In this document: piece by piece, positions 1 to 64,000 of the stretch | How the letters are laid out: each line of letters opens with the position of its first letter | How positions within the stretch are numbered: the first letter of the stretch is position 1 | Program-made: the position numbers and the translations under genes | Notes under the pieces: model-generated | Database searches by the model: none | The model's input: only the letters and a program-made list of their open reading frames with translations | What the model was told of the DNA's origin: nothing | Assembly (NCBI GenBank): GCA_030649055.1 | Contig: JAUSGH010000002.1 | Location: 5,357-69,356 of the forward strand | Reading direction: 5' to 3' | From: a bacterium | GTDB lineage: Bacteria > Patescibacteriota > Minisyncoccia > UBA6257 > JAUSGH01 | DNA length: 64,000 nt

Positions 1-525
1 CGCAGAAACCTCATTTGACGTTACGATGGAATTACTAAATGCATCCTCGGCGCGCACGACAAAATAATATGTCGTGCCGTTCGTGAGTCCGGTGACGGTC
101 GTCGTAAGCACGTTGCCGACCGAGGTATACGCATAACCGCTTCCGGCAGTCGTGCTTCGTCCCACGTTATAACCCCCGACCGTCCAACCGAGTGCGCCCA
201 CCGATGCCGTCCATGTCACTGTCACTTGGGCATCACCCGCAGCGGCGGTAGCAACCGGCGCATTCACGTACGGGTAATACAGAAATCCACCCTTCACGTC
301 AAAATTTGTTATCGTACTTTCGCCGATGGCCGGCTGCTGCAGCGCGCCATACAACTGAAAGTTTGATGATGCTCCATATCCGCCCGGCACCGCAATAACC
401 GGCGCGGAGATACGAAAATTTGACGACGTAAATTCTTGCGCAAACGCGGGTGGTGCGAAAAGGAGAATGGCGGAAATTAAACCCGCTACATAGATTAAGC
501 TTGCTTTGCGAGTTATGATACTCAT
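1..525 (-). CDS. secreted fibronectin type III-like domain protein, N-terminal part (gene runs off the window start)
   Basis: Manual minus-strand translation from the ATG at 525-523 gives MSIITRKASLIYVAGLISAILLFAPPAFAQEF..., a signal peptide. It continues with no stop to position 1, ending ...GLTNGTTYYFVVRAEDAFSNSIVTSNEVSA (FN3-like). It overlaps the upstream LamG gene by 4 bp (ATGA). It is absent from the ORF track because it is truncated. Confidence 0.5.
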   Translation of the reverse strand, partial: MSIITRKASLIYVAGLISAILLFAPPAFAQEFTSSNFRISAPVIAVPGGYGASSNFQLYGALQQPAIGESTITNFDVKGGFLYYPYVNAPVATAAAGDAQVTVTWTASVGALGWTVGGYNVGRSTTAGSGYAYTSVGNVLTTTVTGLTNGTTYYFVVRAEDAFSNSIVTSNEVSA

Positions 526-2030
526 TGTCTTGCGGAAGACAGATAAAGCTCATTAATTTCTGTCGCATTCAATGCGCGGTTGTAGATGCGGACGTCGTCA
601 ATTTGGCCGTTAAAAGGCACGTTGCTCCAATTCAGATCATCACCAATTCTCATCCCGCTCACCCCTGCATCAATCAACGCTTTCGTGTGAGCAAAAGTTC
701 CGCTTACCGATGGAGCGCCGTTAAGATACGCCGTTACGGTTGATCCATTAATAGATACGACGACGTGATTCCAAACATTATTATTTATCGTGAAAGCGAA
801 CTGCCCCCACTCTTGATTACTTTGGCCATCGTACGACACAAAATCAAGGACGGTTCCGCTCGTGATACGCAATATCCAGTTCCCATTAAACCCGACTGCA
901 GAATATTTATTACTTGACGCAAGCGCCTGAAGACCAGTTGTTGAACGACGATTAAACCACATCGAAATAGTCATTGTGGTTCCGAGAGATAATGATGAAC
1001 TCGCGGGGACGGCAACATAATCACTGCTCCCATTAAACGAAAGCGCCTGGCCCACAACCCCAGCTCGCACGCTTTTGTTTGTAAGTCCGACAGCATCTCC
1101 ATTATTCCCATTCCCCGACTTATCTAATATCTCCGCGCTAGCGCTTGCCCAATTCACATCCGGCCCATTAAACGACCACATACCGACGAGTCCATTGTTG
1201 AAACTGCTATTTTGGTTCGCGTTAATTGTTGTGCGATAACTTCCCTCTTCATAAAGGCGCTTAATCTCGTCAACGCTTAATGCGCGGTTGTAGATACGGA
1301 CATCGTCTATAGGGCCTGGAAAATTACCGTATGCAGAATACCTGCCGATCTCGGCGTTTCGAGCCGTAGTGCCATAACCAATACCTGAATTCGCCACAGG
1401 GGTCATGTCAAGAATGCCATTTATATATACATTCATAAATGACCCAGTCCATGTTGCGGCGACATGATACCATTGATTTGCGGCGAGAACAGTTTTTGAA
1501 TCCGCCGTTACCCAGACGCCGTTAAATATATAAAGACGGATGACATTCGTGGAAAGACCCGTCAAGAAAAATCCGCCAGTTGAGTTAGATGCTTCCGGTG
1601 AAGCAAAAATGCCGCTCCATGTCACCATATTCGCGGTACGCTTAACCCAAGCCGATACCGTAAAAGCAGTAGTAGGCTTGAGCGTCGCGGATTGCGTAAG
1701 GGCAATGTAATCGTTACTACCATCAAAACTAGCTGCGTTGCCCACCCTACCAGAAGCAGTATGAAGATTTGCCACCGTAACATTGTCGTACATTGTTCCG
1801 GCGTTGTTGTTGCCGCTCCTATCGGTGGTCGTGGTGCACGTATCACACTCATCAAAATTCCAATGACCAACTAAGCCATTTTTCGGCGATGAGCGAATAC
1901 GCACAATCCCCTGCGCCACCTTCAATAATTTCATCGTCGCTTCCGCCAACGGCTGGCGCCAATAAAACCCGGCGCTAAAAATACCGAGTACAGTGGCGGC
2001 AATAATTATTTTTTTTTGACGGCCGTACAT
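522..2030 (-). CDS. secreted LamG / concanavalin-A-like lectin domain protein (two LamG-like repeats)
   Basis: 502-aa ORF with an N-terminal hydrophobic anchor. The motif DDVRIYNRAL(S/N)xxEI occurs twice, which is typical of LamG/ConA-like lectin domains. It overlaps the downstream FN3 gene by 4 bp. Confidence 0.65.
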   Translation of the reverse strand: MYGRQKKIIIAATVLGIFSAGFYWRQPLAEATMKLLKVAQGIVRIRSSPKNGLVGHWNFDECDTCTTTTDRSGNNNAGTMYDNVTVANLHTASGRVGNAASFDGSNDYIALTQSATLKPTTAFTVSAWVKRTANMVTWSGIFASPEASNSTGGFFLTGLSTNVIRLYIFNGVWVTADSKTVLAANQWYHVAATWTGSFMNVYINGILDMTPVANSGIGYGTTARNAEIGRYSAYGNFPGPIDDVRIYNRALSVDEIKRLYEEGSYRTTINANQNSSFNNGLVGMWSFNGPDVNWASASAEILDKSGNGNNGDAVGLTNKSVRAGVVGQALSFNGSSDYVAVPASSSLSLGTTMTISMWFNRRSTTGLQALASSNKYSAVGFNGNWILRITSGTVLDFVSYDGQSNQEWGQFAFTINNNVWNHVVVSINGSTVTAYLNGAPSVSGTFAHTKALIDAGVSGMRIGDDLNWSNVPFNGQIDDVRIYNRALNATEINELYLSSARQ

Positions 2031-2134
2031 AAATAATATTATCTAACCCGTCAGCACAATGCGGGTTTATTATTCAGTATAACACTCATGCGAGCTTCTT
2101 CTCAAAGAAGTCGTGATTTGCTAGCATAAATGAG

Positions 2135-3445
2135 ATGCAAAAATCACTCGTCTACTTCATCGGCATCGGCGGCATCGGCATCAGCGCCCTGGCGCGCTGG
2201 TTCCGCGCGAACGGCTACGACGTTGCCGGTTCCGACCTTACCAAAAGCTCCACGACGGATGAACTCGCACGCGAGGGCATTGCCGTTGCCATCGGCGCGC
2301 ACGACGAGAAACGCATGTCTAAAAAAATCACACGCATCATCTACAACCAAGCCATTCGCGATGACAATCCCGAACTCGTACGCGCCAAAGAACTCGGCAT
2401 TCCCGTCTCCACGTATCCGCAGGCATTGGGCGAGCTCACAAAAATTTATAGGACAATAGCCATCGCCGGCGCGCACGGCAAAAGCACCACGACCTCAATG
2501 GTCGCGCTTATCATGCAGCGCGCAAAAATGGATCCCACAGTCATCGTCGGCACCAAACTCAAAGAATTCGGCAACCGAAATTTCCGCCGTGGCGGAAGTG
2601 ATCACCTCGTCATTGAAGCGGACGAATGGAAGGCGTCATTTCTGAATTACTTCCCGTTCGCGGCACTGGTCACAAACATTGATCGCGAGCATTTGGATTT
2701 TTACAAAAACTTTACCGCTATAAAAAAAGCATTCGTCCGATTTTTGGAAAACGTGCATCCCTATGGTCTCGTGGTGCTGAACAAGGACGACAAAAATTTA
2801 TTCGCGCTCCGAAAGCGCATCAAGCGTCCGCTTGTGTGGTATACGATCAAAAGTAAGGAAGCGGACGCAATCAAAAAAGTGATGCAAATTCCGGGCGAGC
2901 ACAACTGGTCGGACGCGACCGGTGCCTACACGCTCTGCCGTGCCCTCGGTATCAAAAAAAGCGTCATTTTATCAGCAATTTCTCACTATACCGGTGCGTG
3001 GCGCCGCAGCGAATTCCGAGGGCGTTTCCTAGGGAGTGATGTCTACGACGACTACGGCCATCACCCCACCGAAATCAAAGCGACGCTCGCGGGATTCCGC
3101 GAAAAATTCCCTAATCGGAAAATCATTTGCGTCTTCCAACCGCATCAGCGCGAACGGTTGAAGTTACTGTTCAAAGATTTTGTCGGCGCGTTTGACTCGG
3201 CCGACGATGTCGTCCTACTCCCCCTGTACGCCGTCGCCGGCCGAGATGCCGGATCTGCGTCCGTCTCATCCGAAAAATTAGCGCTCGCGATTGAAAAGCG
3301 TTCCGGAAAAAATATCGCTGTCGCAACGTCGGTTTCCGCGCTCAAAAAAATTCTTGCCGACTTGCGCGTTCAGAATAAAGAAACTATCGTCATCATGATG
3401 GGCGCGGGAAGCATCAATGAGTGGAGCGACAAGTTAATCCAATAA
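2135..3445 (+). CDS. murC: UDP-N-acetylmuramate--L-alanine ligase-like Mur ligase
   Basis: N-terminal YFIGIGGIGISALA Rossmann motif, GAHGKSTTTSM P-loop and DEWKASF...NIDREHLDFY Mur ligase middle-domain motifs. 436 aa. Confidence 0.7.
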   Translation: MQKSLVYFIGIGGIGISALARWFRANGYDVAGSDLTKSSTTDELAREGIAVAIGAHDEKRMSKKITRIIYNQAIRDDNPELVRAKELGIPVSTYPQALGELTKIYRTIAIAGAHGKSTTTSMVALIMQRAKMDPTVIVGTKLKEFGNRNFRRGGSDHLVIEADEWKASFLNYFPFAALVTNIDREHLDFYKNFTAIKKAFVRFLENVHPYGLVVLNKDDKNLFALRKRIKRPLVWYTIKSKEADAIKKVMQIPGEHNWSDATGAYTLCRALGIKKSVILSAISHYTGAWRRSEFRGRFLGSDVYDDYGHHPTEIKATLAGFREKFPNRKIICVFQPHQRERLKLLFKDFVGAFDSADDVVLLPLYAVAGRDAGSASVSSEKLALAIEKRSGKNIAVATSVSALKKILADLRVQNKETIVIMMGAGSINEWSDKLIQ

Positions 3446-3470
3446 GTCCTATTGGTCTTATGAGTCCTAT

Positions 3471-4247
3471 TTGTCCTATATGAGCTTATTTGATTACAAA
3501 GACGAAGATCAGTTTAGGGAAAAATGTGGTTACACCATTGACGGCTTGTGGTATCCGCGCGTGACGAAAATTCTTGACATCAAGTCAAAGCCCGCGCTCT
3601 ATTATTACTACGGCGAAGCCAAAAGCTACAAAGCCGCACAAGAAGCAACCGAACTCTCCGCGAAAGAAGGCACGCTCGTCCACGAAACCGTACAGAAATT
3701 ATTAGTCGGCGAACATCCCCCGATTGATCCCTCTATCCGCCCCGCGGTGGAGGGCGCCATGAAATTCGTAGAGGAACACGGCATACAATTTGACGCGGCA
3801 TATATTGAAAAACGCATTTGCAACAAAGACGCGCGCTACGCGGGAACGATTGACGCGATTGCCTTAATCAACGGCCAGCTCGGCGTGCTGGACATCAAAA
3901 CCTCGCAGGCAATTTACCGCGACTACAACCTCCAAACCTCGGCATACATGGCGGCGCTGACACCGGAAATAAAAAACTTGAACACGCGCTGGATCTTCCG
4001 CATTGACCAAAATAAAACGTGCTTCCGTTGCAACGCAACCCTCCGGCCCAAAGGAGGACGCGAAAAAATCCGCCGCGGCAACCACGTGCTCTGCGCGGAA
4101 AACGATCACGACTGGGGCCCCCTAACCGGCGTTCCCGAACTTAAAGAAATGCCATTTTGGAAAGCAGATTTTGAAGGATTTTTGGGCGCCAAAAAACTCT
4201 GGGAGTGGGAGAACGAGAGCTGGTTAAAGAAAATTGGCTATTGTTAG
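3471..4247 (+). CDS. PD-(D/E)XK (RecB/Cas4-like) nuclease family protein with inserted Cys4 zinc ribbon
   Basis: Motifs GTIDAIAL...LDIKTS...QAIY match the D / (D/E)xK / QxxxY signature of RecB-family nucleases. CFRC...C...C cluster near the C-terminus. Confidence 0.55.
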   Translation: MSYMSLFDYKDEDQFREKCGYTIDGLWYPRVTKILDIKSKPALYYYYGEAKSYKAAQEATELSAKEGTLVHETVQKLLVGEHPPIDPSIRPAVEGAMKFVEEHGIQFDAAYIEKRICNKDARYAGTIDAIALINGQLGVLDIKTSQAIYRDYNLQTSAYMAALTPEIKNLNTRWIFRIDQNKTCFRCNATLRPKGGREKIRRGNHVLCAENDHDWGPLTGVPELKEMPFWKADFEGFLGAKKLWEWENESWLKKIGYC

Positions 4248-4279
4248 CCGATGTAAATTTCTCATATTTCATTAAGGTT

Positions 4280-4400
4280 GTCCTTCGATCAACTCAGGAA
4301 CTAAAATTTTTATTCCCTGAGCGGAGGCGCTAGCAAGCGCCGTAGTCGAAGGGCTACGATATTCAGAAATTTTATTCCCTGAGCTTGTCGAAGGGCTACT
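4280..4400. repeat. tandem cluster of RPE-like palindromic element arms (one left arm, two right arms, one carrying an internal hairpin insertion)
   Basis: TCCTTCGATCAACTCAGGA...TTATTCCCTGAGC[GGAGGCGCTAGCAAGCGCCGTAG]TCGAAGGGCTAC...TTATTCCCTGAGCTTGTCGAAGGGCTAC, between convergent genes. Confidence 0.75.
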
Positions 4401-4407
4401 ATGAACG

Positions 4408-6765
4408 CTATCCCCTCAGCCGCTTCATAATGTCTTCTTCGATTGCCCGCAAATCCCCTCCGTAACGCTTGCGGGATTGCTCGCGAAGAATATGCAGCGA
4501 ATCCTCTTGGTCCCTGGACGCGCGGATGGTTTGGATGTTAAAGGGAGGCGCTGTCTGCCCGCCAATCAGGAGCTTCGCGTACGCGTTGTAGTTATCAATG
4601 TTGATAAGGTCGCCTTTCGTAAACGTCGGCTCAAACTGCTTCACGAGAAACTCGGCATCCGCCGCTCCCACGCGGAACACGACTAAAGACCCGACGTTGC
4701 CGAACACCGCGTCGCGGATTTTCTCCTGCAGTTGCGCGATAAACTGGTGCGCAACAACGAGGTCTAGGTGATATTTGCGCGCCTCGGAAAGAATGGTGGC
4801 GATGGAATCCGTCGTAAAGTTTTGGAACTCATCAATGTAAAGATAAAAATCGCGCCGCTTCGGCTCCGGCACATCCACGCGCGATAATGATGCCATCAAA
4901 AGCTTCCCCACGATCACCATACCCAAAAGTCCGGCGTTAATGTCGCCGATGCGCCCCTTCGCGAGGTTCACGAGCAAAATTTTCCCTTCGTCCATCACTT
5001 TGCGGAAATTGAACGCCGACTTCCGCTGACCGATAATCGGGCGCACGTAATCGTTCGCGATGAAGTTGTTGAACTTGGAAGTGATATACGGCGTCATGTT
5101 GGCAAGCGACGCTTCGCCGCCGGCTTTCACCGCCTCTTTCTCCCAGAAATCAATTACCGTAGGGTTGTGAATCCGCGCGAGTTTTCGTTTCCGGAACTCC
5201 ACGTCCGTAAAAATACGCGGCACCTCCATCAGCGTTGCCGGTTCGTTCTCCGCGTCTTCCATCAGGAGCAGTAAGGCGTTCCGCATATACTGCTCAAACA
5301 TCGGGCCCATTGTTTCTTGCGAAAAAAGTTTATTGAAAATACCCTGCATTTCATTCACAATAAACGTCTTTTGCTCCGGATAATTCGGGTCATATTCCAG
5401 CATATTTAAGCCCAGCGGATACATCCGGTCGCCCGGGTCAAACACAATCACGTCGTCATAACGCTCCGGCGGAATTGCCGCGAGAATCGCGTCCACCAAA
5501 TCTCCATGCGGATCTATGATTGCCGCGCCTTTCCCGGCGGCGATGTCCGCCCGCACCATATTGACGAGCAGGTTAGATTTACCCGTGCCGGTCTGACCGA
5601 CAACATACACATGCCGCCGCCGATCCTCATCGGTAATATAAATCGGCTTGCGCTCGCCGCGATACAAACTTTCGCCGATAAGCGTGCCACCCTTAGGAAG
5701 CGCCGACGGAGGAGCCGCCTCGCGCGCCTTCACGGCCTTCACGCGCGGAATGTCCGTCGTCGCAATCGGGAAATGAAAAATACTCGCGAGTTCATCGGAG
5801 GAAAGTATCATCGCCTCACTAGAGTCATATTCGCGAAAAATATATTTATAAATGGCCTTGCGCGTGTCACTATATTGTTTCACCTGAAACTCGTTGCGCT
5901 GCGGCGAATAAAACTGCGCGAATGATCCGCTGAGTCCCTCCAATAATTCAGAAGCACGGTATGGCGTCGGCGCCGAAGCAATCAACCGCACATTCACGCT
6001 AAACAAAGGCTTGCTGATTTTTTGATCCAGCGCCTTAATCGCATCCTCGTCAATAATCTTTTGTTCTTTATCCTTTTTTTCTCTGTCCGCTTTGGAAAGC
6101 GGCAATTCAATGCGCGCATGCAACACGTGCTCCAGCTTTTCTCCTTTTTTGAGTTTTGAAATAAAATGCGAGATTTTTGACTTTGTTCCGCGCGGCGCTG
6201 CTGCCACAACAACCTGCAGGGCAATCCCCTCGCCCACCGTGTTCATTTTTGAGAAGTTACTGAGGAGAGGCGCGAACGTGTCCACTTTCGCCTCGGCGTA
6301 CGTGCGCACCGGCAACGCGTAATGCTTTTTGAGTTTCACGTACGCGGCAACCACCTCGCCCTGCGGGTTAAAAATGGTGTAGTCCTCATGCACGGTGTCC
6401 ACCTGCGATTGCGGCCACAGTCCCTGAATTTGCCGAGCGGCAAACTCCGCGTATGGCCGCTCCACCGCGATATAAAACACAATTTCCTCGCCAACATTAT
6501 GCACCGCGATTTCAAATACCGCAGGCGCGTCCGGTTTTACGAGCAACGACAGGAGCTGCGACGTAAGCGCAATTTCGTTCAACGGATCAGCGGTCGTTCC
6601 TTTGTGCTCTTCCGTCGCGCGCACCGGCAACCGCACCAAGAGCAGTCGGCGGTTCAGCGCCTGCGCCAGTCGCTGATGACGCAAATACCGCCGAAGAAAA
6701 TAACCCCCGACTATCGTAGCGCCAACCGCCGCGAATATGATACTGAATGTCAAAGGAGAAACCAT
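4408..6765 (-). CDS. VirD4/TraD/TraG-like (FtsK-HerA superfamily, DUF87-type) membrane-anchored ATPase
   Basis: 785 aa with an N-terminal TM helix. Walker A VYVVGQTGTGKSN followed by IIDPHGDL, Walker B YIDEFQNF, and VVAHQ, as in type IV secretion coupling proteins. Confidence 0.6.
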   Translation of the reverse strand: MVSPLTFSIIFAAVGATIVGGYFLRRYLRHQRLAQALNRRLLLVRLPVRATEEHKGTTADPLNEIALTSQLLSLLVKPDAPAVFEIAVHNVGEEIVFYIAVERPYAEFAARQIQGLWPQSQVDTVHEDYTIFNPQGEVVAAYVKLKKHYALPVRTYAEAKVDTFAPLLSNFSKMNTVGEGIALQVVVAAAPRGTKSKISHFISKLKKGEKLEHVLHARIELPLSKADREKKDKEQKIIDEDAIKALDQKISKPLFSVNVRLIASAPTPYRASELLEGLSGSFAQFYSPQRNEFQVKQYSDTRKAIYKYIFREYDSSEAMILSSDELASIFHFPIATTDIPRVKAVKAREAAPPSALPKGGTLIGESLYRGERKPIYITDEDRRRHVYVVGQTGTGKSNLLVNMVRADIAAGKGAAIIDPHGDLVDAILAAIPPERYDDVIVFDPGDRMYPLGLNMLEYDPNYPEQKTFIVNEMQGIFNKLFSQETMGPMFEQYMRNALLLLMEDAENEPATLMEVPRIFTDVEFRKRKLARIHNPTVIDFWEKEAVKAGGEASLANMTPYITSKFNNFIANDYVRPIIGQRKSAFNFRKVMDEGKILLVNLAKGRIGDINAGLLGMVIVGKLLMASLSRVDVPEPKRRDFYLYIDEFQNFTTDSIATILSEARKYHLDLVVAHQFIAQLQEKIRDAVFGNVGSLVVFRVGAADAEFLVKQFEPTFTKGDLINIDNYNAYAKLLIGGQTAPPFNIQTIRASRDQEDSLHILREQSRKRYGGDLRAIEEDIMKRLRG

Positions 6766-6775
6766 ATATGGTACT

Positions 6776-6806
6776 TATTCCCTGAGCTTGTCGAAGGGAT
6801 ACATTA
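6776..6806. repeat. RPE-like palindromic element, single arm
   Basis: TTATTCCCTGAGCTTGTCGAAGGGATAC. Confidence 0.7.
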
Positions 6807-7202
6807 AAGCAACCCGCGTCTGACCATCTCCTCATGCAACTTTCCCGTCAACGCATCGTGGAACATATCCAAAAGCGCCGGACCGTCTTTTTGCTTTGCG
6901 AGCGCCCGCGCCTCCGCAACCGCCGCGTCAATACCCTTGTGCCACGCAACGTCCACCAACTGCTCAACCTTCAACCGCATCTCGGGAGTCGCGTCGTCGG
7001 AATACGCTGGAAGCGGTGACGCGCCGGCCGATGCCGCCGCCTCATGCCCCGCCCCGCCCGCCGGTTCTCCCTCGCGGATTTTTGCGCCCAACGCGGCCTT
7101 AATCACCTCGCGGCTTTCAATTTCTTTTTGCCGCTCCACCTCCACCGCAAGCCGCTTCATATCCGCCTCTAAGCTACCATGTTCATCAAACTTTTGTTCC
7201 AT
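6804..7202 (-). CDS. hypothetical coiled-coil protein
   Basis: ORF track gives 6804..7454. Its N-terminal 84 codons run through tandem repeat elements, so the internal ATG at 7202 (MEQKFDEHG...), preceded by TATAAT, is the more plausible start. Confidence 0.4.
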   Translation of the reverse strand: MEQKFDEHGSLEADMKRLAVEVERQKEIESREVIKAALGAKIREGEPAGGAGHEAAASAGASPLPAYSDDATPEMRLKVEQLVDVAWHKGIDAAVAEARALAKQKDGPALLDMFHDALTGKLHEEMVRRGLL

Positions 7203-7226
7203 CGTTTTATTATAGCGCATCCTTGT

Positions 7227-7318
7227 CATTGCGAGGAGACCGACAGCCATCGGCCGACGAAGCAATCTTACATTATCGTCCGTCATTGCGAAGCCGACCG
7301 CGGTCGGCTGTGGCAATC
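7227..7318. repeat. two tandem GTCATTGCGAGG-[variable hairpin]-GAAGCAATCTTAC elements (family C)
   Basis: GTCATTGCGAGGAGACCGACAGCCATCGGCCGACGAAGCAATCTTACATT + GTCATTGCGAAGCCGACCGCGGTCGGCTGTGGCAATCTCAC. Related copies at 21781-21821 (inverted), 52381-52418 and a variant at 21700-21760. Confidence 0.6.
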
Positions 7319-7327
7319 TCACTCTCC

Positions 7328-7355
7328 TTATTTCCTGAGCCTGTCGAAGGAATAC
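7328..7355. repeat. RPE-like palindromic element, single arm
   Basis: TTATTTCCTGAGCCTGTCGAAGGAATAC. Confidence 0.7.
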
Positions 7356-7413
7356 ATTAAAAAGAAAACCAGCCGCCCCATCGGGAACGGCTGGCATTCG
7401 CGTCTGGCCTGTG

Positions 7414-7674
7414 CTACCCCAGCTTCTTCCTGTTCCTGGCCGCCTCAATCGCAACCGGAGGCGTGTTCTCCAACCTCACATCGGTTTCGCACGAAGGACA
7501 GGCAACGTGATACTCGAGGAATCCTTCCAAGCCCCCGACCTCCTTCACGTCTTCCGCCTTCACGCAGTAGACCGCAGCACAGTCCGGATGCTTGCAGGTC
7601 AACTTCTTGCTCCACTCCTTCGGACCTTCCAGGATCTCCGCCATGGCTAACTCCTCCAAAACGAACACATTCAT
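7414..7674 (-). CDS. small zinc-ribbon protein (CxxC...CxxC), hypothetical
   Basis: 86-aa ORF with Cys pairs (CKHPDC ... CPSC). No homology recognised. Confidence 0.3.
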   Translation of the reverse strand: MNVFVLEELAMAEILEGPKEWSKKLTCKHPDCAAVYCVKAEDVKEVGGLEGFLEYHVACPSCETDVRLENTPPVAIEAARNRKKLG

Positions 7675-7865
7675 TATACGCTCTATCTAAGCAAAAGTCA
7701 AGCATTTATACTCCACCATTACGCGGCCGCGTATTAGTGGAGTAATGTTAGTGCGCGCTCTCCCGCAAGCACAACGCTAAAAACCGTAAACGGCTCAACG
7801 GCAGTGCGCTGTTGAGCCGTTAAAAAACATAGGATTTATCTTCTTTTTTAACATCAAAAAATGCT

Positions 7866-8136
7866 TAAAATCAAAGGCGTGCAACGCCTACCTTATCATC
7901 ACTCCTACCTCCAAAGAATGGTGCTCCACAAAAAGGCGCGGCGCTCATTTTCGGCAACATATTGGAGCGATGCGTGAAATTCACGAGTAAAGAAATCGCG
8001 AAGTCGGAACAATGGCGCTGTGTGAATCCCGCAGGTCCGATGGCCATCGGACCGGAGGTTGAGTTCGCCTTGTTCCGGTAACTTCCGCGATTTTTTACGA
8101 ATAGAATTTCCGCGAGCGGAAATCGTTGCTGAAAAT
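7866..8136. other. conserved ~270-330 nt multi-hairpin element, copy 1 of 3 (candidate structured ncRNA / non-autonomous mobile element)
   Basis: Shares with copies at 16180-16451 and 53815-54140 a 5' hairpin plus TACCTTATCATCACTC, the core CGAAGTCGGAACAATGGCGCTGTGTGAATCCCG, a variable perfect hairpin (here GGTCCGATGG/CCATCGGACC) and GAAGGTTGAGTTCGCCTTGTTCCGGTAAC. Confidence 0.6.
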
Positions 8137-8242
8137 GAGCGCGGCGCCGCTCTAGTATTCGAGGCGGAGCGGGTAAGAAAAAGAATGGGGCGGCGAAACA
8201 CAAAAAATCGTCGACAAAAATAAGCGCGGCGGCATCCTAATC

Positions 8243-9238
8243 CTACCCGTGCTTAATTTCCACAACATCTCCATCCTGCACCACATACTCCTTCCCTTCC
8301 TGCCGTAGCCACCCCTTCTGCCTCGCCGCGCTCCACGTAACAGCCTCCAACAACTTCTGCCAATTAATCGTCTCCATACGGATAAACTTCTTCTCAAAAT
8401 CCGTATGAATCACGCCTGCGGCTTGCGGAGCTTTCATCCCGCGCTCAATCGTCCACGCCCGCGTCTCATCTTCGCCCGTCGTAAAAAAACTGATCAAGTT
8501 CAAGCTCTTATACGCCTCGCGCACCAACTCCGGAATTTCACTAACCACACCCACATCAACAACGAGATACGAGGCACCTAGCGCTGTAATTTTATCTTTG
8601 AGCGCCTGCGGCACGTCCGCCTCCACGCCATTCAACAAATAAATCTGCGGCTTCGCGGAAAGCAACTGTAAGCCGCTGATCGCCGGCTCATGCCCCATAT
8701 CCAAAATCAACTCGCCTTTTTCCAACCGCGCTTTTGCTTTCTCCAACACCACAAGCTCCGCCGCAGCTTCCTTTTTCCCTCCGCGCGCTTCCTTGCCGGC
8801 GCTCTCCATCCTCTTCGCCACTGTGTCCAAATCCTTCAACACCAATTCGGTGTTGATAATGTCCATGTCGCGCAACGGATCCACGGTATTCTCCACGTGG
8901 ATAATTTCGCTGCCGCCGAAGCACCGCAGCACCTCCACAATCGCGCTACACTCGCGTATGTGCGACAGGAACTTGTTTCCCAATCCTTCACCCGTACTCG
9001 CCCCTTTCACAAGCCCCGCGATGTCATAAAACTCCACGATCGCCGGCACCCGCTTCTTTGATTTACTCATCGCAACCAACTTATCCACCCGCTCGTCGGG
9101 AACAGGAACAATGCCCACATTTGGGTCAATGGTACAAAAAGGATAATTCGCGATATTCACCTCATTCTTCGTGAGGATTTTGAACAGCGTTGACTTGCCG
9201 ACATTCGGGAGGCCAACAATGCCGATGGATAGTTTCAT
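8243..9238 (-). CDS. ychF: ribosome-binding ATPase YchF (Obg-family GTPase)
   Basis: MKLSIGIVGLPNVGKSTLF G1 motif, NYPFCTIDPN and a C-terminal TGS-like domain. Start taken at the ATG at 9238; the ORF track extends to 9259. Confidence 0.9.
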   Translation of the reverse strand: MKLSIGIVGLPNVGKSTLFKILTKNEVNIANYPFCTIDPNVGIVPVPDERVDKLVAMSKSKKRVPAIVEFYDIAGLVKGASTGEGLGNKFLSHIRECSAIVEVLRCFGGSEIIHVENTVDPLRDMDIINTELVLKDLDTVAKRMESAGKEARGGKKEAAAELVVLEKAKARLEKGELILDMGHEPAISGLQLLSAKPQIYLLNGVEADVPQALKDKITALGASYLVVDVGVVSEIPELVREAYKSLNLISFFTTGEDETRAWTIERGMKAPQAAGVIHTDFEKKFIRMETINWQKLLEAVTWSAARQKGWLRQEGKEYVVQDGDVVEIKHG

Positions 9239-9357
9239 CCCGTTAGAAGCAGATCGCAATCAGCGCTCTGCAAAATTATTTACTGGTAATATGAATACCG
9301 TACAGTAAAAAGTAGCGACCGCAAACCTCGCGCGATCGCGGCTTCTAACGGGATTCA
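9234..9357. repeat. long inverted repeat (~20-bp arms, ~80-nt spacer) spanning the ychF start codon
   Basis: TCATCCCGTTAGAAGCAGATCGC ... GCGATCGCGGCTTCTAACGGGATTCA. Confidence 0.6.
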
Positions 9358-9467
9358 TCATTCAGTATTATACCGCTAAATCTTTCAAAAGAAAAGGCGT
9401 CTGACGCTTGCGATATTTTCCCCGTCATCCTACAATCATGAAAGCAGTTCCAGCATAAGGAGTCATT

Positions 9468-9776
9468 ATGCGTCGCTGTTTTACGCAATGCGGAAAGCAA
9501 GTCAGTGGTGAGGGTCTCACACTCGAATACCGGTATGGCGGCGACGCAGAGGAGGTTCGCTTTTGCTTCAAGGTAGTCGCTGTTGACCCCAAAACACTTC
9601 CGAAAGACCACGAAGCGCCGGTCGTCGGAACACTACTGCCGTTCTACCCGACATACACGGAAGGTGGAATGGCCCCTACATACCTTGAAACATGGCCGGA
9701 GATGGAACCCGGTTCGCTTCCCCGCCTCAAGATCGACGATCTTTACGGAGACAAGCCGGTGCTCACGTTCATCTAG
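9468..9776 (+). CDS. hypothetical protein
   Basis: 102-aa ORF preceded by AAGGAG 7 nt upstream of the ATG and followed by a rho-independent terminator. Confidence 0.5.
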   Translation: MRRCFTQCGKQVSGEGLTLEYRYGGDAEEVRFCFKVVAVDPKTLPKDHEAPVVGTLLPFYPTYTEGGMAPTYLETWPEMEPGSLPRLKIDDLYGDKPVLTFI

Positions 9777-9825
9777 TCCGCGGCTTCAACGGCAAACCGC
9801 CACTTCTTCCCCGCCCATAAAGGTC

Positions 9826-9863
9826 CCGCGCATCGCACTCCGATGCGCGGGCATTTCCTTTTG
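9826..9863 (+). terminator. rho-independent terminator
   Basis: CCCGCGCATCG-cactc-CGATGCGCGGG followed by CATTTCCTTTTG. Confidence 0.55.
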
Positions 9864-9907
9864 CGACCAATCAGCCATAATAAAATCACTAATTAAAAAA
9901 TTAATAT

Positions 9908-10450
9908 ATGGACAACAATCAACAAACTCCGGTGGGTTCACGAACAAAAACAGTAACATACGTCGTCGGCGCGGTCATTTTGCTTTTGATCATTTCCGGT
10001 TTGATCGGAAACCGCTTCGGGAAAAACGCCGTAGAGAAAGCGCTTGAAGCGCAGACCGGCGGCGATGTTACGGTAAACACCGACGCAAGCGGAGCAACAA
10101 CCGTTGAAACCAGTCAAGGAACATTTTCCACAGGAGGCGTGATGCCGAAAAACTGGCCATCAGACGCGCCAACATATCCCAAGGCAAGCATCACATACTC
10201 AGGGGCGGTAAATGATCCGTCGGGCACATCCGGCATCAGCGTTTCACTCACCACCACGGACTCCGTACAACAAGTCACCGATTATTTCGCTCAAGCATTA
10301 ACATCCGCCGGCTGGGAAATCGTATCAAACACCAAAATCCCTAGCGGCGGCTCCGTGCAAGCAAAAAAAGGCGCCCGGATATTCGCAGTCATCGCAATGC
10401 GGCTGGGAGAAAAAACAAATATTACGCTCGTAAGCGGAAGCACGAAATAA
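9908..10450 (+). CDS. hypothetical membrane-anchored/secreted protein
   Basis: 180 aa with an N-terminal TM/signal anchor (VVGAVILLLIISGLIG) and a Thr/Ser/Gly-rich ectodomain. Confidence 0.5.
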   Translation: MDNNQQTPVGSRTKTVTYVVGAVILLLIISGLIGNRFGKNAVEKALEAQTGGDVTVNTDASGATTVETSQGTFSTGGVMPKNWPSDAPTYPKASITYSGAVNDPSGTSGISVSLTTTDSVQQVTDYFAQALTSAGWEIVSNTKIPSGGSVQAKKGARIFAVIAMRLGEKTNITLVSGSTK

Positions 10451-10487
10451 TCGCCGCTTTTCTTTCTTGCTTCATTGTTTTCTTGAT

Positions 10488-10913
10488 TTATCGCTGCACC
10501 TCCTCTCCCTCCGCGATCATCCGGTCAAGCTCCTCCATCACGTCATCCGGTATCGGAATTGCCTTGCCGGGCTTACTTATCCCCGGATACCTCCACGCGC
10601 TGATGATAGTCATTTTTGGTTTGCATAGCGACACCCGCAGCGCCTCCAGTTTTGCGTCCCCATGCTTTATTGTTTTATTGCTTTGTTGCTTTTTTGCCTC
10701 CTGTACCATCACCCAAATTTCCTCCTTGCGCCTCGGCGTATCATTCCGCTGCATCACCGCCACCGTGTTCGGCGCGACTCCCTCCTCGCGCCGCGTGCCA
10801 TTCTTAATCACGCGCCGAATACGCCCCTCGCCGAGGCCATAGTGGATCATTTTACTTTTCACATGCGACGTCCAATGCGTAGCAGTATCATCTTTTGGAA
10901 ATCGTAGCAACAT
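10488..10913 (-). CDS. hypothetical protein
   Basis: 141-aa ORF with no recognisable motifs. Confidence 0.35.
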   Translation of the reverse strand: MLLRFPKDDTATHWTSHVKSKMIHYGLGEGRIRRVIKNGTRREEGVAPNTVAVMQRNDTPRRKEEIWVMVQEAKKQQSNKTIKHGDAKLEALRVSLCKPKMTIISAWRYPGISKPGKAIPIPDDVMEELDRMIAEGEEVQR

Positions 10914-11112
10914 GTATCAAAAGCATAAGACAAAGACATATAAAAATGAAGAAGCCCGCTTGCGCGGTCTTCCTCACGAGGACTGAGATCTCTCTAGCAG
11001 CACATTGCTGCACTGCGCGATCCTTCCTTACGGTTGAACCTTCTGTTCCTCTATCCTCACCTGTAATGGTGAACCAACGCGCCAAGTTGTCAAACGGGGG
11101 GTGTGGATAAGT

Positions 11113-11508
11113 TTACGGCAGCAAAAACCGCACCGGCACCTCCACCGCCGCATCGTGTTCCAGCAAACCGCTCGGGTTGTCTTTTTGAAACACGACTTTG
11201 CCGGTTGGCGTTCCGGGCGCGCGAAACTCCACGCTACCGGAAAACGGCACAAAATCCTCGGTCATCCACTCATCCTCGGCTTGCGCAATACCAACGCCAA
11301 GCTCCGCCCCGCTCGCGTCAAAAACGCGCACCGGAAAACTCGCTTCAAAAAACCAATACCCCCGCGCCTTGCCGGAAAATGCAAGCGGGCTTGCAATGAC
11401 GTCATCGGCTTTCGGAGTAAAAATCACTATCAGCGGCCGCTCACGCCACAACAGTAAAAAAATAAAGACGATCGCCGCAACCGCAGTGAGAATGAGTAGC
11501 TTTTTCAT
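11113..11508 (-). CDS. secreted Ig-like (GerMN/Gmad2-like) domain protein
   Basis: Signal anchor MKKLLILTAVAAIVFIFLLLW, then a beta-rich domain with a pattern like Gmad2/GerMN immunoglobulin-like domains. The domain family assignment is weak. Confidence 0.45.
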   Translation of the reverse strand: MKKLLILTAVAAIVFIFLLLWRERPLIVIFTPKADDVIASPLAFSGKARGYWFFEASFPVRVFDASGAELGVGIAQAEDEWMTEDFVPFSGSVEFRAPGTPTGKVVFQKDNPSGLLEHDAAVEVPVRFLLP

Positions 11509-11596
11509 GAGATATTTTTATTATATACAAATTTTGAGAGTTTTGTTATGCTATGGGCAGTATCCCGCCTGCATGAATCTGAAGGGAGTATAAGTT

Positions 11597-12199
11597 ATGA
11601 ACGGACTCGAAACCCCTGCGGTGGAATGGAGTGAGCGGCTAGGAACGCCAAACGGCGTACAGATTGCCCAGGTACTCCGACACTTCCACGAACGGCCCAT
11701 GCTTCTTGCGCCACCGGTTGATCATCTCGAGACAACGGCACGACCGTTTCTTGAAGCGATCGGTGTGAGCTGCAGCGACATCGCCGCCCTGACACTTGCG
11801 GACATCAAGAACAACCCGAACATCACGCTGACCAGCAGCTTTGCCGACATCGTCTGGAAGTGGGGCAATCTCCGCGAGCGCGCGGAAGAGTATGACGACG
11901 GCGGCGTTTCGGCGCTAGAAGTCATAAACACCGCGGCGTGCATGCTGGAGGAACGGCTCGCGAGGCCGATCTTCTGGGAAATCAGCCACGGATTGCCGCA
12001 CGGCACTGTACTGTCGCAAAATATCCAGACAGCAATGTTTGAAGGACTCTCCTTCACACTGATACACCTCGTCATCCTGCTCTCCATCGGCGACGGAGAT
12101 AGCGCCGAAACGCTTGGGCCGTGGTGCACGTTCTACCTGAACGGCAACATTCCCCTCGGCGTGAACGAGCATGACACGTTCCTGTTCCTCACGCGGTAG
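11597..12199 (+). CDS. hypothetical protein
   Basis: 200-aa ORF with GGGAG upstream of the ATG and a terminator hairpin at 12226-12262. Confidence 0.5.
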   Translation: MNGLETPAVEWSERLGTPNGVQIAQVLRHFHERPMLLAPPVDHLETTARPFLEAIGVSCSDIAALTLADIKNNPNITLTSSFADIVWKWGNLRERAEEYDDGGVSALEVINTAACMLEERLARPIFWEISHGLPHGTVLSQNIQTAMFEGLSFTLIHLVILLSIGDGDSAETLGPWCTFYLNGNIPLGVNEHDTFLFLTR

Positions 12200-12225
12200 A
12201 ACCCCGCGAGCCGCAAACAGCCGCG

Positions 12226-12262
12226 AAGCCCCCGCCACCTCGGCGCGGGGCTTCTTCTTTTG
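12226..12262 (+). terminator. rho-independent terminator
   Basis: GAAGCCCCCGCC-acctc-GGCGCGGGGCTTC followed by TTCTTTTG. Confidence 0.55.
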
Positions 12263-12303
12263 AGACGCAAACAGGGAATCCATCGCTTATTAAAATTCCC
12301 GCC

Positions 12304-12340
12304 GTTATACCCTCATTCGCGCGAATGGTGGAATGATAAG
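12304..12340. promoter_or_regulatory. palindromic operator-like motif GTTATACCCTCATTCGCGCGAATGGTGGAATGATAA (copy upstream of the membrane-protein gene)
   Basis: The dyad CCCTCATTCGCGCGAATG(A)GGG lies 43 nt upstream of the ORF at 12383. Related copies at 12761-12828, 13121-13178 and 16145-16180. Confidence 0.5.
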
Positions 12341-12382
12341 TTTGACATCCGCGCCGCCATCAGTTATCATATACGACAGTAA

Positions 12383-12688
12383 GTGGCAATCATTCGGTTA
12401 TCACCTGTTGGAGAAAATCCGATGGACACCCTGATAATCCTCGGTTCCATCTTCGGATGGCTCGCCATTGGCTTCGCGCACACCTCGCTCCAGCTTCACG
12501 CAACCCATGCGGCATTCGGCCGCAAGGATCGGTTTGTGGAGACGATCTGCGGACCCATCGCGCAAGTACTGGACAATTACGCGATCCTCTACATTCTCCT
12601 AGGTCCCGCGGGTCTCCTGTTCACGGGAACGTGGATCAGGCTCCGCGCGACGGTATCCGAGCCGATACCTCAGCCGACTAACAAGTAG
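12383..12688 (+). CDS. small membrane protein, hypothetical
   Basis: 101 aa with two to three hydrophobic helices, followed by a terminator at 12709-12754. Confidence 0.45.
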   Translation: MAIIRLSPVGENPMDTLIILGSIFGWLAIGFAHTSLQLHATHAAFGRKDRFVETICGPIAQVLDNYAILYILLGPAGLLFTGTWIRLRATVSEPIPQPTNK

Positions 12689-12708
12689 CCCCATCCGTCC
12701 CTCGACCC

Positions 12709-12754
12709 ACCACCCCGCGGTAGCCCTAGGCTACTCGGGGTGGTCTTAATTTTG
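12709..12754 (+). terminator. rho-independent terminator
   Basis: ACCACCCCG-18 nt loop-CGGGGTGGT followed by CTTAATTTTG. Confidence 0.5.
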
Positions 12755-12760
12755 CCAAAA

Positions 12761-12828
12761 CCGTTATACTCTCATTCGCTCATTCGTGCGCCTGCCCGCC
12801 TCTGGAGGGAATGGTGGAATGATAAACA
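12761..12828. promoter_or_regulatory. second copy (interrupted) of the CTCATTCG..GGAATGGTGGAATGATAA motif
   Basis: CCGTTATACTCTCATTCGC...GGGAATGGTGGAATGATAAACAG. Confidence 0.4.
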
Positions 12829-12845
12829 GAAAAATATTACAACCA

Positions 12846-13139
12846 CTATAGCAACGAGATGATATATTTTGCGGCCGGCTCTTGCTGTGTCGCGAGCCGA
12901 TAAAACACCCGCGAGCTATGCTGTGTCTTTTCTATGATGTTCGCGGCGCTCAATACGCCAAGATGCTTTGACGTCGCCTTGAGTGAAAGATCGATTTCCT
13001 CGGCGATACTGCCAACGAACGCCGATTGGTGTCGCTTGATATACTCCACAATCGCAAGGCGACGTTTGTTTGCTAGCGCCTTGAGTACGCGTTCCAAATT
13101 TTTTATATTTTGCATACGTTTCACTATATACCATTCCAC
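12846..13139 (-). CDS. ArsR/SmtB-family winged-helix transcriptional regulator
   Basis: 97 aa. LKALANKRRLAIVEYIK...SQSAFVGSIAEEIDLSLKATSKHLGVLSAANII matches the ArsR HTH pattern. The ORF-track start is GTG at 13139; an internal ATG (MQNIK) at 13115 is an alternative. Confidence 0.65.
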   Translation of the reverse strand: MEWYIVKRMQNIKNLERVLKALANKRRLAIVEYIKRHQSAFVGSIAEEIDLSLKATSKHLGVLSAANIIEKTQHSSRVFYRLATQQEPAAKYIISLL

Positions 13140-13178
13140 CGCATTCTACCATTCGCGCGAATGAGGGTATACGTAACG
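13121..13178. promoter_or_regulatory. palindromic operator-like motif (reverse orientation) at the arsR-family gene start
   Basis: CCATTCGCGCGAATGAGGGTATACG contains the perfect palindrome CCCTCATTCGCGCGAATGAGGG. It overlaps or is immediately upstream of the regulator start. Confidence 0.5.
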
Positions 13179-13186
13179 CCGCGATA

Positions 13187-14464
13187 TTAATATTTACGCA
13201 ATCTGGAACGTAGTTCGCGATGGTACTTCACCGCAAACCGGTGTGCTTCGTCGCGGACGCGGATGAGCATATCGCGATTACGCGCGACTGCGGTGTGGAG
13301 TTCGTGCGGATAGAAAAAGTCGTTGCGCTTGCGCTCTGGCCCCTTAGCGATGCCGACAACCGGCACGGGCAGTTTCAACTCCGCAATCACCGCGCGCGCG
13401 GCATTCACCTGCGGCAATCCCCCGTCAATCAAAAGCAAATCAGGCATCGGCCACTCATCGTGCGTAAATCGCCGACGCAGCACTTCCGCAAGCATCCCGA
13501 CATCGTTTGAGCCGATAATTGTTTTAATCCGAAACTTGCGATATTCGTTTTTATCTGGCGCGCCATCGGTGAACACCACCATAGAACCGACCGCCGAAGT
13601 GCCGCTGACGTGCGAAATGTCGTAGCCCTCAACACGATGAAAGTCGTTTTCTCGCGTCGCTTTATCACCCAATACCGCAATGTCGTGAATATGCTGCAAC
13701 GCCGCGATGCGCCGACGGATAACGACGGCTTCCTCAAATTTTAATTCTCGCGACAACACCCGCATCTCGCGCGTCAGATCGCGCAAAATCTTTTGCTTTT
13801 TCCCCTCAAAAAACGCGATAAGCTGCCGGATGATTTTTTTATAATCGCGAGATGTGATGACGCCAGCGCACGTCCCGGGACAAAGGCCGATTTGATAATT
13901 AAAACACGGCTTCAGTTTCGGTTGTCCTTCGATAAACTCAGGAACTAATTTTTTTATTTTATTGCCTGAGCTTGTCGAAGGCGTACCTTTGTTTATCTCG
14001 TGACTACTCCACGGAAAAATCCTGCGCAGAATATGCAACGCCTCACGCAGTGACGCGGCGGAAGTAAACGGCCCGAAGCGGCCAAGCGGCCTATCGTGCG
14101 ACAGCGCCTCGCGCTCACGAAGCAACAACACGCGCGGAAATACCTCGCGGGTAATCACGACATAGAGAAAACTCCGGTCGTCCTTTTCCAGCACATTATA
14201 CTGCGGCTGATACTTCTTAATGAGCCGCGCCTCCAAAATCAGCGCCTCAATGACGGTGTCTGTTTGTTCAACATCAACCCTTGCCACTTCGCTAACCATT
14301 TTTGCAATCCGCAACTCCTGTGGCCTCTGGAAGTATGAGAGTACCCTCCTCTTCAAATTCGCCGCCTTCCCGACATACAGAACCCGCCCGTGCGTGTCCT
14401 TCATAAAGTAAACACCGGGAGTTAACGGAAGTTGTTTTTTTAATTTTTTGATGTCAATAGACAT
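13187..14464 (-). CDS. uvrC: excinuclease ABC subunit C (short form, no C-terminal HhH), with in-frame palindromic-element insertion
   Basis: GIY-YIG N-terminus (LPLTPGVYFMKDTHGRVLYVGKAANLKRRV), UVR-like region and RNase H-like endonuclease domain (GYDISHVSGTSAVGSMV). 425 aa. Residues [23 protein letters not shown] are encoded by repeat element 13924-13988. Confidence 0.9.
   Translation of the reverse strand: MSIDIKKLKKQLPLTPGVYFMKDTHGRVLYVGKAANLKRRVLSYFQRPQELRIAKMVSEVARVDVEQTDTVIEALILEARLIKKYQPQYNVLEKDDRSFLYVVITREVFPRVLLLREREALSHDRPLGRFGPFTSAASLREALHILRRIFPWSSHEINKGTPSTSSGNKIKKLVPEFIEGQPKLKPCFNYQIGLCPGTCAGVITSRDYKKIIRQLIAFFEGKKQKILRDLTREMRVLSRELKFEEAVVIRRRIAALQHIHDIAVLGDKATRENDFHRVEGYDISHVSGTSAVGSMVVFTDGAPDKNEYRKFRIKTIIGSNDVGMLAEVLRRRFTHDEWPMPDLLLIDGGLPQVNAARAVIAELKLPVPVVGIAKGPERKRNDFFYPHELHTAVARNRDMLIRVRDEAHRFAVKYHRELRSRLRKY
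13924..13988. repeat. RPE-like palindromic element (full, both arms) inserted in-frame in uvrC
   Basis: TCCTTCGATAAACTCAGGA...TTATTGCCTGAGCTTGTCGAAGGCGTACC. Confidence 0.8.
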
Positions 14465-14651
14465 AACACGGGCAGAATTTCTAATTTCAAATTACTAATT
14501 AATGACAAAATAAGCTACACGCCGGGGGTGGTGGGGAGAGATTTTTTGAGGTGAGGGAGGGTCATTATTATAAAAATTCAAAAGTAAAAATTTAAGAACT
14601 CTGTAAGAGAATACGAGAATTGGGTTGCTAACACGAACTAAATCCAAAGGC

Positions 14652-16127
14652 TCACTGCTGAGTCAATGCGACCCCTGTTACCCCATTAACGATTGCTATA
14701 ATCTCTCTCGTACCCGGCCCTGACGGGTAATAAACGAAGTTAGCGGACGGTTTTCCGTCAACGCTGCTCAAAAGAGTGGGGCAAGAAATATTTGGCCCCT
14801 GCATTTGCGCCCCAGAGTTACTGCTTATTCCGCCGCTACAAAAACGATTCAATTCCGGAAAACGATCGATATAGGCGGACCCGATAAACATCCCACCATC
14901 AGCAGCACTAATCGTAACCTTGTTGGCGGCAACTCTTTGGTCGAATTCAAAATAAAAAACTTCTATACTGCAAACCTTTTTATTGTCCATATCTATTCGA
15001 CAAGGTGATGGATTTACGATAACCGCCGCATAGTTTTTTGTTGATCTCGTCGAAAGAGTTCCGTGTGTTTTTGCAACTTCTATGCCAATAACAGATTCAA
15101 TCTCGTATGAATAGCTAGTATTGTGCTCTAAATTAGATACGTGAACTATATGGCGAGTAGATAATCCCGACTCGGAATCATAAATCTTCGGTGGTAAATT
15201 CCCGCTTGAAAGAAAAACTTTTGAATTAGTCGGTTTATTTGTCATCCATTCAAATAACATCGCATCAAATGTTGAGGTGGCATTTATTAATGTAATTTCG
15301 AGTGGTTTTACCGTGGTTGATGTAGTCACTGGAGTTGGTGTGACTACTTGCGGCGCAAAGGACGGGGTAGTAGATTTTGTTGGAACTATCGGTGCTACGA
15401 CCCTTTTCTTGTTCTCCTCTACTTCTTTTTTAATCAACTCGCTCTTCAGTTCTTCAACCTCCTGTTTTAATTTCTCAACTTCGGTTACTTGTTTTTCCTC
15501 ATCTTTTGCTTTCAGCTCCGCCACTTCCCGCCTCAATTTCTCAACCTCGCCTTTGAGTTCAACGATCTGTTTCGCCGCTTCTTCTTGGCCTTTTTTGCTT
15601 GCTTCAATGGCTTGCTCAATCGCCGCCCTCGCTTCCTCCGGAACCCTAATCAAAACAGCAGATAACACTTCCTGATTTCTTGAGGCACCATCCTCAATCG
15701 CGGCAAACAAACTTTCCGCTTGTCCTTTGTCCTTAACTTCTTTGGACTTTTCTGTCGCCAAGGCAACGTTACCTTCATAGTCCGCGATAGCCGCTTTGAC
15801 CGCGTCCGGATTTTTATCTCCTGCGATGGCTTCTACCTCTGCCAACCGCTCGTCGGCGTACTCTAGTGCCTTTTTAGCTTTCGCTTCGGGATTGAATGAA
15901 AAAAATAGAGCGATCTTTTCAGAAACCGTATCAAAAATATAGAAAAAACTGCCCGGCTTTACACCTGCGGTTGTGGCGGCGAAGGCAGAAACTGGCAGTA
16001 TCAAAGCAATAGACAAAATAAATAAATGTAAGATTGCCACGGGTACGACCGCGGTCGACCCTCGCAATGACGAAATAGAGGATGTTTTCATGAATATAAG
16101 CATATACCGTTTCTTGCTTTTTTGCAA
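14652..16127 (-). CDS. secreted/membrane-anchored coiled-coil protein, hypothetical
   Basis: 491 aa with an N-terminal hydrophobic segment, a long E/K-rich coiled coil (EVEKLRREVAELKAKDEEKQVTEVEKLKQEVEELK) and a Thr/Pro-rich linker. Palindromic motif copy 16145-16180 just upstream. Confidence 0.5.
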   Translation of the reverse strand: MQKSKKRYMLIFMKTSSISSLRGSTAVVPVAILHLFILSIALILPVSAFAATTAGVKPGSFFYIFDTVSEKIALFFSFNPEAKAKKALEYADERLAEVEAIAGDKNPDAVKAAIADYEGNVALATEKSKEVKDKGQAESLFAAIEDGASRNQEVLSAVLIRVPEEARAAIEQAIEASKKGQEEAAKQIVELKGEVEKLRREVAELKAKDEEKQVTEVEKLKQEVEELKSELIKKEVEENKKRVVAPIVPTKSTTPSFAPQVVTPTPVTTSTTVKPLEITLINATSTFDAMLFEWMTNKPTNSKVFLSSGNLPPKIYDSESGLSTRHIVHVSNLEHNTSYSYEIESVIGIEVAKTHGTLSTRSTKNYAAVIVNPSPCRIDMDNKKVCSIEVFYFEFDQRVAANKVTISAADGGMFIGSAYIDRFPELNRFCSGGISSNSGAQMQGPNISCPTLLSSVDGKPSANFVYYPSGPGTREIIAIVNGVTGVALTQQ

Positions 16128-16144
16128 CCGCCAGTCATTAAACT

Positions 16145-16180
16145 CGTTATACCCTCATTCGTGCGAATGAGTCCATGACC
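16145..16180. promoter_or_regulatory. palindromic operator-like motif upstream of the 14652..16127 gene
   Basis: CGTTATACCCTCATTCGTGCGAATGAG. Confidence 0.45.
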
Positions 16181-16451
16181 TAAAATCAAAAGCGCGCGGC
16201 GCTACATTATCATCACTCTCCTCCCCCAAGATGCAGAGCGCATGGAGGCAACCCTTCTTTTGAGCCAGCATGTTGGAGCGAGGGCAGCACTGCGCGAAGC
16301 GGAAAACCGCGACGTCGGAACAATGGCGCTGTATGAATCCCGAAACCGAGCAGTCGCCCGAGGCGACTGCTCGTGAAGGTTGAGTTCGCCTTGTTTCGGT
16401 AACGTGCGCGGTTTGTAGCGAGCAGCAGTGCTCCGAGCGGAAACCGCTGGA
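16180..16451. other. conserved multi-hairpin element, copy 2 of 3
   Basis: Shares CGACGTCGGAACAATGGCGCTGTATGAATCCCG ... GAAGGTTGAGTTCGCCTTGTTTCGGTAAC. The central hairpin is replaced by GAGCAGTCGCC/GGCGACTGCTC and the 5' hairpin by GCGCG/CGGCGC. Confidence 0.6.
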
Positions 16452-16509
16452 GAGAAAGGAGGGTTGCCGACAGAGACAGAGATCCTTCGCTTCACTCAGG
16501 ATGACATAC

Positions 16510-19125
16510 CTAGCGCAGCACTTTCCTCAAATATTCTCCCGTAAAACTCCCCTTTGCCCTCGCAATAGTTTCCGGAGTGCCGACCGCCACCACCTCCCCT
16601 CCCTTCTCTCCTCCCTCCGGCCCCAAATCAATCACCCAATCCGCGGTTTTGATGACGTCCAGGTTGTGCTCAATAACGACAACCGTGTTGCCGCGATCCA
16701 CGAGCCGATGCAGAATCTTCAAAAGATTTTCAATGTCGGCGAAATGCAATCCCGTTGTCGGCTCATCCAACAAGTACAATGTGCGGCCGGTGTCGCGCTT
16801 CGCGAGTTCCGTAGAAAGTTTGATGCGCTGGGCTTCGCCGCCGGAAAGCGTTGTGGCGCTCTGCCCCAACCGTAAGTATCCCAGCCCCACTTCGTTCACA
16901 ATCTTCAACCGGTCATACACCCACGGAATGTCGCGAAAAAACACCACCGCCTCCTCCACCGTCATCTGCAGAATGTCGTAGATATTTTTGCCTTTGTAGT
17001 CCACCTCCAACGTTTCGCGGTCAAAACGTTTTCCTTTACACACATCGCACTGCACAAACACCGTCGGCAAAAAATGCATTTCAATCGCAATCGTGCCGTT
17101 GCCCTCGCAATGTTCACACCGCCCGCCGGGCACGTTGAAACTAAACCTTCCGACTTTCCACCCCCTTATACGGGCCTCCGCCGTTGAAGCAAAAAGATCG
17201 CGGATATAACTCCACGCGCCGATGTAGGTCGCGGGGTTTGACCGCGGCGTGCGGCCGATTGCTCCCTGGTCAATGGAGATGATGTTATTCAAGTATTCCA
17301 AGCCGAGAATGGCATTCAATGGATGTTTGTAGCCCTTCGACTCCCCGCCCGCTGGCGGTTCGCTCAGGGAATAATGATTAAACTTACGCGAAAGCGTTTT
17401 CTCCAGCACGTCATACACGAGTGTGCTTTTGCCCGAACCGGAAACGCCCGTCACCGCCACAAAACGCCGCAATGGGATGTCCACGTTGATATTTTTTAAG
17501 TTATTCGCCGAGGCGCCGCGGATTTTGAGCATGTCCCTATCAATCATTCGGCGCTTTTGCGGCACCGGAATTTTTTTATCGCCGCGGAGATAATCCACGG
17601 TCAATGACTTGCCCTTCGGCGTTCCTTTGCCGAGCACTTCTTTAAGCGGCCCCGCAACCACGATATTGCCGCCGTGTACTCCGGCAGCAGGGCCGATGTC
17701 CACCAAATAATCCGCCGTACGGATAGTGTCCTCGTCGTGTTCAACAACAATGACGGTATTCCCCAGATCGCGCAGTTGCTTTAAGGTCGCGAGCAGCTTA
17801 TCGTTATCGCGCTGATGCAGACCGATGGTCGGCTCGTCCAAAATATAGAGCGTGCCCACCAGCCGCGATCCGATCTGCGAAGCCAGCCGGATGCGCTGCG
17901 ACTCCCCTCCCGAGAGCGTTCCGGCTCTGCGGTCCAACGTCAGATAATCTAACCCCACATCCAACATAAATTTCAGCCGATTTCTGATTTCTTTAAGCGG
18001 CACTTCCGCGATTTCCGCCGCCGCTTTTTTTACCTTATTACCCAACAGATCAAAAAAATCGTACGCATGGCCCACGGAAAGCCCCGTAAGGTCGGCGATG
18101 TTTTTATTGTTGATGAGCACGTTCAGCGCCTCCGGCTTCAGACGTTTGCCTTTGCATTGCGGACAAATCTCTTCGGACCACACATCCACTACCCCCAAAC
18201 CGTGGCACGCCTCGCAGGCGCCATATGGGCTGTTAAATGAAAAGAGCCGCGGCTCAATTTCCGGAAACGCGAAATTGTCCTTCGGGCATGAAAACTTTGA
18301 GGAGAGCGTGAATTCTTTTTCTCCGATGATAAACGTCGCGACATCGTTGCCGTACTTCAAAGCGCTTTCCACCGCTTCCGCAAGCCGCGCGCGCACGTCT
18401 TTGACGCCGAAGTTTAATCCGGCGGGCATGTGGTCAACAATAAGCTCAATCGTGTGCTGTTTATACCGCGAAAGTTCAATGCGGCTGTGGAGCGACAATA
18501 TTTTCCCGTCAACGCGCACCTCCCCGAAACCGCCGTTCAAAAAGTCATAGAGCAGTTGATAATATTCCCCCTTGCGTCCAATGACCGCCGGAGCGAGCAC
18601 TATAATCTCTTGCTTGGCAGCGGTAGCCCCTCGACTGTGCTCGGGGACTATTTTATCGTTACTCCCTGAGCTTGTCGAAGGGTTACCTTTACTCGCAACT
18701 TCGATGACGGTATCAACAATTTCCTCCGGCGTCATTTTGCGGATTTCGTCTCCGCACGTCGGACAATACGGCTTGCCGATACGGGCAAACAGCACGCGGA
18801 GGTAGTCATAGATTTCCGTGAGCGTCGCGACGGTTGAGCGCGGATTGCCGGAATGGCTTTTCTGGTCAATAGAAATGGCAGGAGAGAGTCCCTCAATTTC
18901 ATCAACGTCCGGCTTATCCATTTTTCCCAAAAACTGCCGCGCGTACGCGGAAAGCGACTCTATGTAGCGCCGCTGACCCTCGGCAAAAATAGTGTCAAAA
19001 GCAAGCGATGACTTCCCCGAACCGGAAAGTCCCGTGAAGACGATTAAACTGTTACGCGGCAGCTCAAGAGAAATATTCTTGAGATTATGCTCGCGGGCGC
19101 CTTTGATAATGATTTTGTCGTTCAT
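16510..19125 (-). CDS. uvrA: excinuclease ABC subunit A with in-frame palindromic-element insertion
   Basis: 871 aa with two ABC ATPase modules ([15 protein letters not shown] and [11 protein letters not shown]), LSGGEAQR signatures and zinc-finger Cys clusters. Residues [23 protein letters not shown] are encoded by element 18625-18688. Confidence 0.95.
18625..18688. repeat. RPE-like palindromic element (full) inserted in-frame in uvrA
   Basis: CCCCTCGACTGTGCTCGGGGA...TTACTCCCTGAGCTTGTCGAAGGGTTACC. Confidence 0.8.
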
Positions 19126-19137
19126 GGGTTATTGTAA

Positions 19138-19216
19138 CGCTTCGACTTCGGTCCGACGGACATCGGACCTTCGCTCAGCGAATAAAACTTTATTGCCTGA
19201 GTTTATCGAAGGCTTA
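19138..19216. repeat. RPE-like palindromic element, intergenic uvrA-uvrB
   Basis: CTTCGACTTCG...GCTCAGCGAATAAAACTTTATTGCCTGAGTTTATCGAAGGCTTACC. Confidence 0.7.
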
Positions 19217-19218
19217 CC

Positions 19219-21324
19219 TTATTTTTTATCTTTCGTTTTTCGCCTCAACAAGTGTATTTCATCCCTCAATATCGCCGCGAGTTCAAAGTCCAATCGTTTT
19301 GACGCGTCCTTCATCTGTCTCATTTTTTCGGCAATGATGCGGTCAAGCGACCCTTGTTTCATTTTTGTCGCCGCGCCGAGCGCCGAAAATTCCGTTTTCA
19401 ATACTTCGGCGACTTCCTTCTCCCGTTTGACGTCAAACGCCGCGACAATGTCGTGGATTGCTTTGATGATGGTCTTCGGCGTGATGCCATGCGCCTTATT
19501 CCACGCAAGCTGGATATTCCGCCGGCGGTTGGTTTCAGAAATCGCGCGCGTGAGCGACCCGGTCATCACGTCGGCATACAGTACCACCTGGCCGTTCACG
19601 TTGCGCGCCGCGCGGCCGATGGTTTGGATGAGCGAAGTTTCACTCCGCAAAAATCCCTCTTTGTCGGCGTCAAGAATGGCAACGAGCGACACCTCCGGCA
19701 AGTCCAATCCTTCGCGCAACAGGTTCACGCCCACAAGCACGTCATAGTTGCCGCGGCGAAAATCTGAAAGAATCGTGATGCGGTCAATGGTCAGCACGTC
19801 GCTGTGCACATAATTCACCTTGATTTTCAACTCCTGCAAATACGCCGTGAGATCTTCCGCCATTTTTTTGGTGAGCGTGGTCACGAGCGTGCGTTCCTTC
19901 TTCTTCACGCGATCTTTGATGCGGGAAATTAAATCATCTATCTGACTAAGCGGTTGTCCCTCGACATGCTCGGGAACTATTTTATTTTTATTGCCTGAGC
20001 TTGTCGAAGGCCTACCGCCACCACTGACCGGGCGCACAATAATTTCCGGGTCTACCAGTCCCGTCGGCCGAATAATTTGTTCCACGATCTGCCCGCTCGC
20101 CAAGCTGCGTTCCAGTTCATAACCGCTTGGCGTTGCCGAGGTATAGATCGCCTGCGGCATACGCGCCTCAAACTCGGTGAACTTGAGCGGCCGGTTGTCC
20201 GCCGCACTAGGCAGACGAAAACCGAACTCAATAAGCGTTTTCTTTCGCGCCGCATCGCCCTCCGACATTCCGCGAATCTGCGGCACCGTCACGTGGCTTT
20301 CATCAATCACCATCAGGTAATCCGGCGCGCCGTCTTCGGTAACGGGAAAATACGAAAGCAGCGTATCCGGCGGCTCGCCTGCCGCGCGACCCGAAAGATG
20401 CCGAGAATAATTCTCAATGCCGTGGCAGTAGCCGATTTCTTTCATCATCGCCACGTCATAGCGCGTGCGGCGTTCCAACCGCTCCGCCTCCAGCAATTTT
20501 CCGTTTTGCTCAAAATAATGCAACCGCTCGCGGAGCTCCGCTTTAATCACCTTCATCGCGCGCGTTTTTTCCGGTCCCAGCGTGACGAAATGTTTTGCCG
20601 GAAATACATAAACCTCCGGCACTTCCTCGCGGCTACCGAATCCCTTCACAGGATCCACCGCAAAAATATGCGAGATTACGCCATCGTGAATATCAAACCG
20701 ATACAACAGATCCTGATCCGGCGCCATCATTTCCCACTGGTCGCCGCGCACGCGGAATGTGCCACGCGTGAGGTCCGCATTCGTGCGCGAAAACTGCATC
20801 GCGACCAACTTTTTCATAAGCTCCGCGCGCGTCACCGCATCACCCACTTTGAAATGCAGCATCTGTGATTCATACGCCTCCGGCGCGCCCAAGCCGTAAA
20901 TACACGACACCGACGCCACCACAATCACATCGCGTCGCGTGAGTAACGCCGCGGTTGCCGCGTGGCGCAGTTTATCAATCTCGTCGTTAATCATCGCTTC
21001 TTTATCAATGTAGGTGTCCGTCACCGGCAAATACGCCTCCGGCTGGTAGTAGTCATAATAGGACACGAAATAGTGCACAGAATTTTTCGGAAAAAACTCG
21101 CGATACTCGTTGCACAGCTGGGCGGCAAGGGTTTTATTCGGCGCAATGACGAGCGTCGGTTTTTGTACCGCCTGGATGACATTCGCGACGGTAAATGTTT
21201 TGCCGGAACCCGTGACGCCGAGAAGTGTCTGGTGCTTCATACCTTTCTTCAAACCAGAAACAAGCCACTCGATGGCTTTCGGCTGGTCCCCCGCGGGCAT
21301 AAAATTGGATTGCAACTTGAACAT
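19219..21324 (-). CDS. uvrB: excinuclease ABC subunit B with in-frame palindromic-element insertion
   Basis: 701 aa. [10 protein letters not shown] helicase motif I, DESH, beta-hairpin region and C-terminal UVR domain. Residues [22 protein letters not shown] are encoded by element 19955-20017, between the IVRP and QIDDL motifs. Confidence 0.95.
19955..20017. repeat. RPE-like palindromic element (full) inserted in-frame in uvrB
   Basis: TCCCTCGACATGCTCGGGAAC...TTATTGCCTGAGCTTGTCGAAGGCCTACC. Confidence 0.8.
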
Positions 21325-21699
21325 TATGTTGTTTTTATGCTTTCTTGCTTCGTTGCTTTCTTGTCCGAAATACCCAAACGCCCCCGCGTCTCACGACATA
21401 GGGGGTGGTAGCGCGAACTTCGCGCTCGGACATATTCAATTACATACATTCTGACACAAAAAGATGCCAAACGTCAAACCATTGACAAAACATGAGGAGG
21501 TCTTCGATGAACGGAGACGAATCGAGGGAAATGACGCAAAGGGAGAGGAACCACGCGGAGATCCAGAGAGTGATCACCGCGGCCGGACTCGTGCCGATGA
21601 ACTACACCGCCGTTCTCCTTCCTCACTAGCCCTAGCGCCTCTCGCAATACTTCGGCCACTTATCCTTCGGGACGGGTGGCCGATTCTATTTTTACACGT

Positions 21700-21870
21700 C
21701 GTCACTGTCATTCTCACGGAAGCGAGAATCCAGAGTTTTGCATTTCTAGATTCCGGATCAAGTCCGGAATGACAAAATACAATGTAAGATTGCTTCGTCG
21801 CCTCAGGCGACTCGCAATGACAGTCGCCACCTTTCTTACTTCTTACTTCCTACGTCCTACTTCTCCCCTA
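21700..21870. repeat. composite repeat-rich intergenic block (family C variants, family D)
   Basis: GTCATTCTCACGGAAGCGAGAATC, ATTCCGGATCAAGTCCGGAAT, AATGTAAGATTGCTTCGTCGCCTCAGGCGACTCGCAATGAC, then CTTACTTCTTACTTCCTACGTCCTACTTC. Confidence 0.55.
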
Positions 21871-22363
21871 ATATTGACAGATATCCTTTCGTTGTTGAGT
21901 TTTTCCAATCAAGCCCCAGCGTCTTCGCGAGCGCGTCTATTTTTTTCTTTGATGCTTCAATTTCTACAAATCGTAGCTTTCCGACAAAATCAAGCTCAAT
22001 GTGCGCGCCGGAAACTTTCCAATGCTCGCGCTGTTTTTTGTATTTAAACCACTGCGCAAATCCCAATAGTTTTAACATACGCGCAGTTTCGGAAACATCA
22101 GAAACGGTAATTTCGTACTCCTGCATCACCTTATATTTTCCGTGATTGCGCTCCGGAGTAATTTTAATTGTCAAAGCAGCGGGGCCGTTTTCCCGCTCAC
22201 GCAACCGTAGGGTTGCTTTCTGCTTCCGCAATGTTTTGTCGGGCGTATCAAAAAAATAATTCCGCTCCTCCCCTTTCCACTCGCATACCCCGCCTAATTT
22301 TTTTATGTTCGCGCGGACAGCGTTAAAACTTTTGACGCGGAATTTTACTTCGGTTTCGTTCAT
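21857..22363 (-). CDS. CYTH-domain protein (CyaB/thiamine-triphosphatase-like)
   Basis: N-terminal ETEVKFRV (ExExK signature of the CYTH fold). 168 aa. Confidence 0.65.
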   Translation of the reverse strand: MNETEVKFRVKSFNAVRANIKKLGGVCEWKGEERNYFFDTPDKTLRKQKATLRLRERENGPAALTIKITPERNHGKYKVMQEYEITVSDVSETARMLKLLGFAQWFKYKKQREHWKVSGAHIELDFVGKLRFVEIEASKKKIDALAKTLGLDWKNSTTKGYLSILGEK

Positions 22364-22490
22364 AAATTGTTGACGTTTTTACAGCTTAAGCTATGAACAT
22401 GTAAACAGTTAATGCACAAAAATTTGGCTCGGTAATAATGCAGATGCGAAAATATTTAATACGGTACCTATAGTTTCAGTATATATGAGT

Positions 22491-22523
22491 ATCCCCGCGG
22501 TCGCCTTAGGCGACCGCGGGGAT
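22491..22523. repeat. perfect 13-bp-stem palindrome ATCCCCGCGGTCGCC-TTA-GGCGACCGCGGGGAT
   Basis: Lies between the M16 peptidase 3' end and the CYTH gene. No U-tract follows. Confidence 0.5.
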
Positions 22524-22565
22524 CATATGCTCTTACTTCTTATTTCTTACGTCTTACTTCTCACT

Positions 22566-23831
22566 CTACGGCACGATGGATACCATGAGTGACCGGTCGG
22601 GAGCGAAGAGTTCTTCAACGCCCGCTACCGCGTCAGCCCATGTCGTTGTTTCGATGACCTTCACTAGTTCTTCTTGCGTCTGTACGCACCCGAAAATCGA
22701 GAGGTCGATGAGCGTCGCAAGCACAAGCCCGGAGAGCTGAACCTGCTTCAACCTCATCCCCAGAAGCAACTCGTCACGCTCCACCTCAAACCACTTGCGC
22801 CCCCGCCGCTTCACGAGCTCGGGAATCTGCTTGAATGCCTCCGCGCATGCCACGAAGTGGTCGGGAGCGGCATCGACGCCGAGCCGGCAGAATCGCAAGT
22901 CGCGGAACGTCTCGATGGTCGGCCGTACGGCGTAGACAATGCCGAGTTTCTCCCGAAGCGTCGCGAAGCACGCGGATGCCGCAACGTTCACGCATAACAT
23001 CGCGCGCTGTTCATGCATGAGCGTGAGCGGTGTCGCGCGCATGCGCAAGACAGAACACTCGCCGGCAGGCTCATCGTCGTTTGAAGGCAGGCCAAGCACG
23101 TCACTCGGACGAACGACATACTGGCCGCACCGGATGGGACTTGCCGCCATCGGAGCAACTATCGTACGCTTCGCGTCTCCGTCGTGCGGAAGCTTTGGGA
23201 ACGCTTCTGCTGCTGCCCGCATCACCTCGGAAAACGTGGTGCTTCCCGCGACAACGAGCGCCATGTTCGGCAACGTGTGATAACGGACGAAGTGATCCTT
23301 GATGGCGCCTGCCGTCCACCGATTGATACCTTCCGATGTTTCAACGCGAAGAACAGGGTGTCCTTCGGGAAACGCCGCGCGCAAGATGGCGCGATGCACC
23401 GGCGTTGTCCGCGGCCCCACTTCGGCAAGTTCACGCTGGTGGATTTCCTGAAGATGAGTGATGGAAAGATGCTTCGGAAACACTCGCGCGTATACCGCGA
23501 GGAATCGCAGCATCTCCCGAAGCCGAAGCGAAACGCCGCGTACCATCCACCACGTACTTTCCGCGCCGGTACTTCCCAAATCTTCCGGAAGAAATCCGCG
23601 CTCGATTGCGTATCGCCGCGCCTTCGACACATCGCCGGAATCGCTACCCGCAATACCCATCGCATGTTCTACCGCGTGCGAAAGACCCGGCATCTCGGGA
23701 GGATCCTGCCGAACCCCGGCGAACATCACGAGACCGGCCGAAACCTGCGGAGGGTCAATGCGCATTGACTTCACAAACACGCGAAGACCATGCTTCGTGA
23801 CACCGCACCGAAACGCAAAGATATCTCTCAT
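22566..23831 (-). CDS. M16-family (pitrilysin/insulinase-like) zinc peptidase
   Basis: HAVEHAMG resembles the inverted zinc motif HxxEH of M16 peptidases. 421 aa. The gene lies in a GC-rich segment. Confidence 0.6.
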   Translation of the reverse strand: MRDIFAFRCGVTKHGLRVFVKSMRIDPPQVSAGLVMFAGVRQDPPEMPGLSHAVEHAMGIAGSDSGDVSKARRYAIERGFLPEDLGSTGAESTWWMVRGVSLRLREMLRFLAVYARVFPKHLSITHLQEIHQRELAEVGPRTTPVHRAILRAAFPEGHPVLRVETSEGINRWTAGAIKDHFVRYHTLPNMALVVAGSTTFSEVMRAAAEAFPKLPHDGDAKRTIVAPMAASPIRCGQYVVRPSDVLGLPSNDDEPAGECSVLRMRATPLTLMHEQRAMLCVNVAASACFATLREKLGIVYAVRPTIETFRDLRFCRLGVDAAPDHFVACAEAFKQIPELVKRRGRKWFEVERDELLLGMRLKQVQLSGLVLATLIDLSIFGCVQTQEELVKVIETTTWADAVAGVEELFAPDRSLMVSIVP

Positions 23832-23928
23832 GACTCACGCTCCAAATCGGGACGGACATTTACCTGACACTCCTTCCACCATACCATTTCAATAGACAAA
23901 AAAGAATAATAACGCTAGAATGTAAGCG

Positions 23929-24681
23929 ATGAAAAACATTGATATACAAATTCAGCAGCTCCAACGCGACAAGTATCATTCCCGCTGGTCGCCGAAAATA
24001 TTAGCCGACATCGCGCGCCTCAAGGCGGGCGAGCCGCTGGATTATGTCATCGGCTGGGCGCCATTTTTGAGGTGCCGCATTGACCTTTCAGCGCATCCGT
24101 TAATCCCCCGCCCGGAAACCGAATTTTGGACAGAAGCGTTCATTTCGGACGCCGGTCATCGGACTCCAAACAAATCACTTCGCGTTTTAGATATTTTTTC
24201 CGGTTCCGGATGCATTGGCATCGCAATCTTAAAACATCTCCCAAAATCTCACGTTGATTTCGCGGACATTGACCCGCTCGTTCTACGTGGAATTAAAATC
24301 TCCGCTCGCAAAAATAGAATCCCGCCGTCACGCTACCACCTCATCCCCTCCGACATACTGAAAAACACCCGCGGCGTCTACAACGCCATCGTCGCCAACC
24401 CACCATACATCGGAACAAAAAAATACGTCCAACCGTCGGTATTAAAATACGAGCCGCGCAAGGCGCTCTTCGGTGGCAAGGACGGACTGCGCTTCATCAA
24501 GGCGCTCATCAAAACCGCGCCACAGCACCTTTCGCTAGACGGTGTACTTTGGATGGAATATGACCCGTCGCAAAAAAAAGCGATTGAAAAACTTTTTGCC
24601 GCGCAACAGTATCGCAACGTTCAATTTCATAAAGACCAATACAGCCGCTGGCGCTATGTTATGGCGCAAAGGCCAGCATAA
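23929..24681 (+). CDS. prmC: release factor glutamine N5-methyltransferase (HemK/PrmC family)
   Basis: VLDIFSGSGCIGIAI SAM-binding motif and IVANPPYI (NPPY) catalytic motif. 250 aa. Confidence 0.8.
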   Translation: MKNIDIQIQQLQRDKYHSRWSPKILADIARLKAGEPLDYVIGWAPFLRCRIDLSAHPLIPRPETEFWTEAFISDAGHRTPNKSLRVLDIFSGSGCIGIAILKHLPKSHVDFADIDPLVLRGIKISARKNRIPPSRYHLIPSDILKNTRGVYNAIVANPPYIGTKKYVQPSVLKYEPRKALFGGKDGLRFIKALIKTAPQHLSLDGVLWMEYDPSQKKAIEKLFAAQQYRNVQFHKDQYSRWRYVMAQRPA

Positions 24682-24730
24682 AAAACGAGTATCGGTCCGA
24701 CGGCTTTAAGCTGTCGGACCGATTAATTCC

Positions 24731-25096
24731 CTACTTCCTGCGCCACCCGCGCCGGTAGACGTTCCGCACCGCGAAGTATCGTGGCGGCGGAGCGTAGAGA
24801 TGGTCACGCACTGTCCTGTTCCACCGATCGGCATCCGCCACCGCCGCTTCCACCGGAAGCGGCACCGGCCATAACGTAACGAGGCAGTTGCGCCGTTCAT
24901 GGTCAAAGAGCGCCAGAACGCCGATGCCCATCGCGGTACGCTGAACTTCCGCTTGGTACCGCTCCGAGTACTCGCCGCGCCACAAAACCGTGTCTGGCCA
25001 CGTGGTCGCGTCCCACTGACCCCACTCCGTATGCGGCCGAACTCCGTCGTTCTCCATCGGGTCCTCCTTACAGCGACTGCGTGCCAAAACGCTCAA
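24731..25096 (-). CDS. hypothetical protein
   Basis: 121-aa ORF in a GC-rich segment. It overlaps the upstream ORF by 29 nt. Confidence 0.3.
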   Translation of the reverse strand: MSVLARSRCKEDPMENDGVRPHTEWGQWDATTWPDTVLWRGEYSERYQAEVQRTAMGIGVLALFDHERRNCLVTLWPVPLPVEAAVADADRWNRTVRDHLYAPPPRYFAVRNVYRRGWRRK

Positions 25097-25409
25097 ACAT
25101 CCGCTTCAACTTTTCGCAGACCTCGTTGAAGATCCGCTCCACATCCTTCCGCTTCAGGTGTTCCTGCTTACCGATCTCCCGAAACGAAAGCTCCTTGATG
25201 CTGTGCGCGACGAGCAGCCACCGGTCGCGCGGCGAAAGCGCCATAGCAAGCTTCCAAACATGTTGCGCGAGGTCATCCCGGTCAACTTCCTCGATCCCGT
25301 CGGCGCCGCACCTATCCGCGATTTGACGCGCCATTTTCATGACCTCAGCCTCCCCCAAGGAGTCCGCAAGGGGCTTCTTTTTCCTCGTTTTATACGTTTT
25401 TCGAGCCAC
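25068..25409 (-). CDS. sigma-70 region-4-like HTH DNA-binding protein
   Basis: LSPRDRWLLVAHSIKELSFREIGKQEHLKRKDVERI resembles the sigma-70 region 4 / ECF HTH. Confidence 0.4.
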   Translation of the reverse strand: MARKTYKTRKKKPLADSLGEAEVMKMARQIADRCGADGIEEVDRDDLAQHVWKLAMALSPRDRWLLVAHSIKELSFREIGKQEHLKRKDVERIFNEVCEKLKRMFERFGTQSL

Positions 25410-25454
25410 GAAACACCTCTTTTCTCTATGGTAGAAACTGTTTCTAATTTATCA

Positions 25455-25498
25455 CAAAACGAACAAAAAACACAAACAGCCCGCCTTGGGCGGACTGT
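25455..25498 (-). terminator. rho-independent terminator (minus strand)
   Basis: ACAGTCCGCC-CAA-GGCGGGCTGT on the minus strand, followed by TTTGTGTTTTTTGTTCGTTTTG. Confidence 0.55.
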
Positions 25499-25522
25499 TT
25501 GTCGTTCTTCACGCTGCGACTA

Positions 25523-25699
25523 CGCGCGCGGCGGAGCTGATTCCTTGCGCGCGCGATGACAATCGCGGCAAAGCAAATCCTTCAAACGATCTTCCTGTGG
25601 CTGAAACGGAAGTTCGGTGATCGCACCCTTACATTTTCCACACGCCCAGTTACCCTGAAACTTCGGGCGAGGAGCCATCGGTTGGTTAGCATCCATAAA
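25523..25699 (-). CDS. small Cys4 zinc-ribbon protein (58 aa), not in ORF track
   Basis: Manual translation gives MDANQPMAPRPKFQGNWACGKCKGAITELPFQPQEDRLKDLLCRDCHRARKESAPPRA. It is followed by the terminator at 25455-25498. No obvious SD. Confidence 0.3.
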
Positions 25700-25798
25700 G
25701 TATATTTGGTTGTTTGTTATTATTGACCTTTCACCGCGCCGAACGTGCGGTTTGTGGAATAATTGTATGCTATAAAACTAACCCGCGCAAACTGTTGC

Positions 25799-26272
25799 CT
25801 ACCCCCACCATTGATGCAAGCCTGGAAATTTACGGCAAATCGGCAAACGCTCGCACCATTCTTCAAGGCCCCACACACGCCCCGCGCGCGTCGCCGCAAG
25901 ATACAGCAACGCGGCGATATAAATGATGTGCTGATCAACAATAAACGCATTTGGGTTTGGATACGGAAAACCGAGTGGCAGATAATAGAGCAGCATGAGC
26001 AACGCGCCGAGCAACGAAGAAAACCGCACGCCGATGCCGAGTATCAGCGACACGCCCAGCAACGTAAGCCCCCATTCGTTGACAAAGTTAATGACGGGCA
26101 ATACGCCGGGCGACGCAAGCCACGCGAAAAGCCCAGTAAACGATTTCGCGTTTGTCAGGTATCCCGCCGCCGACCATTCCGCGTTAAGCACTTTTGTGAT
26201 ACCGGCGTAAAAGAACATCCATCCGAGCGTGAACCGTAAAAAGAATATTGATAATTTTTGAGCAGTCGTCAT
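25799..26272 (-). CDS. DoxX-family membrane protein
   Basis: 157 aa with four TM helices. The pattern FLRFTLGWMFFYAGITK...LLGVSLILGIGVRFSSLLGALL is typical of DoxX. Confidence 0.7.
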   Translation of the reverse strand: MTTAQKLSIFFLRFTLGWMFFYAGITKVLNAEWSAAGYLTNAKSFTGLFAWLASPGVLPVINFVNEWGLTLLGVSLILGIGVRFSSLLGALLMLLYYLPLGFPYPNPNAFIVDQHIIYIAALLYLAATRAGRVWGLEEWCERLPICRKFPGLHQWWG

Positions 26273-26322
26273 AGCGAATATGAAATATAAAACGCTGACC
26301 TTTTCCGATATTATAGCACAAG

Positions 26323-27039
26323 CTAGATATTTTTATACATCACATCTTTTCGCTCCACCACCACCGTCCATCCCGCGCGCTTCGCGTGAGCATATAATAG
26401 CGCGTTGGGATTAAAGCAGATCGGTTTTGAAACAAGTGATAAGAAACTGATATCGCCCTCCGTGTCGCCGACGCCAACAGAACCCCGGAGCGTCAGTCCT
26501 TCACTTGCTACCGCGCGCCGGACAATGTTCGCTTTGTCGGAGATAACATCAAGATGAAGAATATTTCCGGTAAAACGCTTGTGCTTATCAACCTCATACA
26601 TGCGGCCGTACACCTTATCAAAACCCAGCGTCTCACAAAACGGTTCAGCGAGTAATTTCGGCGATTGCGTAATCGCTAAAAGATAATACCCGCGACGCTT
26701 CAAGTCGTGGACCAAATCGCGCGTGTACCGGTACACACGATTTTTATGAAACGCCACAACTTTTTTCCCGACACGCAAAAAATCAACATATCGTACGCCC
26801 TTGATATGCTTCAAAAACGCGCGAACAACCGCGAGAATATATTCCTCATACGTCCCCCGTCGCTCAAGCCACTCCGTAAACGCGCGCGCGTATACGCGCC
26901 GCGCCCGAATAGGGAAAACGCCCTCTTGAATAAACGCGTCGGTGAGTTCAATCAGCAAACTGGACCGAAAAATCGTTCCGTCAATATCAAAAATCGCAAC
27001 TTTTCTTTTTTGCATATCTTTTATTGTATGCCTTGCCAT
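26323..27039 (-). CDS. HAD-superfamily hydrolase (subfamily IB-like phosphatase)
   Basis: Motif I VAIFDIDGTI, a motif II Ser/Thr, and VGDTEGD (motif IV). 238 aa. Confidence 0.7.
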   Translation of the reverse strand: MARHTIKDMQKRKVAIFDIDGTIFRSSLLIELTDAFIQEGVFPIRARRVYARAFTEWLERRGTYEEYILAVVRAFLKHIKGVRYVDFLRVGKKVVAFHKNRVYRYTRDLVHDLKRRGYYLLAITQSPKLLAEPFCETLGFDKVYGRMYEVDKHKRFTGNILHLDVISDKANIVRRAVASEGLTLRGSVGVGDTEGDISFLSLVSKPICFNPNALLYAHAKRAGWTVVVERKDVMYKNI

Positions 27040-27086
27040 TTAAAAATGAAACGGGGGGGGCTCCTAGGACCCCCCCCTCGCTCCGG

Positions 27087-27431
27087 CTACTTCGCGCCCG
27101 ACTCCATATGCTTCCCTACACAACCTTTGACCTCGCCATCAGTCGCGAGGACCTGCCCGCAGAGACGGCAGATCGGCTGTACCGGCCGAAGGCCGAGCGC
27201 CATGGCAATCTGCGCCTCCCAGACACCGTAGGAGTACACGTGACCCGTGTGCGGCTTAGGATCGCCAAGCAACTCGTCCAGGAAGTCCAGCTCGTCGGTC
27301 GCGAGTGAGCGATACTGCGGACCGTGAACCCAGATCATCGGCGTCCCGGTGCAGTTGCCCTCAAACACCACAAGATACTGCATCCCTTTTTCCAGCAACC
27401 GTTGCCGAACCATGTCAAGAACCGAACTCAT
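27087..27431 (-). CDS. hypothetical protein
   Basis: 114-aa ORF with a CRLCGQ...C cluster. Confidence 0.35.
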   Translation of the reverse strand: MSSVLDMVRQRLLEKGMQYLVVFEGNCTGTPMIWVHGPQYRSLATDELDFLDELLGDPKPHTGHVYSYGVWEAQIAMALGLRPVQPICRLCGQVLATDGEVKGCVGKHMESGAK

Positions 27432-27523
27432 GGATCACCCCCTCTCATACCGTTGAAATCCTGATTTGTGAACTGACTACAATGTACTACAGATAAATAT
27501 AAAAACAAGGGTATACTATAAAC

Positions 27524-28708
27524 ATGCGCCACTGGCACACCATCACACTCGTATTCATTCTCGCGTCCGTCGGGTTATTACTGGCGAATGCCGGTCCGAT
27601 TACTCCGATGCGCGTTCTTGGAATAAGCGCGGCGCTTGCGCTCCTCGGCCTCGTCTTCATCATCGCCAGGGGACTCATTGGCGACATATGGGCGCTACTC
27701 CCCGTCGTGATGCTCGGGTTCGCTCCGCCGTTTCTTGCATACGGCTCCGATGGGCTCCCTGGGATCTCGGCCGCGCTTGCGCTACTCACTGCGATATGGA
27801 CGTTCGCGTATTTTGTTCAGCATCCGTCGCGTTCCGGGCTCATCATCGCGGGATTTGCGTTCGGCGGGGCGCTCCTTGTTCACCCGATGGGATTTATGAC
27901 CGGCGCCATAAACGTAACACTTGCGTTTGCCGCGCTCATGACAAGCATTGCCGTTGATTGGAAAGATGTCGCTCCCGAAATGCGCCGCCACCGCTTTATC
28001 ATCCGCGCCATGCGTTACGCGCGCGGGACATCCGTGGTGCTAGGCATTGGCATCGCGCTCGCCTATCTTTTTTACGCGGCCGCGCCGGCAATGCCCACCG
28101 CGGAAGATACGCCACTCATCATTGCGTGGATTGGAGAAAACGCCGCGCTCCGCCCCTTCGGCGCATACCTCTTACACATCGTTCAATATATCCAAACGCT
28201 ACCGGCATTGAACGCGCACATAGGAACGGCGTTTGCGCTGACGCTTCCTCTGCCACTCTTAGGGCTTTTCGTCATTGCATTATGGTCGGGGATCAGCGGC
28301 ATGCTACGCGCGGCGTTTGAGGATATTATCGCGAAGGAACCCATGCTCATCAACCACATCGCGACAAATCCTGTCGGATTCGCGTTGCAACTGAGTACCG
28401 CGACGTATCTCGCAGTCGGCCTCGCCGATCCGAACAGCCGGGGCGCACTCATGCTCATACTCCCCCCGCTGACAATCCTCGCGGCAGGCGCGATCAAGCG
28501 GTGGTTTATTATTATTGACGAGGAATTGTTGCGCAACTCGTTACTGCGCGTACTCGTGCTTGCGCAAAACATCGGGAGCATTTCAATCAAGGCGCTCGTG
28601 CTTGCTATGCTTCTCCTCACCGCGATTATTACCGCCCTCATAAGCGCCCCGAACTTTTCCGCGTACACGAACGTTATCGGCAGAGTAATCACGAATATCG
28701 CAAATTAG
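27524..28708 (+). CDS. polytopic integral membrane protein, hypothetical (possibly glycosyltransferase-39/ArnT-like)
   Basis: 394 aa with about 10 predicted TM helices. The family assignment is tentative. Confidence 0.5.
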   Translation: MRHWHTITLVFILASVGLLLANAGPITPMRVLGISAALALLGLVFIIARGLIGDIWALLPVVMLGFAPPFLAYGSDGLPGISAALALLTAIWTFAYFVQHPSRSGLIIAGFAFGGALLVHPMGFMTGAINVTLAFAALMTSIAVDWKDVAPEMRRHRFIIRAMRYARGTSVVLGIGIALAYLFYAAAPAMPTAEDTPLIIAWIGENAALRPFGAYLLHIVQYIQTLPALNAHIGTAFALTLPLPLLGLFVIALWSGISGMLRAAFEDIIAKEPMLINHIATNPVGFALQLSTATYLAVGLADPNSRGALMLILPPLTILAAGAIKRWFIIIDEELLRNSLLRVLVLAQNIGSISIKALVLAMLLLTAIITALISAPNFSAYTNVIGRVITNIAN

Positions 28709-28714
28709 GCTCGG

Positions 28715-28787
28715 TAATAATGCGAATAGGCTACTCGTCATTATTCGCATTATTTATCCCCCATTCGCATTATTCGCGATTACTTCA
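28715..28787. repeat. ATTCGCATTATTCGCGATTAC-type tandem motif cluster (family F)
   Basis: TAATAATGCGAATAGG...CATTATTCGCATTATTTATCCCCCATTCGCATTATTCGCGATTAC. Related copies at 29563-29605, 35655-35735, 47655-47700, 50017-50060 and 50484-50503. Confidence 0.6.
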
Positions 28788-29544
28788 TCTTGTAGTACGC
28801 CTTCTGCTCAACCCGGAAATCAACAACGTTGATGTTCCGGAAGTCCTTCCGTCCCGAGAGAACGCTTAACGCCGTTGCCGCAAACGCCGAATCAAACCGC
28901 AGACTGAAGGCGAGCGTCGGAGCATTTCGCGCGGTCACCGTGACTTCCAGCAGGTTCCGGTCAAAAACAATATGCTCCACCATAAGGCCGGCGCCCTGCA
29001 CAATTTCAATGACGCGCTGCAAACGCATAAATTGATTGCCCGGAAGCACGGCAGCGCCGAGCGGTGGCAAAGCACCATCTTCGCTGATTGAGGTAATCAA
29101 CTGCCCATCAGCGAACGGCGCGTACTGAAACGCGATTCCCATTGGATCAACCCACGCGCACGCGTTTTCCGCCCCGCACCACACGAGTGCCCGCTCGCGG
29201 TCGGTGACGCTGACACGCAATACGCGTCGCGCAAAATCCCGCGACACTTCTACGCGCGAGAGCACAAGCTCAGGAAGCGCGATGCTTGAACTCCCCCACA
29301 CAAAAAAGTGGTCAAATCCCAAAAATCTGCCGAAAACATTTTTCAGCGGGTATGCCCGGAGATCAGCCAAAAGATCGGCGCGCGACACATGACTTTCGCC
29401 GGAAATTTCGATAGAGCGATAATAAAAAAATGGAAATTTCAGCACAACCGCCGCAAGCCCGATGAACATAAGGCCGAGAAGCGAAAACCACACCAAAAAT
29501 CCGATATGCTCCTGTGGTCGACCGCGAACGCCCGCACTTGTCAT
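28780..29544 (-). CDS. cell division protein FtsQ/DivIB-like (POTRA domain)
   Basis: N-terminal TM helix, then RSIEISGESHVSRADLLADL...LSRVEVSRDFARRVLRVSVTDRERALVW, a typical POTRA/FtsQ pattern. Confidence 0.5.
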   Translation of the reverse strand: MTSAGVRGRPQEHIGFLVWFSLLGLMFIGLAAVVLKFPFFYYRSIEISGESHVSRADLLADLRAYPLKNVFGRFLGFDHFFVWGSSSIALPELVLSRVEVSRDFARRVLRVSVTDRERALVWCGAENACAWVDPMGIAFQYAPFADGQLITSISEDGALPPLGAAVLPGNQFMRLQRVIEIVQGAGLMVEHIVFDRNLLEVTVTARNAPTLAFSLRFDSAFAATALSVLSGRKDFRNINVVDFRVEQKAYYKMK

Positions 29545-29600
29545 AGTATGTACAAACTCACCCCATTCGCATTATTTGCCGCCATTCGCATTATTCGCGA

Positions 29601-30734
29601 TTACTCCACGACAATTCGCTCAATCAACGGATTAATGCGCGTCAAGTATTCATAATACGAGGCGCCACCCGCGGCCGCGGCGATTTCCTCCGCGCTGATT
29701 TCTTCTTTTCCCTGCATACCCGTGAGCGTCACCCGGTCGCCGAACTTGCAAGGAATCCCCGTCACGTCCACAACAACAATATCCATAGACACTCTGCCAA
29801 GCACCCGCGCGCGATGCCCATTAATGAGCACCTCGCCGACCCCGGAAAGCGCCCGGGGGAATCCGTGCCAATAACCGACAGGCAACACCGCGAGCATTGA
29901 GTCGCGGCGCAGGCGCTCCACTAAATCATATCCGACATAATCCCCTTTCTTCGCTGTTTTTACCTCGCCGACAATGGTATGCCACGAGAGAATGGGCTGC
30001 AGATTTATTTCCGGAAGCTGGATGCGCAACTCTTTTGATGGGTAGAGACCGTAAAAGCCGATACCGACTCTAACGGCATCGTAATGATATTTTTTGTTGA
30101 CCATCGCTCCGGCGGTCGCGGCCGCGTGACGGACCAATTTCTTCCAGCCGGCTTTTTTGAGCATCCCGATCGCGCGGTCAAACGCCGCCGCCTGCATGTC
30201 AGTATAGGTCGGATAATTGATGTCCTTCGCGGATGCAAAATGCGTATACACGCCGGTCAAAAATTTTCCCGACGATGATTTCTTGAGAGCGTCGATAACT
30301 TCGGGCAGATCTTCAACATAAAAACCCTGCCGATGCATGCCGGTGTCAATTTTCAGATGAAATTCGGGGGCGTTCTTTTCAGCGCAAAGCGCGCGGAGCG
30401 CATCCATACCGGAGATAGTAAGCGTGACCTTATGTTCCTGCGCCAAAGGGTAAAGTTTCGGCAGCGTAAAACCAAGCACAAGAATCGGAGCCGTGATGCC
30501 ACGCTCGCGCATCGCAACCGCTTCAATGATGCTGTCCACGCAAAAGCCGTCAACGCCGGCTTGGAAGAGCAGCGGCGGCATGACAAAAATGCCGTGCCCA
30601 TAGGCATTGGATTTCACGACCGCGAAAAGCTTCACTTTCGCCGACAACAATTTCCGCATCGCGGCGGCGTTATGCAGCACCGCGCTGCGGCTTATTTCAA
30701 CCCATGTACGGACATCGTGCGCGAGAGATTTCAT
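29601..30734 (-). CDS. alr: alanine racemase
   Basis: PLP-binding motif AVVKSNAYGHG near the N-terminus. 377 aa with two-domain architecture. Confidence 0.9.
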   Translation of the reverse strand: MKSLAHDVRTWVEISRSAVLHNAAAMRKLLSAKVKLFAVVKSNAYGHGIFVMPPLLFQAGVDGFCVDSIIEAVAMRERGITAPILVLGFTLPKLYPLAQEHKVTLTISGMDALRALCAEKNAPEFHLKIDTGMHRQGFYVEDLPEVIDALKKSSSGKFLTGVYTHFASAKDINYPTYTDMQAAAFDRAIGMLKKAGWKKLVRHAAATAGAMVNKKYHYDAVRVGIGFYGLYPSKELRIQLPEINLQPILSWHTIVGEVKTAKKGDYVGYDLVERLRRDSMLAVLPVGYWHGFPRALSGVGEVLINGHRARVLGRVSMDIVVVDVTGIPCKFGDRVTLTGMQGKEEISAEEIAAAAGGASYYEYLTRINPLIERIVVE

Positions 30735-30827
30735 TGTATCTCTATATTATCGTATTAGTTGCAAAAAATCAAAAAACGGCGGACACTGAAAGTAGTTGAA
30801 TCCTCATTAGAGAAAGGAGGTGAAGCC

Positions 30828-31364
30828 GTGAACATCAAGAGTTTCATGGGCGCGAAGTCGCTCCGAATGCTCATCTACCCCATTCTTGGCGTGATGTTGC
30901 TCTCTGCCGTGTCACTACGACTCAAGATCTATGACGCATCGTTGTGGGCAACGGTGTGCCGCTGGTATAAGACCGAGCCGTGGAGCAAGATCATCAAGGA
31001 ATACGTCTTAGAAGCCGCGGTATACGAAGAGATCGTATTCCGTGGTCCGGCGTATGGGTTCCTCGTCGCGTCACTGTTCGCGGCGTGGCTCACGAAGCGC
31101 GTGACCGGACGTACACTGCTCACCGCCCGACGCATTGATGGCGTGGCGATTCACGACATCATCGCAGGGATACTTGCTGTCGCGGGCACCTACGTCTGGG
31201 CGGCAAAAGACCACCCCTACCCGCTTCCGACGTTCGCAATGGGACTCATCTTCGCGTCAATCATGATCAAAACGCGAAACATCTTGTGGAGCATAGGAGC
31301 CCACGCGTTCATCAACCTCTGTGTCATCGCGAGCGCGAAACTCGGTGGAACGATGCTCTACTAA
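30828..31364 (+). CDS. CPBP-family (CAAX protease / Abi) intramembrane metalloprotease
   Basis: EExxxR motif (AAVYEEIVFRG) and HAFINL. Start taken at the GTG after AAAGGAGGTG; the ORF track extends to 30759. Confidence 0.65.
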   Translation: MNIKSFMGAKSLRMLIYPILGVMLLSAVSLRLKIYDASLWATVCRWYKTEPWSKIIKEYVLEAAVYEEIVFRGPAYGFLVASLFAAWLTKRVTGRTLLTARRIDGVAIHDIIAGILAVAGTYVWAAKDHPYPLPTFAMGLIFASIMIKTRNILWSIGAHAFINLCVIASAKLGGTMLY

Positions 31365-31384
31365 AGAGGACCCCTAAGCCATGC

Positions 31385-32626
31385 TTATCGGTCCTCTTTG
31401 CCTATTTCGGCAAAGCCTGTATACGGCTGTAGCGCCTCCGGAATCTTGACTGAGCCGTCGGATTGCTGATACTGCTCCATAATCGCGATTATCGTACGGC
31501 CGATGGCAAACCCCGTGGCATTCAGCATGTGGACAAACTCATTGCCCTTCTCGGCCTTATATTTGATATTCACGCCACGCGACTGAAAATCCGTCGTGTT
31601 GGAGCACGAATGTGTTTCGCGGAATTTCCCCTCTCCCGGAATCCACGCCTCAATGTCGTAATGCCGCGCGTCGGTGAAACCCATGTCCCCCGTGCAAATC
31701 TGCACGACGCGATAATGCAAACCCAGCGCCTGCATGAGTTCTTCCTGCATAGAGAGCAAAAACTCATGCTCCTCGTTTGAGTGGTCCGGGTGAGCGTACG
31801 AAAACATTTCAACTTTATCAAATTGGTGCACGCGCAAAATACCTTTCGTATCTTTGCCGTATGAACCCGCCTCGCGCCGGAAGCACGTGGAAAAACCGAC
31901 GTAGCGGAGCGGCAGCGTTGTTGCGTCAAGCACTTCGCCCATATGCATGGGGCCGATGGTATGCTCCGCGCTTCCTACAAGGTACAAATCGTCCTTCGGC
32001 AAATAATACCGCTCCTCCTCCTGCCCGCCCGTGAGGCGCCCCATCCCCCTAAACACTTCCGGCTTAATCATCACCGGCGGCACCACCGGACAGAATCCTT
32101 TAGCGAAAAGTTTTTGCATCGCGAACTGCACCAGCGCGAATTCCAAAAGCGCCGCTTTGCCGAACAAGTACCCGAACCGGCTCCCCGACACCTTCGCCGC
32201 GCGCGCGGTGTCAATGATGCCGAGCGTTTCCGCGAGCGTCAGATAATCCTTCGGTTGAAAATCAAACTCCGGTTTTTTTCCGACCAAACGCAGCTCCTTA
32301 TTTTCTGATTCGTCCTTCCCGACCGGCCAGGACGGATCAGGGATATTCGGAAGCCGAGAAAGCAAGTCATCGCGCTTTAATTCCAGCGCGGGCAATTCTT
32401 TTTCCGCCTCTTTCAGCTCCGCCTTTATAACTTTCGCCTCGTCAATTTTTTTCTCTTTACTCAACGCATTCAGACGCGCGCGGAGATCCTCTGTGGCTTT
32501 TGTCCGCTCCCTCCAAGCCGCATCCACGGCCAAAAGCTCGTCCACCGCGGAAGCGGGAACACGCTTGGTTGCAAGACGAGCCTTTATCTCGTCCGGTGAT
32601 TTTCGGATAACCGCGATATCAAGCAT
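31385..32626 (-). CDS. serS: seryl-tRNA synthetase
   Basis: N-terminal coiled-coil arm plus class II motifs (FRRE, GSYGKDTKGILRVHQFDKVE, GFAIGRTI). 413 aa. Confidence 0.95.
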   Translation of the reverse strand: MLDIAVIRKSPDEIKARLATKRVPASAVDELLAVDAAWRERTKATEDLRARLNALSKEKKIDEAKVIKAELKEAEKELPALELKRDDLLSRLPNIPDPSWPVGKDESENKELRLVGKKPEFDFQPKDYLTLAETLGIIDTARAAKVSGSRFGYLFGKAALLEFALVQFAMQKLFAKGFCPVVPPVMIKPEVFRGMGRLTGGQEEERYYLPKDDLYLVGSAEHTIGPMHMGEVLDATTLPLRYVGFSTCFRREAGSYGKDTKGILRVHQFDKVEMFSYAHPDHSNEEHEFLLSMQEELMQALGLHYRVVQICTGDMGFTDARHYDIEAWIPGEGKFRETHSCSNTTDFQSRGVNIKYKAEKGNEFVHMLNATGFAIGRTIIAIMEQYQQSDGSVKIPEALQPYTGFAEIGKEDR

Positions 32627-32638
32627 GAATGATTAAGA

Positions 32639-33280
32639 CTACGGAAGTTTACGCAAAATTCGCGCTACAACATCACGCGTCTCTGCCTCGGTGGCGCAGA
32701 ACGCCGGATTGCTTGAAGTGATATCCACGAGCCAGACGCCCTTCTTGACGCTAAAATTATATCCGGATTGCACATCGGAAAACGGGTCCGGAACCGTATA
32801 CGCCTTTTCACCAAGTCCGACGACGTCAATCGTTTTGAATCCGATCGTCCCAAAATTCGCCCGCCCTTCGGCAAAAATAGCATCCGCCGATTCCGCGCCT
32901 TTTCCGTCCGCTCGACTGACGTTAACCAAGAATTCCCCATCCTCCTCCCCGCCCTCCGCTTTCATTTTGCAGGTTTGGGGAAACGCGTTGATATCCCACG
33001 GATCACTGCTGTTCCACTGCGTTTGCTTCACGCCCGGGCACGCCGCGCGCACGTCGTTCCAAAAATACGTACAATCCACAAACCCCTCGTCGGTGTACAA
33101 GCTCGTCGCGGGAAATGGCGCGCCTGCCTCTTCTTCAGGCACGCCCTCATCAACAAAAGACGCGGCATCTTCATCCGATACCATATCGTCCAACACCGCT
33201 CCGTTTCCGCCGAGCAACACAACTGCTCCCCCGACAACAACCGCGATCACAACCAAATAAATAAGAATCTTCATATGCAT
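32639..33280 (-). CDS. secreted hypothetical protein
   Basis: 213 aa with signal anchor MKILIYLVVIAVVVGGAVVLL and an acidic low-complexity region. Confidence 0.45.
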   Translation of the reverse strand: MHMKILIYLVVIAVVVGGAVVLLGGNGAVLDDMVSDEDAASFVDEGVPEEEAGAPFPATSLYTDEGFVDCTYFWNDVRAACPGVKQTQWNSSDPWDINAFPQTCKMKAEGGEEDGEFLVNVSRADGKGAESADAIFAEGRANFGTIGFKTIDVVGLGEKAYTVPDPFSDVQSGYNFSVKKGVWLVDITSSNPAFCATEAETRDVVARILRKLP

Positions 33281-33294
33281 TACGCACTACGCCG

Positions 33295-33744
33295 TTATTG
33301 CTGCGGCACAGCCGAATAATACTTCCCAATCTTTCCGACAAGCAACTTCGCGTACGCGTAACGGGTCACGACGGTTCCGACAACCGCGACCAGCGGCGCC
33401 ATTCCGACAATGCTCGCGAATCCCATGCTCGTCAGCAGCGAAAGCGCAGCGCCGATAAGGTACGGATAGAACAGCAGTTTGAACAGCGTATTAAATTTAT
33501 TGCCGAGATACTTTTTGTTAATCGCGAGCACCTGCGGATACCACTGCGAAAGCACGTAACCCATAATCGCTCCGATAATGGCGCCGTTCACCGCCGCATT
33601 CACCACTCCACCAACAATGGAAAGACTGTAACCGAGCAATGCCGAGAATGCGATATTGCTGATAATACTTTCCGCCACGGTTGCTCCCGCGTTATACACC
33701 GCGCTCCAAATCATCGTGTCCTTCGTTTTTTGATCAAATGTCAT
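33295..33744 (-). CDS. small membrane protein, hypothetical
   Basis: ORF track gives 33295..33888, which overlaps the upstream gene. The internal ATG at 33744 (MTFDQKTK...) avoids the overlap. Gly/Ala-rich TM helices. Confidence 0.4.
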   Translation of the reverse strand: MTFDQKTKDTMIWSAVYNAGATVAESIISNIAFSALLGYSLSIVGGVVNAAVNGAIIGAIMGYVLSQWYPQVLAINKKYLGNKFNTLFKLLFYPYLIGAALSLLTSMGFASIVGMAPLVAVVGTVVTRYAYAKLLVGKIGKYYSAVPQQ

Positions 33745-33751
33745 AATACTT

Positions 33752-34192
33752 TTATTTATGTAATAAACTGCTGTGATTAATGTTCGGCTCGAAACCCGCG
33801 ATTTCGACGATCTCGGGCACATAACCGAGCTGCTCAATATTCTTTTCCAAATCTTCGCGCAATAATGCCTGGTCATACCCAAGCGCAATCACGTCCGGTT
33901 GATATTTCTTCACTACCTCCCAGCTAGAAAGTTCGCGATCGCCGATGACGACCTCATCGACACTATCTTCCGCTTCAAGATGCGCGAGGCGTTCACCGAC
34001 GTCAACCTTCGGCAAATGCCCTTTCAGGTGTTCCACAATATGATCCTGCGCCACAACGGCAATGAGATATTCGCCGAACGCTCTTGCTTCTTTCAAAAGC
34101 GCCTTATGCCCCTCGTGGATACCGTCGAATACGCCGAATACCATGACCTTTTTCATACTGGTGTTATAGGTCCTATGGGACTTATAGGACAA
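33752..34192 (-). CDS. cytidylyltransferase-like nucleotidyltransferase (HxGH family, FAD synthetase/GCT-like)
   Basis: MVFGVFDGIHEGH is the (T/H)xGH motif of the alpha/beta phosphodiesterase nucleotidyltransferase superfamily. Likely start MKKVMVFG at about 34156. Confidence 0.55.
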   Translation of the reverse strand: MSYKSHRTYNTSMKKVMVFGVFDGIHEGHKALLKEARAFGEYLIAVVAQDHIVEHLKGHLPKVDVGERLAHLEAEDSVDEVVIGDRELSSWEVVKKYQPDVIALGYDQALLREDLEKNIEQLGYVPEIVEIAGFEPNINHSSLLHK

Positions 34193-34199
34193 ATGGGAC

Positions 34200-35651
34200 T
34201 TATAATTTTTTCGGTCGCAATGTCGGAAAGAATACGCATTCCCTCGCCGGCTTATCTACGAGTATAGCAAACAATCGTTCGGAAACGCCAAACCCGGCCG
34301 CGGGCGGCATGCCGTATTCCAACGCCTCAAGAAAGTCTTCGTCTAAACGCTGCGCCTCCTTATCGCCCGCTTCGCGTAAGCGCGATTGCTCAAGAAACCG
34401 CTCGCGCTGATCCGCGGGATCGTTATTCTCCGAAAATCCTTTCCCAAGCTCGGTGCCACACGCGACAACCTGGAACCTGGCGACTCGCCCCGAAAGCGTT
34501 GCTGATCGTTTTGCCAGCGGCTCAATATCCGCCGGAGGGTTCACAAGAAAACACGGCGCAATAAGCGTTGACCGGACGACTTTTTTAAACAACAAATCGA
34601 TCAGACGGCCACGCCCGAGTTTGGGATCGGGTTTGAAACCGCGCTTCACCGACTCAGCAAAAAGCTCATCGCGCGTCGCGGATTCGAGCGATAGCCCCAC
34701 GAGTTTTTTAAACACGTCATAGTATTCAATTTTCGGCCAGCGCTTGCTCCAGTCGATGACTTGTCCCTGCCAGGACCGCTTCAATTTCCCGAACACGGAT
34801 TTGATAACGGACTTATACAATTTTTCAACCAGTGACATCAGCGCGCCGTACTCCGCATACGCCCAGTAAAACTCCAACTGGGTATAATCCTGCAAATGTT
34901 CGTGGTCAATGCCTTCGTTCCGGAAAATACGTCCGAGCTCAAACACTTTTTCATATCCGCCGACCAACAGTTTCTTCTGCGGAAGCTCCAGCGAAATGCG
35001 GAGATATAAATCAATGTCCAGGGCATGATGATGCGTCACGAACGGTTCGGCGTCTGCTCCTCCCGGGGTAGACTCCAAGGCGGGAGTTTCCACTTCCAAG
35101 AACCCGTCGTTAATAAGCCCGGCGCGAAACGCGTTCCAAAACCGGCTCTTCATACGAAACATTTCGCGGAGCTCAGGATGAAGCATCAGGTCCAGGTATC
35201 GTTGCCGGAGCCGCGTCTCAACCTCTTCCAGACCGAAATGTTCGGACGGAATCGGACGGATAGTTTTTGTCGCAAGCATAACCTTTTTCGCGGCAATGCT
35301 TTTTTCTCCGCGCTGGGTGACAAACAACGTTCCGGTAATGCTCAAAAAATCACCGATATCAAGATTATCGCGCAACAAATCAAACGCCGGCAGTTCATCT
35401 TTTTTGAGCACCGCCTGCAACGCGCCGCTCTCGTCCTTAAGGTCAAGAAACACCACGCCGCCGTGACCGCGCATGCCCACGACGCGCCCCACGACGGAAA
35501 TACGCTTTTTTGATTTTGTGAGCGCTGTGAAATGTTCCAACGCGACACCGATGGCATGCGTACGCGGCACAGATTCCGGATAACACAACACACCGGCAGA
35601 TGTGAGTGCCGCAAGCTTCTTCTTCCGTTCAGCGATAAGGTCTTCTAACAT
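34200..35651 (-). CDS. lysS: lysyl-tRNA synthetase (class II)
   Basis: N-terminal OB anticodon-binding domain (SVVGRVVGMRGHGGVVFLDLKD) plus class II core motifs (FRNEG, GGADAEPF). 483 aa. Confidence 0.95.
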   Translation of the reverse strand: MLEDLIAERKKKLAALTSAGVLCYPESVPRTHAIGVALEHFTALTKSKKRISVVGRVVGMRGHGGVVFLDLKDESGALQAVLKKDELPAFDLLRDNLDIGDFLSITGTLFVTQRGEKSIAAKKVMLATKTIRPIPSEHFGLEEVETRLRQRYLDLMLHPELREMFRMKSRFWNAFRAGLINDGFLEVETPALESTPGGADAEPFVTHHHALDIDLYLRISLELPQKKLLVGGYEKVFELGRIFRNEGIDHEHLQDYTQLEFYWAYAEYGALMSLVEKLYKSVIKSVFGKLKRSWQGQVIDWSKRWPKIEYYDVFKKLVGLSLESATRDELFAESVKRGFKPDPKLGRGRLIDLLFKKVVRSTLIAPCFLVNPPADIEPLAKRSATLSGRVARFQVVACGTELGKGFSENNDPADQRERFLEQSRLREAGDKEAQRLDEDFLEALEYGMPPAAGFGVSERLFAILVDKPARECVFFPTLRPKKL

Positions 35652-35736
35652 GGAGTAATCGCGAATAATGCGAATGGGAGTCCGAAGTTATTCGCGTTAT
35701 TTTTATTTGCAATTCGCGATATTTGCGAACACTATA

Positions 35737-36195
35737 CTAATCTATTTTCGCAATCTTATACATCACCTCCCCTTTCGGCGTCTTTACCTTCACGCTTTCT
35801 CCGGGTTCACGTCCCAAAAACGCTTTTCCAAGCGGCGATTCATTTGAAATCTTTCCAGATTCAGGATCTGTTTCGTTTGATCCGACAATGGTAAATTTCA
35901 TTTTCTCTCCATCTTTTGTCACTTCAATCGTAGAACCGACCTCAACTTTTGTGCGGCTGGTTGTTTTGGAAATAACACTCGCATTTTTGATGATGTCTTC
36001 AACCTCAAAGATGCGCGATTCCACTTGCGCCTGCTCTTCGCGCGCCTCAAAATATTCGGAGTTTTCCGAAAGATCGCCGAGTTCCTTCGCGCGCTTCAAG
36101 CGATCGGCAACCTCAATGCGCTTTGTTGTTTTTAGCTCATTCAACTCCGCTTTTAATTCCTCGAGGCGTTCCGGTGACAAATACTGTTGGTCCAT
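35737..36195 (-). CDS. greA: transcription elongation factor GreA
   Basis: N-terminal coiled coil with the acidic tip (LSENSEYFEAREEQ) and a C-terminal FKBP-like domain. 152 aa. Confidence 0.9.
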   Translation of the reverse strand: MDQQYLSPERLEELKAELNELKTTKRIEVADRLKRAKELGDLSENSEYFEAREEQAQVESRIFEVEDIIKNASVISKTTSRTKVEVGSTIEVTKDGEKMKFTIVGSNETDPESGKISNESPLGKAFLGREPGESVKVKTPKGEVMYKIAKID

Positions 36196-36197
36196 AA

Positions 36198-36956
36198 TTA
36201 TGATGAAGGTGAATCCTTTTTATTCGTTGGTAATTGATACGTATCCCGAAACAACATCCACCGCACCCGCACCGCGTCAATCAGCGACTCAATGTAACGA
36301 TGATAATCAAAGCGTCGTGGATTATCATTCGACCAGAAAATGGGAAACTCGTGCGTGCGATACCCCAGCTGGGCTCCCAAGGCAATCACTTCACCTACCC
36401 AGCCGGCAGAGTCAACACGCGTCAGCGGAAATACCCGTTCCGCCGCGCTTTCCGAAAAACAATACCATCCACTTTCCGTGTCCCACACACGAGGGGTCAA
36501 AATCGCCTGCATGAGGAAGTTATGTAGTAGTCTAAACAAACTATCACGGACGCGCAAGAGCGGCCGCACGCGACCACGAGCCACCACGCGCGAACCGACA
36601 GCAATGTCAAACCCGCGCTGAAGATACGGGAATGCTTTATGAAACTCCACCACCGAGGACGAATTTGTGGGATAAAGCACAACACGCCACTTTCCCGAGG
36701 CGGCGCGCATACCCTCGCGCACCGCGGCGCCTAACCCTTTGCGCGTACCCGAGGTAAGCAGACGGATGTTCCCGAGGAGCATCCTGAACCGACGCGCGAT
36801 TTCCGCGGTTGCGTCGGTTGAGGCATCGTCTGCAACGATAATTTCAAACTGCATATTCGCCTGCGTGAGGTGATGGTCAATATCAATGAGCGCCAACGGT
36901 AGCGTCCGGGCGTTATTGAGTGTAGGAATAATGACCGAAATGAACGGCTTTGACAT
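36198..36956 (-). CDS. family 2 glycosyltransferase (DPM1-like)
   Basis: ISVIIPTLNNARTL and ADDASTD (the DxD-type motif of GT-A fold glycosyltransferases). Confidence 0.75.
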   Translation of the reverse strand: MSKPFISVIIPTLNNARTLPLALIDIDHHLTQANMQFEIIVADDASTDATAEIARRFRMLLGNIRLLTSGTRKGLGAAVREGMRAASGKWRVVLYPTNSSSVVEFHKAFPYLQRGFDIAVGSRVVARGRVRPLLRVRDSLFRLLHNFLMQAILTPRVWDTESGWYCFSESAAERVFPLTRVDSAGWVGEVIALGAQLGYRTHEFPIFWSNDNPRRFDYHRYIESLIDAVRVRWMLFRDTYQLPTNKKDSPSS

Positions 36957-36990
36957 ACTTTCAGTATATCACTACAATAAAGGGCGTCAT

Positions 36991-37746
36991 ATGGTAACGC
37001 TAAAATCAAAGGAGGAGGTCGCCATCATGGCGGTTGGCGGCAAAATGTTGGCGGAAGTTATCCGCAACGTTGCCGCGGAGGCGCGTGAAGGCGTGAGTCT
37101 AAAAACATTGGACGCGCTCGCGGAAAAACTCATCCGGCGTGCGGGCGCCTTGCCCGCATTTTTGGGCTACCGACCACACGGTGCCGGCAAGCCATATCCC
37201 GCGACCATCTGCGCCTCGGTAAACGACATTATCGTCCACGGCATTCCCACGCAATACAAATTGCGCTCCGGCGATGTACTAAAGCTTGATTTCGGACTCC
37301 GGCATGAAGGCTTTTGCCTTGACGCGGCCGTCACCGTAGCAATAGGGACAATCACAACCGAAGCATCGCGACTCATTGAAGCGACAAAAAAGGCGTTACT
37401 GCTTGGCATCAAAGCCGCCCAGCCGGGAAAACATTTGGGCGACATCGGTGCCGCAATTGCCACCTACGTACATGGAAAAAAATTCGGCATCGCCGAAGGA
37501 CTGACGGGCCACGGCATCGGCCACGAGCTCCACGAAGACCCGAGCGTGTATAATTTCGGAAAATCCGGCACCGGTTTGGAACTGGTGCCGGGACTTGTCA
37601 TCGCTATTGAACCGATGACAACCGCAGGAAGCGGAAAACTCGTGCAGTTGCCCGACGACAGCTATGCCACCGCGGACAGTTCAATATCCGCGCACTTTGA
37701 ACACACCATCGCGATTACGGAGAAAGGACCGATAATTCTTACATAG
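36991..37746 (+). CDS. map: methionine aminopeptidase type I
   Basis: Pita-bread fold metal ligands (D..D..H..E..E context: GDVLKLDFGLRHEGFCLD, HGIGHELHEDP, EPMT). Start at the ATG at 36991. Confidence 0.9.
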   Translation: MVTLKSKEEVAIMAVGGKMLAEVIRNVAAEAREGVSLKTLDALAEKLIRRAGALPAFLGYRPHGAGKPYPATICASVNDIIVHGIPTQYKLRSGDVLKLDFGLRHEGFCLDAAVTVAIGTITTEASRLIEATKKALLLGIKAAQPGKHLGDIGAAIATYVHGKKFGIAEGLTGHGIGHELHEDPSVYNFGKSGTGLELVPGLVIAIEPMTTAGSGKLVQLPDDSYATADSSISAHFEHTIAITEKGPIILT

Positions 37747-37764
37747 TAAATCCCAAGCACGAAG

Positions 37765-37880
37765 CACTAAATCCTAAACAAATTCAAATAACCAAAATCC
37801 CAAAGAACATGCAGTTCTGCATTTTGAGCATTTGAGTTTTGATACTGTTTAGAATTTAGATATTGGGATTTAGGATTTAT
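37765..37880. terminator. convergent-gene terminator region (map/adk) with nested inverted repeats
   Basis: ATGCAG-TT-CTGCAT followed by TTTTGAGCATTTGAGTTTTG terminates map. The outer inverted repeat AATCCTAAAC...GTTTAGAATT / ATCCCAA...TTGGGAT flanks both genes. Confidence 0.5.
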
Positions 37881-38569
37881 TTTGCCATTCCAAGCTTCTC
37901 TAAGATTGTGGCAAAAACCAAGTACGGCATCGGCTCCCCGTCAATCTCAACAATCTCATAGCCGCGTTCGCGGAGTTTCGCCAAAATCGGCGCGGTGCGC
38001 TGTTCGAATTCTTGCAAACGAACTTTGATAATCTCCGGCGTGTCCAACGTGCGCTTGCGGAACGATCCTCCGCACAACGGACAAATTTTCGGTTGCGCGT
38101 CCGGAAGATACATCACCGGCGTTCCACATACCGAACAAAGCATACGATTGCTGTTGCGATACACCGTCGTTTCCGGCTTAATCTTTAAATAAATGACGTG
38201 GACATTACCGCGGCCATAGAGATCCTCTAAAAGATCAACAAGCCCGCGCTTGCCACCCTCGGCAGTGAACGCTTCAAGTTCGGTACGCGGCGAACCGCTA
38301 AAGACAATCCCCAGGCCGGAGGAATGGATACGCTTTGTTTGCGCGGCGACAATGGAATACGCCCACATCGGGTCGCATAACCGACCGGAATCAAAATTAT
38401 CGCGCTGTTCCTGAATCACCAAGTCGTTGGCATTCGCCGGATCATGCACGGTCATCTCCATAAACTTTCCCGTATCAAAATGAATAAGGCCGAGCTTCGC
38501 GGCCAAAAGATTTGCCTGCGTCCCCTTCCCCGCTCCCGGCGAACCGTAGACGATAAGTGCCCTTTTCAT
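37877..38569 (-). CDS. adk: adenylate kinase (zinc-lid type)
   Basis: LIVYGSPGAGKGTQA P-loop and a lid with CSVCG...CPLCGG. Start at the ATG at 38569. Confidence 0.9.
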   Translation of the reverse strand: MKRALIVYGSPGAGKGTQANLLAAKLGLIHFDTGKFMEMTVHDPANANDLVIQEQRDNFDSGRLCDPMWAYSIVAAQTKRIHSSGLGIVFSGSPRTELEAFTAEGGKRGLVDLLEDLYGRGNVHVIYLKIKPETTVYRNSNRMLCSVCGTPVMYLPDAQPKICPLCGGSFRKRTLDTPEIIKVRLQEFEQRTAPILAKLRERGYEIVEIDGEPMPYLVFATILEKLGMAK

Positions 38570-38640
38570 ACCGTTATTATAAAAGCAAGAAAGCAAGAAA
38601 GCAAGAAATAGAAACGCCGGTCGCCTCCAGGCGACCGGCG

Positions 38641-39375
38641 CTAGCGCGATACACGCTCCCGAAGGAACGTAGGGTCAGCGGTAGCGGTGATGCAGTCCAT
38701 CACCTGCGCCGCTCCCTCCGTGGTTTTCAGGAATTCCAGCACGGGCGTTTTTGTTTCCGGCAAGTTCCCGCGAATGAATTGCCAAACCCACGGATGACGA
38801 CCCGCGAGTATCCAATTCAGCCGAATCGCGTCAATGCATTCGCGGATCCGCCGAAACTGTTCCGCGAACTGCAGCGACGAAATGCGGCTGTGCGTGAGCC
38901 ACTGCGCAACCGTGTTCTTGTCCAATCCGTCCCCGATAATGAGGGCGAATTCCGTGGCGCGAAGCGACGTCTTGCCGTCCAGCGTCAAATCGCGGCACAG
39001 CCCGCGAACGAGCTCGCCCCATGCTGACCAGACAACACGCCGGCTTGGCACATAAAACGCGAATCCCCCATTCCCGAGTTTGGTCATCGCTCCCAAGCCA
39101 AGCACGCCGATATCGGTGATGTCTCGGTATGGGATGGCGCGTCCGCCGAACGATGCCGTTGCGTTGTCCTCTGGCGACACTGCGTTCGCCGCGCGTCGGA
39201 ACGCGCGCCAAAGCATCCGCGCCGAACGCTTATCCATAAGCTCCCGAAAAACCGGCTCATTACGCGTTGAAACATCAACGAGCAAGAGTTCATCGGGAGG
39301 CGTAGCGAGAAGCGCCGCGTCAGATGCGTCAAGCACCGCGACCGCGTAGACGCTCAAGTCAAAAATCCTAGCCAT
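38641..39375 (-). CDS. hypothetical protein (GC-rich islet)
   Basis: 244-aa ORF with no recognisable motifs. Higher GC than the surrounding ribosomal genes. Confidence 0.4.
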   Translation of the reverse strand: MARIFDLSVYAVAVLDASDAALLATPPDELLLVDVSTRNEPVFRELMDKRSARMLWRAFRRAANAVSPEDNATASFGGRAIPYRDITDIGVLGLGAMTKLGNGGFAFYVPSRRVVWSAWGELVRGLCRDLTLDGKTSLRATEFALIIGDGLDKNTVAQWLTHSRISSLQFAEQFRRIRECIDAIRLNWILAGRHPWVWQFIRGNLPETKTPVLEFLKTTEGAAQVMDCITATADPTFLRERVSR

Positions 39376-39397
39376 TGCGTTACTCCCGATAGAAAAA

Positions 39398-39425
39398 GTA
39401 GTTCCTGAGTTTATCGAAGGACTAC
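39398..39425. repeat. RPE-like palindromic element, single arm
   Basis: GTAGTTCCTGAGTTTATCGAAGGACTAC. Confidence 0.65.
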
Positions 39426-39517
39426 ATTAGAATACTTTTTTTAGCATAACAAAATAAAAAATAAAATGAAAACACCGATCGCCCTAAGGCGATCGGTGTT
39501 GAACTTTTGAGATACGC

Positions 39518-39925
39518 TTACGCGAGAATCCGCAGAACACGCTCGGCGCCGCGTGCGGTGCGCAGCAATTCCATCGGACGCCGCCTACCGAAGTGCCGCG
39601 AACGGTCATTGAAAAAGAAGTAGCACATGCCACCCTCCTTGGTGCGGGAAGCCGCATCCAGGCACTCACGCAAGCGCTGCAGCAGAACCTGTGTCTGTCG
39701 GTCGGGAATCTGACACCCCGTGCGCCAGCGATCCACCTCCAGCCCGAACGTCACGATGCAGGTGCGATTGCTCGGCCGGAGCAGATACGCAAGTCCGTTG
39801 GGGCTAAGCAACAGCCGCCTTGAGGGTGAGAGGTCTCGCATGAGCTGCCGGACGAACGCGCTCCAGAGCGCGGCCTGCCGACGGAAAGTCTCCCGCTCCA
39901 CCGTTTTCCGTGCCCATGTCGTCAT
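39518..39925 (-). CDS. hypothetical protein (GC-rich islet)
   Basis: 135-aa ORF flanked by oppositely oriented palindromic-element arms at 39398-39425 and 40034-40057. Confidence 0.35.
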   Translation of the reverse strand: MTTWARKTVERETFRRQAALWSAFVRQLMRDLSPSRRLLLSPNGLAYLLRPSNRTCIVTFGLEVDRWRTGCQIPDRQTQVLLQRLRECLDAASRTKEGGMCYFFFNDRSRHFGRRRPMELLRTARGAERVLRILA

Positions 39926-40033
39926 TGCGCGTCTCCCTTTCTACAACGAGAATTCCTCATACCTACACTGCCCACACTATAGCAATACCGCAGGCAAAAA
40001 TCAATGAGATAAGAGGCGCAAACAAATACATAA

Positions 40034-40057
40034 CCCTTCGACAAGCTCAGGGAATAA
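40034..40057. repeat. RPE-like palindromic element, single arm (opposite orientation)
   Basis: CCCTTCGACAAGCTCAGGGAATAA. Confidence 0.65.
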
Positions 40058-40105
40058 AACGCAAAGGTTGAAAGATATAAATATAAAACTAAAGACAAAG
40101 AAGAA

Positions 40106-40213
40106 CGGCTCGCTTTCGAAATGAAATGAGTGCTAGAAGCCACGACAAAGCTGTACCCACAGGGGTACTGCGAGGAGGGGCGACAACGCAATCGCTCATT
40201 TCGAAAGCGAGCC
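40106..40213 (-). terminator. large stem-loop immediately 3' of secY (19-bp stem, ~70-nt loop with inner hairpin), followed by a U-rich tract on the minus strand
   Basis: CGGCTCGCTTTCGAAATGA...TCATTTCGAAAGCGAGCC, with the inner hairpin GTACCCACAGGGGTAC. Confidence 0.45.
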
Positions 40214-40218
40214 CCAAA

Positions 40219-41493
40219 CTACTCCATCCCTTCGTACTCACGCATCGTAAGCTGCGCCTCCAACTGCTGCATCGTCTCCAGCGCCACAGAAACAACGATT
40301 AAGAGTGCCGTGCCTCCGATGGTCAAGGTCGCGATGCCAGTGATGCTTTGCGTGATAATCGGCAAAACCGCAATCAATCCCAAAAACATTGCGCCAAACA
40401 ACGTCACGCGGTTCACGAGCTTGCTCAAGAAATCGCCGGATGGCTCCCCCGGCCGGATGCCCGGAATAAATCCCCCGCTCCGCTGCAAATTTTTCGCGAT
40501 TTCTTTCGGATCAAACGTGACCGCGGTGTAAAAGTACGTAAACACGACGACCAACACAAAATAGGAAATGCCGTAAATGAGCTGGTTATTCAGCAATCCG
40601 GCCACAAGGTCGTTCAAACGCACCGAAAGATCGGTTGAGACCACGGAAACGATCTGCGCCAAAAATTGCGGAAAAAGCAAAATGGAGATCGCGAAGATAA
40701 TCGGAATAACACCCGCCTGATTGACGCGCAACGGCAAATAACTCATAGATCCGCCGTACACCTTATTGCCGCGAACCCGCTTGGAATATGCTACGGGAAC
40801 TTTACGCTCTCCCTGATTCACAAACACAACACCGGCGATGACAATAATACTCATCACGACAAATGCGATATAAGTCGGAAGCATCGCGACGTCATAAGAC
40901 AACACCGCTGTCCGGACAGCTTGCGGCAGGGCGCTGACAATACCCGCGAAAATGATAAGCGAAGTACCGTTGCCTATTTTTTTCTCCGTAATCAACTCGC
41001 CGATCCAGACAAGAATCATCGTGCCCGTCATGATGATGATGACGTTGCGCATGATTTCAAAAACATCCAACGCCGGAAGTACGCCCTGACTGCGCAGCAA
41101 ATTCAGAAACCCATACGCCTGGAGTCCGGCAAGCGGCACCGTAATGTAACGGGAAATACGGTTGAACTTCGCCCGACCCTGTGCCCCTTCTTCGTAATAG
41201 ATCACTTTCAAGTTCGGGAAAATCATGGTCAAAAGCTGCATGATGATAGTCGCCGTGATATACGGGCCAACGCCAAGCATCATGATAGAAAGATTGGAAA
41301 GCGTGCCACCGGAGAATACGTTCAAAAAGCCCAACAACTGATTGGAACCCAAAAACTCCCGGAGACGCACCGCGTCAATGCCCGGAATCGGAATGGCGGC
41401 AAAAATACGAAACACCACGAGCAAAAACGCGATGCTTAAAATCTTGTTTCGGATATCGGGAATTTTTAACGCCGCTGCGAGTTTTGCAAACAT
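40219..41493 (-). CDS. secY: preprotein translocase subunit SecY
   Basis: 424 aa with 10 TM helices and conserved SecY segments (GIMPFI-like GIDAV, the LxGGTxxNLS plug region, GGFIPGIRPG). Confidence 0.95.
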   Translation of the reverse strand: MFAKLAAALKIPDIRNKILSIAFLLVVFRIFAAIPIPGIDAVRLREFLGSNQLLGFLNVFSGGTLSNLSIMMLGVGPYITATIIMQLLTMIFPNLKVIYYEEGAQGRAKFNRISRYITVPLAGLQAYGFLNLLRSQGVLPALDVFEIMRNVIIIMTGTMILVWIGELITEKKIGNGTSLIIFAGIVSALPQAVRTAVLSYDVAMLPTYIAFVVMSIIVIAGVVFVNQGERKVPVAYSKRVRGNKVYGGSMSYLPLRVNQAGVIPIIFAISILLFPQFLAQIVSVVSTDLSVRLNDLVAGLLNNQLIYGISYFVLVVVFTYFYTAVTFDPKEIAKNLQRSGGFIPGIRPGEPSGDFLSKLVNRVTLFGAMFLGLIAVLPIITQSITGIATLTIGGTALLIVVSVALETMQQLEAQLTMREYEGME

Positions 41494-41499
41494 AGTATG

Positions 41500-41547
41500 A
41501 TTTGAAACTATCCGCGTTTTTCCGCGTTACTATCCGCGTCCGTCCGC
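41500..41547. repeat. ATCCGCG-type repeat (family E) abutting the secY start codon
   Basis: CTATCCGCGTTTTTCCGCGTTACTATCCGCGTCCGTCCGCTTCTATGC. Related copies at 47093-47140, 53192-53292 and 60893-60940. Confidence 0.6.
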
Positions 41548-41549
41548 TT

Positions 41550-41972
41550 CTATGCAACCACTTTACCACCCGCCGCTTCAATCTTTTTCTTCGCGCTCAA
41601 AGATACCGGAAGTTTTTCAACCGTCAACGCTTTTGCAAGAGTCCCCTCGCCCAAAATTTTGACCGGCGCTCCGGCGTCACGAATAAGTCCCGCCGCAACC
41701 AACGTGTCACGCGTGACCACAGCGCCCGCAACAGCATCAAGATCCTTGACATTCACCACCTGCATCGCCAATTTGTGCGGCTTATGATTATAACCGCGCA
41801 GCTTCGGCAAACGCATAATCAAATCACGTTCAGCCGGACGCATTCGGTGACCGGAACGGGATTTCTGACCCTTTTGTCCGCGACCGGATGTGTTTCCCCG
41901 CTTGCCGCCACGTCCGATGGTCGGTTTTGCGCGCTTTTGCGCAGTTTTTCTTTTTAGTTCATGCAATAACAT
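41550..41972 (-). CDS. rplO: 50S ribosomal protein L15
   Basis: GRGGKRGNTSGRGQKGQKSRSG motif. 140 aa. Confidence 0.9.
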   Translation of the reverse strand: MLLHELKRKTAQKRAKPTIGRGGKRGNTSGRGQKGQKSRSGHRMRPAERDLIMRLPKLRGYNHKPHKLAMQVVNVKDLDAVAGAVVTRDTLVAAGLIRDAGAPVKILGEGTLAKALTVEKLPVSLSAKKKIEAAGGKVVA

Positions 41973-41979
41973 GTGAGTG

Positions 41980-42624
41980 CTATTTTATTTTACTCTTTCT
42001 CAATTGCTTTAACGCTTCCATGGTCGCCAAGGCATTCGTCAGCTTGTTCGGCGTGCGTCCTAATGTTTTTGCCACAACGTCGCGAATCCCAGCGAGCGAG
42101 AGCACGGTACGCGCGGCACCTCCGGCCCGCAATCCATGACCTTCAATAGCCGGCTTCAAACGGATGCGCGCCGCGGAAAACTTCGCTTCTACTTCGTGCG
42201 GAATAGTACGCCCTTTAAGCGGAATAAGAAAAACGTTTTTACGCGCCGCTGTTTTCGCTTTATCAATCGCACCGGCGACGTCCAGTCCTTTCGCAATACC
42301 GACACCGACTCTTCCCTTAGCGTCACCGACAACCATCGTAACACGGAACCGCATACGCTTACCACCGGCAACCACGCGCGTAACGCGACGAATATCAAGC
42401 GTTTTTTCTTGAAATTCATCCATCTTTTTATCCGGAAAAGGCATCCGGCGACGTTGTCCACCGAAACGATGCCCACCTCCTTGCGCTCCAAAACCACGGT
42501 CCCCCTGCGGACGCGCCGATGGAGCTCCGGATCCCGGAAACACCGGAGCTGAAACTTTTGCCGCCGGGGCTTTTGCCACGGACGCGCTTGCGGTATTCGG
42601 TTGTGCTGGTTTTTGTTCGTCCAT
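41980..42624 (-). CDS. rpsE: 30S ribosomal protein S5 (with Gly/Arg-rich N-terminal extension)
   Basis: RVTRVVAGGKRMRFRVTMVVGDAKGRVGVGIAKG S5 dsRBD and C-terminal domain. No L30 gene between rpsE and rplO. Confidence 0.9.
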   Translation of the reverse strand: MDEQKPAQPNTASASVAKAPAAKVSAPVFPGSGAPSARPQGDRGFGAQGGGHRFGGQRRRMPFPDKKMDEFQEKTLDIRRVTRVVAGGKRMRFRVTMVVGDAKGRVGVGIAKGLDVAGAIDKAKTAARKNVFLIPLKGRTIPHEVEAKFSAARIRLKPAIEGHGLRAGGAARTVLSLAGIRDVVAKTLGRTPNKLTNALATMEALKQLRKSKIK

Positions 42625-42662
42625 AACTTTAAACTTGAAGCTTTAAATCTTTAAACCGGCAG

Positions 42663-43025
42663 TTAGAGCGCCAGCCCTCCTTCACGCGCGCCCTCAGCAA
42701 CCGCCTTCACGCGCCCATGATATTTATATTGGCCTTTGTTGAAAATCGCGGAAGCGATGCCGGCTTTCTTCGCCGCCGCGGCAATAATGCCGCCCAACTC
42801 CTTCGCGGCCGCTAATTTTTGCAGTTTTGCTTTCCCTTTATGCAACGCGCGCGTAGATGCCGAAGCAATCGTAAGGCCTTTTTCATCGTTAATCAACTGC
42901 ACGGAAGTATAATGATTGCTCCGAAAAACCGAAAGCCGCGGCGTTGAAGCGGATCCGAAAATCTTCGCCCGGTTTCGCGCTTTGCGCAATTGCTTATTCA
43001 GATTTTTTCGTTTGGTCAATCGCAT
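42663..43025 (-). CDS. rplR: 50S ribosomal protein L18
   Basis: RLSVFRSNHYTSVQLIND and C-terminal FNKGQYKYHGRVKAVAEGAREGGL. Confidence 0.9.
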   Translation of the reverse strand: MRLTKRKNLNKQLRKARNRAKIFGSASTPRLSVFRSNHYTSVQLINDEKGLTIASASTRALHKGKAKLQKLAAAKELGGIIAAAAKKAGIASAIFNKGQYKYHGRVKAVAEGAREGGLAL

Positions 43026-43031
43026 ATAGGT

Positions 43032-43589
43032 TTATTTCGCCGCCGTAGCTCCCGCGCCCGCTACTTTCTTGCCCGATTTACGCCGGACAACTTCACCCTG
43101 ATAATGAATACCTTTACCCTGATACGGCTCCGGCTTCTTGATCTTCCGTATCTTCGCGGCCGCTTCTCCCACAAATTCGCGGTTCACCCCGGACACCTTG
43201 ATGACTCCCTTTTCAACCACAACCGTGACTCCTTCCGGAGGCGTAAATTTTACCGGATGCGTAAAGCCGACATTCAGCACCAATGTTTTCCCTTCCATAG
43301 CGGCTTTAAAACCAATACCTTCAATTTCCAATGCTTTTGAAAATCCCTGACTCACACCCTGGACGGCGTTCGCGGCAAGCGCCCGCATGGTTCCCCAGTT
43401 CGCCCTCGCCTGTACTTTATCACTCGCGGCCGTAAAAACCAAATTACCGTCTTTTTGTTCAACGGAAATATAATCCAAAATTGGGAGCGTCACCGCGCCG
43501 AGCTTGCCTTGCACGGAAAGTGTTTTTCCATCCACGGTTACCGTGACGCCTTCAATAATTTTTACCGGTTGTTTTCCAATTTTAGACAT
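43032..43589 (-). CDS. rplF: 50S ribosomal protein L6
   Basis: MSKIGKQPVKI...VTV, two-domain L6 pattern, and KGIHYQGE near the C-terminus. Confidence 0.9.
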   Translation of the reverse strand: MSKIGKQPVKIIEGVTVTVDGKTLSVQGKLGAVTLPILDYISVEQKDGNLVFTAASDKVQARANWGTMRALAANAVQGVSQGFSKALEIEGIGFKAAMEGKTLVLNVGFTHPVKFTPPEGVTVVVEKGVIKVSGVNREFVGEAAAKIRKIKKPEPYQGKGIHYQGEVVRRKSGKKVAGAGATAAK

Positions 43590-43635
43590 ATCTTTCTGCT
43601 GTTTAAATCTTTAAATATTGAAATAGTTTTTGAAA

Positions 43636-44016
43636 TTACCAAATTTCAAAAAGCAGTATCCCTCCAACCTTCGCTTTCCGAGCTTCAGTGGCAGTCAAGA
43701 TACCTTTCGGAGTAGAGAGCGCAAGCAAACCAAATCCTTGATGCGCGGCGGGGAGCTTTTTATAACTCACCGAGACTCTGCGCGATGGCTTTGCGTACAA
43801 TTTCACTCCGTGGATAACTCCGCCGTCAGCGTCATAACGAAGCTTCGCCTCAATGATACGCTTCGGCATTCTCCCCTTCTTTTCCGCGGACTCAAGATAT
43901 TTATGCTTCGCCAAAAGCTCCGCGACAGCAAAATCCATGCGCGAAAACGGCGCCTTGACACTTGCTAAGCGCGCTTGCTGTCCATTTTTAATTCTTGTAA
44001 GAAGGTCTGCTAACAT
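43636..44016 (-). CDS. rpsH: 30S ribosomal protein S8
   Basis: MLADLLTRIKNGQQAR N-terminus and C-terminal GGILLFEIW. Confidence 0.9.
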   Translation of the reverse strand: MLADLLTRIKNGQQARLASVKAPFSRMDFAVAELLAKHKYLESAEKKGRMPKRIIEAKLRYDADGGVIHGVKLYAKPSRRVSVSYKKLPAAHQGFGLLALSTPKGILTATEARKAKVGGILLFEIW

Positions 44017-44056
44017 AATGGGTATATTTAAACGTTTAAATATTTAAATATTTTTG

Positions 44057-44242
44057 TTACCAACTCGCTTTTTTCACTCCGGGAATTTGTCCTTTCCCTG
44101 CCATTTCTCGGAAACAAATGCGGCAAAGACCGAACGCTCTCATATAACCGCGTTTGCGCCCGCAGCGGAAACAACGGCGCACCTTTCGACTGGAAAATTT
44201 CGGTTTTTTATTCGCTCGCGCGATAACAGAAGTCTTTGCCAT
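44057..44242 (-). CDS. rpsN: 30S ribosomal protein S14 (zinc-binding type Z, 61 aa)
   Basis: [48 protein letters not shown] with Cys4. The ORF track begins upstream at 44347; the internal ATG is taken. Confidence 0.85.
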
Positions 44243-44255
44243 TTGCTTTTTGTTT

Positions 44256-44792
44256 TTATGCTTTCTTGCTTTCTTGCTTTTTGAACGGAACGCCGATTTC
44301 ACGATAAATCTCGAGCGCTGATTCACGCACACGCCGCCGTGGAACAACGGTGACCTCCATGCCGAAATTTACCTTCACAGTTTCCATATTGACTTCTGGA
44401 AATACTATATGCTCTTTGATGCCGATGGTCAAATTGCCATGCTCATCAACGGCGGTATTGCTGATCCCACGGAAATCACGCACGCGAGGAAGAACGGTGT
44501 AAAGCACTTTCGCGAGGAAATCACGCATCCTCCGGCGCCGCAACGTGGCCTTAAGACCAATCGTCGTTCCCTCACGAATTTTAAAACCCGCGATAGATTT
44601 CTTTGCGGGGGCAAACATCGGTTTTTGTCCCGTGATAGCCGAAAATTCCGCGACAACTTCCGGCAACACCTTATCCGCAAAATTCGCGGACTGCGAGAGC
44701 CGTCCGATTCCGGAATTCACGACAACTTTTTCAATTTTTGAGAAAGGATCGTTCTTCATATATATTAGATTACCCCTCCGCACTTTTTGCAA
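44256..44792 (-). CDS. rplE: 50S ribosomal protein L5
   Basis: L5 pattern ...VNSGIG...FKIREG...GMEVTVV. The start may be the internal ATG at 44759. Confidence 0.9.
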
Positions 44793-45067
44793 ATACGCAC
44801 TTTTTTATCGCCCTCAAACCGTGCACCGGGGCGCGTCACCTTGTCACAATTCGGACAAACGATCGCAACATTGGAAATTTGGATCGGCCGCGGAACGGAA
44901 ACAACCTCTCCCTTCTCGCCCTGCTTTTTGGCGCGTTGATGACGTTTCTGCGTGACGCCCTCAACCAACACAGTATGCGATTGCGTGTTTATGTGCAAAA
45001 GCTTTCCGGTCTTTCCCCGGTCTTTACCCACCATCACTTTTACATTGTCATTTTTCTTGAGCTTCAT
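44765..45067 (-). CDS. rplX: 50S ribosomal protein L24 with C-terminal zinc-ribbon extension
   Basis: MKLKKNDNVKVMVGKDRGKTGKL KOW motif and a C-terminal CPNC...CKKCGG. Start at the ATG at 45067; the ORF track extends to 45184. Confidence 0.85.
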   Translation of the reverse strand: MKLKKNDNVKVMVGKDRGKTGKLLHINTQSHTVLVEGVTQKRHQRAKKQGEKGEVVSVPRPIQISNVAIVCPNCDKVTRPGARFEGDKKVRICKKCGGVI

Positions 45068-45074
45068 ATTGAAA

Positions 45075-45443
45075 TTACAAAATTTCTTCCGCCAAAGGAA
45101 TAATGCCGTCATATCCGCGCTCTTTGACCTCGCGGGCGATAGGACCGAAAAGACGCGTACCGCGCGGCTGCTTCTTTTCATCAATCAATACCACCGCGTT
45201 ATCATCAAAACGGATATACGAACCGTCCGGTCTGCGCAACGGATTGCGTTGACGCACGATTACCGCCTTCACAATGTCTTTTTTCTTCACGGCTTTGCGC
45301 GGATCGGCAACCTGCACGGAAGCGATAATGATATCGCCCACTGTTGCATAGCGCTTTCGGCTGCCGCCGAGCACGCGGAAACACCGGACGGTACGCGCGC
45401 CGGAGTTATCCGCGACATTTAAAATAGAACGTTCTTGAATCAT
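45075..45443 (-). CDS. rplN: 50S ribosomal protein L14
   Basis: [18 protein letters not shown]-terminus. Start at 45443, a 4-bp overlap with rpsQ. Confidence 0.9.
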
Positions 45444-45682
45444 GATTGTTTGCCGGTAACCTTCCACCGTTTATCACGCGACATCGGCCGAGTCTCCTCA
45501 ATAACCACCTTATCACCGGTATGATACGCGCGTTCTTCATCGTGCGCCTTTAAACGGCGCGATACGCGGTATTGTTTCAGATATTTCGAGTTCATTTTCA
45601 TCTCCGACACTTCAACCACGACGGTTTTCTGCATCTTGTCGGAAACGACCACTCCTTTTAATTGACGGTGTTTGATTTCCAT
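45440..45682 (-). CDS. rpsQ: 30S ribosomal protein S17
   Basis: [18 protein letters not shown] and HDEE...GDKV OB-fold pattern. 80 aa. Confidence 0.9.
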
Positions 45683-45691
45683 ACGTATATG

Positions 45692-45892
45692 TTACGCGGT
45701 TACGGAAAGTTTTAAAAATGTTTCAACTCGGGCAATATTCTTTTTTATCTCGCGCACCTCGCGCACATTTTTCACCTTTCCGTTCTCCAAATCATTTTTA
45801 AGCGTCCAAAGACGATCGCGAAATTCAACGAGCAATTTCTCAAGTTCCGGCTTCGGTTTACGCTTCATTTCCTGAATTGCGGTGCGTTTCAT
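45692..45892 (-). CDS. rpmC: 50S ribosomal protein L29
   Basis: 66-aa helical protein in the conserved L16-L29-S17 position, with LxxLxxELxxLRxxLA-like EKLLVEFRDRLWTLK. Confidence 0.8.
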   Translation of the reverse strand: MKRTAIQEMKRKPKPELEKLLVEFRDRLWTLKNDLENGKVKNVREVREIKKNIARVETFLKLSVTA

Positions 45893-45948
45893 AGTATATA
45901 GTGAGCGGGAAAATTATGCAAATGATTATTTATAGTGAGCTGGTCGAA

Positions 45949-46359
45949 CTATTTGATGACAATCCGTGTTTTTACCGCCAATTTAAATCCGGCAAGTCGC
46001 AGCGCCTCGCGCGCAACAGACTCCGGAACGCCGTCCATTTCAAATAACATTCTGCCCGGACGCACCGGAAACACATAGTGGTCAACCGAACCCTTACCGC
46101 CACCCATGGTAACTTCCGGCGGACGCGCGGTCACCGGCTTATCGGGGAAAATGCGGATCCAAATACGGCCTTCGCGCTTAATGAAGTTCGTCATCGTGCG
46201 GCGCGCGGCTTCAATTTGGCGTGAGTCAATCCAGCTGGACTCCAGCGCTTTTAAGCCATAACTTCCGAATGCAAGCGTCAGTCCGCGCGTTTCAACATTG
46301 CGCCCGCGTGAGCGTCCTTTGTTCCACTTGCGATGTTTTACTTTTTTCGGCATTAACAT
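45949..46359 (-). CDS. rplP: 50S ribosomal protein L16
   Basis: [16 protein letters not shown] and [13 protein letters not shown] motifs. Confidence 0.9.
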
Positions 46360-46374
46360 ATGTGTGTAGCAAAC

Positions 46375-47082
46375 TTATCGCGCCGTCGGCATCTTCTTTG
46401 AATCAACTTTCTCAAACACTTCGCCTTTATAAATCCAAACCTTGATACCCACAGTTCCGTAGCTCGCGAACGCGGTCCCCTCGCCGTAATCAATCCAAGC
46501 GCGCAACGTCTGAAGCGGAATCTTGCCGGTGCCAAGCCACTCACGGCGGGAAATTTCCGCGCCGTCCAAACGGCCCGAAAGTTTGATTTTCGCTCCTTTT
46601 ACGTCGCGGTTCTGCATAACGCTCGCCAAATGCTTTTTGAGCGTACGCCGGAACGGCAACCGCTTTTCAAGATCCCACGCGATGTTTTGCGCGACGTTCA
46701 CCGCCGAAATCTCCGTACGCTTCAGCTCCTCCACGTTCAAGCTGATGGAAACTTTGCGTTTCTCCTCGCCCTTCTTGCGCGCGCGCCACAGCTTTTGTAG
46801 CGTTGCCTCAATAGCGGCGCTCAATAACTCAATACCCTTTCCGCCGCGACCGATAATAAGACCGGGACGCGCGGCTTTGATAAAAATTTTATAGCTGTTC
46901 GCGGTACGTTCAATTTCAACTTTGGAAACGCCGGCCGTGCCAATTTTTTCATCAATAATATGGCGAATGGTTTCGTCTTCCTGCAAAAAATCGCGAAACA
47001 AGCGCTGTTTCGGAAACCAGCGCGCGTTCCAGTCCTCCACAATCCCGAGCCGCAATGAAGTTGGTCTGACTTTTTGTCCCAT
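46375..47082 (-). CDS. rpsC: 30S ribosomal protein S3
   Basis: MGQKVRPTSLRLGI N-terminus, KH domain, and C-terminal GRLDGAEISRREW. Confidence 0.9.
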   Translation of the reverse strand: MGQKVRPTSLRLGIVEDWNARWFPKQRLFRDFLQEDETIRHIIDEKIGTAGVSKVEIERTANSYKIFIKAARPGLIIGRGGKGIELLSAAIEATLQKLWRARKKGEEKRKVSISLNVEELKRTEISAVNVAQNIAWDLEKRLPFRRTLKKHLASVMQNRDVKGAKIKLSGRLDGAEISRREWLGTGKIPLQTLRAWIDYGEGTAFASYGTVGIKVWIYKGEVFEKVDSKKMPTAR

Positions 47083-47092
47083 ATCTTTTGAT

Positions 47093-47140
47093 TATCTGCG
47101 TTCATCCGCGTTGTTATCCGCGTCTTTCCGCTTCTATTCT
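47093..47140. repeat. ATCCGCG-type repeat (family E) abutting the rpsC start codon
   Basis: TCTGCGTTCATCCGCGTTGTTATCCGCGTCTTTCCGCTTCTATTC. Confidence 0.6.
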
Positions 47141-47141
47141 C

Positions 47142-47642
47142 TTATACCGACTTTCTGTTAAAAATCCTCTTTAAAAATCCGGTCTTTTCTTTGCCTGATG
47201 TGCTCGATGTTCCCGCAGTTGTCTTCGGTGTTTTCGGCGCCTTATGCTCACGCGCTTCTTTTTTCGGTTTTTCGGGCTTCGCCATCACGAAGCGCGCGAC
47301 ACGTGTACGCGCGGATTCCGCGAGCGTCAACACCACATGGCTCATTTTTTTCTGCAGCGGCGTTGCCCGTCCCATGGCGCGCGGAAGCGAACGCTTCAGC
47401 ATCGGTCCCTGATCAACAGTAATACTAAACACAATAAGGCGATCCATGTCCATGTTCTTTACTTTCGCATTCGCGCTTGCCGAACGCAGAAGCTTCAGGA
47501 GCGGATGCGCGGCGCGGCGCGCATGGTACAACAACTGCGCCTCGGCTTCGTTCACGGGAAGTCCGCGGATAACATCGGCAACAAGACGCACCTTACGGGG
47601 TGCCATATGCAGATATTGAAGTTTTGCGGTTGCCTGTGTCAT
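47142..47642 (-). CDS. rplV: 50S ribosomal protein L22 (with basic C-terminal extension)
   Basis: APRKVRLVADVIRGLPVNEA...DRLIVFSITVDQGPMLKR. Confidence 0.9.
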   Translation of the reverse strand: MTQATAKLQYLHMAPRKVRLVADVIRGLPVNEAEAQLLYHARRAAHPLLKLLRSASANAKVKNMDMDRLIVFSITVDQGPMLKRSLPRAMGRATPLQKKMSHVVLTLAESARTRVARFVMAKPEKPKKEAREHKAPKTPKTTAGTSSTSGKEKTGFLKRIFNRKSV

Positions 47643-47704
47643 AAACGTTGTATCCTATTCGCGTTATTTTTAGAGCCTTATTCGCGATATTCGTGATTAC
47701 TATA

Positions 47705-48061
47705 CTATTTCTTCGGTACGGCGCTATTTGCGGCTTCGTTTGTTTTTTGCGCCGCGGCTTTTGCCGCTTCCGCCTGCGCGTTTGCCGCTTCAAGCTCGCG
47801 CTGCATCTTACCGCCATGTTTCGTGAATTTCCGAGTTTGAGAAAACTCACCCAACCGATGCCCCACCATTTCTTCCTTAATCGTCACGTTGTTGAATATT
47901 TTTCCGTTGTGAATGCCGATAACAAAGCCTACCATCTCCGGAGAAATTTCCGATGCACGCGCCCATGTTTTTATCGGCGTCAAATCACCAAGCTTCAACT
48001 TGGAAATCTTTTTCAAAAGATGTGGGGCAACGTACGGCCCTTTTTTGCTTGAACGTGACAT
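47705..48061 (-). CDS. rpsS: 30S ribosomal protein S19 (with Ala/Lys-rich C-terminal extension)
   Basis: [19 protein letters not shown]...[17 protein letters not shown]. Confidence 0.9.
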
Positions 48062-48100
48062 ACAATAATCTTTAAATCTTTAAATTTTAAGCATTCCGAT

Positions 48101-48931
48101 TTAGCGCACCTTTGGCCTCCGCTGGGTAATAAACTGCGTGGACCACTTTTTATGCTTACGGGTTTTTCTGCCGCCGGTGACTTTGCCCCAGCGTGTCTTC
48201 GGACGCTTGGTTCCTCTCGGCTGCTTACCTTCACCACCACCATACGGATGGTCCACCGGGTTCATTGCGGATCCTCGCACAGTCGGGCGAATACCCAGCC
48301 AACGCGAACGTCCCGCTTTTCCGATATTAACCAAATTCCACTCCGCGTTGGAAAGCTGACCGACGGAAGCATAGCCGTTCCACGGCACACGACGCGTTTC
48401 TTTTGATGAAAGACGCAAATCCGTATAGCCATCGCTTTGCCCCATGACTTCCGCGTATGTTCCCGCCGAACGCGCAATTTTCCCTCCGTTCCCCGGGCGC
48501 ATCTCCACATTATACACAAACATGCCCGTAGGGAAATGCTTCAACATCAGACGGTTGCCGGTCACGAGCGGCGCAGACTCCGCGACAACAATTTCGTCCC
48601 CTACCTTCATCCCCTGCGGCGCCAAGATATAACGTCGCTCGCCGTCCCGATAAAGCGCAAGCGCGATAAACGCGGTCCGATACGGATCGTATTCAATCGT
48701 TTCAATGCGTGCCGGAATATTCAACTTATCCTGCTTAAAATCCACCATGCGATACGCCTTTTTATTACCGCCACCTTGGTGACGGACGGTAATCCGGCCC
48801 TTATGATTGCGGCCCGCGTGGGACTGCAGGTGGCGCGTCAACGGCTTAAAACGGACATCGGTCGTGACCGTGGAATAGTCAACCGTTGTCATTTGCCGCC
48901 GTGATGGACTTGTAGGATTATAGGATTTCAT
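48101..48931 (-). CDS. rplB: 50S ribosomal protein L2
   Basis: GRNHKGRITVRHQGGGNKKAYR and SAMNPVDHPYGGGEGK motifs. 276 aa. Confidence 0.95.
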   Translation of the reverse strand: MKSYNPTSPSRRQMTTVDYSTVTTDVRFKPLTRHLQSHAGRNHKGRITVRHQGGGNKKAYRMVDFKQDKLNIPARIETIEYDPYRTAFIALALYRDGERRYILAPQGMKVGDEIVVAESAPLVTGNRLMLKHFPTGMFVYNVEMRPGNGGKIARSAGTYAEVMGQSDGYTDLRLSSKETRRVPWNGYASVGQLSNAEWNLVNIGKAGRSRWLGIRPTVRGSAMNPVDHPYGGGEGKQPRGTKRPKTRWGKVTGGRKTRKHKKWSTQFITQRRPKVR

Positions 48932-48988
48932 CTTTTTCTTCTACTCTTTTTCTTATCTCTTACTTCTTACGTCTCATTTCTCTTATTG
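48932..48988. repeat. CTTACTTCTTACGTCT-type pyrimidine-rich repeat (family D) abutting the rplB start
   Basis: TCTTTTTCTTCTACTCTTTTTCTTATCTCTTACTTCTTACGTCTCATTTCTCTTATTGCGG. Copies at 21833-21870, 22528-22565, 52335-52380 (inverted), 57283-57332 and 58268-58307. Confidence 0.6.
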
Positions 48989-49285
48989 CGGCAGTATATC
49001 CAATTTCTCGCCTTTTTTCAAGGTCACGATGACTTTCTTCGGGCGCTGTTCCAATCTGCTTCCGCGACCGGAACGTTTCGGCTTCGGCTGCTGGGTGATA
49101 GCATTGGTTTTTATGACATGCACACCATAGGTACGCTCAACGGCTTTTTTCACCTCCGATTGCGTCGCGCCTTCGGCAACTAAAAAAACATACTTTCCTT
49201 CAGCCGCGGCTGCCGTAGACTTTTCGGAAATCACTGGCCGCCGAAGAACAAACTTATTAAATTGTTTTGTTGCCCTGTTATCCAT
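48983..49285 (-). CDS. rplW: 50S ribosomal protein L23
   Basis: VLRRPVISEKST and a C-terminal Lys-rich extension. 100 aa in the conserved L4-L23-L2 position. Confidence 0.85.
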   Translation of the reverse strand: MDNRATKQFNKFVLRRPVISEKSTAAAAEGKYVFLVAEGATQSEVKKAVERTYGVHVIKTNAITQQPKPKRSGRGSRLEQRPKKVIVTLKKGEKLDILPQ

Positions 49286-49294
49286 ATTGCGTTA

Positions 49295-50041
49295 TTACGG
49301 TTTCGCGGTTCTTTTCGGCAATATCTTCCGTTTTTTCACCGCCTCAACCGAAACTGCTGCTGCCGGAGCCGGTACTGCCTTCTTGTTTTTTGAAACGGCA
49401 TAGTGTTCAGCCATCGTTCCTGCCGCGTCCTTATCAATCACAATCGCACGATAGCGAAGCAAGTCGTAGACATTCAGCGATGTCGGCGCGATTGTTTTCA
49501 TATCCGGCACATTAGCTGAAGCGCGAAACACCATTTTATTTCCCATTGCGGGAATAAGCAACGCGTGACGGGATGACAACACGCCACCGAGTGATTTCAG
49601 CAACTCCTTCGTCTTCGGCGCTTCCGGCATATGCTCAATAAATTTCACCTCTCCCTTTCTCAACCGCTCGGACACAATCGCCGCAAATGCCGCGCGAAGC
49701 ATTTTCTTGTTTATTTTTTGCGCATACGTGCGCTCGGAAACCGGTCCATGAGAAGCGCCACCACCTTTCCAAATCGGAGAACGAATAGAACCATGACGCG
49801 CGCGTCCGGTATGCTTCTGTTTCCACGGCTTTCTTCCGCCGCCACGCACTTCACCGCGTCCCTTCGCGTGCGCCCAAGGTTTCCGCGCATTCGCCATTTG
49901 CGCGACTAGCGCCTGATGCGCCAAGTCCGCGCTCCACTTGCGACCGAAAAACGCGTCCGAGAGTTCGATGTCGGAGGTCGTTGTTCCGTCCAAGTTGTAT
50001 ACAGGCGCTTTCATAGTGTTATTCGCATTATTTCGTTTCAA
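49295..50041 (-). CDS. rplD: 50S ribosomal protein L4
   Basis: GRGEVRGGGRKPWKQKHTGRARHGSIRSPIWKGGG motif. The start may be the internal ATG at about 50014 (MKAPVYNLDG). Confidence 0.9.
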   Translation of the reverse strand: MKRNNANNTMKAPVYNLDGTTTSDIELSDAFFGRKWSADLAHQALVAQMANARKPWAHAKGRGEVRGGGRKPWKQKHTGRARHGSIRSPIWKGGGASHGPVSERTYAQKINKKMLRAAFAAIVSERLRKGEVKFIEHMPEAPKTKELLKSLGGVLSSRHALLIPAMGNKMVFRASANVPDMKTIAPTSLNVYDLLRYRAIVIDKDAAGTMAEHYAVSKNKKAVPAPAAAVSVEAVKKRKILPKRTAKP

Positions 50042-50057
50042 TTCGCATTGTTCGCGA

Positions 50058-50555
50058 TTACTTTGTGATTTCCAAAACGCTGCGTTTATTGTATCCCGGA
50101 ACCGCTCCGCAGATTTTCATAATACGGGACGCGGCATCAATTTCAACAAGCTCCAAATTCTTTATGGTCTTGCGCACACCGCCCATGCGTCCGGCCATGC
50201 GCCGTCCCGGAATAATACGCTGCGGCGACGTGTTGCCAATAGAGCCCGGCGCGCGGAGACGATTTTTCTGACCGTGCGTTTTCGGTCCACCATGAAAACC
50301 GTGCCGCTTCACAACCCCCTGAAAACCGTGGCTTTTGGTGATGCCGGAAACACGCACCAAATCCCCCTCGGCAAAGCCGGAGAGGTCCGCTCCCTCCTCA
50401 ACCTGGATAATGGACACGGGGAAAACCGCGTCATTTTTCCAAACCTGAGTCATATGCAATTTTTTTCCCTTGACCTTCATATTGTTATTCGCGATTACTC
50501 CCCATATTTTACAAAAGACATCTGTGCGCGCGAGGTGGCGCCAGATGTCCTTCAT
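50058..50555 (-). CDS. rplC: 50S ribosomal protein L3 (short form)
   Basis: MKVKGKKLHMTQVW...GFQGVVKRHGFHGGPKTHGQKNRLRAPGSIG. The likely start is the internal ATG at 50480, which gives about 140 aa, shorter than typical L3. Confidence 0.85.
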   Translation of the reverse strand: MKDIWRHLARTDVFCKIWGVIANNNMKVKGKKLHMTQVWKNDAVFPVSIIQVEEGADLSGFAEGDLVRVSGITKSHGFQGVVKRHGFHGGPKTHGQKNRLRAPGSIGNTSPQRIIPGRRMAGRMGGVRKTIKNLELVEIDAASRIMKICGAVPGYNKRSVLEITK

Positions 50556-50569
50556 ATATAGGACGTCCC

Positions 50570-50902
50570 CTATACCATCTTTATTTCAATATCCACTCCC
50601 GCCGGCATATTAAGCGACGAAAGCGACTCAATAATCTGGGCAGTCGGGTTTAGAATGTCAATCAACCGCTTGTGGACGCGAAGCTCAAACTGCTCTCGCG
50701 CGTCTTTATGCACGAATGTCGAGCTGTTCACGGTATAGCGATGCATGTCGGTAGGCAACGGAACCGGCCCAACCACCTCGGCATCATACCGCTTCACCGC
50801 GTCAACAATCTGCTTGCAGGAGTTATCAATCAATTTATGATCGTACGCCTTGATGCGCAAGCGCAATTTCTCCTTCTCCGTTTTGTCCGTTGCAGAGCTC
50901 AT
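50570..50902 (-). CDS. rpsJ: 30S ribosomal protein S10
   Basis: [20 protein letters not shown]...[29 protein letters not shown]. Confidence 0.9.
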
Positions 50903-50907
50903 AGTGA

Positions 50908-52107
50908 CTATTTGGTGATCTTTGTTACAACGCCTGCGCCCACGGTCTTGCCGCCTTCGCGGATGGCAAACCTCTGCTTTTCCTCAAGCGCCACCGGCGC
51001 GATGAGTTTTACCGTCATCTTCACCGTGTCGCCCGGCATCACCATTTCCATACCCGTCGGCAACGTCATTTCGCCCGTCACGTCCGTGGTGCGAATGTAG
51101 AACTGCGGCTTGTATCCGCCAAAAAACGGGGTGTGCCGTCCGCCTTCCTCTTTGGAAAGCACGTACACTTCGCAGTCAAAATCCGTATGCGGATTCACAC
51201 TGCCCGGCTTCGCGATGACCTGTCCGCGCTCCACGTCTTCTTTCTTCAAACCGCGAAGCAAAATACCCACGTTGTCTCCCGCGCGACCTTCGTCGAGCAG
51301 TTTATTGAACATTTCAATGCCGGTCACAACGGTTTTCTGCGTCGGCCGAAGACCGATGACGTCAACTTCCTCGTTGACTTTCGCGATACCGCGCTCAATG
51401 CGCCCGGTCACGACAGTTCCGCGTCCTTCAATAGAGAAGATGTCTTCGATCGGCATCAAGAACGGCTTCGTGATGTCACGGATCGGATCCGGGATAAATT
51501 CATCCAGCGCCTTCACAAGGTCAAAGATCGGTTTGCACGCCGGATCATCGACGGATTTTGCTTCAAGCGCCTTCAATGCTGAACCGCGGATAATCGGAGT
51601 CGTGTCACCCGGGAATTCGTATTTCGTCAAAAGCTCGCGGACTTCGGATTCAACGAGGTCGATGAGTTCCGGATCGTCCACCATGTCACACTTGTTCAAA
51701 AACACGACAAGCGCCGGCACGCCGACCTGGCGAGCAAGCAAAATGTGTTCTCTCGTCTGCGGCATCGGACCATCCGCCGCCGAAACAACAATGATCGCGC
51801 CGTCCATCTGAGCGGCACCCGTAATCATGTTCTTGATGTAGTCCGCGTGTCCTGGAGCATCAATGTGCGCATAGTGGCGCTTTTCGGATTCATATTCCGA
51901 GTGATGCAACGCAATGGTAATACCGCGCGCCTTTTCTTCCGGAGCGCTGTCAATCTGGTCCACGTTCTCCTCCTTCTTCGCGAGACCTTTCATAAAAAGG
52001 ACGTGCGTCAAGGCGGCCGTCAAGGTCGTTTTGCCGTGGTCAACGTGACCGATCGTTCCGACGTTTACGTGCGGCTTTGTACGCTCAAATTTTGCTTTTT
52101 CTGCCAT
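50908..52107 (-). CDS. tuf: elongation factor Tu
   Basis: [14 protein letters not shown]1 motif, [12 protein letters not shown], and the EF-Tu domains 2 and 3. 399 aa. Confidence 0.97.
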
Positions 52108-52439
52108 ATGCGTTTTTTAATTATTATTTTATAAAAATGTGTCGACGAAAACGATTATTAGTAAATGATAAACTATTGAGGGTAAAGATGTCAATACCCC
52201 GTGCCAAATGGCGAAGTATTGTTTAATCTTGCGGAGTATTCAGTGGTGACTACGCGTTATCCACACAAACATGTTAAATGCTACTGACCCTTTATGCTTC
52301 GCCATTTTGCACAGGGTCAATAGGGGCTCTGGGGATAGGCGCAGAGAGAAGTAAGACGTAAGAAATAAGAGGTAAGAAAAACGCAGACGGTCATTGCGAG
52401 TGAAGCGAAGCAATCTTACATTAAGAAATGTTCCCATAA

Positions 52440-53146
52440 AATGGAAGTGCCGTGAGTCAAATATATAAACGAGAAGGAGCCGTGAACCACGAAGGGTCCA
52501 CGGCTCCTGCTGCTACTCACGATGCTGTGCCTACTCGGCAAACCAGACACATCGGGCTGCCTCACCCACCTAGATCCATGCTTGCTGCGATGAGATGGGG
52601 GCGAGAGTCCGAGCATTGCGGTCTGCGCGAGGCAGTCATGTGAGGTTGGGACGGTTGCCCATGATCCTCAACGATCCAACGTTGAATAAGGAAAGGGCAC
52701 GTGTCCCGGGTGCTTGCGTTAGGCACGAGGTTCACTCGACAGCGTCACACGGACGCATAGCTACAGAAACGGCTTGTGGTCCCTGTAGTCACGGTGCCGT
52801 GGTCAGGCCGAGGCGCCCGTCGAGGTCGAGGTGCTTGGTCGAGCTGGTCGTCGAGAATGTCAATTCATAGCACACCAGACAGACCAGCGCGGGATCCCGA
52901 AGTCTCATGATGAGCTCCTTAGTTCGAGTCCTTGTTGGAGCCGCAAGTGACACACACTCGCTTGACCCAGCGAGACAGGGCGGGCGCCTCCGGAGTCCGA
53001 AAACATCCGGAAGCGCCCGAGAGGGTACTTTCTCGTGCATTACCCGTTAGGGCGGCGCTCGGGACATGACCCACTCCTTTTCTCCCCCAAACGCATTAGC
53101 GGGGGCAATAGCGTCATTTGGAAGGTGCTGTCAATCTCAATCGTTA
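52440..53146 (-). other. ORF-poor GC-rich hairpin-rich transcribed region (candidate large structured RNA or long leader) downstream of a sigma-70 promoter
   Basis: No ORF longer than about 100 codons and no recognisable protein. Multiple perfect hairpins (e.g. GGAGCCGTG...CACGGCTCC, GGCGCCTCCGGA...TCCGGAAGCGCC). An internal SD-preceded 39-codon ORF at 52789..52908. Confidence 0.4.
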
Positions 53147-53153
53147 AACGCCA

Positions 53154-53182
53154 GTATACACCCTCCCGAGTGTTTTGTCAAG
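53154..53182 (-). promoter_or_regulatory. near-consensus sigma-70 promoter (TTGACA-17 nt-TATACT) reading leftward toward the GC-rich region and tuf
   Basis: Minus strand GGGTCTTGACAAAACACTCGGGAGGGTGTATACTGGCG. The -35 is at 53182-53177 and the -10 at 53159-53154. Confidence 0.6.
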
Positions 53183-53191
53183 ACCCTCTGG

Positions 53192-53292
53192 GTAGAAGCG
53201 GATTAACGCGGATTTTACACGCGCGGAACCACGCGGAAGCTTTTTTCCGCGTTTATCTGCGTTGTCATCCGCGTCTTTCCGCTTCTATATCT
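53192..53292. repeat. ATCCGCG-type repeat cluster (family E), direct and inverted copies, immediately upstream of the promoter
   Basis: GTAGAAGCGGATTAACGCGGATTTT...CCGCGTTTATCTGCGTTGTCATCCGCGTCTTTCCGCTTCTATATCTCC. Confidence 0.6.
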
Positions 53293-53803
53293 CCACATCT
53301 CCGCACGCCACATACACCTTCACCTCTTCACTGTTTTTGTGGACATTAATCGCAAGCGGCAACTGCGCCTTTAATGCATCCAGTGAAACATCAAGCACGG
53401 AGTCGGATGCGCCGCCCACCAGATACGCAAGCGGATATTTAACCGCTCCCGGATTCGGGCACGCGCCTATGTGAATGTGCGCCGGCTGACTCACGCCACT
53501 CGGCGCGCCGGTAAGCTTCAACGCTACGCGAGTTTTCCCTCCAACGTCTGTGAGCGTCGCGGTGCCGAATTCGCCGGACTTGTTTTGCGCGGAAAGCTCC
53601 ACAACAACCGAATTCGCCTCAACGGCTTCGGAATCCAGCACAAACTCCTCGTCTAATAACACAACATCTGCATCAGACAACATATCCAAATCCTCGGTCA
53701 ACGAAGCACCGCGTCCGTTAAACATAACAACGAGCACCGCCACCGCAACGATCCCCACAAAAATAAGTAAATAGTTTTTCATATATTTATTATACAACAT
53801 CAA
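53285..53803 (-). CDS. secreted CHRD-domain-like protein
   Basis: Signal anchor LLIFVGIVAVAVLVVMF. The motif SQPAHIHIGACPNPGAVKYPL resembles the CHRD-domain AHIHxG pattern. Confidence 0.5.
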   Translation of the reverse strand: MMLYNKYMKNYLLIFVGIVAVAVLVVMFNGRGASLTEDLDMLSDADVVLLDEEFVLDSEAVEANSVVVELSAQNKSGEFGTATLTDVGGKTRVALKLTGAPSGVSQPAHIHIGACPNPGAVKYPLAYLVGGASDSVLDVSLDALKAQLPLAINVHKNSEEVKVYVACGDVEI

Positions 53804-53814
53804 CTACGATAAGA

Positions 53815-54140
53815 GTGCCGCGCCGCAGGCGCTACCTTATCATCACTCACTCACCAACGTGAGGAGAAGGACGAAAAAGCGTTTTTACTTCTGCGCGAAC
53901 CATAAGCGCAGCGACGGTAGTAAAATAGGAATTCAAAAGGGTGCCTTGTTCATTTTAGGCAACATATTGCAGCGATGCGTGAAATTCACGAGTAAAGAAA
54001 TCGCGAAGTCGGAACAATGGCGCTGTGTGAATCCCGAAACCCCCGCAGTGCGGGGGTGAAGGTTGAGTTCGCCTTGTTCCGGTAACTTTCGCGGTTTCTT
54101 ACGAGTAGAATTTCCGCGAGCGGAAATCGTTGCCGAAAAT
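53815..54140. other. conserved multi-hairpin element, copy 3 of 3
   Basis: The core is identical to copy 1 (CGAAGTCGGAACAATGGCGCTGTGTGAATCCCG ... GAAGGTTGAGTTCGCCTTGTTCCGGTAAC). The central hairpin is replaced by CCCCCGC-AGT-GCGGGGG and the 5' hairpin by GCGCC-GCAG-GCGC. Confidence 0.6.
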
Positions 54141-54163
54141 AAACAAGGCGACCGAGAGACAAA

Positions 54164-55216
54164 TTACACTTCAATAACTTTTTCCCAAGGAAGTCCTTCT
54201 TTTCCAAAATGCCCATACGCCGCGGTCTGCAAATAAATCGGCCGGCGCAATTGCAACCGCTCAATAATCGCGTTTGGTCGGAAATCAAACTTTTTCGCCA
54301 CGAGCTTCGCCAAGCTATGCCCTTTTTCATCCACCGCCTCCACCATCATCGGTTCAGCTCTGCCAATGGCATACGACACCGACACAAGACATTGCTTTGC
54401 GTGACCATTCGCCACTAAATTTTTCGCCACAAACCGGCACATATACGCCGCCGAACGGTCCACTTTTGACGGGTCCTTTCCCGAAAACGCTCCGCCGCCA
54501 TGTTGAATAAGTCCACCGTAGGTGTCTACCATGATTTTCCGTCCCGTGAGTCCAGTATCCGCCTCAAATCCGCCCTGCACAAACCGCCCCGTAGGATTCA
54601 CGAGAATCTCAACGCCGGTGAGATCGCCAACTGCGGGCGCAATAAGTTCTTTTGTAAGCGTCGCTTTGATTTCCGCATGCTCCACCGATGCCTCATGCTG
54701 TGTGCTTACCAGCACCGACACAACGTTTTTTCCTTGCATCGTCACCTGCGCCTTGCCATCCGGTTTGATCCAAGAAACCCTGCCCGCACGGCGCAAATCC
54801 TCCAACCCGCGCGTGAGCTTATGCACGAACACTACCCCTTTCGGCAAAAATTCCGGCGTTTCATTCGTCGCGTAACCATACATAATCCCCTGGTCACCCG
54901 CGCCGCCCGTATCCACACCCATCGCGATGTCAGGCGACTGCTCCACAACGTTCGTAATCACTTTCAGATTATTCTGATGACCGATGTCTTTATACACGCG
55001 CTTCGCAATACCCGCATAGTCCACTTTCGCACGCGTCGATACCTCTCCCCCTACAATCAACATCCCGTGTCCGCCGAACGATTCCATCGCCACACGGCTT
55101 TTCGGATCCTGCCGCAAACACTCATCCAACACCGCGTCCGAAACCTGATCGCAAATCTTATCCGGATGCCCCGAGGTTACGCTTTCTACTGTATAAAGTT
55201 TTGGATAATACCCCAT
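54164..55216 (-). CDS. metK: S-adenosylmethionine synthetase
   Basis: ESVTSGHPDKICDQVSDAVLD, GAGDQGIMYGYA and GGGAFSGKDPSKVDRSAAY motifs. Start at the ATG at 55216 (MGYYPKLYTVESV). Confidence 0.95.
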   Translation of the reverse strand: MGYYPKLYTVESVTSGHPDKICDQVSDAVLDECLRQDPKSRVAMESFGGHGMLIVGGEVSTRAKVDYAGIAKRVYKDIGHQNNLKVITNVVEQSPDIAMGVDTGGAGDQGIMYGYATNETPEFLPKGVVFVHKLTRGLEDLRRAGRVSWIKPDGKAQVTMQGKNVVSVLVSTQHEASVEHAEIKATLTKELIAPAVGDLTGVEILVNPTGRFVQGGFEADTGLTGRKIMVDTYGGLIQHGGGAFSGKDPSKVDRSAAYMCRFVAKNLVANGHAKQCLVSVSYAIGRAEPMMVEAVDEKGHSLAKLVAKKFDFRPNAIIERLQLRRPIYLQTAAYGHFGKEGLPWEKVIEV

Positions 55217-55526
55217 ATATAAACGGAAATCTTTCCCTTTAGGAAAGATGTAATAATGTATCTTTCCCCGCGTTCGACAACGCGCGAGCATGACGCTCAA
55301 AGGGCTGGAATTGACACTACGTTTCCGTTTTCGAAATGGATCCCGGGTCTACTGCCTCGGGATTGTTTTTCGATTACAAAAAACAAGTTGTCGCCGGATC
55401 TTCGGGCCAGTTCCCGCACACGCGAAACAGTTCGCGCAATTCCCCGGACTCTTGATGATTAAGTTGTAACTTCTACTATAGCTTCCAATATATCAAACTC
55501 GAAAATAAACGCAAGAGTTTCGCTAT

Positions 55527-55766
55527 CTAAAACTCCGCCAAGATCACTACCTCCGATTTCTTCACCTCCAAGATGCCGCCTACAACGGGAATAGTTTCTT
55601 TTTTCTCTGCGCCGTCAATCACAATATCCCCCGCCATAAGCGGCGTGATGAGCGGGATGTGTCCGGGCAATACCTGCATCCGACCGGAAACCGCCGGCAC
55701 GGAGACGGACTTCGCCTTTCCCACGAACACTTCTTTGCTTAGTGAGTAGATAGAGAGTTGTATCAT
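55527..55766 (-). CDS. atpC: F1 ATP synthase epsilon subunit (short, beta-sandwich only)
   Basis: Lies in the atp operon after atpD. 79 aa with the PGHIPLITPL motif. Confidence 0.8.
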   Translation of the reverse strand: MIQLSIYSLSKEVFVGKAKSVSVPAVSGRMQVLPGHIPLITPLMAGDIVIDGAEKKETIPVVGGILEVKKSEVVILAEF

Positions 55767-55804
55767 GCAATGTCTAAGTTCTAATTCCTAATGTCTGATT
55801 ATTG

Positions 55805-55875
55805 TATTCCTTCGACTTCGCTACGCTCCGCTCAGGAAATAAATTTTTATTCGCTGAGTGCGTCGAAGCGATACC
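55805..55875. repeat. RPE-like palindromic element (full), intergenic atpD-atpC
   Basis: TTCCTTCGACTTCGCTACGCTCCGCTCAGGAAATAAATTTTTATTCGCTGAGTGCGTCGAAGCGATACC. Confidence 0.7.
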
Positions 55876-55913
55876 GTCATTAGAAATTAGAAATTTGTGA
55901 TTAGAAATTTTCC

Positions 55914-57287
<1,374 letters not shown>

Positions 57288-57335
57288 TTATTTCCTATAT
57301 CTTACTTCTTAATTCTTACGTCTTACTTCCCCCCC

Positions 57336-58265
57336 CTACACCGCCATCGCATCCTTTGCTGATGCCATTTCGACCAACTCCTGCGTAATGCTTTCTTGTC
57401 TGGCTTTATTCAGCGCCTGTTGCAATGTTTTCATGATATTCTCCGCGTTTTCCGTCGCGCTCTTCATCGCCACCATACGAGCGGCGTGTTCGGAAGCGTT
57501 TGATTCAAAAATAAGGTGCAGGACTTCCACTTTGACGAGTGCCAACACCAGCGTCTCAAAAATTTTCTGATACGACGGCTCAAACTTATAATATTGTTCG
57601 GATTTTTCATCGACGCGGACGAGCTCGGCATAACGGCCGGACTTCGGCACAATGCCGCGCACAATTTTCTCCAACTCCGGAAGCGAGAGCGGCAGCACCT
57701 CGTGAAATTCCACTTTCTGCACCAGCGCGGAAATAAATGTCGTGGAGCAAAATACAATTTTAGTATACGCACCTGCTTGATATTGCTCCACGAGCCAGTT
57801 GAACACCGGCTCCGCGTCGTAGATTGTCGTGATTTCGGAAAAGTTCGTGAAGGCAAAGGGCATCGTCGCGTTACGCTTCGCAAAATACTCTTTTGACTTA
57901 CGCCCAACAGGAAGCACATGAAGCACTTCGACATCTTTATGCGATTCAATATACCGCGCCGCAGCGCGGAGCACGCCGCTGTTGTAGGCGCCACAAAGTC
58001 CGCGATCGGAAGTGACCACCACCAAACAAATTTTCTCCGGGCCCTCATGTGTACCAAAGTACGGGCTCGTGAGTTCTGCGCGCAGCGCGTACTGCAATAC
58101 ATTCCGCAACAGCGCCAATGCATGCTTCGCGTACGGGCGCGCGCGCATCGCGACGCCTTCAGATTTGCGCATCTTCGCCGCCGCGACCATCTGCATGGCG
58201 CGCGTAATTTGCTTGATGTTCGCCGTCACCCGGATTTTATTTTTGAGTTGATGCTTTGATGCCAT
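57336..58265 (-). CDS. atpG: F1 ATP synthase gamma subunit
   Basis: N-terminal helix IKQITRAMQMVAAAKMRK and C-terminal ITQELVEMASAKDAM. Confidence 0.9.
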   Translation of the reverse strand: MASKHQLKNKIRVTANIKQITRAMQMVAAAKMRKSEGVAMRARPYAKHALALLRNVLQYALRAELTSPYFGTHEGPEKICLVVVTSDRGLCGAYNSGVLRAAARYIESHKDVEVLHVLPVGRKSKEYFAKRNATMPFAFTNFSEITTIYDAEPVFNWLVEQYQAGAYTKIVFCSTTFISALVQKVEFHEVLPLSLPELEKIVRGIVPKSGRYAELVRVDEKSEQYYKFEPSYQKIFETLVLALVKVEVLHLIFESNASEHAARMVAMKSATENAENIMKTLQQALNKARQESITQELVEMASAKDAMAV

Positions 58266-58297
58266 ATCTTTCTTTCTTACTTCCTACTTCTTACGTC

Positions 58298-59848
58298 TTA
58301 CTTCTTTGCCACAAGCCGCGGCATAAAATCCGCGAGCACCGCCTTAAGCTTCGCCTCGGTTGCATCGTCAAATGCCTTTGTCTCACGGATGCTCTGGAGA
58401 ATATCAGGATGCCGGTCGCGCAAATGCGCCCGGAGTTTTAACTCCGCCTCGCGCACGGACTCCAGCGGAAGCTCATCCAAAAATCCGCCGATACCCATGT
58501 AAAACACGCAGGTTTGTTCCTCAAACGGCATGGCGTCATATTGCGGCTGTTTCAGAAGTTCGGTGAGGTGTTGGCCTCGGTCAATGCGCTTGCGCGTCGC
58601 CTCATCAAGGTCTTGCGCAAATTGGGAAAACGCGGCGAGCTCTTCAAATTGCGCAAGCTCCAGTTTCAATTTTGACGCGACTTTCTTGACGGCTTTTGTT
58701 TGCGCCGCGGAACCCACGCGCGACACCGAAAGTCCGATGTTCACCGCCGGCCGCTGGCCTTTCGCGAACAAATCGTTCTCAAGATAAATCTGACCGTCGG
58801 TGATGGAGATGACATTTGTCGGAATGTACGCAGACACGTCACCCAGCTGCGTTTCAATAATCGGAAGCGCGGTAAGCGATCCCCCGCCCTTTTCCTTCGT
58901 CACTTTTGACGCGCGCTCCAACAAACGGGAATGGAGATAAAAAATATCACCCGGGTATGCTTCGCGTCCGGAAGGCCGGCGGAGCAACAGCGCCATCTGC
59001 CGCCACGCCCACGCGTGCTTGGACAAGTCGTCGTAAATAATTAAGGCATCCCGTCCCTTATCGCGGAAGTACTCGCCCATGCTGCATCCCGCGAACGGCG
59101 CGATGTACCAAAGCGATGCCGGGTCCGCCGCGCCGGCGACAACCACGATAGTGTATTCCATCGCCCCGCGTGATTCAAGCTCCTTCACGATTCCGGCAAC
59201 TTTGGAATATTTCTGACCGATGGCGACATATACGCAAATAGGCCGGGTTTCCTTCGGTTCGTTAAGCTGGCTCAGAATCGCGTCAATCGCAAGCGCGGTT
59301 TTTCCGGTTTGACGGTCACCGATGATCAGTTCGCGCTGGCCACGTCCAATCGGAATTGTACCGTCAATAACTTTAATGCCCGTTGCGAGCGAGACATTCA
59401 CCGGTTCGCGGTCAATGACCGGAGGCGCCGGCCGTTCAATCGGTAGATACGTCACTTTTGATTCATCAAAACTGCCCTTGCCGTCCAAGGGAATCCCCAC
59501 CGGGCTTACCACGCGGCCTAAAAGCGCCTCCCCTGTTGGCACCGAAAGCACTTGTCCTGTTTTATGTACGAGATCGCCTTCGTGAATATGGCTGTATTCG
59601 CCGAGCACCACCGCGCCCACGCTGTATTCCTCAAGATTCAAGACCAGCGCCGGCGTCGCGGTTTTTTTAGAACCTTCCGGCCACGGCTCAATCAACACTT
59701 TTTCCGACATCATTGCCCCGCGCAACCCTTCAATCTGCACAATGCCGTCGGCAACGGAAACCACGCGCCCGACCTCTTCACTCTTGGCGCCAAGTTCGGT
59801 TCCCTCAAGTTCCGCTTTTAAAATTTGTACAATATTATCTTCCTTCAT
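58298..59848 (-). CDS. atpA: F1 ATP synthase alpha subunit
   Basis: GDRQTGKTALAID P-loop. 516 aa. Confidence 0.97.
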   Translation of the reverse strand: MKEDNIVQILKAELEGTELGAKSEEVGRVVSVADGIVQIEGLRGAMMSEKVLIEPWPEGSKKTATPALVLNLEEYSVGAVVLGEYSHIHEGDLVHKTGQVLSVPTGEALLGRVVSPVGIPLDGKGSFDESKVTYLPIERPAPPVIDREPVNVSLATGIKVIDGTIPIGRGQRELIIGDRQTGKTALAIDAILSQLNEPKETRPICVYVAIGQKYSKVAGIVKELESRGAMEYTIVVVAGAADPASLWYIAPFAGCSMGEYFRDKGRDALIIYDDLSKHAWAWRQMALLLRRPSGREAYPGDIFYLHSRLLERASKVTKEKGGGSLTALPIIETQLGDVSAYIPTNVISITDGQIYLENDLFAKGQRPAVNIGLSVSRVGSAAQTKAVKKVASKLKLELAQFEELAAFSQFAQDLDEATRKRIDRGQHLTELLKQPQYDAMPFEEQTCVFYMGIGGFLDELPLESVREAELKLRAHLRDRHPDILQSIRETKAFDDATEAKLKAVLADFMPRLVAKK

Positions 59849-59861
59849 ATAGAATCACGGA

Positions 59862-59915
59862 ATGGTTCGACTTCGCTCACCGAATAATATTTCCTGAGCT
59901 TGTCGAAGGATTTCC
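59862..59915. repeat. RPE-like palindromic element (full), intergenic atpH-atpA
   Basis: GTTCGACTTCGCTCACCGAATAATATTTCCTGAGCTTGTCGAAGGATTTCC. Confidence 0.7.
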
Positions 59916-59917
59916 TA

Positions 59918-60304
59918 TTAATCTCGTAACCGTTGTAATTTATTTGTTATTGTTCCGTCGACCAAGACGTCGCTACCAAGACGGAGTGCAACTCCGCCGA
60001 TAACGCGCGGATCAATACGTTCCGCAAATACATACCCCCTTGCTTTGAGGCGCGTTTCAAGCTTTTTCCTTGCAGAACCGCCAAGCGGCCGAGCCGTGAC
60101 AACTTCCGCCACTGTCCCGTCTTTTGCCGCCCACAACCGTTCAAACTCCTTCACCACCTTACCAGCAATCTTTAAATCATTTGAACGCTTCAAGAGCTTC
60201 TTGAAGTTTGCAATGCGCGCCGCAACTATCGCGGGTTTTGCATCCCGCAATGCTTCCACGAGCAGTCGCGCATATACTGTTTGTTTGTGCTGGATGAGAG
60301 ACAT
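59918..60304 (-). CDS. atpH: F1 ATP synthase delta (OSCP) subunit, short
   Basis: 128 aa in the conserved position between atpF and atpA. C-terminal IGGVALRLGSDVLVDGTITNKLQRL matches the delta pattern. Confidence 0.8.
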   Translation of the reverse strand: MSLIQHKQTVYARLLVEALRDAKPAIVAARIANFKKLLKRSNDLKIAGKVVKEFERLWAAKDGTVAEVVTARPLGGSARKKLETRLKARGYVFAERIDPRVIGGVALRLGSDVLVDGTITNKLQRLRD

Positions 60305-60396
60305 ATAAGCAATAAAGCATTAAATCAATAAAGCAAGAAGTTACAAGTTAGTTTTACGTTTTTTTACTTTGCTTCCATGCTTTCTTGCTTTTATGC

Positions 60397-60891
60397 TTAC
60401 ATGAGTGTTTTCATGACTTCTTCCACCGCGCGCTCGTCGTCTTCGGCGGTTACTTTGCGCAAAAGGATTTTCTCCGCCACCATAATAGCCGCCGCGCGAA
60501 TGTCAGCTTTCGCGCCATGCAACGCGTCGCGCGCCATCGTATCCGATTGCGCTTTGGCTTTTTGAAGCATGTCCTCGGCAACCGCCTTCGCGCGTCCTTC
60601 CACTTCGCGCAATCGCGCCTCTGCCTGCACCTTCGTCGCTCCCATCAACTGCTCCGCCTCCGCGTCAGCACGCGACAAAATTTCTTTGCGCGTGATATCA
60701 GCGCGGGCGATTTCTTTCTGCGCCTCCTCATGCATCGCCAAACCTTTTTCAATAGTGGATTTACGATCCTCAATCATGCGCACAATCTTCGGGAAGACAA
60801 AGCGCTTGAGGATCCAAAACACCACCAAAAAATTAAATGCTTGGGCAAAGAGTAACTTTCCGTTAATGCCGAGTTTGGTGAACAACTCCAT
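60397..60891 (-). CDS. atpF: Fo ATP synthase subunit b
   Basis: Single N-terminal TM helix (LFAQAFNFLVVFWILKRFVF) and a long charged helix. Start at the ATG at 60891. Confidence 0.85.
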   Translation of the reverse strand: MELFTKLGINGKLLFAQAFNFLVVFWILKRFVFPKIVRMIEDRKSTIEKGLAMHEEAQKEIARADITRKEILSRADAEAEQLMGATKVQAEARLREVEGRAKAVAEDMLQKAKAQSDTMARDALHGAKADIRAAAIMVAEKILLRKVTAEDDERAVEEVMKTLM

Positions 60892-60892
60892 A

Positions 60893-60940
60893 GTTATCCG
60901 CGACAATCCGTGTCGCTATCCGCGTCCTTCCGCTTCTACG
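60893..60940. repeat. ATCCGCG-type repeat (family E) abutting the atpF start codon
   Basis: GTTATCCGCGACAATCCGTGTCGCTATCCGCGTCCTTCCGCTTCTACGC. Confidence 0.6.
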
Positions 60941-60941
60941 C

Positions 60942-61169
60942 TTACGCAAAAAGAATAATGAGCGCCACAACCAACGCGTAAATGGCGATAGCTTCAATGA
61001 AAGCGGTCGCCAAAATCATCGCCGGCTGGATTTTTGAGGCCGCCTCCGGATTCCGTCCGATGGCTTCCATCGCTTTCGTCGCGAGCTTACCGATAGCAGT
61101 CGCCGACGCGAGCGCGCCGACACCGATGGCAATCGCCGCGGCGATAAATTTTACCATTTCTGCATCCAT
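60942..61169 (-). CDS. atpE: Fo ATP synthase subunit c
   Basis: 75-aa hairpin with GRNPEA loop and the conserved carboxylate context (FIEAIAIY). Confidence 0.9.
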   Translation of the reverse strand: MDAEMVKFIAAAIAIGVGALASATAIGKLATKAMEAIGRNPEAASKIQPAMILATAFIEAIAIYALVVALIILFA

Positions 61170-61206
61170 AATGTGAGATTTGTTTAATGGTTAATGAATA
61201 ATAGTG

Positions 61207-61281
61207 TTCGACCTGATTGTATTCCTTCGACAGGCTCAGGAAATAACATCACTTACTCCCTGAGCTTGTCGAAGGGCTACA
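61207..61281. repeat. RPE-like palindromic element (full), at the 3' end of atpB
   Basis: TTCCTTCGACAGGCTCAGGAAATAACATCACTTACTCCCTGAGCTTGTCGAAGGGCTAC. Confidence 0.75.
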
Positions 61282-61286
61282 TATAT

Positions 61287-62063
61287 TTAATGCGCGGGAA
61301 CCGCGTGTGTTTCATGCGATTCGTGCGTCTCCGTAGCAAACTTGATGAATATGAGCGTAAGCATAGCAAAGACCAGCGCTTGAATAAAGCCCACGAAGAT
61401 TTCCAGCAGCAAAAACGGCGTCGGCGCCACAATCGGCGCAAGATTCATAATGATGAGCAAGAGTACCTCGCCCGCGAACACATTACCGAACAACCGGAAG
61501 GAAAACGACATCACCTTCGCGAACTCCCCAACTAATTCAAGCAAGCCGACAAAAAAATGTATCGGCCCTTCGCGGAAATTAAAAAACTTGCTCCAATGCC
61601 CCCACGCGCCCAATTTTTTCATTCCGTAGATCTGAATAGCGACAACGGAGACGAGAGCTAAGGCAAGCGTCGTGTTCAAATCGCTGTTTGCCGACCTGAA
61701 AAATGGAACGAATTCTTTTACGCCTTCATGCACTTCATAAAAACCAATAGACCCGATGCCGGGCAAAATGCCAAGCCAGTTATTAAAAAGAATAAAGAAA
61801 AAAATCGTGGCAATAAAGGGAAGATACTGTTTCGCGGCGGCTCTCGTCCCCAGCGTCTCCTCCATAAAATCAAGAATGCCGCCAATCAGGATTTCCGTGA
61901 TATTTTGTCCGCTCCGCGGAACCATCTTGAGCGACCGCGCGATAAGCAAGGCTGTCAGCCCCACAATCGCCGAAACCACAAGACCCAACACCAAACTATT
62001 GGCGAGCGGGAATTCGCCGATATGCGCAAGTATTTCCGGTTTTAAACTTACGTGCAATTCCAT
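61287..62063 (-). CDS. atpB: Fo ATP synthase subunit a
   Basis: 258 aa with a polytopic profile. Contains the conserved Arg in SFSFRLFGNVFAGE and the C-terminal LQALVFAMLTLIFI. Confidence 0.9.
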   Translation of the reverse strand: MELHVSLKPEILAHIGEFPLANSLVLGLVVSAIVGLTALLIARSLKMVPRSGQNITEILIGGILDFMEETLGTRAAAKQYLPFIATIFFFILFNNWLGILPGIGSIGFYEVHEGVKEFVPFFRSANSDLNTTLALALVSVVAIQIYGMKKLGAWGHWSKFFNFREGPIHFFVGLLELVGEFAKVMSFSFRLFGNVFAGEVLLLIIMNLAPIVAPTPFLLLEIFVGFIQALVFAMLTLIFIKFATETHESHETHAVPAH

Positions 62064-62186
62064 AATAATGCTCTCAAGTATAAAAAAAGTTGCTTAAAAA
62101 TGCAATACCACCGAATTGTATTTTTCCTCAAATTGTGCCATTATTCTCCGCAGTGGTTAGTTCAACGATTTTGGAGGTTAGGCCCA

Positions 62187-62968
62187 TGTTGGCTCTCGTC
62201 ACGCTCTCAACCTGGCAGACCATTGCGATTGGCGCGCTTGTCGCGCTACTCCTCGTACTCTGGCTCAGCGCGCGCCGGTGGTCGGTGGAGCGCCTCGTCA
62301 TGGTGCGCGCTCACTATAAGGATGGCGCCGAGAAGGACTTCATCACGTATCCGTGGCGCCTCAAGGAGCTCTACAAGGCGATCAAGGGAAACCCGCGGAC
62401 GCTTCACTGCGACGACTACTTCCCCCGCGATCTTCCCATCAACTCCAGCGTCACGTGTGTAAGCCTCCACCCATTCGGGTACCATAGTCACCCGTGGCAC
62501 AACAACGACTCGCTTCAGAGTCACTTTCAGTGGGAGAGGACACTTTGGAGCAGCGCACACGCCCTACTCACGAGCGTGCTGAGCGACTTTGGGCTGGAGG
62601 ACAATCAACCGATGCTACCCGAAATACTCAACCTCCTCTCGCACCAGCGTTTGGACGCGCTGAGGTTAAAAGCGGCGAGGGACAATCCCTCAGCCGCATA
62701 TTGCCTCAACAACGGCGAGGTCGCCTATCTCCAGCGTCTGCGCGACTGCCTGGATGTGACGATGGAGAAAAGGTGGGCGAGGGACACCCGTTATGTGCGG
62801 CTTAACGGCGGTCTGCCCGACACGGATGCGTGCGTGATGACACTGCTGGATACTGACGAAGGCGCGAAGTGTGTCATCGCCTACATCAACCGCGGCTGGC
62901 AACCCGAACCGACACCTCCCATGCCGCCCGAGCCATGCATACAGACAAGGACTGGCGGACACTGCTAG
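62187..62968 (+). CDS. hypothetical membrane-anchored protein (GC-rich)
   Basis: Start MLALVTLSTW is preceded by GGAGG 8 nt upstream. N-terminal TM helix. The ORF track begins upstream at 62090. Confidence 0.45.
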
Positions 62969-63075
62969 GCACCATCTCCTCACATCTCAAACCCCCGCCG
63001 CTCGTACCAACGAGATGCGGGGGTCCTTCATTTTTATATTAGACCCACTTCGCTCAAAGCATACCTGCCCACCCA

Positions 63076-63555
63076 TCAACTCCCCGATTCCCGCTTCCTC
63101 ATCTTCAGTACAGTCAAAACCCCGCCGATAAACAGCAACAATGATGTCGTGGCGGAAATCATACAATACGCGCAAATTTCATGAAGGATGAAAAACTGCA
63201 GATACACAAACCACGCGGAGGCAAAGAGTCCCGTGACAGAAAGTGCCGCCGCCGCTAACATAAAACGGGAATTTTTTGTATAAAGCGCCGCGCTTGCAAA
63301 TATGACGATAGCGAGATAATACGCAACGCCGAAAAATGCGACCGGTACTCCGGCGAACACCGAGTACGCGCTTGCAAGTACATTATCGCAACCCGTACCG
63401 ATAAGGCAGGTACCCGGCATGAGAGAAAAATGCCGAATCGAAAGATACGTCGCGTCCGTGAGGCCGATGAGCCCCAGTACTAAAAACGCCGCCGCAAACC
63501 ATCGCGGCACAATAGAAACGGGTGATTGAGTTATTGTTTCATTCGGCTCCATGTG
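63076..63555 (-). CDS. vitamin K epoxide reductase (VKOR/DsbB-like) family membrane protein
   Basis: TM helices with a CxxC pair (CAYC) and an upstream loop Cys pair (CLIGTGC). Start taken at the internal ATG at 63555 (MEPNETI); the ORF track extends to 63750. Confidence 0.55.
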   Translation of the reverse strand, partial: HMEPNETITQSPVSIVPRWFAAAFLVLGLIGLTDATYLSIRHFSLMPGTCLIGTGCDNVLASAYSVFAGVPVAFFGVAYYLAIVIFASAALYTKNSRFMLAAAALSVTGLFASAWFVYLQFFILHEICAYCMISATTSLLLFIGGVLTVLKMRKRESGS

Positions 63556-63607
63556 CCGACAATATAACACATACACAAGACGCTTGCAAACATAGCCACC
63601 GAACGTA

Positions 63608-64000
63608 CTACGGTACCGTATACGGCGCCGTTGTCGCGACCGATGAAACATATCCGAATTCATCAACCGCGCGCACGCCAAAAACATACGTGTTGGATGA
63701 AGTCGCGAAGGAATACGTATATTTGAAATCGGGGCTGTTGGCGCCGGCAACGCCCTGCGTGAACCGCACCCATTCGTTATCCGGAAAACGTTCTACAGCG
63801 GTGGAAGTCGCGCGATTGACTTCATAACCGATTTCGCGATTCATGCCGTCGGAGTCGGTTGAAGAAGGATCCCATCCGATGACGGCCTTGGAAAGCCCCG
63901 CGTCATACCGTTCCACGAGCGCCGATGCCGGCGGCGTGGGGGGCGCCGTGACCGGCGCTACGTCGCTGAAATAGTACTTGGTCTTATCCGCCGCGGCGAA
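63608..64000 (-). CDS. fibronectin type III-like domain protein, C-terminal part (gene enters from beyond the window end)
   Basis: The frame stays open from 64000 down to the stop at about 63608. The sequence ...YTYSFATSSNTYVFGVRAVDEFGYVSSVATTAPYTVP is FN3-like. It lies directly upstream of the VKOR gene. Confidence 0.5.
   Translation of the reverse strand, partial: FAAADKTKYYFSDVAPVTAPPTPPASALVERYDAGLSKAVIGWDPSSTDSDGMNREIGYEVNRATSTAVERFPDNEWVRFTQGVAGANSPDFKYTYSFATSSNTYVFGVRAVDEFGYVSSVATTAPYTVP

What the first reader, a model, noticed from the sequence alone, without database searches (positions are those of the whole stretch)
47093..60940. Three distinct short repeat families sit immediately upstream of start codons inside the ribosomal and ATP synthase operons, where Shine-Dalgarno sequences would be
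- **Family D.** The mRNA sense is GAAGTAAGACGTAAGAAGTAAGA. It abuts the start codons of rplB (48932-48988), atpD (57283-57332) and atpG (58268-58307).
- **Family E.** The mRNA sense is (A/G)TAGAAGCGGAAAGACGCGGATAACAACGCGGAT. It abuts the start codons of secY (41500-41547), rpsC (47093-47140) and atpF (60893-60940). It also forms a cluster of direct and inverted copies just upstream of the strong promoter at 53192-53292.
- **Family F.** The mRNA sense is GTAATCGCGAATAATGCGAAT, often in tandem. It precedes rplC (50484-50503), rplD (50017-50060), rplV (47655-47700), lysS (35655-35735) and the ftsQ-like gene (29563-29605).
- **SD status.** Most of these genes lack a canonical AGGAGG. The motifs lie 0-15 nt from the initiation codon, so they may act as alternative ribosome-recruitment or translational-control elements, or as internal promoters/operators.
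- **Unusual aspect.** Finding three unrelated conserved motif families, each recurring at translation starts within compact operons, is unusual.
Basis: seen in the sequence. Interest (0 to 1): 0.6.

Follow-up and report, generated by a model that had tools for sequence, protein, structure and literature searches.

The report
Interspersed repeat elements between operon genes
The motifs are real, but they are copies of small, fast-turning-over repeat elements that begin at the upstream gene's stop codon and fill the gaps between operon genes in a CPR bacterium; they are not dedicated substitutes for Shine-Dalgarno sites.

Summary
They are only part of the picture. This Paceibacteria-like (CPR) window carries at least seven short tandem-unit repeat families plus hairpin families.

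- **Stop-anchored.** D, E and F are tied to the upstream stop codon: 14 of 15 sense copies start within 6 nt of it, and 7 supply it. Four copies have no start codon nearby.
- **Two forms.** Each family occurs as single sense-oriented arms and as inverted pairs that form long hairpins.
- **Turnover.** A syntenic sister species (about 85% nt identity) lacks the rplC|rplD and rplV|rpsC elements. It carries different families at four other spacers and shares three elements.
- **Ancestral state.** Clade-wide, these spacers have medians of 5-15 nt.
- **SD use.** SD-like motifs are no more common upstream of starts than in coding sequence (18% vs 14%), with or without elements.
- **Constraint.** Some retained copies are more conserved than third codon positions. 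Family F belongs to a clade-wide RCGAAT hexamer-array superfamily.

Best reading: REP/REPIN-, MIRU- or TAACTGA-like interspersed elements, co-transcribed, with only generic effects on translation. The factor that moves or binds them is unknown.

The parts
48951..48982 (-). Family D arm (GTAAGAN heptamer units), rplW|rplB spacer. It starts directly after the rplW TAA and ends 19 nt before the rplB ATG.
   Evidence: Shared with sister species L082, 44/51 identical over the spacer. RNA MFE 0 kcal/mol.
57286..57335 (-). Family D arm, atpG|atpD spacer. It starts after the atpG TAG and ends 7 nt before the atpD ATG.
   Evidence: Present in L082 with an extra 40-nt hairpin insert. Unstructured.
58275..58300 (-). 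Family D arm, atpA|atpG spacer. The atpA stop codon is the TAA of the first unit (GAAGTAAGACG).
22531..22565 (-). Family D arm at the 3' end of a peptidase-M16-like gene, followed by a hairpin. No start codon within 100 nt.
21834..21859 (-). Family D arm at the 3' end of a CYTH-domain gene. The gene's TAG lies in the first unit. It is followed by a GTCATTGCGAG...GAAGCAATCTTAC hairpin. No start codon within 100 nt.
52346..52401 (+). Family D arm plus the GTCATTGCGAG hairpin, on the opposite strand, inside the ORF-less region upstream of tuf.
   Evidence: (I1, I4, I5).
47092..47141 (-). Family E arm (TAGAAGCGGA head plus CGCGGAT units), rplV|rpsC spacer.
   Evidence: Absent from L082, whose spacer is 5 nt. 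Folds to -13.4 kcal/mol, z -4.5.
41508..41552 (-). Family E arm, rplO|secY spacer. The rplO stop codon is the TAG of the E head.
   Evidence: (D4). L082 has a different family (TAGCG...CTAAACGC) at this spacer.
60894..60941 (-). Family E arm, atpE|atpF spacer. It fills the whole spacer up to 2 nt before the atpF ATG.
53193..53287 (-). Palindromic family E element (two inverted arms, terminal inverted repeat TAGAAGCGGA/TCCGCTTCTA). It starts at the TAG of gene 53285-53803 and lies upstream of the 53181-53153 promoter.
   Evidence: RNA hairpin -52.5 kcal/mol, z -8.5.
50018..50060 (-). Family F arm (GTAATCGCGAA head plus GCGAAT units), rplC|rplD spacer. The rplC TAA lies in the head.
   Evidence: Absent from L082, whose spacer is 7 nt; the clade median is 6 nt.
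50484..50500 (-). Short family F fragment (GAGTAATCGCGAATAAC) 3 nt before the rplC ATG. It sits at the end of a highly conserved rpsJ|rplC spacer.
47654..47704 (-). Family F2 arm (TAGTATAGTAATCACGAATATCGCGAAT...AATAACGCGAAT), rpsS|rplV spacer.
   Evidence: 58/60 identical to L082 against 69% at third codon positions, p = 1e-7. Unstructured.
35652..35736 (-). Composite family F element (an F2 arm plus an inverted F1 arm), greA|lysS spacer. The reverse-oriented arm abuts the lysS ATG.
   Evidence: (I9, I17).
29563..29603 (-). Family F1 arm. The alr stop codon lies in its head. It ends 18 nt before the start of gene 28780-29544.
28684..28782 (.). Palindromic family F element between convergent genes 27524-28708 (+) and 28780-29544 (-). 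Each arm starts at or near the stop codon of the gene on its own strand.
   Evidence: (I16). Hairpin -38 kcal/mol, z -6.8.
44243..44276 (-). Family G (AAGCAAGA, period 8) array abutting the rpsN ATG. Not in the finding.
60305..60396 (-). Family G palindromic element filling the atpF|atpH spacer.
21329..21364 (-). Family G array 4 nt upstream of the uvrB ATG.
38582..38608 (+). Family G array in reverse orientation relative to the flanking minus-strand genes. It follows a terminator-like hairpin upstream of adk.
48067..48100 (-). Family H (TTTAAAGA, period 8) array, rplB|rpsS spacer.
   Evidence: L082 has a different family at this spacer.
44025..44056 (-). Family H array, rpsN|rpsH spacer.
43601..43635 (-). 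Family H array, rpsH|rplF spacer.
42627..42662 (-). Family H array, rplR|rpsE spacer.
   Evidence: L082 has a family F2 arm at this spacer.

Best explanation
The motifs are copies of several families of small (about 25-100 nt) interspersed repeat elements. They have colonised the stop-to-start spacers of operons in this Paceibacteria-like CPR genome.

**Anatomy (shown).** An 'arm' has a conserved head containing a stop codon (D GAAGTAAGACG, E (A/G)TAGAAGCGGA, F GAGTAATCGCG) followed by 3-5 short units of period 7-11. Arms occur in two forms. Single arms lie in sense orientation against the upstream gene's stop codon. Inverted pairs fold into long interrupted hairpins, like REP singlets and REPIN doublets.

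**Dynamics (shown).**
- Copies are inserted, lost and replaced on a short evolutionary time scale.
- The ancestral spacers were 5-15 nt.
- Which family sits in front of which gene is not conserved.

**Mode of action (inferred).**
- The elements are co-transcribed with the operon.
- Their effect on expression is generic: stop codons close stray reading frames, cistrons are moved apart, and AU- or purine-rich arms put an unstructured leader in front of the next start codon in a genome that barely uses SD.
- Hairpin forms act as 3' stability or termination barriers.
- Constraint on retained copies, and the clade-wide RCGAAT hexamer architecture, imply an unidentified sequence-specific protein. 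I think a mobilising enzyme is the most likely candidate.
For: - **Non-random, almost wholly extragenic repeats.**. Clade-wide, 76 of 79 RCGAAT clusters are intergenic.
- **Stop anchoring.** 14 of 15 sense D/E/F copies start -3 to +6 nt from the upstream stop and 7 supply the stop codon. Four copies have no start within 100 nt.
- **Single-arm and inverted-pair forms in every family.** E 53193-53287, F 28684-28782 and 35652-35736, G 60305-60396. D has a palindromic copy in L082.
- **Turnover against sister species L082.** Elements are absent at rplC|rplD and rplV|rpsC. Families are swapped at rplB|rpsS, rplR|rpsE, rplO|secY and atpD|atpC. Elements are shared at rplW|rplB, atpG|atpD and rpsS|rplV.
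- **Compact ancestral state.** Spacer medians are 5-15 nt, with sporadic spacers of 30 nt or more at different positions in different lineages.
- **Narrow distribution.** D tandems occur only in the window and L082 among about 160 related loci. E head, G and the CCTTCGA hairpin are absent from the 20.8 kb of L082 held. The TAGCG family and the CCTGCC hairpin are absent from the window.
- **Recent copying.** Two F copies are identical over 27 nt (I17).
- **No functional theme.** Genes that share a family are unrelated in function.
- **Orientation.** Single arms are sense-biased: 13 of 14 in the window, and 19 to 6 for orphan arms clade-wide.
- **Structure.** Arm spacers are unstructured and element-preceded starts fold less.
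- **No SD enrichment genome-wide**.
- **Published precedents.** REPINs (PMC3116915), MIRUs (PMC3184786) and TAACTGA heptamer repeats (PMC4679880).
Against: - No transposase or RAYT was found in the 64-kb window.
- No target-site duplication is visible at the two filled/empty site pairs.
- Most arms (D, F, G, H) are tandem direct units, not palindromes. They are therefore not classical REPs.
- Some orthologous copies are much more conserved than a decaying selfish remnant should be. The F2 arm at rpsS|rplV is 58/60 identical against a neutral 69%, and the D arm at rplW|rplB is 44/51 identical. This suggests host-level selection or concerted evolution.
- The sense-strand bias and stop anchoring could reflect an RNA-level function rather than insertion preference.
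- Only 64 kb of this genome and 20.8 kb of the sister genome were examined.
Confidence: 0.6

Rival explanations
1. The arrays are cis-binding sites of a conserved host protein, either an RNA-binding protein or a DNA-binding regulator. They 'punctuate' operons by setting termination-reinitiation, mRNA processing or cistron-specific decay. The repeat families would then be a regulatory code rather than selfish DNA.
For: - Retained copies are far more conserved than third codon positions (F2 58/60, p = 1e-7; D 44/51, p = 0.005).
- RCGAAT clusters recur 83 times in 2.1 Mb of Paceibacteria loci, against 0-5 for ten permuted controls.
- A fixed 4-hexamer geometry (7, 11, 8 nt start-to-start) is seen 15 times across genomes.
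- Hexamers are conserved while the spacers between them are not complementary.
- Orientation is sense-biased.
- An ArsR/SmtB-type regulator gene (12846-13139) has a perfect ATTCGC|GCGAAT palindrome in its own upstream region. The half-site GCGAATGG equals the F1 unit.
Against: - Different families occupy the same spacer in sister species, and two elements are simply absent there.
- Most relatives have 5-15 nt spacers with nothing in them.
- Seven or more unrelated unit sequences would need as many binding proteins.
- No candidate RNA-binding protein was identified.
- The ArsR link rests on a 6-8 nt match only.
Confidence: 0.2
2. One reading: the motifs are alternative ribosome-recruitment or translational-enhancer sequences that replace Shine-Dalgarno sites for the genes they precede.
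For: - Motifs end 0-19 nt from start codons of SD-less genes.
- D, G and H arms are purine- or AU-rich and unstructured.
- Element-preceded start regions fold less.
- A published analogue proposes the same for TAACTGA repeats (PMC4679880).
Against: - SD-less initiation is genome-wide, with or without motifs.
- Orthologous genes in L082 and most relatives have no element.
- Copies exist with no start downstream, and one abuts a start in reverse orientation.
- The constant anchor is the stop codon.
- Families are unrelated in sequence and none is complementary to a canonical anti-SD.
Confidence: 0.07
3. The arrays are neutral microsatellite-like expansions produced by replication slippage in AT-rich spacers. 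They have no mobility and no function.
For: - Units are short (7-10 nt) and tandem.
- Unit number and sequence differ between the window and L082 at rplW|rplB.
- Tandem Repeats Finder detects them as low-copy arrays.
Against: - Identical composite sequences of 27-50 nt, with non-repetitive heads and spacers, recur at unlinked loci and in different spacers of different species. Examples are the F2 arm in rpsS|rplV of the window and in rplR|rpsE of L082, and the E 33-mer with 2 mismatches at two loci.
- Inverted-pair forms exist.
- Conservation is above neutral.
Confidence: 0.08
4. The motifs are internal promoters or transcription-factor operators that drive or gate transcription inside the operons.
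For: - The E palindrome lies next to a strong promoter.
- The F hexamer equals the half-site of an operator-like palindrome.
Against: - Promoter-like sites are not enriched (21 found vs 17.1 +/- 4.3 expected) and none coincides with a D, E or F arm.
- Unit periods of 7-8 nt put successive sites on different faces of duplex DNA.
- Families are swapped or absent in the sister species.
Confidence: 0.02

Closest known systems
TAACTGA heptamer direct repeats of marine Beggiatoaceae, some Cyanobacteria and Bacteroidetes (MacGregor 2015, PMC4679880)
   Same: - Tandem heptamers in intergenic regions, mostly in 'forward' orientation.
- They end within a few nt of start codons, including inside ribosomal-protein operons.
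- SD sites are rare in the repeat-containing spacers.
- Some sets overlap the end of the upstream ORF.
- There is no functional theme among downstream genes, and the function is unknown.

Family D (GTAAGAN, period 7) behaves the same way.
   Different: - The unit sequences are different.
- Here there are many families per genome rather than one, with conserved non-repetitive heads.
- The anchor is the stop codon.
- Inverted-pair hairpin forms exist.
- Turnover between sister species is demonstrated.
REP / REPIN elements with RAYT transposases (Bertels & Rainey 2011, PMC3116915; PMC3337134)
   Same: - Several short extragenic repeat families per genome.
- Singlets and inverted doublets that fold into hairpins in ssDNA or mRNA.
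- Located between genes of operons.
- Repertoires differ between lineages.
   Different: - Classical REPs are themselves G+C-rich imperfect palindromes. D, F, G and H arms are tandem direct units with no self-complementarity.
- No RAYT gene was seen in the window.
- The arms here are strongly sense-oriented and stop-anchored.
Mycobacterial interspersed repetitive units (MIRUs; Supply et al. 1997, as summarised in PMC3184786)
   Same: - Elements of 40-100 bp within intergenic regions of polycistronic operons.
- Their ends overlap the adjacent genes.
- Unit number is variable.
- Insertion by transposition has been suggested.
   Different: - MIRUs carry small ORFs spanning the unit and are G+C-rich.
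- Here only the upstream stop codon is supplied and no consistent mini-ORF exists.
- The units are much shorter.
Cyanobacterial STRR (short tandemly repeated repetitive) heptamer sequences
   Same: Tandem heptanucleotide arrays dispersed at many non-coding sites of a genome, with several families per genome and unknown function.
   Different: No stop-codon anchoring, operon-spacer preference or inverted-pair forms are known to me for STRRs.
Shine-Dalgarno sites and SD-independent translational enhancers (A/U-rich S1-binding leaders)
   Same: Position just upstream of start codons. D, G and H arms are purine- or AU-rich and unstructured.
   Different: - No complementarity to a canonical anti-SD.
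- Not required in orthologues.
- Present where no start follows.
- Family-specific sequences are unrelated to each other.

Membership tests
REP/REPIN (RAYT-mobilised) | Multi-copy, short, confined to extragenic space | tested here: met
   Every copy of D, E, F, G and H lies between called genes or overlaps only their last codons. 76 of 79 clade-wide RCGAAT clusters are intergenic.
REP/REPIN (RAYT-mobilised) | Each REP unit is itself an imperfect palindrome (a stem-loop of about 20-40 nt) | tested here: not met
   D, G, H and single F arms fold to 0 to -5.5 kcal/mol with z of 0 or above. Only E arms contain small hairpins.
REP/REPIN (RAYT-mobilised) | Inverted doublets that form a long hairpin (the REPIN) | tested here: met
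   E 53193-53287 (-52.5 kcal/mol, z -8.5), F 28684-28782 (-38, z -6.8) and G 60305-60396. D palindrome in L082. RCGAAT palindromes in ten other loci have z from -3.5 to -11.
REP/REPIN (RAYT-mobilised) | A cognate RAYT (IS200/IS605-like Y1 transposase) gene in the genome, usually flanked by REPs | tested here: inconclusive
   The Pfam and NCBIfam scans of the window ORFs examined gave no Y1 transposase. Most ribosomal-protein genes, atpA, atpG and atpD were not scanned. Only 64 kb of the genome is available.
MITE | Terminal inverted repeats | tested here: met
   Palindromic E has the 10-bp terminal inverted repeat TAGAAGCGGA/TCCGCTTCTA. RCGAAT palindromes end in ATCA...TGAT. Single arms have no terminal inverted repeat.
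MITE | Target-site duplication flanking the insertion | tested here: inconclusive
   The filled/empty site pairs at rplC|rplD and rplV|rpsC (window vs L082) show no clear duplication. The flanks have diverged.
TAACTGA-type heptamer direct repeats | Tandem direct heptamers in intergenic regions, forward-oriented, ending a few nt upstream of a start codon, with SD rare | tested here: met
   Family D: period 7, ending 7-19 nt before the rplB, atpD and atpG starts, with no SD.
TAACTGA-type heptamer direct repeats | The unit sequence TAACTGA itself | tested here: not met
   The units here are GTAAGAN, AAGCAAGA, TTTAAAGA, CGCGGAT... and GCGAAT....
MIRU | Element ends overlap the stop and start codons of the flanking operon genes, with a small ORF running through the unit | tested here: not met
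   The upstream stop codon is supplied in 7 of 15 copies. No consistent ORF runs through the arms, and start codons are not part of the elements.
Shine-Dalgarno site | A purine-rich core complementary to the 16S 3' tail (GGAGG-like), 5-10 nt upstream of the start | tested here: not met
   No GGAG, GAGG or AGGA in most motif-bearing leaders. Genome-wide, 13 of 73 genes (18%) have one against 14% background. The 16S tail itself was not available. A canonical tail is inferred from extended SDs such as GAGGGGGTGATCC before 27431.
Sigma-70 promoter | -35 and -10 hexamers with 16-18 nt spacing | tested here: not met
   21 sites found against 17.1 +/- 4.3 expected. None coincides with a D, E or F arm.
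Any curated RNA family (Rfam 15) | A covariance-model match | tested here: not met
   No gathering-score hits in the window. At E-value up to 1 in 47000-61300 there is only a weak SAM riboswitch and one weak sRNA (ASdes) match inside atpA, neither at a repeat.

The most novel reading that the evidence does not exclude
The arms are recognition arrays of a conserved, still unidentified Paceibacteria machinery. Two versions remain open.

(a) An RNA-level 'operon punctuation' system. A sequence-specific protein binds hexamer or heptamer arrays placed right after stop codons. It sets reinitiation, processing or decay at cistron boundaries in SD-poor CPR genomes.

(b) The ends of a new kind of mobile element whose autonomous form carries a small GxxExxY (PD-(D/E)XK) nuclease gene. 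Such genes sit between ++++ and ---- RCGAAT arms in the rpsG|fusA spacer of L003 and L024. The common +++--- palindromes would be its cargo-less derivatives.

Either version would explain the fixed 7-11-8 hexamer geometry across genera and the above-neutral conservation of retained copies.
Probability: 0.18. Interest if true: 0.75.

Novelty: new variant of a known kind. Interest (0 to 1): 0.45.

Why it matters
CPR/Patescibacteria genomes are regarded as small and streamlined (my own background knowledge). My four text searches on CPR or Patescibacteria repeats, heptamer repeats and GxxExxY found no paper on their repeat content. This window shows that even the ribosomal-protein and ATP-synthase operons are densely populated by many families of tiny, stop-anchored, sense-oriented repeat elements. 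These turn over between sister species, yet include copies under strong constraint and a clade-wide hexamer-array architecture.

- **Annotation.** Longest-ORF start calls run into the repeats, and stop codons are donated by the elements.
- **Strain typing.** The elements are variable markers.
- **Translation in SD-poor bacteria.** The data argue that the motifs are not a new ribosome-binding signal.
- **Open question.** Something must copy or bind these arrays. That unidentified factor is the genuinely open and testable point.

Tried and rejected
- **Rfam.** The gathering-score search of the whole window found nothing. The E-value search of 47000-61300 gave no family at any repeat.
- **tRNA/tmRNA scan.** None found.
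- **Promoter/terminator scan.** No enrichment and no coincidence with the repeats (one search failed on length).
- **Exact-protein lookup of rplW.** It returned only a 2.4-kb contig identical to the window, which gave no polymorphism information.
- **Search for a 16S 3' end in all fetched loci.** None found, so the anti-SD could not be read directly.
- **Viral-contig scan with the D 17-mer.** All 15 hits lie inside phage coding sequence (E-V-R-R-K-K) and are chance matches. The RCGAAT 4-hexamer pattern gave 0 hits.
- **Palindromic 'operator' versions of the D, E and G units.** None found in intergenic contexts. Only F has one.
- **Mini-ORF coupling as in MIRUs.** There is one ATG-AGA-CGT-AAG-AAG-TAA mini-ORF in rplW|rplB, but it is not general.
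- **GxxExxY genes.** None in the window and only three in about 160 loci. There is no literature on their mobility.
- **Literature.** A search for CPR intergenic repeats found nothing relevant.
- **CsrA-type GGA sites in family E, and Hfq ARN or TRAP/HutP-type triplet arrays in family D.** I considered these from memory only. The unit sequences do not fit, and I did not test them.

Full report
**1. Observation**

The window is mostly minus-strand genes. It includes an S10/spc ribosomal-protein operon (about 40219-52107) and an ATP synthase operon (55527-62063). Gene identities come from Pfam and from translations and operon order.

They cannot be chance. With up to 3 mismatches the D 23-mer has 10 matches at 6 loci, the E 33-mer has 2 and the F 21-mer has 5. 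Dinucleotide shuffles gave 0 in every case.

The picture is broader than three families. Repeat and tandem-repeat scans and a listing of all intergenic regions show further tandem families:
- G: AAGCAAGA, period 8.
- H: TTTAAAGA, period 8.
- I: GTCCTAT.
- J: TTTCTAAT.

They also show several hairpin families, for example CCTTCGAyAAGCTCAGG (14 pattern matches) and GTCATTGCGAG...GAAGCAATC.

**2. The organism and its use of SD**

The best species representative in GTDB has only 75% RplB identity. All hits are Patescibacteria/Paceibacteria-type MAGs. A Logan contig from SRR13727527 is identical to the window.

SD-like 4-mers at -20 to -4 precede 13 of 73 called genes (18%). The background in coding sequence is 14%. 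The genome therefore hardly uses SD at all, whether or not a repeat is present. A few extended SDs, such as GAGGGGGTGATCC before the gene ending at 27431, imply a conventional anti-SD. This is an inference, because no 16S sequence was available.

**3. Anatomy**

A curated table (with sequences) shows that the constant positional feature is the upstream stop codon.
- The heads of D, E and F start -3 to +6 nt from it in 14 of 15 sense copies.
- In 7 of these the stop codon is part of the head (atpA, the CYTH gene, rplO, gene 53285, rplC, alr, gene 28780).
- Distance to the next start codon varies from 0 to 19 nt.
- Four copies have no start within 100 nt.
- F abuts lysS in reverse orientation.

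Each family has single arms, which are sense-oriented in 13 of 14 cases in the window, and inverted pairs.
- Single D, F, G and H spacers are unstructured (MFE 0 to -5.5 kcal/mol, z of 0 or above).
- The inverted pairs fold strongly: E 53190-53290 at -52.5 kcal/mol (z -8.5) and F 28684-28782 at -38 kcal/mol (z -6.8).
- A palindromic D element exists in the sister species.

**4. Comparative evidence**

A metagenome contig, L082 (Ga0209514_10000327), is syntenic with the window. RplB is 97% identical and DNA is about 85% identical.

| Spacer | Window | L082 |
|---|---|---|
| rplC\|rplD | F element, 43-nt spacer | none, 7-nt spacer |
| rplV\|rpsC | E element, 59-nt spacer | none, 5-nt spacer |
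| rplB\|rpsS | H | TAGCG/CTAAACGC family |
| rplO\|secY | E | TAGCG/CTAAACGC family |
| atpD\|atpC | J plus hairpin | TAGCG/CTAAACGC family |
| rplR\|rpsE | H | F2 |
| rplW\|rplB | D | D |
| atpG\|atpD | D | D plus an extra hairpin |
| rpsS\|rplV | F2 | F2 |

Across about 160 related loci the median spacer is 5-15 nt for nearly every gene pair. Spacers of 30 nt or more appear sporadically at different positions in different lineages (examples). The elements are therefore insertions into ancestrally compact spacers, and the family in front of a given gene is not conserved.

D tandems occur only in the window and L082. The E head, G and the CCTTCGA hairpin are missing from the L082 locus. L082's TAGCG family and CCTGCC hairpin are missing from the window.

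**5. Evidence that the sequences are nevertheless constrained**

Third codon positions are 69.4% identical between the window and L082.

| Spacer | Identical | p |
|---|---|---|
| rpsS\|rplV (F2) | 58/60 | 1e-7 |
| rplW\|rplB (D) | 44/51 | 0.005 |
| atpG\|atpD (D) | 41/54 | not significant |

Family F also belongs to a clade-wide superfamily.
- Clusters of RCGAAT/ATTCGY occur 83 times in 2.1 Mb of loci (35 of 162 sequences searched, the window included). Ten permuted control motifs gave 0-5.
- One recurrent architecture is a four-hexamer arm with 7, 11 and 8 nt start-to-start spacing. It is seen 15 times.
- A second is the palindrome ATCA-ACGAAT-a-ACGAAT-N5-ACGAAT-at-ACGAAT ... TGAT.
- A third is the single arm GAGTAATC-RCGAAT-N2-3-GCGAAT-N13-16-GCGAAT, found in at least five other loci besides the window (L082, L005, L039, L050 and L058/L135).
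- The hexamers pair in the predicted hairpins, but the spacers between them largely do not.
- Clusters start a median of 12 nt after a stop and end a median of 18 nt before the next start. Orphan single arms are sense-biased, 19 to 6.

**6. Interpretation**

These features fit small interspersed repeat elements of the REP/REPIN, MIRU and TAACTGA-repeat kind (PMC3116915, PMC3184786, PMC4679880) better than dedicated translation signals.

Shown:
- Extragenic, multi-family, with single and inverted-pair forms.
- Stop-anchored.
- Inserted, lost and swapped between sister species.
- No functional theme among the flanking genes.
- No SD or promoter character.

Inferred:
- Co-transcription with the operon.
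- Generic effects on expression. Start regions preceded by an element fold less than those preceded directly by coding sequence (median -1.7 vs -4.5 kcal/mol, p = 0.003). The elements may therefore incidentally favour independent initiation in an SD-poor genome. Orthologues without them show they are not required.
- Hairpin forms acting as stability or termination barriers.
- A sequence-specific protein that copies or binds the arms.

They are not classical REPs. Most arms are not palindromic, and no RAYT or other transposase was found in the window ORFs scanned.

**7. Leads toward the unknown factor**

- In L003 and L024 a GxxExxY (TIGR04256) gene lies in the rpsG|fusA spacer between a ++++ arm and a ---- RCGAAT arm. 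In L085 a homologue is flanked by another inverted array. This is a possible autonomous form, but there are only three cases.
- An ArsR/SmtB-type gene (12846-13139) has the perfect palindrome ATTCGC|GCGAAT in its own upstream region. Copies lie at 12315 and 16157. Its half-site GCGAATGG equals the F1 unit.

Neither link has been tested.

**8. Verdict**

- The 'SD-surrogate, promoter or operator' interpretation is largely not supported.
- Novelty: a new variant of a known kind. The variant is stop-anchored, sense-oriented, tandem-unit interspersed elements in CPR operons, with a clade-wide hexamer-array family.
- Interest is moderate at 0.45. The open and potentially novel part is the machinery behind the arrays.

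Noticed in passing
window 52108-53284 (minus strand): A 1.18-kb ORF-less region sits upstream of tuf, where rpsL-rpsG-fusA would normally lie. A near-consensus promoter (TTGACA-17-TATACT, 53181-53153) is followed about 650 nt later by a strong terminator hairpin (52508-52475). A second strong promoter lies at 52194-52165. This is a candidate long non-coding RNA with no Rfam match. The small ORFs inside it have no Pfam hit.
   Followed up: partly
window 7929-8146, 16240-16467, 53934-54150: Three copies of an element of about 220 nt (65-92% identical) lie in regions upstream of genes. The ORFs that overlap them have no Pfam hit. The 53866-53722 stretch next to the third copy aligns to L082 at only 74%. 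It could be a repeated non-coding RNA or leader.
   Followed up: partly
window 55255-55431 (minus): A weak SAM riboswitch (RF00162) match, 26 bits against a gathering score of 44.4, E = 0.036. It covers the full model and lies directly upstream of the metK gene (54164-55300). It is plausibly a divergent real S-box.
   Followed up: partly
window 12303-12335, 13139-13171, 16145-16169; gene 12846-13139 (minus): Perfect or near-perfect palindromes CATTCG(C/T)GCGAATG lie next to TATAAC or TAGAAT -10-like boxes. One is in the upstream region of an ArsR/SmtB-family regulator gene, and others precede neighbouring genes beside uvrC. This is probably that regulator's operator. The half-site equals the family F hexamer.
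   Followed up: partly
window 50481-50569 (rpsJ|rplC spacer); L002, L004, L006, L009, L011, L013, L022, L032, L038 upstream of rplC: The rpsJ|rplC spacer is 86/89 identical to the sister species, against 69% at third codon positions. It is at least 30 nt long in all 48 related loci measured (median 106 nt). Many of these carry a terminator-like hairpin with a U-tract just before rplC. This could be a conserved attenuator or autoregulatory leader.
   Followed up: partly
window 45893-45948 (rplP|rpmC spacer); L004, L038 upstream of rplB; L082 rplF|rplR: The spacer contains two GCTCACTATA boxes and is 54/56 identical to L082. Related TTCGACAAGCTCACTATAAAT sequences occur in other genomes at other spacers. 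The core TTCGACAAGCTCA is shared with the window's CCTTCGACAAGCTCAGG hairpin family. From memory, CTCACTATA also resembles phage single-subunit RNA polymerase promoters.
   Followed up: no
window 4273-4400, 6775, 7328, 13921-13999, 18659, 19174-19230, 19952-20028, 39389, 40031, 55814-55858, 59888, 61218-61293: A hairpin repeat family (CCTTCGAyAAGCTCAGG paired with its complement) lies mostly at gene 3' ends and between convergent genes. It looks REP- or terminator-like. It is absent from the 20.8 kb of the sister species that was examined.
   Followed up: partly
L003:3084-3530, L024:1915-2375, L085:3700-4260: A GxxExxY (TIGR04256, PD-(D/E)XK-type) gene of about 125 aa is inserted between rpsG and fusA in three related genomes. 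In each case it is flanked by inverted repeat arrays (RCGAAT arms in L003 and L024). The layout is transposon-like.
   Followed up: partly
window 37747-37876: Between convergent map (36886-37746, +) and adk (37877-38596, -) lies another palindromic repeat made of AAATCC(C/T)AA / TTGGGATTT units. Similar units occur upstream of rpsC in L022 and L024.
   Followed up: no
window 4408-6765 (minus): A 785-aa protein with TrwB/TraG-type coupling-protein and HerA-like ATPase domains. It may be part of a type IV secretion, conjugation or DNA-uptake system in a small CPR genome.
   Followed up: no

Follow-up and report, generated by a model that had tools for sequence, protein, structure and literature searches.

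A lineage-restricted structured RNA element with a conserved RAPP mini-ORF upstream of tuf in Candidatus Harrisonbacteria

The interval upstream of tuf in the 64,000-nucleotide stretch of DNA analysed here (the window) contains an undescribed, lineage-restricted RNA element, the function of which we infer. It is a discrete unit of about 680 nt, delimited by a promoter, P1, and an intrinsic terminator, and its most notable feature is a conserved six-codon RAPP mini-ORF. The best explanation we can offer, which we hold tentatively and as somewhat short of an even chance, is that the element is a ribosome-stalling (RxPP) leader RNA within an accessory unit, with a cargo ORF that is truncated in this genome. 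The sequences show directly where the unit begins and ends, that it is non-coding, that it is distributed as an accessory and mosaic element, that the mini-ORF is conserved at the level of its peptide and that hairpin H1 covaries. Its transcription, the stalling of ribosomes on it and any regulatory consequence are what we infer.

Judging from EF-Tu and neighbouring proteins, the window belongs to Candidatus Harrisonbacteria (Patescibacteria/CPR), as do its element-bearing relatives. On the minus strand, the gene order runs from ATP synthase genes through metK, a gene for a CHRD-like secreted protein of 165 aa (53782-53288) and the region studied here to tuf (52107-50908), S10 and further ribosomal-protein genes. 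A first, sequence-only reading of this DNA expected fusA, rpsG and rpsL before tuf, an expectation that is not valid in this lineage: upstream of tuf, relatives with EF-Tu 94–98% identical have the order metK-(CHRD-like gene)-...-tuf and not fusA-tuf, so the absence of fusA is normal here. The idea that the segment is a decayed copy of fusA or of another str-operon gene draws on its position upstream of tuf and nothing more, and is effectively refuted, as the six reading frames of the region have no Pfam match at E<=1, there is no codon periodicity, and the segment aligns to non-coding homologues in the relatives. Translated similarity to EF-G, S7 or S12 in the region (six-frame Pfam scan) and a fusA-tuf junction in relatives were both looked for, and neither was found. 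The tuf-adjacent interval is instead a small recombination hot spot for RNA modules, a small orphan gene and a MITE-like element, with content that varies between genomes with EF-Tu 94–98% identical.

Contigs reached via neighbouring proteins yielded four more variants from Candidatus Harrisonbacteria, each with a homologue at this locus, bringing the known variants to five with the window included, two of them incomplete. One is a long form ended by the contig edge (L081; nhmmer E = 7e-16), one consists only of the 5' end (L084), one is full length, with a 100-aa gene between it and tuf (L147), and one is represented by near-identical copies between metK and tuf (L148, L149, L150 and L154). 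In the complete cases the element always lies directly before tuf, or before protX-tuf in L147, and points the same way. It is missing from L146, the closest relative (EF-Tu 98%), and from L082, both of which carry an unrelated orphan gene, protX (165–180 aa), in the corresponding interval; L151-153 (EF-Tu 92%) are likewise without it, and L147 has both the element and protX. No homologue was present at 80 tuf loci of GTDB species representatives, a covariance model of hairpins H1-H2 found no additional one, and more distant homologues of the CHRD-like neighbour stand in another gene order from which the element is absent. Phage records and viral-contig patterns held nothing matching the element, and a metagenome scan with the promoter pattern CTTGACAAA-N6-GGNAGGGTGTA, a poorer query than an internal motif, returned 57 generic promoters and no homologue.

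Only the promoter/5' end and the Shine-Dalgarno (SD) sequence with its mini-ORF are common to all variants: H1 and H2 are missing from the L148 type, and module M5 from L147. Its absence from the closest relative (tuf 98%) and from the 80 tuf loci of other species marks the unit as accessory; by its sequence it is built of shuffled modules, and it is lineage-restricted as far as sampled. It is not a fixture of the tuf-S10-spc operon, the closest relative being without it.

The boundaries of the unit are well marked. P1 (TTGACA-17-TATACT, 53181-53153, minus strand) has 11 of 12 consensus matches, confirming the near-consensus minus-strand promoter that had been claimed for this position; both strands of the window hold five such 11/12 sites, against 0.6 expected in shuffles, and P1 and the tuf promoter P2 are two of the five. 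The hexamers of P1 and their spacing are kept in L081, L084, L147 and L148/L150. Transcription is predicted to start at A53145 (minus strand), and AACGATTG begins 7 nt past the -10 hexamer in the window, L147 and L148. The conserved 5' end, module M1 (AACGAUUGAGAUUGACAGCACCUUCC, 53120..53145, minus strand), is common to all five variants by alignment and nhmmer, with the shared pattern AACGAUUGA.AUACGACAG.ACCUU. A boxA/Nus antitermination site was considered at the 5' end and dismissed, most of the resembling bases being located before the point where transcription is predicted to begin. At the other end, the terminator (52465..52508, minus strand; a 14-bp GC-rich hairpin with U-rich tail at 52508-52475) is homologous to that of L147, with a compensatory G-C to A-U change between the two. 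This terminator did not figure in the sequence-only reading. By sequence criteria, the unit thus carries a sigma-70 promoter and an intrinsic terminator, both conserved in homologues.

Within these boundaries the sequence is GC-rich, essentially non-coding and strongly folded. The rise in GC content previously noted for this region is confirmed, although it is modest (0.58–0.62 in the unit, 0.51–0.56 in tuf and 0.35–0.46 in the tuf leader). Codon-position GC periodicity occurs only over a 39-codon ORF (ORF2), and the L147 and L148 elements are also without it. The unit folds to a minimum free energy of -287 kcal/mol, where its shuffles reach -251 +/- 7 (z = -5.1), and the corresponding z values are -6.6 for L147 and -6.2 for L148. 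Near-absent periodicity, lack of Pfam matches and folding energy together bear out the description of a structured, essentially non-coding segment behind a strong promoter. The opposite strand also folds well (z = -3.6), so that folding energy alone is a weak guide to the strand, and the assignment rests on the promoter, the terminator, the SD sites and the G-U pairs in H1, which are possible on the minus strand alone.

The RNA does not belong to a described family as far as covariance models reach. Searches with Rfam (4227 families) gave no match at gathering score over the whole window, none at E<=10 over 52000-53400, ribosomal-protein leaders included, and none on the homologous elements of relatives; this was the check for a known ncRNA suggested at the outset, and it came back empty. 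ARAGORN found no tRNA in the region. Identification as tmRNA, RNase P, 6S, T-box or type I toxin was considered and dropped, as the defining features were not seen.

The mini-ORF (53067-53047, minus strand) reads ATG TCC CGA GCG CCG CCC TAA, encoding MSRAPP, and its SD, GGAG, lies at 53077-53074. All five variants have an SD, a start and 6–9 codons at the equivalent position, 65–110 nt past the 5' end, with an SD-to-start distance of 4–6 nt in each. Three of the five peptides share M[ST]R[AD]PP (MSRAPP in the window, MTRAPP in L147 and MSRDPPLR in L081, each followed by a stop codon), while the other two, MLMIAGRPT and MLKVFN, likewise ending in a stop, are without RxPP. In random SD-preceded short ORFs of equal composition, the RxPP frequency is 0.18%. 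RxPP/RAPP is an established ribosome-arrest motif that is not relieved by EF-P (PMC10951233, PMC12992588).

The pattern of substitution among the three RxPP variants is that of a coding sequence: third codon positions have changed in five of five cases, and first and second positions in two of ten (Fisher exact P ~0.007 by our own calculation, binomial P 0.045, for three sequences only). The two replacements are Ser/Thr and Ala/Asp. This three-base rhythm suggests selection on the peptide, beyond RNA pairing alone, and within the limits of a small sample of three sequences it points to a mini-ORF that is translated, with its peptide under selection. In each of the RxPP variants the Pro-Pro codons also supply the 5' side of a small hairpin, and part of their conservation may come from RNA structure. 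The mini-ORF had gone unflagged in the sequence-only reading, in which the frame chosen was ORF2.

Downstream of the mini-ORF, the window, L147 and L081 have in common hairpin H1 (53018-52982, minus strand), with 16 bp, one bulged base and a UUCG tetraloop. This is the GGCGCC...CGCC helix pointed out earlier as an example of the hairpins in the region, and it proves to be conserved with compensatory changes: four of its 16 pairs have changed on both sides with pairing kept in the three variants, and 96% of its cells are paired, against 29–51% with the partner strand slid, although five variants, two of them incomplete, are too few to give the covariation statistical weight. In hairpin H2 (52957..52974, minus strand), the CUCGC/GCGAG stem is invariant in three variants and the loop differs in length and sequence.

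A second SD-ATG, that of ORF2 in the window, is also common to the window, L147 and L081. In minimum free energy folds, its ribosome-binding site is predicted to be sequestered by an anti-SD/SD2 hairpin (GGCUCC...GGAGCU, 52913..52942, minus strand), the L147 counterpart of which is GGCCCUUC...GGAGGUCC; SD2 is sequestered in the predicted folds of both the window and L147, with a probability of being unpaired of 0.17–0.27 for its core. Thermodynamic constraint folding, in which the footprint of a stalled ribosome was forced unpaired, did not raise SD2 accessibility in the window, L147 or L081. A simple switch of the SecM/MifM type is therefore unsupported.

In the 3' part of the unit, module M5 (52644..52771, minus strand), with a long interrupted hairpin as its core (52707-52648), matches L148/L149/L150/L154 with nhmmer E = 4e-21; in the alignment a 100-nt module is ~97% identical between the window and the L148 type, and the flanks cannot be aligned. 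Such identity between otherwise unalignable variants is among the points in favour of a stand-alone, trans-acting large structured RNA, a new CPR ncRNA class with its function in H1, H2 and M5 and with the mini-ORF as a 5' stabiliser or incidental. The element's own promoter and terminator, the covariation of H1 and folding z values between -5 and -6.6 for the three variants folded also agree with this, as does the lack of conservation of ORF2. Neither the window nor L147 has a long ORF, yet both retain promoter, mini-ORF, H1 and terminator. However, since the 5' end and mini-ORF are all that the variants have in common, a single conserved tertiary architecture is unlikely, and the element is absent from the closest relative and has no Rfam match. 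We consider a trans-acting RNA unlikely.

ORF2 (52908-52789, minus strand; 39 codons, AAGGAG upstream) is the sole GC3-periodic part of the unit (0.82). The claim of an internal small ORF at this position holds insofar as the frame exists and has a good SD, but it is not conserved and has no genuine homologue: from the homologous ATG, L147 encodes MPFL followed by a stop (4 codons), L081 has an ORF of at least 135 codons with GC3 ~0.9, and a search of the 39-aa product against 1.84 billion representatives gave a single match, a tandem-repeat artefact protein. The start region of ORF2 aligns to L081:1669, and by this alignment ORF2 is probably the truncated start of an L081-type gene. The L081 ORF, which begins M-R-H-P-P and has a signal-peptide-like start, MRHPPLMLMLCMIVMSCFVFA, is taken as a real gene in view of its length, that start and its high GC3. 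It has no homologue among 5.8 billion proteins, and nothing significant emerged when the window's 3' half was compared in translation with the L081 ORF and protX.

The approximately 330-nt AT-rich leader between the unit and tuf, which had been taken as one piece, is a composite of a protX terminator arm, a MITE-like insertion and a normal tuf promoter. protX is present in L082, L146 and L147, and its only trace in the window is the 3' arm of its deleted terminator (cacggcacttcc, 52440..52456, minus strand), which matches the 3' arm of the hairpin past the L147 100-aa gene. The insertion, of 119 nt (52315-52197, strand unspecified), has terminal inverted repeats of 18–20 nt and is flanked by TATTGAC at 52322-52316 and 52196-52190, a 7-bp target duplication. 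L082 and L146 have the empty site with a single TATTGAC. The 13-bp stem reported earlier in this leader is present, but is really the terminal inverted repeats of this insertion, which is absent from relatives. With inverted repeats, a target duplication and an empty site, the insertion is MITE-like in all but copy number, as no further copies were found in the 64-kb window or in 159 loci.

Through the duplicated TATTGAC, the tuf promoter P2 (TTGACA-18-TATCAT, 52194-52165, minus strand), which is conserved in L082, L146 and L147, regains its -35 hexamer. With 11 of 12 consensus matches, P2 is not the weaker promoter it had been called. The arrangement of two strong promoters in tandem, together with the position of the element directly before tuf (protX-tuf in L147) in the same orientation in every complete case, could suggest a long leader or attenuator of tuf-S10-spc, in which mini-ORF translation or a ribosomal protein would govern read-through of the terminator. 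We regard this as very unlikely. The element is dispensable, since L146, L082 and L151-153 are without it but keep P2; a strong terminator and the independent 11/12 promoter lie between the element and tuf; Rfam searches revealed no ribosomal-protein leader; and the mini-ORF is too far from the terminator for direct coupling, at a distance of ~550 nt.

The history of the interval bears on another possibility, namely that the unit is a decaying, horizontally acquired cassette consisting of a leader and a secreted-protein gene as in L081, maybe still transcribed but now functionless. Consistent with decay are a truncated ORF2 that aligns to the start of the L081 gene and has residual GC3, the loss of protX and gain of the MITE-like insertion in the interval, presence and absence that vary among close relatives, and the GC3 of the L081 ORF and protX, which at 0.8–0.95 differs from that of tuf. 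However, the window and L147 elements are strongly diverged, and although neither has a long ORF, both maintain the promoter, the mini-ORF with its synonymous-site pattern, and H1 and the terminator with their compensatory pairs. This indicates purifying selection after loss of the long ORF, and argues against simple decay, a reading which we consider rather unlikely overall while taking it seriously. If the unit is only a decaying cassette, the value of the analysis lies in annotation: the segment does not derive from fusA, and ORF2 does not merit the name of a gene. The sequence-only reading had offered a leader-peptide riboregulator and an acquired segment as separate identities, and each captures part of the comparative picture.

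Our tentative preference for a ribosome-stalling leader corresponds to the following model. P1 would yield a ~680-nt, mostly non-coding and strongly folded RNA that ends before the separate tuf promoter. Its 5' part would present a conserved order of elements, from the fixed 5' end through the SD and M-S-R-A-P-P-stop to H1, H2 and SD2 in the anti-SD hairpin. A ribosome would initiate on the mini-ORF and stall at the RxPP/RAPP motif with its Pro-Pro-stop end; Pro-stop endings also slow termination. The stalled ribosome might then either remodel the leader or shield the RNA from decay, and the outcome would set the output of whatever lies past the second start codon. In L081 this start codon would open a high-GC3 secreted-protein gene, and in the window it would open 39 codons followed by ~300 nt of structured RNA.

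Several observations weigh against the stalling leader. Two of the five variants have a mini-ORF without RxPP, and a six-residue chain may not stall. The modelled stalled ribosome fails to open SD2 in the three variants folded, the model leaves M5 and the 3' 300 nt unexplained, and the putative cargo of L081 is without a homologue in the protein search described above.

Among known systems, the element can be compared with the RAPP/RxPP uORFs (ApdA, ApdP and ApcA; CruR of Bordetella; the RAPP/RGPP uORFs of Streptomyces). In both, Arg-x-Pro-Pro is C-terminal in a small uORF, a structured leader comes next and the downstream ribosome-binding site is sequestered (PMC12992588, PMC10951233, PMC7897499). 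The secreted protein encoded by the downstream gene in L081 is a further likeness, as is the GC-rich composition of the element, which recalls that of Actinomycetota, a group rich in such uORFs (PMC12992588, PMC10951233, PMC7897499). However, known RAPP arrest peptides range from tens of residues to more than 100, and their N-terminal parts contribute to full arrest, whereas the ORF of the element has only 6–8 codons. It is also without a signal or membrane segment, and the peptide would therefore be unable to sense force. In addition, SD2 is ~150 nt off and unopened by the modelled stalled ribosome, the motif is missing in two variants, and the window and L147 are without a substantial downstream gene.

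Very short ORFs with Pro codons are also found in the long structured leaders of Salmonella mgtA (mgtL) and mgtCBR (mgtP), where the speed of the ribosome at these codons is thought to select between alternative structures. The element resembles these leaders in having a very short ORF with consecutive Pro codons, a long structured leader and more than one short ORF. It is unrelated to them by sequence or Rfam, however, and other genes are regulated there; no alternative terminator/antiterminator pair was identifiable beside the mini-ORF.

Large structured RNAs such as ROOL, GOLLD, OLE, raiA and HEARO are similar to the element in size (0.5–0.7 kb), in being GC-richer than their surroundings and strongly folded, and in having their own promoter and terminator and a patchy distribution. 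Unlike these RNAs, the element has no covariance-model match at E<=10 and no architecture common to all variants, and it contains mini-ORFs that look translated. In the ermC leader and the cryIIIA STAB-SD, a bound or stalled ribosome acts as a 5' stabiliser, and the strong SD and putative stall site near the 5' end of a long RNA are reminiscent of these, by analogy only. Along these lines, the element might represent an undescribed CPR RNA family of 0.55–0.7 kb that arrests a ribosome on the RAPP mini-ORF and makes use of the ribosome-bound state itself, rather than being the leader of a lost gene; this we judge distinctly unlikely. On that improbable reading, the ribosome-bound RNA might for example serve as a stabilised regulator, or sense the capacity for translation from its place beside tuf-S10-spc.

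If the mini-ORF does stall ribosomes, the RAPP motif would be able to work, and to be selected, in a six-residue peptide that has no tunnel-filling or force-sensing part. The mini-ORF would then be the shortest natural RAPP arrest unit, and regulation by arrest peptides would be extended to the CPR/Patescibacteria, a group whose regulatory repertoire is poorly known.

In three of the relatives' loci, the interval upstream of tuf holds an orphan gene, protX (L082:944-1441; L146:3201-3743; L147:3377-3679), which encodes a protein of 100-180 aa with the common motif ...Y.RLTPE.Y..., has a GC3 of 0.8-0.95 and finds no match in Pfam. protX has been deleted from the window, where half of its terminator has been left behind at ~52440-52456.

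Closer to tuf, a MITE-like insertion of 119 nt (52197-52315) lies within the tuf promoter region. It has terminal inverted repeats of 18-20 nt and is bordered by a 7-bp target duplication, TATTGAC (52316-52322 and 52190-52196), which regenerates the -35 hexamer. The site is empty in L082 and L146, and no further copy of the insertion was found in the window or the fetched loci. Within the structured RNA element itself, a tandem duplication of ~71 nt in the relative L148 (L148:2445-2590) takes in the Shine-Dalgarno site and the mini-ORF MLMIAGRPT*; L150 and L154, otherwise near-identical to L148, have a single copy of this segment.

On the other side of the element lies the CHRD-like gene (53288-53782, minus strand), the product of which is a secreted protein of 165 aa. 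This protein itself matches nothing in Pfam, and many of its homologues have CHRD or cupredoxin/copper-binding domains. Copper-related genes have been reported with RAPP uORFs upstream of them (PMC12992588), whereas the element here is downstream of the gene for the secreted neighbour. Several hairpins occur in the 380 nt that separate this gene from metK (53783-54163), and ~100 nt of that spacer (53816-53920) are kept in L150, which itself lacks the CHRD-like gene.

Upstream of metK, there is a sub-threshold match to the SAM-I riboswitch (55255-55431, minus strand), with another in the same position in L147 (L147:781-954). The matches in these two genomes score 26 and 30.9 bits, the gathering score being 44.4; the metK-upstream match probably represents a SAM riboswitch too divergent to be picked up at the standard threshold. 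Elsewhere in the window, a 785-aa protein (4408-6765, minus strand) with TrwB/TraG-type coupling-protein and HerA-like ATPase domains may be a component of a DNA-transfer or uptake apparatus.

A sequence of ~30 nt, cttacytcttatttcttacgtcttacttct, recurs around the tuf-upstream interval (window 52344-52377; L082:747-778 and 807-840; L084:553-646). Both arms of the CHRD-like gene's terminator hairpin are built from it in L082, L084 and L146, and a third copy lies just ahead of the tuf promoter in L082 and the window. The promoters of the element (P1, 53181-53153) and of tuf (P2, 52194-52165) also share similar bases ahead of their -35 hexamers (CCCAGAG...TTGAC). This may be a site at which the variable interval upstream of tuf recombines.

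Follow-up and report, generated by a model that had tools for sequence, protein, structure and literature searches.

Rod-shaped intergenic hairpins with covarying helices and an invariant apical loop form a Patescibacteria-specific family

Introduction

Patescibacteria account for a large share of bacterial diversity with minimal genomes of about 0.6–1 Mb, and to our knowledge their non-coding RNAs and repeats have hardly been described. The 64-kb stretch of patescibacterial DNA analysed here (referred to as the window) carries three copies of an intergenic repeat that had been singled out from the letters of the DNA (referred to as the original prediction) as either a structured RNA or a mobile element. 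This raises the question of what kind of element these repeats are, which of their strands folds, and how they spread.

Results

The three repeats of the window belong to a larger family

All three repeats were found where they had been placed, on the + strand. The covariance model R1 (204 model positions), built from relatives of the window copies, located a rod-shaped hairpin (referred to as rod) in each of them with a score far above chance, identifying them as real family members:

7935..8148, + strand: rod copy 1 (R1 match 7936–8145), an extended hairpin; 136 bits, E 1e-25; RNAalifold agrees
16243..16469, + strand: rod copy 2 (R1 match 16247–16466), the most divergent; 132 bits, E 6e-25; inverted repeat I6, stem extension
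53939..54153, + strand: rod copy 3 (R1 match 53941–54149), the copy named in the original prediction; 146 bits, E 1e-27

Scoring every position of the window with R1, filters off, revealed no fourth rod. The copies also emerged as two direct-repeat families, D5 (7929–8031, 16240–16342 and 53934–54036) and D7 (8056–8146, 16377–16467 and 54060–54150), with an identity of 90–92% between copies 1 and 3 and of 65–69% between copies 2 and 1. The shared strings described earlier were verified in the sequence, namely a core CGA(A/C)GTCGGAACAATGGCGCTGT(G/A)TGAATCCCG, a 3′ box (G/A)AGGTTGAGTTCGCCTTGTT(C/T)CGGTAAC, and a 5′ box that is treated below.

The view of a three-copy element had to be widened. 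When Patescibacteria genomes and metagenomes were searched with R1 at E ≤ 1e-10, 88 matches were obtained, of which 80 were distinct, so that the family counts no fewer than 80 different members outside the window. Rods are a Patescibacteria/CPR-specific family of rod-shaped hairpins scattered between genes, with a length of ca. 210–270 nt including the closing stem and with carriers that include Saccharibacteria, Paceibacterota and Jorgensenbacteria (names taken from the sequence records). Their density amounted to three copies in the 64-kb window and at least eight in one 805-kb chromosome. No rod matches were found in viral (IMG/VR), phage and plasmid collections, and blastn returned none from 5,426 complete E. 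coli genomes. The literature searched held no description of the family, its conserved strings themselves included, and Rfam 15 has no entry for it, so that it is uncatalogued.

The + strand forms one long hairpin with covarying helices

The + strand of the element is one long irregular hairpin, composed of a copy-specific closing stem, covarying helices, conserved loops and a tip. For the three copies together, RNAalifold predicted 73 pairs, 18 of which were compensatory. The long-range helix CGGAACAA-GGCG / CGCC-TTGTTCCG, proposed earlier to join the core to the 3′ box, pairs as claimed and constitutes one section of a much longer rod. In copy 1, the closing stem measures 24 nt (GGCGCGGCGCTCATTTTCGGCAAC / GTTGCTGAAAATGAGCGCGGCGCC) and the arms of the corresponding inverted repeat (I3) are 92% complementary, while that of copy 3, as read from the sequence, is GGGTGCC.../...GGCGACC. 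Pairing in copy 2 is preserved by compensatory changes with respect to copies 1 and 3. The loop and tip features of the window copies are the following:

8018..8031, + strand: apical internal loop, 5′ strand, CTGTGTGAATCCCG (equivalents 16329–16342 and 54023–54036)
8056..8067, + strand: apical internal loop, 3′ strand, AGGTTGAGTTCG (equivalents 16377–16388 and 54060–54071)
8034..8053, + strand: tip hairpin of copy 1, GGTCCGATGGCCATCGGACC, a perfect 20-bp palindrome
16348..16372, + strand: tip hairpin of copy 2, GAGCAGTCGCC-CGA-GGCGACTGCTC
54040..54056, + strand: tip hairpin of copy 3, CCCCCGC-AGT-GCGGGGG
~53989..54000, + strand: purine-rich loop in the 5′ arm of copy 3, CGAGTAAAGAAA (CGAGCGAGGAGG-like in most of the family), placed by homology
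~54099..54109, + strand: purine-rich loop in the 3′ arm of copy 3, TTACGAGTAGA (CGACGAGCGAGGA-like in the family), from the family alignments

The selection for secondary structure that had been suspected was borne out by overwhelming covariation across the family. In the family alignment 93.3% of cells were paired, against 68% in shuffles and 35–56% when partners were slid, and 45 of the 51 modelled pairs displayed changes on both sides, a number matched by none of 500 shuffles. A structure-blind MAFFT alignment agreed, with 88.8% of cells paired and changes on both sides in 44 of 51 pairs.

The loops behave differently from these helices. Near the tip lies an invariant asymmetric internal loop (5′-CUGUNUGAAUCCC / 5′-AGGUUGAGUUCG), the columns of which were invariant in 34 and 32 aligned members, and helix 11 with its flanks did not vary in 80 of 80 distinct members. 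Two purine-rich internal loops carry GAGCGAGGA-like strings on both strands, and an AAAUU/AAUUU helix is conserved in sequence; the 5′-arm purine-rich loop appeared partly paired in the three-copy fold, unlike in the family alignments. In total, some 25 loop nucleotides are kept invariant across CPR classes. The conserved unpaired strings of the family alignments are purine-rich on the + strand, as they are in many structured RNAs.

Each strand of the apical loop contains a GA dinucleotide that was invariant in 80 members, and the two face each other such that tandem G-A pairing is possible. In one member (L003:5106), a change is seen that could represent the swap of an A-U for a G-C pair in this register. 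The arrangement recalls tandem G-A, k-turn or loop-E motifs; the strands of the apical loop measure 6 nt and 3 nt, where a canonical kink-turn has a stem, a 3-nt bulge and then tandem sheared G-A pairs.

The replacement of tip hairpins by unrelated helices, noted earlier for the three copies, proved to be family-wide: 71 distinct tip inserts were recovered, 21 of which (30%) were perfect palindromes. The tip hairpin is even optional, as two members carry TTC or TTT alone. The conservation profile of the family thus has an invariant centre while the ends, the closing stem and the tip are free, which is the pattern of an RNA with a closing stem and the reverse of that of a transposon.

These data also bear on the possibilities that the repeat encodes a small protein, is what remains of a pseudogene, or arose by chance or as an artefact of assembly. 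Minus-strand ORFs of 97–114 aa do overlap the copies. They share, however, a stretch of only 37 aa, corresponding to one arm, before the frame changes at the variable hairpin, and none of them matched Pfam. Moreover, substitutions are compensatory in pairs without any codon pattern, and the family was seen repeatedly in independent assemblies of many studies. The earlier judgement of the repeat as non-coding was thereby upheld, and a coding or chance origin, to which we assign a negligible probability, is effectively refuted.

The rod matches no Rfam 15 family

The absence of a match to known RNA families, claimed for the window copies, held for Rfam 15 in the window and on 18 rod-bearing loci, and for tRNA and tmRNA in the window. 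At the gathering threshold, Rfam 15, whose families include 6S, SRP, RNase P, tmRNA, HEARO/omega RNA, group I/II introns, ribozymes and riboswitches, gave no hits in the 64-kb window and solely tRNA and rRNA hits, none on a rod, in the 18 loci, while ARAGORN revealed no tRNA or tmRNA genes in the window. When the threshold was relaxed to E ≤ 10, three rods yielded nothing but noise of 10–19 bits (against thresholds of 35–50) and no 6S hit.

The rod could nevertheless be a divergent version of a known RNA beyond the reach of Rfam, such as a 6S-like RNA, which is a rod with central bubbles, a guide scaffold of the omega/HEARO type or a k-turn RNA resembling the C/D-box class. Its large internal loops, the facing invariant GA dinucleotides and the recurrence of C/D-box snoRNA matches on rods would fit, although these matches were weak and sub-threshold and stem from GAUGA and CUGA strings. 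Against such an identity stand the lack of any Rfam family at gathering score in the window or the 18 loci, the eight or more copies in a single 805-kb chromosome, a bulge geometry that, as read from the sequence, appears unlike that of a canonical k-turn, and the lack of IscB, TnpB or Nop-type genes in the flanks surveyed for neighbouring genes (see below). We consider it very unlikely.

Like 6S RNA, the rod is a structure of about 200 nt with paired termini, covarying helices, large and conserved internal loops, and a terminal hairpin. However, its loops are unrelated in sequence, and 6S RNA is present in one to a few copies per genome where rods are present in many; given this and the lack of a 6S hit at E ≤ 10, 6S RNA was rejected. 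Several motif-level candidates were discarded as well. A split tRNA T-loop (GAAUCC...GGUU) does not conserve the A58-equivalent base, the UGUNR/AAUCCC strings of the SRP Alu domain occur in the wrong topology, the register of a sarcin-ricin loop clashes with a covarying A-U pair, and the hammerhead core gave no match.

The 5′ hairpin is a separate, GTAG-tagged module

The hairpin and TACCTTATCATCACTC box upstream of each rod had been described as part of one unit with it. The variable hairpins and the box were confirmed, but not as part of the family-wide element: the window repeats are composites of a rod and a separate 5′ module, which is lineage-specific and distinct from the rod. Its box, CTAC(C/A)TTATCATCACTC, had three matches in the window where 0.06 were expected, and 12 matches in 10 related loci. 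On the minus strand the module reads as GTAG, a hairpin and a T-run, which is both REP-like and terminator-like:

7865..7904, − strand: 5′ module copy 1, box GAGTGATGATAAGGTAG, hairpin AGGCGT-TGC-ACGCCT, then TTGATTTTAA; terminator scan
16181..16218, − strand: 5′ module copy 2, box GAGTGATGATAATGTAG, hairpin AGCGC-CGC-GCGCT, then TTTGATTTTA; terminator scan; orthologous to positions 2937–2970 of the related locus L047
53820..53848, − strand: 5′ module copy 3, box GAGTGATGATAAGGTAG, hairpin GCGCC-TGC-GGCGC, without T-run

These hairpins lie 3′ of ychF, uvrA and metK, respectively. Copies 1 and 2 have the GC-rich stem-loop and U-run of an intrinsic terminator on the minus strand; copy 3 lacks the T-run, which is clear in its sister-strain orthologue. 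The ca. 90 nt between the 5′ module and the rod of copy 3 are conserved in sister strains (L042–L044 alignment). In the syntenic relative L047, ychF ends in the same box and hairpin while the rod is absent, and the region after ychF is too diverged there to fix the borders of a rod insertion. REPs have been defined as short palindromes preceded by GTAG (PMC3733652), and in all three copies ...AAGGTAG or ...AATGTAG precedes a hairpin of 13–15 nt.

Likeness to REP/BIME elements (GTAG, a short GC-rich palindrome, a position downstream of genes) is limited to this accessory hairpin, the copy number of which is small here. The rod itself has no GTAG tag, measures 210–270 nt instead of the 20–40 bp of a REP unit, and has no RAYT gene in its surveyed flanks, and REP identity was rejected for it.

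Rods lie between genes, often against a convergent stop codon

Rods are strictly intergenic and adjoin unrelated housekeeping genes, in both orientations relative to these genes. In 44 of 66 cases the gene next to the rod 3′ end is convergent, with its stop codon directly adjoining the rod, and the median distance from the 3′ end to the next gene is about 12 nt, while the spacer on the 5′ side is roughly 100–250 nt. This asymmetry would accommodate a promoter or leader on the upstream side. Upstream of 81 rods, sigma-70-like promoters and –10 hexamers were no commoner on the + strand than on the opposite strand. Head-to-head rod pairs predominate, and in five of these the 5′ ends are separated by only 5–32 nt, too short a distance for each rod to have a promoter of its own upstream.

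The surroundings of the rods favour transcription of the minus strand. In addition to the convergent stop codons, there is an A-run before the rod, which on the minus strand becomes a U-run that follows it; this run scored 3.4/9 against a background of 2.4, and T-runs following the rod on the + strand were at background level only. In the window, each copy has a stop codon on one side and a terminator-like hairpin on the other, the hairpin following the rod on the minus strand.

The rod might alternatively be a cis-acting palindromic repeat comparable to ERIC, REP, Correia or Rickettsia palindromic elements, passively carried in the transcripts of its neighbours. It would then serve as a terminator, 3′-end stabiliser or RNase III/RNase E site in either orientation, and spread as selfish DNA. 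The interspersed intergenic placement, the presence of both orientations relative to genes, the close stop codons, the U-run on the strand of the gene and the position of the window copies all fit, as does the predominance of head-to-head pairs, which is also seen among REPs (PMC3733652). On the other hand, a terminator or stabiliser would not need some 25 loop nucleotides to be invariant across CPR classes, and ychF of L047 is terminated by box and hairpin without a rod. The strand data presented below also run counter to this reading, and we regard it as unlikely.

Rods share with ERIC/IRU elements their nature of long-hairpin, interspersed and intergenic imperfect palindromes, their conservation across genera, their occurrence in both orientations and the existence of internal-insertion variants. 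They differ in being about twice as long, in lacking sequence similarity, in their restriction to Patescibacteria, and in possessing an invariant asymmetric loop, purine-rich loops and a strand bias that is independent of the neighbour; homology to ERIC was dismissed on the blastn result in E. coli. Correia/NEMIS, RUP and Rickettsia palindromic elements resemble rods in being small, non-coding, multi-copy and foldable elements of compact genomes.

The folded strand is intrinsic to the element

An unbiased arm-against-arm alignment yielded 83 G-U against 42 A-C on the + strand, and at the model pairs the ratio was 184:93, with one invariant U-G set aside. When members were divided by the direction of the neighbouring gene, the excess of G-U was present both with an antisense neighbour (75:23; 22 copies vs. 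3) and with a sense neighbour (35:17; 13 copies vs. 2), indicating that the folded strand is intrinsic to the element and not set by the mRNA of the neighbour. A bias towards + strand pairing under an antisense neighbour is the opposite of what a 3′-UTR hairpin predicts. The + strand of the window is C-rich (GC skew of –0.11 to –0.14), so that the G-U bias also opposes the expected C-to-T skew. These data favour strand-specific folding of the + strand of the element.

The bias is modest, at about 2–3:1. For a classic structured RNA a higher G-U ratio would be expected, and single-stranded DNA tolerates G-T too, this being the best-tolerated mismatch in DNA.

Inner cores are shared among paralogs while outer stems and tips differ

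Among paralogs of the same genome, an inner core of ca. 130 nt was near-identical while the outer stems were locus-specific, with the outermost 10–17 bp being wholly different. Conversely, sister strains keep orthologous outer arms at the metK locus and differ at the apex. One relative carries a 1.36-kb MazF-type insert flanked by two rods, and L047 has small palindromes that sit within a rod and take the place of a terminator hairpin. The perfect-palindrome tips and these nested palindromes are signs of DNA-level processes. Among the 82 flanks listed, no direct repeats were evident, although the exact ends of the element are uncertain and a clean empty site was not recovered.

An all-against-all BLAST of the ORFs within 2.5 kb and of the immediate neighbours revealed no transposase or reverse transcriptase, the flanking ORFs being diverse housekeeping genes and pilin-like LamG proteins. 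Specifically, no Y1/RAYT, IS110 or integrase gene was found within 2.5 kb on either side of 36 copies or immediately flanking 82 copies, nor was any gene found that co-occurs with rods in these flanks.

A second way to account for a strand-specific fold is that the + strand acts as folded single-stranded DNA, recognised by an enzyme of the host or of a mobile element. This could be an HUH/Y1 transposase, a tyrosine recombinase of the attC type, or a factor for priming or replication, and it would transfer the inner module from one hairpin to another by copying or exchange. HUH/Y1 transposases are known to move REPs and IS200/IS605 elements. Pairing that is independent of neighbouring transcription, the tolerance of G-T, the palindromic and nested tips, the apex exchange at metK, the rod-flanked insert, the lack of a promoter signal and the GTAG-tagged REP-like hairpins that adjoin rods in the window lineage all agree with such a substrate. 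The folded strand is, moreover, usually antisense to the gene ending beside the rod, like attC bottom strands. It is hard to reconcile, however, with the lack of such enzyme genes in the surveyed flanks, with the lack of matches in the viral, phage and plasmid collections, and with rod ends that are the least conserved part of an element 5–10 times longer than REP or attC sites. Near-invariance of the loops in distant CPR groups would also be unusual for selfish DNA, and the + strand of the window, judging from its GC skew, serves as template of the leading strand and, as such, is seldom single-stranded. We regard a DNA substrate as unlikely.

Integron attC sites are structure-conserved, sequence-variable hairpins that follow a stop codon, with a folded strand antisense to the gene and a variable terminal structure, and rods resemble them in all these respects. 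An attC site, however, measures 57–141 nt, has R and L boxes at its base and stands in cassette arrays beside an integrase; rods are longer (210–270 nt), dispersed by housekeeping genes, and conserved at the apex, and attC identity was discarded. The integron GTTRRRY core was tried separately and rejected, as it lies at the apex without a partner box; the string GTTGAGT fits it by position-independent chance only, and the RYYYAAC partner is absent.

MITEs, in turn, share with rods the lack of a transposase of their own and the association with genome rearrangement. Their hallmarks are terminal inverted repeats that are conserved and duplications of the target site, whereas the rod is most conserved at its centre and least at its termini, without duplications seen or a parent IS found in the surveyed flanks. 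Lacking conserved terminal inverted repeats, it was rejected as a MITE.

Discussion

With regard to the two possibilities raised at the outset, a structured RNA or a mobile element, the data favour a fold specific to the + strand, and neither a promoter signal nor a transposase was found in the surveys above. The reading that we tentatively prefer, at slightly less than even odds, is that the rod is a protein-binding non-coding RNA module spread by recombination. A non-coding RNA would be made from the rod's own (+) strand, and a conserved host protein, for which this RNA would be a scaffold or decoy, would recognise the invariant loops; the helices would need no more than to pair. The inner core may be copied or homogenised by recombination or gene conversion between intergenic hairpins near gene ends, and small perfect palindromes may nest secondarily at the rod tip. 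We infer that the folded molecule is RNA rather than single-stranded DNA, that a protein binds it, and that it spreads in this manner, from a family, fold, strand bias, modular replacement and genomic placement that were each observed directly.

A broader and rather unlikely idea is that rods are the RNA or single-stranded DNA part of an unrecognised CPR-wide system, such as a multi-copy RNP scaffold or guide for an uncharacterised protein, or else a new kind of transposase-less selfish module that multiplies by seeking out the tips of hairpins already present and thereby builds nested rods. For the first version, a precedent is the orphan HEARO motif, which later proved to be the omega RNA of IscB. 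If either version were true, rods would represent a new class, beyond REP- or MITE-like repeats.

An element of more than 200 nt with 45 covarying pairs and about 25 invariant loop nucleotides, retained in several copies by genomes that shed nearly all that is dispensable, is likely either to be functional or to persist by some very effective means. If it acts as RNA, the rod could be part of a new protein-RNA system of CPR bacteria. If it acts at the DNA level, it would have a mode of spread unlike that of known MITEs and REPs, with a conserved core, free ends, and insertion or conversion at the hairpin tip. In both cases R1 can be used for annotation, and as a marker of recombination hot spots in CPR genomes.

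The three window copies belong to a large family of long hairpins

The original prediction described a three-copy element of about 270–330 nt with variable hairpins. Reading and aligning these stretches directly confirmed the three copies, which were recovered exactly by the direct-repeat families D5 (103 nt) and D7 (91 nt), with 90–92% identity between copies 1 and 3 and 65–69% between copies 2 and 1. The strings quoted for the element (CGACGTCGG..., TACATTATC..., TTGTTTCGG) were found, with slight differences in copy 2, and the 17-nt box CTACCTTATCATCACTC had 3 matches in the window against 0.06 expected. The proposed helix CGGAACAA-GGCG / CGCC-TTGTTCCG does pair, as one segment of a longer hairpin: RNAalifold folded the three copies into one long hairpin of 73 pairs, 18 of which had both sides changed. 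This hairpin is referred to as the rod.

Rod copies in the window
7936–8145, + strand: copy 1, near ychF
16247–16466, + strand: copy 2, near uvrA
53941–54149, + strand: copy 3, near metK

The copies had been regarded as non-coding, and the ORFs over them indeed have just 37 residues in common (one arm), lose their frame at the variable hairpin and yielded no Pfam matches. The covariance-model search that had been proposed matched the rod to no Rfam family, it matched no tRNA or tmRNA either, and none of these was detected in the whole 64-kb window. The rod likewise showed no similarity to repeats of E. coli, to plasmids or to phages, and a literature search that included the conserved strings returned no description of the family.

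An exact-pattern scan with the two most conserved strings, TGAATCCCG N12-42 AGGTTGAGTTCG, revealed 41 loci in a one-genome-per-species collection (about 30 with covarying flanks), 62 further loci in a metagenome collection and none in a viral collection. Eleven pattern matches in Acidobacteriota, Chloroflexia and other groups were rejected as rods, having the bare pattern only, in coding-looking sequence. Rod-bearing records were titled Jorgensen-, Lipton- or Wolfebacteria, Paceibacterota, Saccharibacteria or 'Patescibacteria group'; we take the one contig titled Spirochaetia (L026) to be mis-binned. A covariance model, R1, was built from 32 members (204 positions, 51 pairs) and found copies beyond the window, with 88 copies (80 distinct) at E<=1e-10, a count that includes orthologues and phylogenetically related copies. 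With every position of the window scored, R1 found three rods and no more, so that the three-copy description holds within the window but not for the family. The 805-kb chromosome OY970216.1 alone carries six exact-pattern copies, plus two more in fetched flanks. The window itself resembles Patescibacteria genomes: it encodes a DUF5667 protein, has its best metK relatives in named Patescibacteria-group MAGs and is syntenic with the fetched contig L047.

Anatomy and covariation of the rod

Parts of the rod, from base to tip
Closing stem: 10–25 bp, differing from copy to copy
Helix above it: AGCCAGC/GCUGGCG in many members
Internal loop: GGAGCGA-like on the 5′ strand, GAGYGGAAA-like on the 3′ strand
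Sequence-conserved helix: AAAUU/AAUUU in at least 90% of members
Large internal loop: CGAGCGAGGAGG-like and CGACGAGCGAGGA-like strings, one per strand
Covarying helix: about 20 bp
Asymmetric loop: 5′-C-UGUNUGA-AUCCC / 5′-AGGUU-GA-GUU-CG, letters invariant in 80 members
Tip hairpin: at the apex

This fold is backed by covariation. In a structure-blind MAFFT alignment, 88.8% of cells were paired, compared to 67.2% after shuffling and 37–55% when partners were slid by 1–3 columns, and both sides had changed in 44 of the 51 pairs. The model-fitted alignment of the 80 distinct members, which leans towards R1 whereas the MAFFT alignment does not, gave 93.3% (shuffled 68.2%; slid 35–56%) and 45 of 51 pairs. 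In neither alignment did any of 500 shuffles reach the observed value.

Within the asymmetric loop, the two invariant GA dinucleotides can oppose each other as tandem G-A pairs, and an A-to-G with a U-to-C change at the fetched locus L003:5106 is compatible with this register, albeit as a single event; the loop sizes do not fit those of a canonical kink-turn. The tip hairpin is dispensable and replaceable, with 71 different inserts in the family (21 of them perfect palindromes) and only UUC or UUU in two members. A few tip types recur across genomes (CCGCCAGCTGGCGG, GGTTTCATTAATGAAACC, GAGCACATAA...TTATGTGCTC). At two loci (L026 and L035) an internal loop holds an additional hairpin of about 40 nt.

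The 5′ hairpin and box form a separate module

The 5′ hairpin and box that had been described as part of the element proved to be a different module. Read on the minus strand, the box is GAGTGATGATAA(G/T)GTAG, followed directly by a short GC-rich hairpin. REP elements are defined by a GTAG placed directly ahead of a short palindrome, downstream of genes (PMC3733652), and the module carries such a tag on the minus strand, 3′ of genes. In copies 1 and 2, TTTGATTTT follows the module hairpin on the minus strand and a terminator scan called both terminator-like; the copy 3 hairpin has no T-run, and its orthologue in sister strains reads AAAAAATCCG-TTGG-CGGATTTTTT. The box is limited to the lineage of the window (12 matches in 10 fetched loci) and also occurs without a family rod, at L103:344 and after ychF in L047. 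The latter site (L047:11050–11330) carries the box and a terminator, with a different branched structure that folds strongly (−123 kcal/mol, z −6.5) in the position of the rod. Read along the minus strand, this lineage therefore has the gene stop first, then the rod (reverse complement), the box and the REP-like or terminator hairpin.

At window 7673–7701 on the minus strand, a near-consensus sigma-70-like promoter (TTGACT-17-TATAAT) precedes GGAGGAG and an ATG (to about 7630). Conservation of the RBS and start in L047 suggests a putative small, unannotated minus-strand gene.

Parts of the rod are exchanged or invaded as modules

Over their inner 190 nt, a stretch with helix positions that are free to vary across the family, window copies 1 and 3 share 90–92% identity, while their outermost 11–12 bp are unrelated, yet complementary. 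Similarly, six paralogs in OY970216.1 are almost identical over the central ~130 nt, with outer arms and tips that differ but pair. Downstream of metK, strains with 91–92% identical MetK have orthologous outer arms and GA-rich loops with a wholly different apex, AAAUCGAGUGGUCGG...GAGCACAUAAAGCCAUUAUGUGCUC... (L042:2221–2435; also L043, L044 and L045). This rod scored only 44 bits with R1 and folded with a z-score of −8.9, pointing to a broader superfamily at the edge of what R1 can detect.

After uvrA, where the window has a single rod, L047 has two direct rods (region L047:1337–2904), which flank a 1.36-kb insert that encodes a PemK/MazF-like toxin (1712–2113) and a small ORF (2340–2591). A small perfect palindrome, GCCTGCCTGCCGGYAGGCAGG (GCCTGCCTGCCGG(C/T)AGGCAGG), is present in three copies spanning less than 350 nt of L047 (1281–1304, about 1401–1421 and 1608–1629) and also in L060; one L047 copy lies within a rod and another stands in place of the terminator hairpin. 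Taken together, these comparisons show modular exchange or invasion of the inner core, the tip and the loops. Conservation is lowest at the rod's termini, the reverse of a transposase-driven MITE. At L094:327–544, the 5′ flank of a rod is that of the L005 locus and its 3′ flank that of L041; either copies have recombined or the assembly is chimeric here, as metagenome contigs may be at repeats.

Placement and strand

All 82 non-redundant copies surveyed were intergenic, with genes called by a longest-ORF heuristic. In 44 cases the 3′ end adjoins a convergent gene at its stop codon (typically −4 to +47 nt), and in 22 it lies close to where a co-oriented gene starts (mostly 3–62 nt); the spacer is longer on the 5′ side, often 100–250 nt. 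Ahead of the 5′ end there is an A-run (on average 3.4 of 9 nt; background 2.4), and the 3′ end is not followed by a T-run (2.4, at background level). Together with the terminator-like hairpins, this placement and A-run indicate transcription of at least the opposite strand across many copies.

The neighbours are unrelated housekeeping genes, including ychF three times in differing orientations and, as we presume from reading their sequences, efp, pnp, a UvrD-like helicase, trmD and ddl. In OY970216.1, four paralogous proteins beside rods (L020:786–2726, L009:4424–5683, L003:1445–2764 and L034:2551–3876) each have a type-IV-pilin N-terminal methylation motif and a LamG-like domain, one being flanked by two inverted rods. 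Where two rods share a locus, 5′ ends face in 9 pairs, 3′ ends in 0, and 3 pairs are direct, a bias partly due to rod 3′ ends abutting genes. In several relatives, a repeat GACCCGGAATCCAGAAACCC(R)TCTTTGTC, absent from the window, lies directly beside the rod 3′ end (L047:1300–1330 and 2660–2692; 3′ flanks of rods in L060 and L070).

Comparing the 5′ arm with the reverse complement of the 3′ arm, with G-U and A-C both as mismatches, gave 83 G-U against 42 A-C on the + strand, and the model pairs, one invariant U-G set aside, gave 184 against 93. At the stop of convergent genes, which transcribe the other strand, the ratio was 75:23 (G-U excess in 22 copies, A-C excess in 3), and in co-oriented copies 35:17 (13 versus 2). 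Pairing is therefore optimised on the rod's own + strand, irrespective of which strand the neighbour transcribes; since the copies are not independent, all of these counts serve as indications and not as formal tests. In the window this bias opposes the mutational skew, because the + strand is the C-rich one (GC skew −0.11 to −0.14). On the + strand, the unpaired strings that are conserved are rich in purines.

A cis-acting 3′-UTR or terminator repeat would fit the placement, but this explanation, which we consider unlikely, is contradicted by the context-split strand counts and by the rod-less terminator in L047. About equally doubtful is a single-stranded DNA substrate, which would explain both the palindromes and a strand bias without a promoter; however, no enzyme was found among the rod neighbours, and the unconserved ends fit poorly. 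Rod neighbours included no recurrent transposase, reverse transcriptase or nuclease.

Other repeats in the window

An interspersed repeat with core CCTGAGCTTGTCGAAGG has about 10 copies in the window, some forming inverted pairs (61218–61246 / 61253–61281), and also adjoins the uvrA stop in L047. Short runs with an 8–10-nt period make up four families, TTGCTTTC..., ATCCGCGT..., ATTCGCA... and CTTACTTCTTAC... (D1, D3, D6 and D8), which lie in many cases at or near ORF ends and may represent repeats in the leaders or promoter regions of minus-strand genes. Three further long inverted repeats are unrelated to the rod family (arms of 24, 18 and 21 nt, 88%, 100% and 86% complementary, with 53–74 nt between arms).

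Window positions of other repeats
CCTGAGCTTGTCGAAGG repeat: 4351–4412, 6754–6815, 7327–7368, 13938–13999, 18638–18699, 19189–19230, 19967–20028, 39397–39438, 59886–59927, 61218–61293
D1: 10451–10498, 10646–10701, 21321–21368, 44234–44289, 60353–60400
D3: 41498–41553, 47092–47147, 53243–53288, 60894–60939
D6: 28741–28785, 29562–29606, 50019–50063
D8: 21831–21864, 22528–22561, 48948–48981, 57283–57330, 58272–58305
Inverted repeats: 52196–52317, 40107–40213, 53193–53287

Nature of the rod family

The rod is a strand-specific, evolutionarily maintained structure with invariant loops that sits intergenically at gene ends and undergoes modular replacement. Our best reading, held tentatively, is that its + strand would be expressed as a non-coding RNA whose invariant loops would be read by a conserved host protein, with recombination or gene conversion between hairpins keeping the family both uniform and dispersed. 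Counting against this RNA reading are the modest size of the G-U excess, the clear DNA-level palindrome phenomena and the lack of promoter enrichment upstream of rods, and it is also weakened by transcription of the opposite strand. A rod taken as a MITE, REP, attC or 6S fails the tests that define them; it comes closest to palindromic repeats of the ERIC, REP and RPE types and to rod-like protein-binding RNAs. It is improbable that the family marks a genuinely new system; given these likenesses and failed assignments, we rate the rod as an interspersed structured hairpin repeat or candidate non-coding RNA.
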